Shown: positions 1 to 18,665 of the stretch, piece by piece
Layout: each line of letters opens with the position of its first letter
Position numbering within the stretch: the stretch's first letter is position 1
Virus record (IMG/VR): IMGVR_UViG_2681813261_000010
Length of the DNA: 18,665 nt
Strand: one strand, 5' to 3'
DNA from: a virus
Taxonomy: Duplodnaviria > Heunggongvirae > Uroviricota > Caudoviricetes
The notes under the pieces: generated by a model
Database searches by the model: none
Told to the model about the DNA's origin: nothing
Seen by the model: only the letters and a program-made list of their open reading frames with translations
Translations under genes and position numbers: made by a program

Positions 1-123
1 CGGACAATCCAAATGGCGAATTACCGTCTTATATCACTGGCGCTGACATCTCCGGATGACGGGGGCAGCTGTTATCTCTGGCTCAACCGTGGGCAACCAC
101 CCGCAGTTAACCGGCGACGATAA
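1..123 (+). CDS. 3' end of a head-tail joining protein (lambda FII-like), partial
   Basis: Frame-1 translation from position 1 reads ...SPDDGGSCYLWLNRGQPPAVNRRR* with TAA at 121-123. The C-terminus resembles lambda gpFII as recalled, and the position just upstream of Z fits lambda synteny. Confidence 0.45.
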   Translation, partial: RTIQMANYRLISLALTSPDDGGSCYLWLNRGQPPAVNRRR

Positions 124-137
124 ACGCAGGGTGAATT

Positions 138-713
138 ATGGCGATAAAAGGGCTTGATCAGGCGATTGACAATCTGAACCGGGTTCGTAAAAACGCCATT
201 CCGGCTGCTTCTGCAATGACCATTAACCGCGTGGCCACAACGGCGATTAATCAGTCTTCGTCACAGGTTGCCCGGGAAACCAGGGTGAGACGGAAACTGG
301 TAAAGGAACGGTCCAGACTGAAACGGGCGACGGTCAGAAATCCGAATGCCAGAATTATCGTTAACCGCGGTGATCTCCCTGTGATTAAGCTGGGGATCAG
401 AATGCTGGGGCGTCGTCCGAACAGCATACTCAAAGCCGGTCAGCATCGTTATCAGCGGGCATTTATCCAGCGATTAAATAATGGGCGCTGGCATGTTATG
501 CAACGTCTTCCCCAGGCCAGATATGAGGAGGGCAATGACGACAAGGGAAGGAAAAAGCGTAATCGCCTTCCCATTCAGGTGGTGAAAATCCCGATGGCGG
601 CCCCACTGAAACAGGCATTTGATGAGAATGTTGACCGTATCCGGCGTGAACGCCTGCCTAAAGAACTGGCATACGCGCTGAAACAACAACTGAGGATTGC
701 GATAAAACGATGA
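138..713 (+). CDS. Z: Minor tail protein Z (tail completion)
   Basis: 191 aa ORF, MAIKGLDQAIDNL...[18 protein letters not shown], collinear with lambda gpZ. Its stop overlaps the U start (ATGA at 710-713), indicating translational coupling. Confidence 0.9.
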   Translation: MAIKGLDQAIDNLNRVRKNAIPAASAMTINRVATTAINQSSSQVARETRVRRKLVKERSRLKRATVRNPNARIIVNRGDLPVIKLGIRMLGRRPNSILKAGQHRYQRAFIQRLNNGRWHVMQRLPQARYEEGNDDKGRKKRNRLPIQVVKIPMAAPLKQAFDENVDRIRRERLPKELAYALKQQLRIAIKR

Positions 714-1105
714 AACACACTGACATTCGTGCCGCAGTGCTGGATGCACTCGAGCAGCATGAACACGGGGCGACGCTGTTTGATGGTCGCCCCGTTGTTT
801 TTGACGAAGAGGATTTTCCTGCGATCGCGGTTTATCTGACGGATGCAGAGTATACCGGTGAAGAGCTGGATGCAGATACCTGGCGGGCCACACTGCATAT
901 TGAGGTGTTTTTACCGGCACAGGTACCTGATTCGGAGCTCGATCAGTGGATGGAAAGCCGGATTTATCCGGCGATGACTGCGATCCCTGCACTGGCAGGA
1001 CTGATTACCACGATGGTTACGCAGGGCTATGAGTATCGTCGTGATGACGATATGGCGTTATGGAGCTCTGCGGATCTGACTTATTCCATTACATACGAGA
1101 TGTGA
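710..1105 (+). CDS. U: Tail terminator protein U
   Basis: 131 aa [31 protein letters not shown]...[13 protein letters not shown], same length and near-identical termini to lambda gpU. Confidence 0.92.
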
Positions 1106-1112
1106 GGACGAT

Positions 1113-1865
1113 ATGGCAACACCAAATCCCCTGGAGCCGGTAAAAGGTGCCGGTACCACTCTGTGGGTTTACAACGGCAAGGCTGATGCTTATGCAAACC
1201 CGTTGTCAGACGATGACTGGCAGCGACTGGCTAAGGTGAAGGATCTGACGCCGGGCGAGATGACGGCTGAATCCTATGATGATAACTACCTGGATGATGA
1301 AGACGCGGACTGGAGCGCGACCGGGCAGGGGCAGAAATCTGCAGGTGATACCAGTTTTACGCTGGCCTGGAAACCGGGAGAGGAAGGCCAGAAAGGGCTT
1401 ATAGGCTGGTTTGAAAGCGGCGATGTCCGGGCCTATAAAATCCGTTTTCCGAATGGCACGGTGGATGTGTTTCGTGGCTGGGTCAGCAGTATCGGTAAGG
1501 CCGTGACGGCGAAAGAAGTGATCACCCGCACGGTGAAAGTCACTAACGTGGGTAAACCTTCTGTAGCGGAAGAACGCAGCAAAATTACGCCGGTCAGTGC
1601 GATTAAGGTGACGCCGACATCCGGTACGGTGGCAAAAGGGAAAACAACCACCCTGACGGTTTCTTTTGAGCCGGAAAGTGCAACCGACAAGACGTTCAGA
1701 GCGGTTTCCGCCGATCCGTCGAAAGCCACCATTAGTGTGAAAGATATGACAATTACGGTAAACGGCGTGGCGACAGGTAAGGTGCAGATCCCTGTGGTGA
1801 GCGGAAATGGTCAGTTCGCCGCAGTGGCTGAAGTCACCGTTACTGAAGCGGGCGCTGCAGGGTAA
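1113..1865 (+). CDS. V: Major tail tube protein V with C-terminal Ig-like domain
   Basis: 250 aa ORF with lambda gpV motifs ([47 protein letters not shown]). The C-terminal ~90 aa ([28 protein letters not shown]...) has a Big_2-like pattern. GGAGG Shine-Dalgarno lies upstream of the following gene. Confidence 0.93.
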
Positions 1866-1878
1866 ACGGAGGTAATAC

Positions 1879-2310
1879 ATGTTTCTGAAAACAGAACAAT
1901 TTGAATATAACGGTGTGTCTGTCACGCTTTCCGAATTGTCTGCGCTGCAGCGTATCGAGCATCTTGCCCTCCTGAAACGGCGTGCAGAACAGGCAGAATC
2001 CAGCGGCAACCTGCAGGTAAGCGTGGAAGATCTCGTCAGAACCGGCGCGTTTCTGGTGGCGATGTCCCTGTGGCATAACCATCCACAGAAAACGCAGTCA
2101 CCGTCAATGAATGAGGCCGTGATGAAGATAGAGCAGGAAGTGCTCACCACCTGGCCTGCCGATGCCATTGCCCGGGCGGAAGACGTGGTGTTGTGCCTGT
2201 CCGGGATGATCGAAGCTGTTCGTCCGGATACTGATATTACTGAAGTGGCGAAAAATAACACGCTGACTGATGATGATTTTTCTGCGGGAAAGTCTTCGAC
2301 GGCGAGCTGA
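1879..2310 (+). CDS. G: Tail assembly chaperone G
   Basis: 143 aa ORF, MFLKTEQFEYNGVSVTLSELSALQRIEHLALLKRRAEQ..., matches lambda gpG. GGAGG Shine-Dalgarno 8 nt upstream. Contains the slippery heptamer near its 3' end. Confidence 0.9.
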   Translation: MFLKTEQFEYNGVSVTLSELSALQRIEHLALLKRRAEQAESSGNLQVSVEDLVRTGAFLVAMSLWHNHPQKTQSPSMNEAVMKIEQEVLTTWPADAIARAEDVVLCLSGMIEAVRPDTDITEVAKNNTLTDDDFSAGKSSTAS

Positions 2311-2750
2311 ACTTTGCCCTCAGACTGGCGCGTGAGATGGGGAGACCCGACTGGCGCGCCATGCTTGCCGGGATGACATCCACCGAATATGCCGACTGGC
2401 GCCGTTTTTACCGCACGCATTATTTTCAGGATACCCAGCTGGATATGCATTTTTCCGGGCTGACGTACGCTGTACTCAGCCTGTTTTTTTGCGATCCGGA
2501 TATGCATCCCTCTGATTTCAGTCTGCTTGTCCCCCGGCATGAGGAAGAGCAGGTGGAGAGGCCGGATGAGGACAAAATGCTGATGCAGAAAGCGGCAGGA
2601 CTTGCCGGAGGCGTCCGGTTCGGTGGGGACGGAGGGCGCGATATTTTATCGTCTGCGGATGTGGCGGATGTCATGGTGGATGATGCCGCATTAATGATGG
2701 CTTCAGCGGGGATTCCGGGAGGTGTGAGATATGTCCCAGCCGGTTGGTGA
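1879..2750 (+). CDS. Tail assembly chaperone G-T fusion, produced by -1 programmed ribosomal frameshift at 2286-2292
   Basis: The T-like ORF (2337-2750, MGRPDWRAMLAGMTSTEYADWRRFY...) has no credible start of its own and lies exactly in the -1 frame relative to G. The heptamer G_GGA_AAG sits in the G zero frame at 2286-2292. Confidence 0.8.
2286..2292 (+). promoter_or_regulatory. -1 programmed ribosomal frameshift slippery site GGGAAAG (G to G-T)
   Basis: GCG GGA AAG in the G frame, identical to the lambda G-T slippery heptamer as recalled; the downstream -1 frame stays open to 2750. Confidence 0.75.
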
Positions 2751-5304
2751 TCTTGTTATTGACCTGAGTCTGGATGCTGTCCGTTTCGATGAGCAGATGA
2801 GCCGGGTAAGGCGTCATTTTTCAGGTCTGGATACCGACGCCAGAAAAACCGCCAGTGCTGTTGAACAGGGCCTGAGCCGCCAGGCGCTGGCTGCACAAAA
2901 AGCCGGGATTTCCGTCGGGCAGTATAAAGCGGCCATGCGAACCCTGCCCGCACAGTTTACGGATATCGCCACGCAGCTTGCCGGTGGTCAGAATCCCTGG
3001 CTGATCCTGCTGCAACAGGGCGGTCAGGTGAAGGACTCCTTCGGCGGGATGATCCCCATGTTCAGGGGGCTTGCCGATGCGATCACCCTGCCGATGGTCG
3101 GGGTCACCTCGCTGGCGGTGGCGACAGGTGCACTGGTGTACGCCTGGTACCAGGGAGATTCCACGCTTTCAGCGTTTAATAAAACCCTGGTTCTTTCCGG
3201 TAATCAGTCCGGACTGACTGCCGATCGTATGCTGACTCTCTCAAGAGCCGGGCAGGCAGCAGGGCTGACGTTTAACCAGGCGAGAGAGTCACTGGCAGCC
3301 CTGGTGAATGCCGGTGTGCGTGGTGGTGAACAGTTTGATGCCATCAACCAGAGTGTCGCGCGTTTTGCGTCTGCATCCGGTGTGGAGGTGGATAAAGTCG
3401 CTGAAGCCTTCGGGAAGCTGACCACTGACCCGACGTCGGGACTGATGGCGATGGCGCGCCAGTTCCGTAACGTGACGGCAGAGCAGATTGCGTATGTTGC
3501 ACAGCTGCAGCGTTCCGGAGACGAGGCCGGGGCATTGCAGGCGGCGAACGATATCGCCACGAAAGGCTTTGATGAGCAGACCCGTCGCCTGAAAGAAAAC
3601 ATGGGAACACTGGAGACCTGGGCGGATAAAACAGGGAAGGCATTCAAATCGATGTGGGATGCCATTCTGGATATCGGTCGTCCGGAATCCTCAGCGGATA
3701 TGCTCGCCAGTGCGCAGAAGGCATTTGATGAGGCGGATAAAAAATGGCAGTGGTACCAGAGTCGGAGCCAGCGCCGCGGTAAAACCTCCTCTTTCCGGGC
3801 CAACCTTCAGGGCGCATGGGATGACCGGGAAAATGCCCGTCTGGGTCTGGCAGCGGCAACGCTGCAGTCGGATATGGAAAAAGCCGGTGAACTGGCGGCA
3901 AGGGACAGGGCTGAGCGTGAGTCGTCACAGCTGAAGTATACCGGAGAGGCGCAGAAGGCGTATGAGCGCCTGCTGACGCCACTGGAGAAATATACCGCCC
4001 GGCAGGAAGAGCTGAATAAGGCCCTGAAAGACGGGAAAATCCTGCAGGCGGATTACAACACGCTGATGGCGTCGGCAAAAAAGGATTATGAGTCGACGCA
4101 GAAAAAGCCGTCCGGTGTGAAGGTGTCTGCCGGTGAGCGCCAGGAAGACCAGGCGCATGCAGCCCTGCTGGCGCTTGAAACTGAGCTCAGGACGCTGGAG
4201 AAGCACAGCGGTGCGAATGAAAAAATCAGCCAGCAGCGCCGTGATTTATGGAAAGCGGAAAATCAGTATGTGGTCCTGAAAGAGGCCGCCACGAAACGGC
4301 AGTTATCTGAGCAGGAAAAATCCCTGCTGGCCCATGAGAAAGAAACGCTGGAGTACAAACGCCAGCTGGCTGAGCTGGGCGACAAGATTGAACACCAGAA
4401 ACGGCTGAATGAGCTGGCACAGCAGGCGGCGCGGTTTGAACAGCAGCAGAGCGCGAAGCAGGCGGCAATCAGCGCAAAAGCCCGCGGACTCACCGACCGT
4501 CAGGCGCAGCGGGAGTCGGAAGAGCAGCGCCTTCGTGAGGTGTACGGTGATAATCCGGCTGCGCTGGCGAAGGCCACATCTGCACTGAAGAACACCTGGT
4601 CTGCGGAGGAGCAGCTTCGTGGAAGCTGGATGGCCGGGATGAAGTCCGGCTGGGGCGAGTGGGCGGAAAGTGCGACGGACAGTTTTTCGCAGGTTAAAAA
4701 CGCGGCCACGCAGACCTTTGACGGTATTGCACAGAATATGGCAGCGATGCTGATCGGCAGCGAACAGAACTGGCGTGGTTTCACCCGTTCTGTGCTGTCC
4801 ATGCTGACAGAGATTTTTCTGAAGCAGGCGATGGTGGGGATAGTCGGGAGTATCGGCAGCGCCATTGGCGGTGCTTTCGGTGGTGGTGCGTCTGCCTCCA
4901 CGGGGACGGCCATTCAGGCTGCGGCGGCGAACTTCCATTTCGCGACCGGGGGATTTACGGGGACGGGGGGTAAATATGAACCTGCGGGGATTGTTCATCG
5001 CGGGGAGTTTGTCTTCACGAAGGAGGCGACCAGCCGGATTGGTGTCGGCAATCTGTACCGCCTGATGCGGGGCTATGCGGAAGGTGGTTATGTCGGCGGT
5101 GCCGGAAGTCCGGCGCAGATGCGGCGGGCGGAAGGCATTAATTTTAATCAGAACAATCACGTGGTGATTCAGAACGACGGCCCCAACGGGCGGGCAGGGC
5201 CGCAGCTGATGAAAGCGGTGTATGAGATGGCCCGCAAGGGGGCACAGGATGAACTCCGGCTGCAGTTGCGTGATGGCGGTATGTTATCAGGGAGCGGTGG
5301 ATGA
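2731..5304 (+). CDS. H: Tail tape measure protein H
   Basis: 857 aa ORF, MSQPVGDLVIDLSLDAVRFDEQMSRVRRHF...; long coiled-coil-like Ala/Gln/Glu-rich centre and Gly-rich C-terminus (GSIGSAIGGAFGGGASASTGTA). Collinear with lambda gpH (853 aa). Confidence 0.95.
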   Translation: MSQPVGDLVIDLSLDAVRFDEQMSRVRRHFSGLDTDARKTASAVEQGLSRQALAAQKAGISVGQYKAAMRTLPAQFTDIATQLAGGQNPWLILLQQGGQVKDSFGGMIPMFRGLADAITLPMVGVTSLAVATGALVYAWYQGDSTLSAFNKTLVLSGNQSGLTADRMLTLSRAGQAAGLTFNQARESLAALVNAGVRGGEQFDAINQSVARFASASGVEVDKVAEAFGKLTTDPTSGLMAMARQFRNVTAEQIAYVAQLQRSGDEAGALQAANDIATKGFDEQTRRLKENMGTLETWADKTGKAFKSMWDAILDIGRPESSADMLASAQKAFDEADKKWQWYQSRSQRRGKTSSFRANLQGAWDDRENARLGLAAATLQSDMEKAGELAARDRAERESSQLKYTGEAQKAYERLLTPLEKYTARQEELNKALKDGKILQADYNTLMASAKKDYESTQKKPSGVKVSAGERQEDQAHAALLALETELRTLEKHSGANEKISQQRRDLWKAENQYVVLKEAATKRQLSEQEKSLLAHEKETLEYKRQLAELGDKIEHQKRLNELAQQAARFEQQQSAKQAAISAKARGLTDRQAQRESEEQRLREVYGDNPAALAKATSALKNTWSAEEQLRGSWMAGMKSGWGEWAESATDSFSQVKNAATQTFDGIAQNMAAMLIGSEQNWRGFTRSVLSMLTEIFLKQAMVGIVGSIGSAIGGAFGGGASASTGTAIQAAAANFHFATGGFTGTGGKYEPAGIVHRGEFVFTKEATSRIGVGNLYRLMRGYAEGGYVGGAGSPAQMRRAEGINFNQNNHVVIQNDGPNGRAGPQLMKAVYEMARKGAQDELRLQLRDGGMLSGSGG

Positions 5305-5630
5305 AAACCTTTCGCTGGAAAGTGAAGCCGGATATGGAGGTGAACTCGCAGCCATCGGTGCGTGAAGTGCGTTTTGGTGACGGGTACTCACAGCGTATGG
5401 CGGCAGGGCTGAATGCTGACCTGAAAACATACAGGGTGACGCTTTCCGTGACCCGGGAGGAGGCCCGGCATCTGGAAGCGTTCCTGGCAGAGCACGGTGG
5501 CTGGAAGGCATTTTTGTGGAAGCCACCCTATGCATACCGGCAGATAAAGGTGACCTGTGCCGGGTGGTCTGCGCGGGTCGGGATGTTGCGCGTTGAGTTC
5601 AGCGCGGAGTTTAAGCAGGTGGTGAACTGA
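5301..5630 (+). CDS. M: Minor tail protein M
   Basis: 109 aa ORF, MKTFRWKVKPDMEVNSQPSVREVRFGDGYSQR...VEFSAEFKQVVN, matches lambda gpM. Start overlaps the H stop (ATGA). Confidence 0.92.
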   Translation: MKTFRWKVKPDMEVNSQPSVREVRFGDGYSQRMAAGLNADLKTYRVTLSVTREEARHLEAFLAEHGGWKAFLWKPPYAYRQIKVTCAGWSARVGMLRVEFSAEFKQVVN

Positions 5631-6328
5631 TGCAGGATATTCGCGAAGAAAGTCTGAACGAGTCGGTTAAGTCAGAGCAGTCACCGCGGGTGGTACTCTG
5701 GGAAATCGACCTGACGGTACAGGGTGGTGAGCGGTATTTTTTCTGTAATGAGCTGAATGAAAAAGGGGAGCCGGTCACCTGGCAGGGGCGTAAGTATGAG
5801 GCATACCCGATTGACGGCAGCGGCTTTGAGATGAACGGCCGGGGCAGCAGTGCCAGACCGTCGCTGACGGTGTCCAATCTGTTCGGTCTGGTCACCGGGA
5901 TGGCGGAAGACCTGCAGAGTCTGGTGGGGGCCACGGTGGTCCGCCGCCGGGTGTATGCCCGTTTTCTGGATGCGGTGAATTTCGTTGCGGGCAATCCGGA
6001 GGCGGACCCGGAGCAGGAGCTGAGTGACCGCTGGGTGGTGGAGCAGATGTCGCAGCTGACAGCCATGACGGCCTCGTTTGTGCTGGCTACACCGACCGAG
6101 ACGGACGGGGCGCTGTTTCCCGGTCGCATCATGCTGGCGAACACCTGTATGTGGGATTACCGGGGAGATGAATGCGGGTATAACGGTCCTGCGGTGGCGG
6201 ATGAGTTCGACAACCCCACCACGGATATCCGTAAGGACAGATGCAGCAAGTGCATGCGCGGGTGTGAACTGCGCAGGAATGTCGGCAATTTTGGCGGTTT
6301 CCTTTCCATTAATAAACTTTCGCAGTAA
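5630..6328 (+). CDS. L: Minor tail protein L
   Basis: 232 aa ORF, MQDIREESLNESVKSEQSPRVVLWEIDLT...NVGNFGGFLSINKLSQ, with a C-terminal cysteine cluster (CMWDYRGDECGYNG...CSKCMRGC). Lambda gpL-like. Confidence 0.93.
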   Translation: MQDIREESLNESVKSEQSPRVVLWEIDLTVQGGERYFFCNELNEKGEPVTWQGRKYEAYPIDGSGFEMNGRGSSARPSLTVSNLFGLVTGMAEDLQSLVGATVVRRRVYARFLDAVNFVAGNPEADPEQELSDRWVVEQMSQLTAMTASFVLATPTETDGALFPGRIMLANTCMWDYRGDECGYNGPAVADEFDNPTTDIRKDRCSKCMRGCELRRNVGNFGGFLSINKLSQ

Positions 6329-6338
6329 ATCCCGGTTT

Positions 6339-7082
6339 ATGACACAGACTGAATCAGCGATTCTGGCACATGCCCGGCGGTGTGCGCCTGCGGAGTCGTG
6401 CGGCTTCGTGATAAGCACGCCGGAGGGGGAGCGGTATATCCCTTGTGTGAATATTTCCGCAGAGCCGGAGGCGTATTTTCGTATCGCACCGGAAGACTGG
6501 CTGCGGGCAGAGATGCAGGGGGAGATTGTGGCACTGGTCCACAGTCATCCCGGTGGGCTGCCCTGGCTGAGCGAGGCTGACCGGCGGTTGCAGATAAAAA
6601 GCGCACTGCCCTGGTGGTTGGTCTGCCGGGGTGACATTCACAAATTCCGCTGTGTGCCACATCTGACAGGACGGCGCTTTGAGCACGGGGTGACGGACTG
6701 TTACACGCTGTTCCGGGATGCTTATCATCTGGCGGGGACTGAAATGCCGGATTTTCATCGCGAGGATGACTGGTGGCGCAACGGTCAGAACCTTTACCTG
6801 GACAATATGGCGGTCACCGGCTTTTACCGGGTGCCCCTGTCCTCTGCACAGGCGGGCGATATTCTGCTGTGCTGCTTTGGTGCTTCGGTACCGAACCATG
6901 CCGCCATTTACTGCGGCAACGGTGAGCTGCTTCACCATCTGCCTGAACAACTGAGTAAACGGGAGAGGTATTCCGAAAAATGGCAACGACGAACGCATTC
7001 AGTCTGGCGTCACCGCCACTGGCACGCATCTGCCTTCACGGGGATTTACAACGATTTGGCCGCCGCCTCAGCCTGTATGTGA
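6339..7082 (+). CDS. K: Tail tip assembly protein K (JAB/MPN metalloprotease domain plus NlpC/P60 domain), long form
   Basis: 247 aa from ATG 6339, MTQTESAILAHARRCAPAESCGFVIS.... JAMM motif HSHPGGLPWLSEAD at 6540-6581 (H-x-H-x7-S-x2-D). NlpC/P60-like Cys in GVTDCYTLF and His in PNHAAIY. The 3' end overlaps I by 103 nt. Confidence 0.85.
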   Translation: MTQTESAILAHARRCAPAESCGFVISTPEGERYIPCVNISAEPEAYFRIAPEDWLRAEMQGEIVALVHSHPGGLPWLSEADRRLQIKSALPWWLVCRGDIHKFRCVPHLTGRRFEHGVTDCYTLFRDAYHLAGTEMPDFHREDDWWRNGQNLYLDNMAVTGFYRVPLSSAQAGDILLCCFGASVPNHAAIYCGNGELLHHLPEQLSKRERYSEKWQRRTHSVWRHRHWHASAFTGIYNDLAAASACM

Positions 7083-7660
7083 ACACGGCAGCGGAAGCCA
7101 TTCGCGCCCTGTCGATGCAGATGCCGGGCTTTCGCCGTCAGATGAACGAAGGCTGGTACCAGATACGTATTGCCGGTTATGACACGGCACCGGAGGCGGT
7201 GTACGCCCGTCTTCACGAACAGCTGGGTGAGGGAACGGTCATCCACATTGTGCCGCGACTGGCCGGGGCCGGAAAGGGTGGACTGCAGATTGTGCTGGGG
7301 GCGGCAGCCATCGTGGGCTCTTTCTTCACTGCCGGGGCATCAATGGCGTTATGGGGTTCAGCCCTGGCAGCCGGTGGTTTTTCTGCCACCACGATGCTGT
7401 TTTCACTTGGAGCCAGCATGATTCTGGGCGGTGTGGCCCAGATGCTGGCCCCGAAGGCAAAAACACCGGATTACCGCGCAACGGATAACGGCAGACAGAA
7501 CACGTACTTTTCCTCACTGGATAACATGATTGCCCAGGGGAACCCGATGCCGGTGCCTTACGGGGAAATGCTGGTTGGCTCCCGCCGTATATCCCAGGAC
7601 ATCAGCACCCGTGATGAAGGCGGGGGCGGAAAGGTCGTGGTTATCGGGCGGCAGGGGTAA
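6980..7660 (+). CDS. I: Tail tip assembly protein I (N-terminal ubiquitin-like domain ending in GG)
   Basis: 226 aa ORF, MATTNAFSLASPPLARICLHGDLQRFGRRL...; Gly-Gly at residues 100-101 (AGAGKGG), followed by a hydrophobic Gly/Ala-rich segment. Collinear with lambda gpI. Confidence 0.9.
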   Translation: MATTNAFSLASPPLARICLHGDLQRFGRRLSLYVNTAAEAIRALSMQMPGFRRQMNEGWYQIRIAGYDTAPEAVYARLHEQLGEGTVIHIVPRLAGAGKGGLQIVLGAAAIVGSFFTAGASMALWGSALAAGGFSATTMLFSLGASMILGGVAQMLAPKAKTPDYRATDNGRQNTYFSSLDNMIAQGNPMPVPYGEMLVGSRRISQDISTRDEGGGGKVVVIGRQG

Positions 7661-7667
7661 AAAGAAT

Positions 7668-7764
7668 AAAAAAATCCCGCAGTGATCGCGGACAGGAACT
7701 GCGGGAGAGTTACGAAGATTAAGTGTAAGGAATTATTCTTATATCACGACAAAAAAATTAACGC
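7668..7764 (-). ncRNA. Candidate ~95 nt small RNA (moron) between I and J, with no ORF
   Basis: The interval is bounded by the predicted minus-strand promoter and the minus-strand intrinsic terminator. It contains no ATG-initiated ORF longer than 2 codons and lies in an AT-rich insertion that lambda lacks (from memory). Confidence 0.3.
7676..7705 (-). terminator. Intrinsic terminator, minus-strand orientation (stem cccgcagt/actgcggg, 14 nt loop, 7-U tract)
   Basis: Perfect 8 bp GC-rich inverted repeat at 7676-7683 and 7698-7705. On the minus strand it is followed directly by UUUUUUU (plus-strand A-run 7668-7674). No U tract follows on the plus strand. Confidence 0.55.
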
Positions 7765-7770
7765 AGAGAA

Positions 7771-7798
7771 ATTATACGCGCCACAGTCAGTTTGTGAA
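7771..7798 (-). promoter_or_regulatory. Candidate sigma70 promoter on the minus strand (-35 TTCACA, 16 nt spacer, -10 TATAAT)
   Basis: Minus-strand TATAAT corresponds to plus 7776-7771; TTCACA corresponds to plus 7798-7793; spacer is 16 nt. Predicted transcription start near 7764, directed leftward toward the 7676-7705 terminator. Confidence 0.4.
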
Positions 7799-7873
7799 AA
7801 TGTGAAGATATTCAGAATTTTTATGCCATTACCGGTTTTAACCAACAGGATTATCGGTGGGCATGAAAGAAAA

Positions 7874-7906
7874 CCCCGGTATCTGCTGATACCGGGGTTT
7901 CTCTTT
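7874..7906. terminator. Bidirectional intrinsic terminator-like hairpin upstream of J
   Basis: 10 bp perfect inverted repeat ccccggtatc / gataccgggg with 4 nt loop (7874-7897). Followed by tttctcttt on the plus strand and preceded by gaaagaaaa, which gives a U tract on the minus strand. Confidence 0.5.
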
Positions 7907-8276
7907 AGCATGGCAGAAATGTGTTTCATGCTTTTCGGGCGAAGGATATCCGACTTCTGTACGGAATGGCAAGTGGCGGTTAATTTATTCAGGGGAAGGC
8001 TGTATGGGAAAAGGTGGCGGTAAGGCACACACGCCTCGTGAGGCGAAGGATAATCTCAAATCCACGCAGATGATGAGCGTGATTGATGCGATTGGTGAGG
8101 GACTGATAGAAGGTCCGGTGAAGGGACTGCAGAGTATCCTGGTGAACAAAACCCCGCTGACGGACACGGACGGTAATCCCGTGATACACGGTGTGACGGC
8201 GGTCTGACGCGCCGGGGAGCAGGAGCAGACACCACCGGAAGGCTTTGAGTCCTCCGGTGCTGAAACCGGACTGGGC

Positions 8277-9920
8277 GTGGAAGTGACGAAGGCAAAACCG
8301 GTGACGCGCACCATTACGTCCGCGAACATTGACCGCCTGCGGGTTACCTTCGGGGTGCAGTCACTGGTGCAGACCACGTCAAAGGGTGACCGAAACCCGA
8401 CATCCGTCCGCCTGCTGATTCAGTTACAGCGTAACGGTAACTGGGTGACAGAAAAGGATGTCACCATTAACGGCAAGACCACCTCGCAGTTTCTGGCGTC
8501 GGTGATTCTGGATAATCTGCCTCCCCGTCCTTTTAACATCCGGATGGTCCGGGAGACAGCGGACAGCACCACGGACCAGCTGCAGAATAAGACGCTGTGG
8601 TCGTCATACACCGAAATCATCGATGTGAAACAGTGCTACCCGAACACGGCCATTGTGGGGCTGCAGGTGGATGCGGAGCAGTTCGGCGGCCAGCAGATGA
8701 CGGTGAACTACCATATCCGCGGTCGCATCATCCAGGTGCCGTCAAACTATGACCCGGAAAAACGCACGTACAGTGGTATCTGGGACGGTAGCCTGAAACC
8801 GGCATACAGCAACAATCCGGCCTGGTGTCTGTGGGACATGCTGACTCACCCGCGCTACGGCATGGGAAAACGTCTGGGGGCGGCGGATGTGGACAAGTGG
8901 GCGCTGTATGCCATCGGGCAGTACTGCGACCAGACGGTCCCGGATAGTTTCGGGGAGACCGAGCCGCGGATGACCTTCAATGCGTACCTGGCACAACAGC
9001 GTAAGGCATGGGACGTGCTCAGTGATTTCTGCTCGGCGATGCGCTGTATGCCGGTATGGAACGGCCAGACGCTGACGTTTGTTCAGGACCGCCCGTCGGA
9101 TGTGGTGTGGCCGTACACCAACAGCGATGTGGTGGTGGATGATAACGGCGTGGGTTTCCGCTACAGCTTCAGTGCCCTGAAGGACCGGCACACGGCGGTG
9201 GAGGTGAATTATACCGACCCGCAGAACGGCTGGCAGACCTCCACGGAACTGGTGGAAGACCCGGAAGCCATACTGCGCTACGGACGCAACCTGCTGAAGA
9301 TGGACGCGTTCGGCTGTACCAGCCGCGGTCAGGCCCACCGTGCCGGACTGTGGGTGATAAAGACCGAACTGCTGGAAACGCAGACGGTGGATTTCACGCT
9401 CGGGTCTCAGGGGCTGCGGCACACACCCGGTGACATCATTGAAATCTGTGATAACGACTATGCCGGGACCCTGACCGGCGGACGTGTCCTGTCCATTGAT
9501 GCTGCCACCCGCACTCTGACGCTGGACCGTGAAGTGACACTTCCGGAGACCGGTGCCGCCACGGTGAACCTGATTAACGGCAGCGGTAAGCCGGTGAGTG
9601 TGGACATCACCGAACACCCCGCGCCGGACCGGATACAGGTCAGTACCCTGCCTGATGGTGTGGAGACATACGGGGTGTGGGGACTCTCCCTGCCGTCACT
9701 GCGCCGTCTCCTGTTCCGCTGTGTCTCCGTCCGGGAAAACACGGACGGCACCTTTGCCATCACGGCGGTGCAGCACGTACTGGAAAAAGAAGCCATCGTG
9801 GATAACGGTGCCCGCTTTGAGCCGCAGTCAGGTTCCCTGAACAGCGTCATCCCACCGGCAGTGCAGCACCTGACGGCCAGTATCTGGCGCAGGCGAAATG
9901 GGACACGCCGCGGGTGGTGA
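8277..9920 (+). CDS. J: J central fragment (ORF-caller start at GTG 8277; homology actually resumes right after the TGA, from 8208)
   Basis: ORF-track entry of 547 aa with lambda J-like sequence throughout ([39 protein letters not shown]...). Same frame as 8004-8207. Confidence 0.6.
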
Positions 9921-11455
9921 AGGGTGTGCGCTTCAGTCTGCGCCTGACCAGTGGTAAGGGAACGGATGCCAGACTGGTGACCACCGCCATCACCGCAGAC
10001 ACGGAGCACCGTTTCAGCGGCCTGCCGCTCGGGGAATACACCCTGACGGTGCGGGCGATAAACAGCTATGGCCAGCAGGGTGAACCTGCCACCACCACCT
10101 TCCGGATTGCCGCACCGGCAGCACCGTCGCGGATTGAGCTGACGCCGGGCTATTTTCAGATAACCGCAACGCCGCATCTTGCCGTTTATGACCCGACGGT
10201 ACAGTTTGAGTTCTGGTTCTCGGAAAAGCGGATTGCGGATATCAGGCAGGTTGAAACCACAGCACGCTATCTTGGCACGGCGCTGTACTGGATAGCCGCC
10301 AGTATCAATATCAAACCGGGCCATGATTATTATTTTTACGTTCGCAGTGTGAACACCGTTGGCAAATCGGCATTCGTGGAGGCTGTCGGTCGGGCGAGCG
10401 ATGATGCGGAAGGTTACTTGGATTTTTTCAAAGGAGAGATAGGGAAAACACATCTGGCTCAGGAGCTGTGGACGCAGATTGATAACGGTCAGCTTGCGCC
10501 TGACCTGGCTGAAATCAGGACGTCCATTACGGATGTCAGCAATGAAATCACGCAGACTGTCAATAAGAAACTGAAAGACCAGAGTGCGGCAATCCAGCAG
10601 ATACAGAAGGTTCAGGTTGATACAAATAATAATCTGAACAGCATGTGGGCTGTGAAGCTGCAACAGATGAAGGACGGACGCCTTTATATTGCGGGTATCG
10701 GTGCCGGTATTGAGAATACGCCAGCAGGAATGCAGAGTCAGGTGCTGCTGGCGGCAGACAGGATTGCGATGATTAATCCTGCGAATGGCAACACAAAGCC
10801 GATGTTTGTTGGTCAGGGCGATCAGATATTCATGAACGACGTGTTCCTGAAACGCCTGACGGCTCCCACCATTACCAGCGGCGGTAATCCTCCGGCATTT
10901 TCCCTGACACCGGACGGAAAACTGACCGCTAAAAATGCAGATATCAGTGGCAGTGTGAATGCGAACGCCGGGACGCTCAACAATGTCACAATTAATGAGA
11001 ACTGTCAGATTAAGGGGAAACTGTCAGCCAACCAGATTGAAGGCGATATAGTCAAAACAGTGGGTAAGGCTTTTCCGCGGGACTCCCGGGCACCGGAGCG
11101 GTGGCCATCAGGGACCATTACCGTCAGGATTTATGACGATCAGCCTTTTGACAGGCAAATTGTTATTCCGGCGGTGGCATTCAGCGGCGCTAAACATGAG
11201 CGGGAGAATAACGATATTTATTCGTCATGCCGCCTGATAGTACGGAAAAACGGTGCTGAAATTTATAACCGTACCGCGCTGGATAATACGCTGATTTACA
11301 GTGGTGTTATTGATATGCCAGCTGGTCGCGGCCACATGACGCTGGAGTTTTCGGTGTCAGCATGGCTGGTGAATAACTGGTATCCCACAGCAAGTATCAG
11401 CGATTTGCTGGTTGTGGTGATGAAGAAAGCCACCGCAGGCATCAGTATCAGCTGA
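9914..11455 (+). CDS. J: J C-terminal fragment including the receptor-binding region (ORF-caller start at GTG 9914; homology begins about 9872 in this frame)
   Basis: 513 aa ORF-track entry containing the conserved fibronectin-like stretch ([31 protein letters not shown]...) and a C-terminus that differs from lambda as recalled. Confidence 0.6.
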
Positions 11456-11474
11456 ATTTTATAACCCATATACG

Positions 11475-11499
11475 GGCGCCAGAAATGGCGCCTTTTTTA
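11475..11499 (+). terminator. Intrinsic terminator downstream of J
   Basis: ggcgcca-gaaa-tggcgcc hairpin (7 bp stem) followed by ttttttatt, 20 nt after the J stop. Confidence 0.6.
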
Positions 11500-11522
11500 T
11501 TGCAGAAAAGCGAGAGGTAATT

Positions 11523-12122
11523 ATGCGTAAAGTTTGTGCAGCCATTTTGTCCGCAGCCATCTGTCTGTCCGTATCCGGTGCGCCTGCATGGGCGTCTGAA
11601 CATCAGTCCACACTGAGCGCGGGGTATCTTCATGCCCGTACGAACGCTCCCGGCAGCGATAATCTGAACGGGATTAACGTGAAATACCGTTATGAGTTTA
11701 CGGACGCGCTGGGGCTGATTACGTCCTTCAGTTATGCCAATGCTGAGGATGAGCAAAAAACGCACTACAGCGATACCCGCTGGCATGAAGATTCCGTGCG
11801 TAACCGCTGGTTCAGCGTGATGGCGGGGCCGTCTGTACGCGTGAATGAATGGTTCAGCGCGTATGCGATGGTGGGTGTGGCTTACAGCCGTGTGTCGACT
11901 TTCTCCGGGGATTATCTCCGCGTAACTGACAACAAGGGGAAAACGCACGATGTGCTGACCGGAAGTGATGACGGTCGCCACAGCAACACGTCTCTGGCGT
12001 GGGGGGCTGGCGTGCAGTTTAACCCGACCGAATCCGTGACCATTGACCTTGCTTATGAAGGTTCCGGTAGTGGTGACTGGCGAACGGATGCATTTATTGT
12101 TGGTATCGGATACCGTATCTGA
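11523..12122 (+). CDS. lom: Outer membrane protein Lom (Ail/Lom/PagC family beta-barrel), moron
   Basis: 199 aa ORF with signal peptide (MRKVCAAILSAAICLSVSGAPAWA) and C-terminal aromatic terminus (...DWRTDAFIVGIGYRI), resembling lambda Lom as recalled. GAGAGG Shine-Dalgarno. Flanked by terminators on both sides. Confidence 0.92.
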   Translation: MRKVCAAILSAAICLSVSGAPAWASEHQSTLSAGYLHARTNAPGSDNLNGINVKYRYEFTDALGLITSFSYANAEDEQKTHYSDTRWHEDSVRNRWFSVMAGPSVRVNEWFSAYAMVGVAYSRVSTFSGDYLRVTDNKGKTHDVLTGSDDGRHSNTSLAWGAGVQFNPTESVTIDLAYEGSGSGDWRTDAFIVGIGYRI

Positions 12123-12227
12123 CAACAGACGCCGATTTATCTTCTGTAAATATTGTTATGATACGCAGGTTCATCCACCTTATGGGGTGAACTGCGTTTG
12201 AGGAAACGTAAAGTTACACTGTCCTGA

Positions 12228-12259
12228 AGCCCGTGGCGTCACTGCTGCGGGCTTTTTTT
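12228..12259 (+). terminator. Intrinsic terminator downstream of lom
   Basis: Hairpin aagcccgtggc...gctgcgggctt (with G-U wobbles) followed by tttttttatt, immediately upstream of the stf start. Confidence 0.5.
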
Positions 12260-12273
12260 ATTGGTGGAAAAGT

Positions 12274-13516
12274 ATGACAGTAAAAATTTCTGGCGTGCTT
12301 AAAGATGGCACAGGAAAACCAGTACAGAACTGCACCATTGTGCTGAAGGCCAGACGAACCAGCAGCACGATGGTGGTGAACACGGTGGCCTCTGAAAATC
12401 CGGATGAAGCCGGACGTTACAGCATGGATGTTGAGCATGGTCAGTACAGCGTCACCCTGCTGGTTGAAGGTTTTCCGCCTTCACATGCCGGGACCATTAC
12501 CGTCTATGAAGGTTCCAGACCAGGTACGCTGAATGATTTTCTCGGTGCCATGACGGAGGATGATGTCCGACCGGAGGCACTGCGCCGCTTTGAGCAGATG
12601 GTGGAAGAGGTGTCACGTAACGCCTCCGCGGTTGCACAGAATACGGCAGCCGCGAAAAAATCAGCCAGCGAGGCGGCAACTCATGCAACCGATGCTGCAG
12701 CCTCAGCACGTGCCGCCAGCACGTCAGCCGGACAGGCCGCGTCGTCGGCTCAGTCAGCGTCTTCCAGCGCAGGAACGGCATCGACAAAGGCCCGTGAAGC
12801 AGCAAAAAGTGCTGCTGCAGAGTCATCAAAAAGCGCGGCAGCTACCAGCGCCAGTGCCGCGAAAACGTCAGAAACGAATGCCGCAGCATCACAAAAATCG
12901 GCAGCCACTTCTGCATCCACAGCGACCACGAAGGCGTCAGAAGCTGCCACCTCGGCACGGGGTGCGGCGGCCTCAAAAGAGGCAGCGAAATCTTCAGAAA
13001 CGAATGCATCATCAAGTGCCAGTAGTGCAGCTTCCTCGGCAACGGCGGCAGGAAATTCCGCGAAGGCGGCAAAAACGTCCGAGACGAACGCTAAGTCTTC
13101 TGAAACAGCAGCGGGACAGAGCGCCTCAGCTGCGGCAGGTTCAAAAACAGCGGCTGCATTATCTGCCAGTGCCGCGTCAACAAGTGCCGGGCAGGCCTCA
13201 GCCAGTGCCACCGCCGCCGGAAAATCGGCAGAAAGCGCCGCATCATCCGCTTCAACAGCCACAACGAAGGCTGGCAAAGCCACTGAGCAAGCCACTGCAG
13301 CAGCGAGGTCTGCTTCTGCAGCAAAAACCTCTGAAACAAATGCAAAGACTTCAGCAGACAATGCTGCTTCCTCTAAGGCAGCAGCCGCATCGTCCGCCAG
13401 TTCGGCGGCGTCATCGGCATCATCGGCGTCTGCTTCAAAAGATGAGGCGACCAGACAAGCGTCAGCAGCGAAAGGTAGTGCCACGACAGCAACAACGAAA
13501 GCATCAGAGGCGGCAG
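12274..13516 (+). CDS. stf: Side tail fiber protein Stf, 5' portion (copy 1), truncated by the assembly gap
   Basis: [28 protein letters not shown]... matches the lambda Stf N-terminus, followed by the Ala/Ser/Thr-rich region. The frame runs into the N-run at 13517; the ORF-track continuation to 13683 is a chimera with a lom fragment. Confidence 0.8.
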
Positions 13517-13527
13517 NNNNNNNNNNN
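13517..13527. other. Assembly gap (11 N) coinciding with a stf-to-lom junction
   Basis: N-run; unrelated genes on either side (stf Ala/Ser repeat upstream, mid-lom sequence downstream). Confidence 0.95.
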
Positions 13528-13717
13528 TGGTTCAGCGCGTATGCGATGGCGGGTGTGGCTTACAGCCGTGTGTCGACTTTTTCCGGGGATTATATCCGCG
13601 TAACTGACAATAAGGGGAAAACGCACGATGTGCTGACCGGAAGTGATGACGGTCGCCACAGCAACACGTCTCTGGCGCACTGACGGTTTCATCGTGGGTG
13701 TCGGTTATAAATTCTGA
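13528..13717 (+). pseudogene. lom: lom paralog 3' remnant with an internal deletion/frameshift
   Basis: WFSAYAMAGVAYSRVSTFSGDYIRVTDNKGKTHDVLTGSDDGRHSNTSLA is ~96% identical in nucleotides to lom 11848-12000. The Lom C-terminus TDGFIVGVGYKF* is then read in a different frame (13679-13717), consistent with a ~30-codon deletion. No 5' end is present. Confidence 0.7.
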
Positions 13718-13743
13718 TTAGCCAGGTAACACAGTGTTATGAC

Positions 13744-13770
13744 AGCCCGCCGGTTCAGGCGGGCTTTTTT
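13744..13770 (+). terminator. Intrinsic terminator upstream of stf copy 2
   Basis: agcccgcc-ggttca-ggcgggct hairpin followed by tttttt. Confidence 0.55.
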
Positions 13771-13781
13771 GTGGGGTGAAT

Positions 13782-16700
13782 ATGGCAGTAAAGATTTCAG
13801 GTGTACTGAAAGACGGCACAGGAAAACCGGTACAGAACTGCACAATCCAGCTGAAAGCAAAACGTAACAGCACCACGGTGGTGGTGAACACGCTGGCCTC
13901 AGAAAATCCGGATGAAGCCGGGCGTTACAGCATGGACGTTGAGTACGGTCAGTACAGCGTTATTCTGTTGGTGGAAGGATTCCCGCCGTCACATGCCGGG
14001 ACCATCACCGTGTATGAAGATTCCCGACCCGGTACGCTGAATGATTTTCTCGGTGCCATGACGGAGGATGATGCCCGTCCGGAGGCACTGCGCCGTTTTG
14101 AGCTGATGGTGGAAGAGGTGGCGCGTAACGCGTCCGCGGTGGCACAGAACACGGCAGCCGCGAAGAAATCAGCCAGCGATGCCAGCACATCAGCCCGTGA
14201 GGCGGCAACCCATGCGACTGATGCTGCAGATTCAGCACGTGCAGCCAGCACGTCAGCCGGACAGGCCGCTTCGTCGGCTCAGTCAGCGTCTTCCAGCGCA
14301 GGAACGGCATCAACAAAGGCCACTGAAGCCTCAAAAAGTGCTGCCGCTGCAGAGTCCTCAAAAAGCGCGGCGGCTACCAGTGCCGGTGCGGCGAAAACGT
14401 TAGAAACGAATGCGGCAGCGTCACAACAATCAGCAGCCACTTCTGCATCCACCGCGACCACGAAAGCGTCAGAAGCTGCCACCTCAGCCCGGGATGCGTC
14501 GGCTTCAAAAGAGGCGGCAAAATCATCAGAAACGAACGCATCATCAAGCGCCAGTAGCGCAGCTTCCTCGGCGACGGCGGCTGCAAATTCTGCGAAGGCG
14601 GCCAAAACGTCCGAGACGAACGCCAGGTCTTCTGAAACGGCAGCGGGACAGAGTGCCTCAGCTGCGGCAGGCTCAAAAACAGCGGCTGCGTCGTCTGCCA
14701 GCGCCGCGTCAACAAGTGCCGGGCAGGCCTCAGCCAGTGCCACCGCCGCCGGAAAATCGGCAGAAAGCGCCGCATCATCCGCTTCAACAGCCACAACGAA
14801 GGCTGGCGAAGCCACTGAGCAGGCCACGGCAGCAGCGAGGTCAGCTTCCGCAGCGAAGACATCCGAAACGAACGCGAAAGCGTCGGAAACCCGTGCAGAA
14901 TCCTCAAAAACGGCTGCCGCATCGTCCGCCAGTTCGGCGGCGTCATCGGCATCATCGGCGTCTGCTTCAAAAGATGAGGCGACCAGACAGGCGTCAGCAG
15001 CGAAGGGCAGCGCCACGACGGCATCCACGAAGGCGACAGAGGCTGCTGGTAGTGCGACGGCAGCAGCTCAGAGCAAAAGTACGGCGGAATCTGCAGCAAC
15101 GCGCGCTGAGACAGCGGCAAAACGGGCAGAGGATATTGCATCCGCCGTGGCGCTTGAGGATGCGAGCACGACGAAAAAGGGGATAGTACAGCTCAGTAGT
15201 GCGACTAACAGCACTTCCGAGTCACTGGCGGCAACACCAAAAGCCGTTAAGGCCGCGTATGACCTGGCTAACGGGAAATACACCGCACAGGATGCAACGA
15301 CAGCACAGAAAGGGATAATCCAGCTAAGCAGCGCGACCAACAGCACGTCTGAAACGCTGGCGGCAACGCCAAAGGCAGTAAAAGCAGCCAATGACAATGC
15401 TGAGAAACGTCTGCAGAAAGATCAGAACGGTGCGGATATCCCTGGCAAAGACACCTTTACGAAAAATATTGGTGCCTGCCGTGCCTTCGGTGGGTCAGTA
15501 AGCACAACAACAGGAAACTGGACGACTGCACAGTTTATCGAGTGGCTGGATTCTCAGGGAGCATTTAACCATCCATACTGGATGTGCAAGGGTTCCTGGT
15601 CTTATGGCAATAATAAAATCATTACTGATACTGGCTGCGGTAATATTCATCTCGCCGGAGCTGTCATTGAAGTAATGGGGATAAAGTCAGCGATGACGAT
15701 CCGCATTACCACTCCGACCACATCCAGCGGTGGCGGAACAACCAACGCCCAGTTTACCTATATTAATCACGGAACAGATTATTCACCTGGCTGGCGAAGG
15801 GACTATAACTCCAGAAATAAGCCAACGGCATCAGAGATCGGGGCGCTACCGTCAGGTGGAACAGCAGTATCATCAGTTAATCTGGCTTCAAAAGGTCGGG
15901 TAGCCGCGCTGACAGACAATACGCAGGGGGCAGCAGGTCTTGAGTTATACGAGGTGTATAACAACGGATATCCAACAGCGTATGGAAATATCATTCACCT
16001 GAAAGGGATGACAGCCGTTGGCGAAGGTGAGTTACTCATCGGCTGGAGTGGTACAAGCGGTGCTCATGCTCCGGCATTTATTCGTTCACGACGGGATACG
16101 ACCGACGCAAACTGGTCGCCGTGGGCGCAGCTTTACACCTCGGCTCATCCTCCTGCAGAGTTTTATCCAGTCGGTGCACCAATCCCGTGGCCATCAGATA
16201 CCGTTCCGTCTGGTTATGCCCTGATGCAGGGGCAGACTTTTGACAAATCTGCTTACCCGAAACTTGCAGCCGCTTATCCGTCAGGCGTGATCCCTGATAT
16301 GCGTGGCTGGACGATTAAGGGCAAGCCCGCCAGTGGTCGTGCCGTATTGTCTCAGGAACAGGATGGCATTAAATCGCACACCCACAGCGCCAGCGCATCC
16401 AGTACGGATTTGGGGACGAAAACCACATCGTCGTTTGATTACGGCACTAAATCCACGAATAACACCGGGGCGCATACGCACAGTCTGAGCGGCTCTACAA
16501 GTTCAGCTGGGGCCCACCAACATAGTCAGACTGGGCCCAGAACGAATAGCGGGAGTCAACCTACTGGAATGTTTCCGGCAGGGAGTACTCAAGTTAGCGG
16601 GACTAATCAGGTTGGTATCAGTGGCTCATTAACCAGTGGCACCTCCCAATGGGTAGGTAAATCATCTTCAGAAGGAAACCATACACACTCACTGTCCGGC

Positions 16701-16865
16701 ACAGCAGCATCTGCGGGTGCACACGCGCATACTGTCGGTATTGGTGCTCATACGCACTCTGTTGCGATTGGTTCACATGGACACACCATCACCGTTAACG
16801 CTGCTGGTAACGCGGAAAACACCGTCAAAAACATCGCATTTAACTATATTGTGAGGCTCGCATAA
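13782..16865 (+). CDS. stf: Side tail fiber protein Stf, full length (copy 2)
   Basis: [28 protein letters not shown]... (ATG 13782; the ORF-track start at 13776 is a GTG two codons upstream). Ala/Ser-rich region, duplicated [15 protein letters not shown] motif, His-rich HxH repeats, and the lambda Stf C-terminus [22 protein letters not shown]. Confidence 0.9.
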
Positions 16866-17123
16866 TGGCATTCAGAATGAGTGAACAAGCACGGACCATA
16901 AAAATTTATAACCTGCTGGCCGGAACTAATGAATTTATTGGTGAAGGTGACGCATATATTCCGCCTCATACAGGTCTGCCTGCAAACATCGTGGCATCTC
17001 GTTGAAGATCATCGGGGTAAAACGGTTTATGACGTGGCTTCCGGCGACGCGTTATTTATTTCTGAACTCGGCTCATTACCGGAAAATGTCACCTGGTTAT
17101 CCCCGGAAGGGGAGTTTCAGAAG
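16865..17123 (+). pseudogene. tfa: Tail fiber assembly protein Tfa, 5' fragment with frameshift, truncated by a gap
   Basis: [41 protein letters not shown] matches the lambda Tfa N-terminus (ATG overlaps the stf TAA). The frame hits TGA at 17003-17005, while Tfa-like sequence ([44 protein letters not shown]) continues in the +1 frame from 16992 to the N at 17124. Confidence 0.7.
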
Positions 17124-17124
17124 N

Positions 17125-18665
17125 CGGCTGCATTATCTGCCAGTGCCGCGTCAACAAGTGCCGGGCAGGCCTCAGCCAGTGCCACCGCCGCCGGAAAATC
17201 GGCAGAAAGCGCCGCATCATCCGCTTCAACAGCCACAACGAAGGCTGGCAAAGCCACTGAGCAAGCCACTGCAGCAGCGAGGTCTGCTTCTGCAGCAAAA
17301 ACCTCTGAAACAAATGCAAAGACTTCAGCAGACAATGCTGCTTCCTCTAAGGCAGCAGCCGCATCGTCAGCCAGTTCAGCGGCGTCATCGGCATCATCGG
17401 CGTCTGCTTCAAAAGATGAGGCGACCAGACAGGCGTCAGCAGCGAAGGGCAGCGCCACGACGGCATCCACGAAGGCGACAGAGGCTGCTGGTAGTGCGAC
17501 GGCAGCAGCTCAGAGCAAAAGTACGGCGGAATCTGCAGCAACGCGCGCTGAGACAGCGGCAAAACGGGCAGAGGATATTGCATCCGCCGTGGCGCTTGAG
17601 GATGCGAGCACGACGAAAAAGGGGATAGTACAGCTCAGTAGTGCGACTAACAGCACTTCCGAGTCACTGGCGGCAACACCAAAAGCCGTTAAGGCCGCGT
17701 ATGACCTGGCTAACGGGAAATACACCGCACAGGATGCAACGACAGCACAGAAAGGGATAATCCAGCTAAGCAGCGCGACCAACAGCACGTCTGAAACGCT
17801 GGCGGCAACGCCAAAGGCAGTAAAAGCAGCCAATGACAATGCTGAGAAACGTCTGCAGAAAGATCAGAACGGTGCGGATATCCCTGGCAAAGACACCTTT
17901 ACGAAAAATATTGGTGCCTGCCGTGCCTTCGGTGGGTCAGTAAGCACAACAACAGGAAACTGGACGACTGCACAGTTTATCGAGTGGCTGGATTCTCAGG
18001 GAGCATTTAACCATCCATACTGGATGTGCAAGGGTTCCTGGTCTTATGGCAATAATAAAATCATTACTGATACTGGCTGCGGTAATATTCATCTCGCCGG
18101 AGCTGTCATTGAAGTAATGGGGATAAAGTCAGCGATGACGATCCGCATTACCACTCCGACCACATCCAGCGGTGGCGGAACAACCAACGCCCAGTTTACC
18201 TATATTAATCACGGAACAGATTATTCACCTGGCTGGCGAAGGGACTATAACTCCAGAAATAAGCCAACGGCATCAGAGATCGGGGCGCTACCGTCAGGTG
18301 GAACAGCAGTATCATCAGTTAATCTGGCTTCAAAAGGTCGGGTAGCCGCGCTGACAGACAATACGCAGGGGGCAGCAGGTCTTGAGTTATACGAGGTGTA
18401 TAACAACGGATATCCAACAGCGTATGGAAATATCATTCACCTGAAAGGGATGACAGCCGTTGGCGAAGGTGAGTTACTCATCGGCTGGAGTGGTACAAGC
18501 GGTGCTCATGCTCCGGCATTTATTCGTTCACGACGGGATACGACCGACGCAAACTGGTCGCCGTGGGCGCAGCTTTACACCTCGGCTCATCCTCCTGCAG
18601 AGTTTTATCCAGTCGGTGCACCAATCCCGTGGCCATCAGATACCGTTCCGTCTGGTTATGCCCTG
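17125..18665 (+). CDS. stf: Side tail fiber Stf, internal fragment (copy 3, mosaic), running off the window end
   Basis: Open in the stf frame from 17127 to the window end. 17125-17419 is nearly identical to copy 1 (13151-13445); 17425-18665 appears identical to copy 2 (14983-16223, constant offset 2442). Confidence 0.75.

What the first reader, a model, noticed from the sequence alone, without database searches (positions are those of the whole stretch)
7661..8003. Promoter-plus-terminator moron between I and J: candidate prophage small RNA
I and J are separated by 343 bp of AT-rich DNA, whereas I recall lambda having only a short spacer there. On the minus strand there is a near-consensus sigma70 promoter (TTCACA, 16 nt, TATAAT; plus coordinates 7798-7771). 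About 60 nt downstream is a strong intrinsic terminator (8 bp GC stem 7676-7705, then a 7-U tract). The ~95 nt transcript between them has no ORF and ends 8 nt from the I stop codon, convergent with I. A second, bidirectional terminator hairpin at 7874-7906 insulates the unit from J. This is the architecture of a lysogen-expressed moron and would be a small regulatory RNA, possibly a target mimic or sponge for host sRNAs of the kind reported in pathogenic E. coli prophages, inside a tail operon.
Basis: seen in the sequence. Interest (0 to 1): 0.65.

Follow-up and report, generated by a model that had tools for sequence, protein, structure and literature searches.

The report
Divergent PasB-family prophage small RNA gene
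The extra DNA between tail genes I and J is a self-contained small-RNA gene of the known PasB/EcOnc22 family of prophage regulators, here as a common but unannotated sequence variant that published surveys would have missed.

Summary
I (ends 7660) and J (starts 8004) are 343 bp apart, against 60 bp in lambda. The minus strand carries the window's only 11/12 sigma-70 promoter match (7798-7771). About 65 nt downstream is a 9-bp GC-rich terminator (7706-7675) with a 7-U tail ending 7 nt from the I stop.

The unit is not new in kind. It sits at the same place, on the same strand, with the same promoter and terminator as PasB, an 83-nt Hfq-dependent sRNA of EPEC E2348/69 (Northern, RIL-seq). After coordinate conversion it also corresponds to EcOnc22/23/24 of EHEC Sakai (~85 nt, Hfq-dependent).

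The window allele is only about 74% identical to PasB. The BLAST settings of the 2026 PasB census do not detect it. It is nevertheless ≥99% identical in 636 complete E. coli records, including ST131 and ATCC 25922, and is never annotated.

The likely mechanism is a lysogen-expressed, Hfq-bound, trans-acting base-pairing sRNA that targets host mRNAs. The sponge reading has no support: EPEC PasB has no sRNA partners. The second hairpin is the ancestral I-J intercistronic hairpin, not part of the insert.

Verdict: a new member of a known family, of moderate interest.

The parts
7668..7764 (-). Predicted primary transcript of the PasB-family sRNA (97 nt from promoter geometry). By homology to the annotated 83-nt PasB, the mature 5' end may instead lie near 7750.
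   Evidence: Promoter and terminator positions. Alignment to E2348/69 PasB. A profile built from 35 alleles, each <80% identical to this one, hits 7764-7669 on the minus strand with E=1.6e-15, the only hit in the window.
7771..7798 (-). Sigma-70 promoter: -35 TTCACA (7798-7793), 16-nt spacer, -10 TATAAT (7776-7771).
   Evidence: 11/12 match. It is unique in the window, with 0.06 expected in shuffles. The hexamers are identical in EPEC PasB and conserved in most spacer classes.
7799..7816 (-). Conserved block upstream of the promoter, TCTGAATATCTTCACATT. It is kept even in alleles whose -35 hexamer has diverged. It may be an activator site, since it reads as a CRP-like TCTGA-N6-TCACA; that is speculative.
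   Evidence: Column conservation across 71 distinct units. The block is present once in 72/80 I-anchored loci and repeated in front of each unit of tandem arrays.
7732..7740 (-). A-rich run AAGAAUAAU, i.e. three A-R-N triplets. Candidate binding site for the distal face of Hfq.
   Evidence: An A-rich run is present at this position in all 56 distinct alleles. Its function is inferred from established Hfq motif rules and was not tested.
7714..7731 (-). Candidate seed region. It consists of an anti-Shine-Dalgarno-like UCCUUA (7731-7726), a variable 3-4 nt segment, and the family-conserved UUAAUCUUC (7722-7714). It is predicted to be single-stranded or weakly paired.
   Evidence: Conservation in the I-anchored set, which was not selected on the RNA sequence, and in the 56 alleles. 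Zhu et al. 2026 place the PasB seed just upstream of the terminator.
7668..7706 (-). Intrinsic terminator: stem 7706-7698 / 7683-7675, then U7 at 7674-7668. The U tail is also the expected binding site for the proximal face of Hfq.
   Evidence: The CCCGCAG/CUGCGGG stem is invariant while the loop varies among alleles. The PasB Northern probe matches 7673-7695 with 3 mismatches.
7862..7912 (.). Strong hairpin (core 7874-7897) with U-rich tracts on both strands, lying between the sRNA promoter and J. It is the positional counterpart of the ancestral I-J sense-strand hairpin.
   Evidence: z = -6.7 and -5.2. Hairpins at the same position in other spacer classes show a compensatory C:G to T:A change and a T-run on the sense strand. 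Lambda and Enterobacter, Rahnella and Pantoea phages have a hairpin plus T-run just before J.
6980..7660 (+). Tail assembly gene I, convergent with the sRNA.
   Evidence: The annotation of the homologous stretch of ATCC 25922 (identical over window 7600-8100, about 93% over the wider region) lists it.
8004..11455 (+). Tail tip gene J, disrupted here by an in-frame TGA at 8205-8207 and a frameshift near 9914-9920.
   Evidence: The ATCC 25922 homologue is intact.

Best explanation
Window 7668-7816 (minus strand) is a self-contained sRNA gene of the PasB/EcOnc22 family. It is a roughly 180-bp moron inserted between the stop codon of tail gene I and the ancestral hairpin that precedes J.

Inferred steps, by homology:
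- In the lysogen, host RNA polymerase starts at the near-consensus sigma-70 promoter around 7764.
- It stops at the intrinsic terminator at 7668.
- The product is an 83-97-nt RNA.

Shown for the EPEC and EHEC homologues, inferred here:
- The RNA is bound and stabilised by Hfq. The U7 tail would bind the proximal face. The A-R-N run would bind the distal face, which is a class-II-like arrangement and my own inference.
- The RNA base-pairs in trans with host core-genome mRNAs, mostly in 5'UTRs and coding regions.

The pairing region is probably the single-stranded segment UCCUUA...UUAAUCUUC just 5' of the terminator. The physiological regulon is unknown. Because this allele differs from PasB in and around that segment, its target set probably differs too.
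For: Same locus, strand and geometry as PasB:
- PasB lies at NC_011601 1466343->1466261, between tail assembly protein I (ends 1466255) and gpJ (starts 1466496).
- The promoter hexamers and the terminator 3' arm plus U7 are identical to PasB; the transcribed part is about 74% identical.
- A profile built only from alleles <80% identical to this one hits the window with E=1.6e-15 over its full length.

The family is fixed to this site: 205/206 units have I antisense immediately downstream, and 197/202 have the J N-terminus upstream.

Experimental data for homologues:
- PasB gives an 83-nt Northern band and falls with log2FC -6.8 in delta-hfq.
- It has 37 RIL-seq partners (0 sRNA, 30 CDS+5'UTR) and is the second RNA in 99-100% of chimeras.
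- More than 98% of its chimeric fragments are with core-genome partners.
- EcOnc22 is ~85 nt on Northern and is destabilised in delta-hfq. After correcting NC_002695.1 to .2 coordinates with the AgvB1 and StxS1 anchors, it maps onto the homologous RNA of Sp15.

Selection:
- The unit is >=99% identical in 636 complete E. coli records.
- It is intact here although the neighbouring J gene is a pseudogene.
Against: - There are no expression data for this allele. All experimental evidence comes from alleles that are only about 74% identical (EPEC and Sakai types).
- The PasB 5' end annotated from RNA-seq coverage is about 15 nt downstream of the start predicted from the -10 hexamer, so the length and 5' end are uncertain.
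- The original authors report a common target motif for PasA, PasD1 and PasD2 but not for PasB, so the seed is a conservation-based guess.
- RNAalifold supports only the terminator helix.
- No function has been demonstrated for any member of the family.
Confidence: 0.75

Rival explanations
1. Anti-sRNA or sponge. The RNA mimics an mRNA target and sequesters a core host sRNA, as AgvB does with GcvB and AsxR with FnrS.
For: - Prophage-encoded anti-sRNAs exist in the same group of phages (PMC4104026).
- This family shares with them a conserved 3' part and a variable internal segment.
- It also carries an A-R-N run, as reported for AgvB.
Against: - EPEC PasB has 0 sRNA partners among 37 and behaves as the sRNA (second RNA) in chimeras.
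- There is no match to the Rfam AgvB or AsxR models, although the AgvB model works on Sakai.
- The site differs (tail operon, not the PR' moron site) and so does the size (83-97 nt against 51-60 nt).
- The GcvB R1 target consensus CACAACA is absent from the transcript (sequence).
Confidence: 0.07
2. Cis-antisense regulator, or transcriptional interference, on the phage's own tail operon. The RNA is perfectly complementary to the I-J intercistronic part of the late mRNA, and its promoter fires head-on against late transcription. It could therefore silence leaky J and downstream expression in lysogens, or tune the I:J ratio after induction or superinfection.
For: - The complementarity and the convergent geometry follow directly from the sequence.
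- The unit is always in this orientation at this junction.
Against: - The RIL-seq partners of PasB are almost all core-genome RNAs: the accessory-genome fraction is 0.5-2% of fragments.
- The unit is retained unchanged next to a dead J gene in this window.
- PasB is reported to lie outside recognisable prophages more often than the other Pas sRNAs.
- Lambda and other lambdoid phages do without it.
Confidence: 0.1
3. Non-functional spacer. The promoter-like and terminator-like sequences are inert remnants, or act only as transcription insulators, and no stable regulatory RNA is made from this allele.
For: - There are no expression data for this allele.
- The prophage is decaying (J is a pseudogene).
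- Some spacer classes have lost the promoter: the 851-bp sodC class and 8/80 loci without the promoter block.
Against: - The promoter hexamers are identical to those of the expressed EPEC PasB.
- This is the only 11/12 match in the window.
- Promoter, candidate seed and terminator are more conserved than the surrounding spacer across 56-71 distinct alleles.
- The unit is >=99% conserved in 636 records.
Confidence: 0.06

Closest known systems
PasB (E2348CN_0006), an Hfq-dependent sRNA of prophage PP6 in EPEC O127:H6 E2348/69 (Pearl Mizrahi et al. 2021, PMC8550237; Zhu, Shabalina & Storz 2026, bioRxiv 10.64898/2026.05.13.724894)
   Same: - Same I-J spacer, same strand, with the 3' end a few nt from the I stop.
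- Identical -35 and -10 hexamers.
- Identical terminator 3' arm and U7 tail.
- Shared GCGUUA 5' end, U-run, A-rich run, UCCUU and AUCUUC motifs.
   Different: - Only 77 of 104 aligned positions are identical, and the longest shared word is 25 nt.
- blastn finds nothing at word size 28, and only 30% query coverage at word size 11. The allele therefore falls outside the published census (word 28, coverage >75%).
- The terminator loop is 5 nt longer, and the linker and the segment between UCCUU and AUCUUC differ.
- The spacer is 343 bp against 240 bp, with a different upstream hairpin.
EcOnc22/EcOnc23/EcOnc24, Hfq-CRAC sRNAs of EHEC O157:H7 Sakai prophages Sp15, Sp14 and Sp11 (Tree et al. 2014, PMC4104026, Table S2)
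   Same: - All three lie in I-J spacers, antisense to the tail operon.
- Northern size ~85 nt, destabilised without Hfq.
- Same cassette architecture and same terminator stem.
   Different: - The Sakai-type allele has a weaker promoter (-35 TTCCGG, -10 AATAAT) and a different body, about 74% identical to the window allele.
- The assignment depends on a coordinate shift of +122 to +146 between genome versions, which I inferred from two anchors.
- I found no paper that links EcOnc22-24 to PasB (the Table S6 note for PasB is empty).
AgvB and AsxR anti-sRNAs of EHEC prophages (Rfam RF02702, RF02703)
   Same: - Prophage-borne, Hfq-binding and lysogen-expressed.
- Built from a conserved 3' module and a variable specificity segment.
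   Different: - Different site (downstream of Q/PR'), shorter (51-60 nt), no sequence or model match.
- They act on sRNAs, whereas PasB pairs with mRNAs.
Classical lambdoid morons, for example prophage sodC
   Same: - Extra DNA with its own promoter and terminator, inserted between genes that are adjacent in lambda, and lower in GC content.
- sodC occupies the same I-J junction, on the same strand, in the 851- and 903-bp spacer classes.
   Different: The cargo here is a non-coding RNA of under 100 nt, not a protein gene.

Membership tests
PasB / EcOnc22-24 family (I-J spacer sRNA of lambdoid prophages) | Lies between tail assembly gene I and tail tip gene J, on the strand opposite to the tail operon, with its 3' end a few nt from the I stop. 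| tested here: met
   Window: I ends 7660, the RNA 3' end is 7668, J starts 8004. PasB has the same layout. 205/206 and 197/202 family units are flanked by I and J respectively.
PasB / EcOnc22-24 family (I-J spacer sRNA of lambdoid prophages) | Full-length sequence homology to described members. | tested here: met
   An nhmmer profile of 35 alleles <80% identical to the window allele gives E=1.6e-15, model positions 1-95, window 7764-7669 minus strand. Pairwise identity to PasB is 77/104. The published BLAST criterion is not met: no hit at word 28.
PasB / EcOnc22-24 family (I-J spacer sRNA of lambdoid prophages) | Own sigma-70 promoter preceded by the conserved TCTGAn-N4-TTCACA block. | tested here: met
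PasB / EcOnc22-24 family (I-J spacer sRNA of lambdoid prophages) | Rho-independent terminator with the CCCGCAG/CUGCGGG stem and a 7-U tail. | tested here: met
PasB / EcOnc22-24 family (I-J spacer sRNA of lambdoid prophages) | Expressed as an RNA of about 83-85 nt whose stability depends on Hfq and which forms Hfq-mediated chimeras with mRNAs. | not testable with these tools
   Shown only for the EPEC and Sakai alleles. No data exist for this allele, and no paper contains its sequence strings.
Anti-sRNA / sponge class (AgvB, AsxR) | Match to the Rfam AgvB or AsxR covariance model, i.e. the conserved ~42-nt 3' module. | tested here: not met
   No Rfam hit at gathering threshold, and no AgvB or AsxR hit up to E=10. 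Positive control: AgvB is found in Sakai at 96.5 bits.
Anti-sRNA / sponge class (AgvB, AsxR) | Pairs with a core sRNA by mimicking its mRNA target sequence. | tested here: not met
   EPEC PasB has 0 sRNA partners of 37 in RIL-seq. The GcvB R1 target consensus CACAACA is absent from the window transcript. This was not tested experimentally for this allele.
Moron (as defined for lambdoid phages) | Extra DNA between genes that are adjacent in related phages, with its own promoter and terminator and a deviant base composition. | tested here: met
   The I-J spacer is 60 bp in lambda and 70-96 bp in six other lambdoid phages, against 343 bp here. Promoter and terminator. GC 41.7% against 55.6%.
Moron (as defined for lambdoid phages) | Expressed from the repressed prophage. 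| not testable with these tools
   True for PasB in EPEC lysogens. Inferred here from the identical promoter hexamers.
Class II Hfq-dependent sRNAs (such as ChiX and MgrR) | Terminator U-tail for the proximal face plus an (A-R-N)n motif for the distal face of Hfq. | tested here: inconclusive
   U7 tail and AAG-AAU-AAU at 7740-7732. The A-rich run is present in all 56 alleles. Binding faces were not tested. The run could instead pair with the 5' U-run.

The most novel reading that the evidence does not exclude
The I-J junction of E. coli lambdoid prophages may be a modular sRNA slot.

- One fixed chassis carries interchangeable 8-20-nt specificity segments. The chassis is the conserved activator-like block, the promoter, the GCGUUA/U-run/A-R-N Hfq scaffold, AUCUUC and the CCCGCAG terminator.
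- Alleles are shuffled by recombination, and in some phages they are stacked in tandem arrays of 2-4 cassettes.
- On this reading the window allele, the commonest one in ExPEC lineages such as ST131, controls a host regulon distinct from that of EPEC PasB and has gone unnoticed because word-28 BLAST cannot see it.
- A further untested layer is control by CRP or stationary phase through the conserved TCTGA-N6-TCACA block.
Probability: 0.3. Interest if true: 0.55.

Novelty: new member of a known kind. Interest (0 to 1): 0.33.

Why it matters
- Prophage sRNAs rewire host regulation in pathogenic E. coli, and PasB is among the 15 RNAs with the most partners in the EPEC Hfq interactome.
- PasB has been described as the least diverse Pas sRNA. 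This analysis shows that this is partly a search artefact. At least three common allele groups exist, each found at >=99% identity in hundreds of complete E. coli records: PasB type (864), window type (636) and Sakai/EcOnc22 type (437).
- The EHEC sRNAs EcOnc22-24 belong to the same family.
- Some phages carry arrays of 2-4 cassettes.
- The window allele is present unchanged in widely used and clinically important strains (ATCC 25922, ST131) and is unannotated. Its regulon can therefore be tested directly.
- None of this changes the basic picture: the unit is an Hfq-dependent prophage sRNA of a described type.

Tried and rejected
- Rfam, at gathering threshold on the whole window and at E<=10 on 7500-8200: only sub-threshold chance hits, driven by the terminator.
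- Coding potential of the two spacer ORFs (113 aa on the plus strand, 94 aa on the minus strand): no Pfam hit and no credible PHROG hit. Neither ORF can be conserved, because the spacer classes differ by 100-bp indels.
- Sponge reading: rejected on the RIL-seq partner classes.
- Structure beyond the terminator: RNAalifold on 56 alleles supports only the terminator helix. A possible U-run/A-run 5' hairpin consists of A-U pairs and cannot be tested by covariation.
- Coordinate conversion for EcOnc22-24:
  - A first anchor (PasA against EcOnc51) seemed to give zero shift, which would have placed EcOnc22 on the upstream hairpin.
  - This was resolved with AgvB1 (+137 to +146) and with StxS1/EcOnc15 in the same prophage (+122 to +130).
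  - EcOnc51 then fits the long form of PasA that ends at the esterase stop.
- Attempts to list individual PasB RIL-seq targets from Table S3 failed. Phrase search does not cross table cells and the file has 40 parts, so no target-level analysis was made.
- The genome-contig scan with the I protein gave few loci and no extra E. coli diversity.
- Full-text search for strings of the allele's sequence found nothing.
- A second minus-strand unit (weak promoter 7972..7943, 9/12, plus the 7874-7897 hairpin) was considered. It was left as unsupported: the promoter match is within chance expectation and there are no data for it.

Full report
**Observation.**
The window is the tail region of a lambdoid E. 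coli prophage. Gene I is 6980-7660 and J starts at 8004, which leaves a 343-bp spacer. The spacer has 41.7% GC against 55.6% for the window. In lambda the same spacer is 60 bp.

On the minus strand, TTCACA-16-TATAAT (7798..7771) matches the sigma-70 consensus at 11 of 12 positions. It is the only site of that quality on either strand of the 18.7-kb window. Dinucleotide shuffles of the window give 0.06 such sites, and 1% of shuffles of the spacer have one.

RNAfold pairs 7706-7698 with 7683-7675, followed by seven U at 7674-7668. The last U is 7 nt from the I stop. The 97-nt RNA between the predicted start (about 7764) and 7668 has no AUG. The second hairpin (core 7874-7897) is very stable on both strands (z = -6.7 and -5.2).

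**Identity.**
Rfam has no matching family, and RefSeq annotates nothing under the unit. The literature does describe it.

PasB is an 83-nt sRNA found by RIL-seq in EPEC E2348/69. It lies at NC_011601 1466343->1466261 on the minus strand (PMC8550237, Table S6). In that genome the tail assembly gene I ends at 1466255 and gpJ starts at 1466496. PasB therefore occupies the same spacer, on the same strand, with its 3' end about 5 nt from the I stop. The PasB Northern probe matches window 7673-7695 with three mismatches.

In the pairwise alignment, the two promoter hexamers are identical and the remaining promoter region and about 25 nt upstream are nearly so. The terminator 3' arm plus U7 is also identical. 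The transcribed body is only about 74% identical (77 of 104 columns). A profile built from 35 family alleles, each under 80% identical to the window allele, hits 7764-7669 on the minus strand over its full length with E = 1.6e-15. That is the only hit in the window.

**The EHEC link.**
Table S2 of Tree et al. 2014 lists three homologous Hfq-CRAC peaks in Sakai: EcOnc22 (Sp15), EcOnc23 (Sp14) and EcOnc24 (Sp11). EcOnc22 is ~85 nt on Northern and is destabilised without Hfq. In NC_002695.2 all three fall in I-J spacers, on the strand opposite to the tail operon.

The paper used NC_002695.1, so I measured the coordinate shift between versions with two anchors.
- AgvB1, located with the Rfam model, gives +137 to +146 at 1.94 Mb.
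- StxS1 (= EcOnc15) is defined by Sy et al. 2020 as the 3' 74 nt of the 258-nt PR'-tR' transcript. It gives +122 to +130, and it lies in Sp15 itself.

With that shift, EcOnc22 covers positions 1137-1205 of L095, the fetched stretch of NC_002695.2 (2901700-2903700). That lies on the predicted homologous RNA at L095 1137-1228. A PasA/EcOnc51 anchor at first suggested no shift. It fits +128 if EcOnc51 is the long PasA form that ends at the esterase stop codon. I found no paper that connects EcOnc22-24 with PasB. A 2021 review lists their function as unknown.

**The family.**
I collected 81 I-J spacers through homology of the I protein alone, so they were not selected on the RNA. They fall into length classes of about 240, 250, 295, 342, 851 and 903 bp. 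Nearly all keep the minus-strand promoter, an AUCUUC motif and the CCCGCAG...CUGCGGG-U7 terminator.

A signature scan of IMG/VR added 120 loci. Together these give 208 units, 71 distinct promoter-to-terminator sequences and 56 distinct RNAs. Of these, 205 of 206 have I antisense just downstream, and 197 of 202 have the J N-terminus upstream.

The shared anatomy, from 5' to 3', is as follows:
- a conserved block TCTGAn-N4-TTCACAyT upstream of the -35;
- the -35 and -10 hexamers;
- a GCGUUA start region;
- a U-run;
- a variable loop;
- an A-rich A-R-N run;
- UCCUU;
- a short variable segment;
- UUAAUCUUC;
- a variable linker;
- the invariant terminator stem with a variable loop.

Only the terminator helix is supported by RNAalifold.

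**How common the alleles are.**
In 5,426 complete E. coli genomes I counted records with a unit at >=99% identity:
- window-type unit: 636 records, including ST131 and ATCC 25922;
- EPEC PasB-type unit: 864 records;
- Sakai-type unit: 437 records, with up to six copies per genome.

The 2026 census of Pas sRNAs used blastn with word size 28 and required more than 75% query coverage. With the 83-nt PasB query, the window gives no hit at word 28. At word 11 it gives only a 25-nt hit, 30% coverage. The window allele is therefore outside that census. The statement that PasB has the lowest sequence diversity of the Pas sRNAs partly reflects the search method.

**Mechanism.**
*Shown for homologues.* PasB is detected on Northern blots and drops with log2FC -6.8 without Hfq. 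It is more abundant in overnight static LB than in exponential DMEM. It has 37 RIL-seq partners: none is an sRNA, 30 are CDS or 5'UTR, and 4 are 3'UTR or IGR. It is the second RNA in 99-100% of chimeras. More than 98% of its chimeric fragments involve core-genome RNAs.

*Inferred for the window allele.* I infer transcription from the identical promoter hexamers, termination at 7668, and Hfq binding through the U7 tail. The A-R-N run at 7740-7732 may add distal-face binding. Trans pairing with host mRNAs would go through the single-stranded UCCUUA...UUAAUCUUC segment (7731-7714). Zhu et al. also place the PasB seed just upstream of the terminator.

*Caveats.* The seed is a conservation-based guess. 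The original authors report a common target motif for three of the five Pas sRNAs, and PasB is not among the three shown (PasA, PasD1, PasD2). No phenotype is known for any family member. The 5' end is uncertain by about 15 nt, because the annotated PasB start lies downstream of the start predicted from the -10 hexamer.

**Rivals.**
- *Sponge or anti-sRNA.* This reading conflicts with the partner classes of PasB. It also conflicts with the absence of any AgvB or AsxR model match, and the unit differs from AgvB and AsxR in site and size.
- *Cis-antisense or interference role on the I-J part of the late mRNA.* This follows from the geometry and cannot be excluded. However, the unit is kept unchanged beside a dead J gene here, lambda lacks it, and the known partners are host RNAs.
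- *Inert spacer.* This is unlikely given the module-specific conservation.

**The second hairpin.**
In the roughly 240-bp spacer classes, a GC-rich hairpin sits at the same relative place. It shows a compensatory C:G to T:A change. An A-run precedes it on the sRNA strand, which means a T-run follows it on the tail-operon strand.

Lambda and six distant lambdoid phages have no insertion. Their short I-J spacers (60-96 bp) consist largely of such a sense-strand hairpin plus T-run just before J. The hairpin is therefore ancestral operon architecture. The sRNA cassette was inserted between the I stop and that hairpin. In the window class the hairpin looks bidirectional, so an insulating side-effect remains possible. 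It is not a defining part of the unit.

**Verdict.**
The kind is already known from EPEC (2021) and, after coordinate conversion, from EHEC (2014). The window carries a divergent, very common and unannotated member. I file it as a new member of a known kind, of moderate interest.

Noticed in passing
window 8004-11455: Tail tip gene J is a pseudogene. It has an in-frame TGA at 8205-8207 (codon 68) and a frameshift near 9914-9920. The homologue in ATCC 25922 is intact (3693 nt). The best match to the whole window in complete E. coli genomes is only 97.1% identical, in 7 pieces, so the prophage is mosaic and probably defective. The sRNA unit is nevertheless untouched.
   Followed up: partly
L149 (about 200-1300), L139 (4300-5110), L144, L101, L115, L155, L176: In 7 of 120 IMG/VR loci, the I-J spacer holds tandem arrays of 2-4 sRNA cassettes spaced about 180-240 nt apart. 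Each cassette has its own copy of the conserved promoter block and its own terminator, and the bodies differ. Some units use a different terminator stem (CUCCCGU...ACGGGAG).
   Followed up: partly
L082 and L088 (I-J spacers of 851 and 903 bp); also L049, L074, L079, L012, L086: A Cu,Zn superoxide dismutase gene (sodC), with its own terminator, sits on the minus strand in the same I-J junction, upstream of the sRNA cassette. In the 851-bp class the sRNA promoter is replaced, so the sRNA body may lack a promoter or be made by read-through.
   Followed up: partly
window 7799-7816 (minus strand): The block TCTGA-ATATCT-TCACA upstream of the -35 is more conserved than the -35 hexamer itself. It resembles a CRP site (TGTGA-N6-TCACA) centred near -44.5. 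In EPEC, PasB is higher in overnight static LB than in DMEM, the opposite of Spot 42. That fits CRP control, but it equally fits control by stationary phase or low oxygen.
   Followed up: no
window 7943-7972 with 7862-7912 (minus strand): A weak promoter-like site (TTGCCA-18-TATCCT, 9/12) lies about 30 nt upstream of the strong hairpin, which has a U-rich tail on this strand. Together they could give a second RNA of about 70 nt. The promoter match is within chance expectation, and this segment is absent from the 240-bp spacer class.
   Followed up: no
L006 and L009 (Pseudocitrobacter and Enterobacter prophages), after the I stop: These lambdoid prophages, whose I protein is only 38-39% identical to the window's, have 660-670-bp I-J spacers. 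The spacers carry a plus-strand ORF with a lipoprotein-like signal sequence (MKKYGLVLLGG...SAC). The I-J junction therefore seems to be a recurrent moron insertion site across genera.
   Followed up: no
L003, L005, L012 (genome contigs): Contigs labelled Streptomyces flavalbus, Parendozoicomonas haliclonae and a Clostridiales MAG carry this E. coli prophage tail region, with the I protein 91-98% identical. This is almost certainly contamination of those assemblies.
   Followed up: no
L098 728-982 (Sakai Sp10): STnc100 (plus strand) and AgvB (minus strand) lie tail to tail, with AgvB's 3' end abutting STnc100's 3' end, in NC_002695.2. The published NC_002695.1 coordinates of the EcOnc sRNAs are offset by about +122 to +146 in the current RefSeq version, which can mislead comparisons.
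   Followed up: yes

What the first reader, a model, noticed from the sequence alone, without database searches (positions are those of the whole stretch)
13500..13720. N-gap 1 joins stf (mid-gene) to the 3' end of a lom paralog: scaffold junction, not biology
Upstream of the 11-N run the sequence is in the middle of the stf Ala/Ser repeat. Immediately downstream it is the 3' third of a lom gene, 96% identical to lom at 11848-12000 but not identical, and with its own internal deletion. A second terminator and a second stf (13782) follow. This looks like two lambdoid prophages with near-identical J-lom-stf modules collapsed or bridged by a scaffolder, so the true genomic order in the right third of the window is uncertain.
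Basis: seen in the sequence. Interest (0 to 1): 0.5.

Follow-up and report, generated by a model that had tools for sequence, protein, structure and literature searches.

The report
False scaffold join between two prophages
The 11-N run at 13517-13527 is an assembly artefact that glues half a tail-fibre gene from one Shigella sonnei prophage to a piece of the lom gene from a second prophage about 559 kb away, so it is not a biological junction.

Summary
An 11-N run (13517-13527) is preceded by codon 414 of a side-tail-fibre gene (stf#1, in its Ala/Ser/Thr-rich part). It is followed by codons 110-159 of a second lom copy, 146/150 identical to lom1 at 11850-11999. That copy carries an 83-bp frameshifting deletion, then a terminator and a complete second stf starting at ATG 13782.

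Both flanks occur in the finished chromosome of Shigella sonnei 53G (HE616528.1). Window 2523-13516 is 99.945% identical to one lambdoid prophage, where stf simply continues to 918 aa. Window 13528-17123 is 100% identical to a second prophage, where it is preceded by its own J and lom 5' half. The two points lie 558,618 bp apart.

- All 51 other loci carrying the last 37 bases before the gap continue into stf.
- The stf-to-lom adjacency is absent from IMG/VR, the metagenome collection and 5,426 complete E. coli genomes.
- The join is out of register, so homologous recombination cannot explain it.

Refinements: the modules are 87-97% alike, not near-identical. The 83-bp lom deletion is a real S. 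sonnei allele. The single N at 17124 is a second false join, to an stf fragment that is a private hybrid of the two alleles. This is not a real feature, and interest is low.

The parts
8004..11455 (+). J (tail tip) pseudogene of prophage 1. It has a TGG>TGA nonsense codon at 8205-8207 and a 22-bp frameshifting deletion at 9870 between CTGACGG repeats.
   Evidence: The same 67/547/513-aa split ORFs are called in finished S. sonnei chromosomes, so the damage is real decay and not sequencing error.
11523..12122 (+). lom1, an intact Ail/Lom outer-membrane beta-barrel gene of prophage 1 (199 aa).
   Evidence: Pfam PF06316, E 2e-125, positions 1-198 of 199. The exact protein is encoded in S. sonnei 53G and other finished chromosomes.
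12226..12255 (+). Terminator-like stem-loop plus T run after lom1.
12274..13516 (+). stf#1, the 5' 414 codons of the side tail fibre gene of prophage 1, cut by the contig end. This is the end of segment A (1-13516).
   Evidence: PF08400. Window 2523-13516 equals 53G locus L078 1-10994 at 99.945% with no gaps. In 53G the gene runs on to 918 aa.
13517..13527 (.). The 11-N run, a scaffold gap placed between two non-adjacent contigs.
   Evidence: The flanks are 558,618 bp apart in 53G. The adjacency was not found elsewhere.
13528..13717 (+). lom' 3' fragment of prophage 2, and the start of segment B. Codons 110-159 are followed by the 83-bp deletion junction (CTGGCG, 13672-13677). A premature stop lies at 13681-13683 and the out-of-frame remnant runs to the original stop at 13715-13717.
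   Evidence: It is 100% identical to 53G L071 from position 7747, where the missing 5' half of lom' and J' lie directly upstream.
13744..13765 (+). Terminator-like stem-loop plus T run after lom'.
13782..16865 (+). stf#2, the complete side tail fibre gene of prophage 2 (1027 aa).
   Evidence: PF08400, Phage_fiber_2 and Collar domains. The exact protein is listed in 3,688 blocks of the collection, including finished S. sonnei chromosomes.
16865..17123 (+). tfa 5' part of prophage 2, carrying a 65-bp frameshifting deletion after 16988. This is the end of segment B.
   Evidence: It is identical to 53G (L071), whereas seven other S. sonnei loci match only up to 16988.
17124..17124 (.). Single N, a second scaffold junction. 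It joins mid-tfa to mid-stf, out of register.
17125..18665 (+). Segment C, an internal stf fragment. Positions 17125-17378 carry the stf#1 allele and positions from 17379 on are identical to stf#2 (14937-16223). It is a private hybrid.
   Evidence: The 121-nt switch region has no match in IMG/VR. The best match of its first 576 nt in 5,426 complete E. coli genomes is 97.9%.

Best explanation
The window is a scaffold from a short-read draft assembly of a Shigella sonnei-type genome. It is made of three contigs strung together with N placeholders: A (1-13516), B (13528-17123) and C (17125-18665).

Contig A is the tail region of one decaying lambdoid prophage, and it stops in the middle of stf. 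Contig B comes from a second lambdoid prophage elsewhere on the chromosome. It starts in the middle of that prophage's lom and ends in its tfa.

The two prophages carry paralogous J-lom-stf-tfa modules that share stretches of identical sequence. Contigs therefore break inside these genes, and the scaffolder, probably followed by a gap filler, linked ends that are not neighbours and left 11 N.

Shown: the flanks are not neighbours in finished genomes, and each has a different true neighbour. Inferred: the software mechanism, meaning which read pairs or which program made the link. That cannot be recovered from the sequence alone.
For: 1. Both flanks map to one finished chromosome, HE616528.1, which is S. 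sonnei 53G (identity of the accession from PMC5447701).
   - A 2523-13516 matches at 99.945% with no gaps. There stf continues to 918 aa and is followed by tfa and an invertible segment.
   - B 13528-17123 matches at 100%, and is preceded there by J' (1165 aa) and the 5' half of lom'.
   - The end of A maps to 2,080,645 and the start of B to 2,639,263, which is 558,618 bp apart and in the wrong order for the window's orientation.
2. All 51 other loci that carry the last 37 bases of A (50 IMG/VR loci plus one finished E. coli locus) continue with GCAGTGCGA[C/T]GG..., which is stf. None continues into lom or into N.
3. The pattern A-end, 0-30 of any base, then B-start has 0 matches in IMG/VR and 0 in the metagenome collection. 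In 5,426 complete E. coli genomes only one place covers at least 80% of a 400-nt junction probe. That place and the next-best class have the normal lom-then-stf order.
4. The join runs from stf codon 414 to lom codon 110. It is out of register, so recombination between the paralogous modules cannot produce it.
5. The same scaffold has a second discordant join at the single N, from mid-tfa to mid-stf.
6. Related draft assemblies show the same style of 1-N and 9-N junctions with discordant and differing partners inside J, lom and stf.
   - L009 has the order lom'-stf#2 5' part | N | lom1 3' part-stf#1 | N | rest of stf#2.
   - L017, L044, L062 and L082 (CXDS01000012.1, which the collection lists as a carrier of the window's lom1 protein) show similar joins.
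7. All six base differences between A and 53G (10260, 10261, 10264, 13395, 13404, 13425) are the base of the other prophage's paralog. This points to cross-talk between the copies.
8. A widely used Velvet, SSPACE and GapFiller pipeline is described by its authors as greedy and able to make false joins. It writes N gaps, and it was applied to 299 S. sonnei genomes with a mean of 405 contigs (PMC5320598).
Against: - No reads, coverage values or assembly metadata are available, so the false join is inferred from comparison with other genomes and not seen directly in this isolate.
- Shigella genomes rearrange often through IS elements, so colinearity with 53G is not guaranteed for every strain.
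- I could not reconstruct which read pairs would link these two particular contig ends.
- The contig ends do not show a simple k-1 overlap signature of a de Bruijn graph.
- The 11-N length suggests the software estimated a small positive gap. That is unexplained.
Confidence: 0.93

Rival explanations
1. A real rearrangement in the source strain. Illegitimate (non-homologous) recombination or an IS-mediated event fused the middle of stf#1 to the middle of lom' of the other prophage. The Ns would then hide only about 11 unsequenced bases.
For: - Shigella chromosomes are rich in IS elements and rearrangements, and IS1 copies lie next to both prophages in 53G.
- With 11 Ns the stf#1 and lom' frames happen to be in phase, giving a 469-aa ORF at 12274-13683.
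Against: - A unique junction would assemble straight through from short reads. Instead both sides stop where paralogous sequence begins.
- No other assembly or finished genome has the adjacency.
- The same scaffold has a second nonsensical join 3.6 kb further on.
- Frame agreement has a 1-in-3 chance and depends on an arbitrary N count.
- No IS end is visible at either flank.
Confidence: 0.03
2. A real local tandem arrangement, J-lom-stf'-'lom-stf-tfa, created by duplication of the lom-stf module within one prophage.
For: The window reads lom, stf, lom fragment, stf in the same orientation.
Against: - The two copies are only 87% identical in stf and use different intergenic regions and terminators. 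They are therefore not a recent duplication.
- Each copy is 99.9-100% identical to a separate prophage in finished chromosomes.
- No complete genome shows a tandem arrangement.
Confidence: 0.02
3. The Ns are a masked or low-quality stretch inside otherwise continuous sequence, meaning ambiguous base calls and not a gap.
For: Some related draft contigs, such as L023, carry single Ns that are colinear on both sides. These look like ambiguous base calls at variable sites.
Against: Here the flanks are not colinear in any comparator. The left flank is stf codon 414 and the right flank is lom codon 110 of another prophage.
Confidence: 0.01

Closest known systems
False joins made by paired-end scaffolders and gap fillers (for example SSPACE and GapFiller after Velvet) at repeated prophage genes in draft bacterial assemblies
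   Same: - Short N runs lie between contigs that end inside repeated genes.
- The flanks are discordant with finished genomes.
- There are several such joins in a row.
- The same style of junction appears in other drafts of this prophage family, including L082, which carries the window's lom1 protein.
- The pipeline's authors state that these greedy tools can make false joins (PMC5320598).
   Different: I cannot show which software produced this scaffold. That SSPACE writes a single N for a non-positive gap estimate is my recollection and was not checked here. Why this gap received 11 N is not explained.
The two lambdoid prophages of Shigella sonnei 53G (HE616528.1, around 2.07-2.09 Mb and 2.63-2.65 Mb)
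   Same: - Segment A is 99.945% identical to the first prophage, including the J nonsense codon, the J 22-bp deletion and lom1.
- Segment B is 100% identical to the second prophage, including the 83-bp lom deletion and the 65-bp tfa deletion.
   Different: - In 53G the two are 558,618 bp apart and each module is complete.
- The window carries six paralog-type bases in A, and it has an extra hybrid stf fragment (C) that matches neither 53G copy at more than 97.8%.
The lom-stf-tfa late-operon end of bacteriophage lambda
   Same: The gene order J, lom, stf, tfa is the same. Pfam families Ail_Lom, phage_tail_N and Caudo_TAP are present, and each lom is followed by a terminator before stf.
   Different: Both copies here are prophage remnants with inactivating lesions: a J nonsense codon plus a 22-bp deletion, an 83-bp lom' deletion and a 65-bp tfa deletion. 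The comparison with lambda itself rests on general knowledge. Lambda's sequence was not aligned here.

Membership tests
Scaffold gap joining non-adjacent contigs (assembly artefact) | A run of N lies between two blocks of determined sequence. | tested here: met
   11 N at 13517-13527, with a second single N at 17124.
Scaffold gap joining non-adjacent contigs (assembly artefact) | In finished genomes of the same lineage the two flanks are not neighbours, and each flank has a different, continuous neighbour. | tested here: met
   In 53G the end of A is at 2,080,645 and the start of B at 2,639,263. stf#1 continues to 918 aa, and lom' is preceded by its own 5' half and J'.
Scaffold gap joining non-adjacent contigs (assembly artefact) | The contig ends fall in sequence that is repeated elsewhere in the genome. 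| tested here: met
   The last 366 nt of A are 88-96% identical to B and C. The first 150 nt of B are 97.3% identical to lom1. In relatives, the 12 nt plus 71 nt upstream of the start of B are identical to lom1 apart from one SNP between them.
Scaffold gap joining non-adjacent contigs (assembly artefact) | Read pairs or long reads from the same isolate do not support the adjacency. | not testable with these tools
   No reads or coverage data are available.
Real recombination junction between paralogous prophage modules | The junction is in register, giving a hybrid gene such as lom1::lom' or stf#1::stf#2, and lies in contiguous sequence. | tested here: not met
   stf codon 414 is joined to lom codon 110, and the junction itself consists of Ns.
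Real recombination junction between paralogous prophage modules | The same junction is recoverable in related genomes or assemblies. | tested here: not met
   0 matches in IMG/VR and in the metagenome collection. 0 of 5,426 complete E. coli genomes have this order. All 51 loci carrying the terminal 37 bases of A continue into stf.
Ail/Lom outer-membrane beta-barrel (applied to the fragment right of the gap) | Match to the Pfam Ail_Lom profile above the curated cut-off. | tested here: met
   85.6 bits against a cut-off of 23, covering profile positions 110-159.
Ail/Lom outer-membrane beta-barrel (applied to the fragment right of the gap) | A complete barrel spanning about 199 residues of the profile. 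| tested here: not met
   Only 50 residues are present in the window. Even in finished genomes this allele is truncated to 160 aa by the 83-bp deletion.
Lambda-type side tail fibre Stf (applied to the ORF left of the gap and to 13782-16865) | The prophage tail fibre N-terminal domain PF08400 at the N terminus. | tested here: met
   E 9e-70 for stf#1 and E 1e-71 for stf#2, both covering 1-134 of 134.

The most novel reading that the evidence does not exclude
The source isolate really carries a rearrangement that places the 5' 414 codons of stf#1 next to the 3' part of lom' from a prophage normally about 559 kb away. This could arise through an inversion or translocation with an illegitimate junction, and would create an in-frame Stf-Lom chimeric ORF. 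Segment C and the paralog-type bases in A would then be traces of active gene conversion between prophage tail-fibre genes in this strain.
Probability: 0.03. Interest if true: 0.25.

Novelty: not a real feature. Interest (0 to 1): 0.05.

Why it matters
The value is practical.

- The right third of the window, from 13517 onward, must not be read as one locus.
- A gene caller will produce a fake 469-aa Stf-Lom fusion (12274-13683) and a second fake ORF across the N at 17124.
- Synteny, prophage-boundary or tail-fibre host-range analysis on this scaffold would wrongly report a duplicated lom-stf module.
- Other findings from this window that depend on the order of lom, stf and tfa copies should be discounted.

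The genes themselves are ordinary, decaying lambdoid prophage genes already present in finished S. sonnei genomes.

Tried and rejected
1. I suspected the 83-bp lom' deletion was itself an assembly artefact. The junction is in 10 draft IMG/VR contigs but in 0 of 5,426 complete E. coli genomes and 0 GTDB representative genomes. I rejected this because lom' is called as 160 aa in five of the eight places listed, including finished chromosomes such as S. sonnei 53G and 75/02 (CP019689.1). 53G also matches the window 100% across the junction. The E. coli collection simply excludes Shigella.

2. I looked for a de Bruijn k-1 overlap signature at the contig ends. B begins 22 nt before its first allele-specific SNP, but the end of A and the start of C do not fit any single k. 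This was inconclusive and is not used.

3. I tested whether C is the true continuation of stf#1. It is not a simple one.
   - C shares 244 nt with A and then switches to the stf#2 allele.
   - The closest relatives of A and 53G continue differently.

4. I tested whether C is a real third stf allele.
   - The 121-nt switch region has 0 IMG/VR matches.
   - The best match in complete E. coli genomes is 97.9%.
   - The protein search could not decide, because that database lists only 90%-identity cluster representatives. The best full-length hits were 98%, and the best Shigella hit (P0016) is the stf#2 type.
   This remains unresolved. I lean towards a chimeric contig.

5. I considered that the A, B, C order reflects sorting of contigs by their start position on one reference module, as in reference-guided layout. 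The order here and in L009 fits, but an 11-N gap does not follow from it. I kept this only as a thought.

6. Tandem-duplication and masked-bases readings were rejected on the flank mapping.

Full report
**What is in the sequence**

The window has two N runs, 13517-13527 (11 N) and 17124 (1 N). They divide it into segment A (1-13516), segment B (13528-17123) and segment C (17125-18665).

Segment A is a lambdoid tail region with these parts:
- Tail genes from the left edge of the window up to J, in the same order as the annotated E. coli prophage L001: tail proteins, tail assembly chaperones G and T, tape measure, minor tail proteins, a C40 peptidase and a tail assembly protein.
- A J gene broken by a TGG>TGA codon at 8205-8207 and by a 22-bp deletion at 9870.
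- An intact lom (11523-12122; Pfam Ail_Lom, E 2e-125).
- A terminator (12226-12255).
- The first 414 codons of a side tail fibre gene, stf#1 (ATG 12274; Pfam phage_tail_N). It ends in its Ala/Ser/Thr-rich stretch exactly at the Ns.

Segment B has these parts:
- It opens with 150 nt that align without gaps to lom1 at 11850-11999, with 146/150 identities. This corresponds to Ail_Lom profile positions 110-159.
- An 83-bp deletion follows, between two CTGGCG hexamers. It shifts the frame.
- Next come a terminator (13744-13765) and a complete stf#2 (13782-16865, 1027 aa).
- It ends with the first 259 nt of tfa, which carry a 65-bp deletion after 16988.

Segment C is an internal piece of an stf gene.

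**Where the two flanks really belong**

Complete E. coli genomes match the flanks at only 97-98.5%. In the best of them, A is colinear with a single J-lom-stf-tfa module, and the reference is about 2.1 kb shorter than the window.

Exact-protein look-ups settled the matter. The stf#2 protein and the lom1 protein are both encoded in the finished chromosome HE616528.1, at two different places. That accession is Shigella sonnei 53G (PMC5447701).
- Window 2523-13516 equals the first place (L078) at 99.945%, with six mismatches and no gaps. There stf continues to 918 aa and is followed by tfa and an invertible tail-fibre segment.
- Window 13528-17123 equals the second place (L071) at 100% over all 3,596 nt. 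There it is preceded by the 5' half of the same lom (called as 160 aa because of the 83-bp deletion) and by a different, intact J of 1165 aa.
- The base before the gap maps to 2,080,645 and the base after it to 2,639,263. That is 558,618 bp apart and in the wrong order for a colinear reading.

**Is the adjacency seen anywhere?**

It was not found in any collection searched.
- The last 37 bases of A occur in 50 IMG/VR loci and in the finished E. coli locus L001. In all 51 the next bases are GCAGTGCGA[C/T]GG..., the continuation of stf, and never lom or N.
- A pattern requiring the end of A, 0-30 arbitrary bases, then the start of B has no match in IMG/VR or in the metagenome collection.
- A 400-nt probe made of the two flanks finds only one place covering at least 80% among 5,426 complete E. 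coli genomes. That place and the next-best class have the ordinary order, lom 3' end and then stf.
- The join is also out of register, from stf codon 414 to lom codon 110. Homologous recombination between the two paralogous modules would give in-register hybrids and cannot produce this.
- With 11 Ns the two frames happen to be in phase, so mechanical ORF listing reports a 469-aa ORF at 12274-13683. That ORF is an artefact.

**Signs that the assembler struggled with the paralogs**

- The single N at 17124 joins mid-tfa to mid-stf, a second nonsensical join.
- Segment C is identical to A for its first 244 nt (13151-13394). It carries the stf#1-type bases at 17369 and 17378, and is then identical to B for 1,287 nt.
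- Its 121-nt switch region is absent from IMG/VR. No complete E. coli genome matches its first 576 nt above 97.9%.
- All six differences between A and 53G (10260, 10261, 10264, 13395, 13404, 13425) are the bases of the other prophage's paralog. The 96-nt stretch carrying the last three is absent from IMG/VR, although 50 contigs there carry the terminal 37 bases of A.
- At 13395 and 13404, A has the stf#2 bases while C has the stf#1 bases. This looks like allele swapping between copies during consensus building or gap filling. Real gene conversion cannot be excluded without reads.

**The same kind of join in other drafts**

Related draft assemblies contain 1-N or 9-N junctions whose flanks are discordant and whose partners differ from case to case.
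- L009 reads lom'-stf#2 5' part | N | lom1 3' part-stf#1 | N | rest of stf#2. The two stf#2 pieces overlap by 177 nt.
- L017 goes from lom1 back into J.
- L044 and L082 both break at the window-equivalent position 10589 in J.
- L062 joins J to stf#2.
- L082 (CXDS01000012.1, which the collection lists as a carrier of the window's lom1 protein) joins a P2-like tail gene to J across 9 N.

A Velvet, SSPACE and GapFiller pipeline has been used at scale, on 299 S. sonnei genomes with a mean of 405 contigs. Its authors say it writes N gaps and that these greedy tools can make false joins (PMC5320598). I cannot show that this window came from that pipeline. The match in style is only suggestive.

**What is real and what is not**

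The genes are real, and so are their lesions. The J nonsense codon, the 22-bp J deletion, the 83-bp lom' deletion and the 65-bp tfa deletion all recur in the finished chromosome of S. sonnei 53G. I first suspected the 83-bp deletion of being an artefact, because no complete E. coli genome has it. The finished Shigella chromosomes refute that suspicion.

The order is not real. Segment A should be followed by the rest of stf#1, which is not in the window. Segment B should be preceded by J' and the lom' 5' half, also not in the window. Segment C is most likely a chimeric or redundant contig.

**Verdict**

The residual alternative is a private illegitimate rearrangement in the source isolate, at about 3%. 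It would be mildly interesting at best. This is an assembly artefact in an ordinary, already sequenced pair of Shigella prophage remnants. Its interest is low, and its only importance is as a warning for annotation and for other findings in the right third of this window.

Noticed in passing
window 17124 and 17125-18665: A single N joins tfa (after 259 nt) to an internal stf fragment, which is a second false join. The fragment is a hybrid. It carries the stf#1 allele up to 17378 and is then 1,287 nt identical to stf#2 (14937-16223). Its switch region occurs in no IMG/VR contig, and complete E. coli genomes match its first 576 nt at 97.9% or less.
   Followed up: partly
window 10260-10264 and 13395-13425: Segment A differs from the finished S. 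sonnei 53G prophage at only six bases, and at all six it carries the base of the paralogous gene in the other prophage (J' or stf#2). The 13395-13425 patch is private to this assembly. It is either consensus cross-talk between copies or short gene-conversion tracts.
   Followed up: partly
window 8004-11455: J is a pseudogene, with a TGG>TGA codon at 8205-8207 and a 22-bp deletion at 9870 between CTGACGG repeats. The same 67/547/513-aa split is called in finished S. sonnei chromosomes, so this is real prophage decay.
   Followed up: yes
window 13672-13683: The 83-bp deletion in lom' between CTGGCG repeats is present in S. sonnei finished genomes and in 10 IMG/VR contigs. It is absent from all 5,426 complete E. 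coli genomes searched, which makes it a possible lineage marker for this Shigella prophage.
   Followed up: yes
window 16988-16989: A 65-bp frameshifting deletion in tfa with 2-bp microhomology. It is shared with S. sonnei 53G and three IMG/VR contigs, but the seven other S. sonnei loci fetched match only up to 16988. This suggests the source isolate is close to the 53G lineage.
   Followed up: partly
window 12274-13683 and 17002-17628: Mechanical ORF calling runs straight through both N runs. It gives a fake 469-aa Stf-Lom fusion and a fake 208-aa Tfa-Stf ORF, which is an annotation hazard.
   Followed up: yes
L082 4732-4740, 8066, 14266 (CXDS01000012.1); L009 3411, 6838; L017 462, 12034: Other draft scaffolds of the same prophage family carry 1-N or 9-N junctions with discordant flanks. 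One example is a P2-like tail gene joined to J. The breakpoint at window-equivalent 10589 in J recurs in two independent drafts (L044, L082).
   Followed up: partly
L001 19878-21777 (E. coli NZ_OZ121077.1): In the closest complete E. coli relative of segment A, tfa is followed on the opposite strand by a reverse-transcriptase-domain gene and a SLATT-domain gene. This looks like a defence-type cargo pair at the prophage end. It is not present in the window.
   Followed up: no
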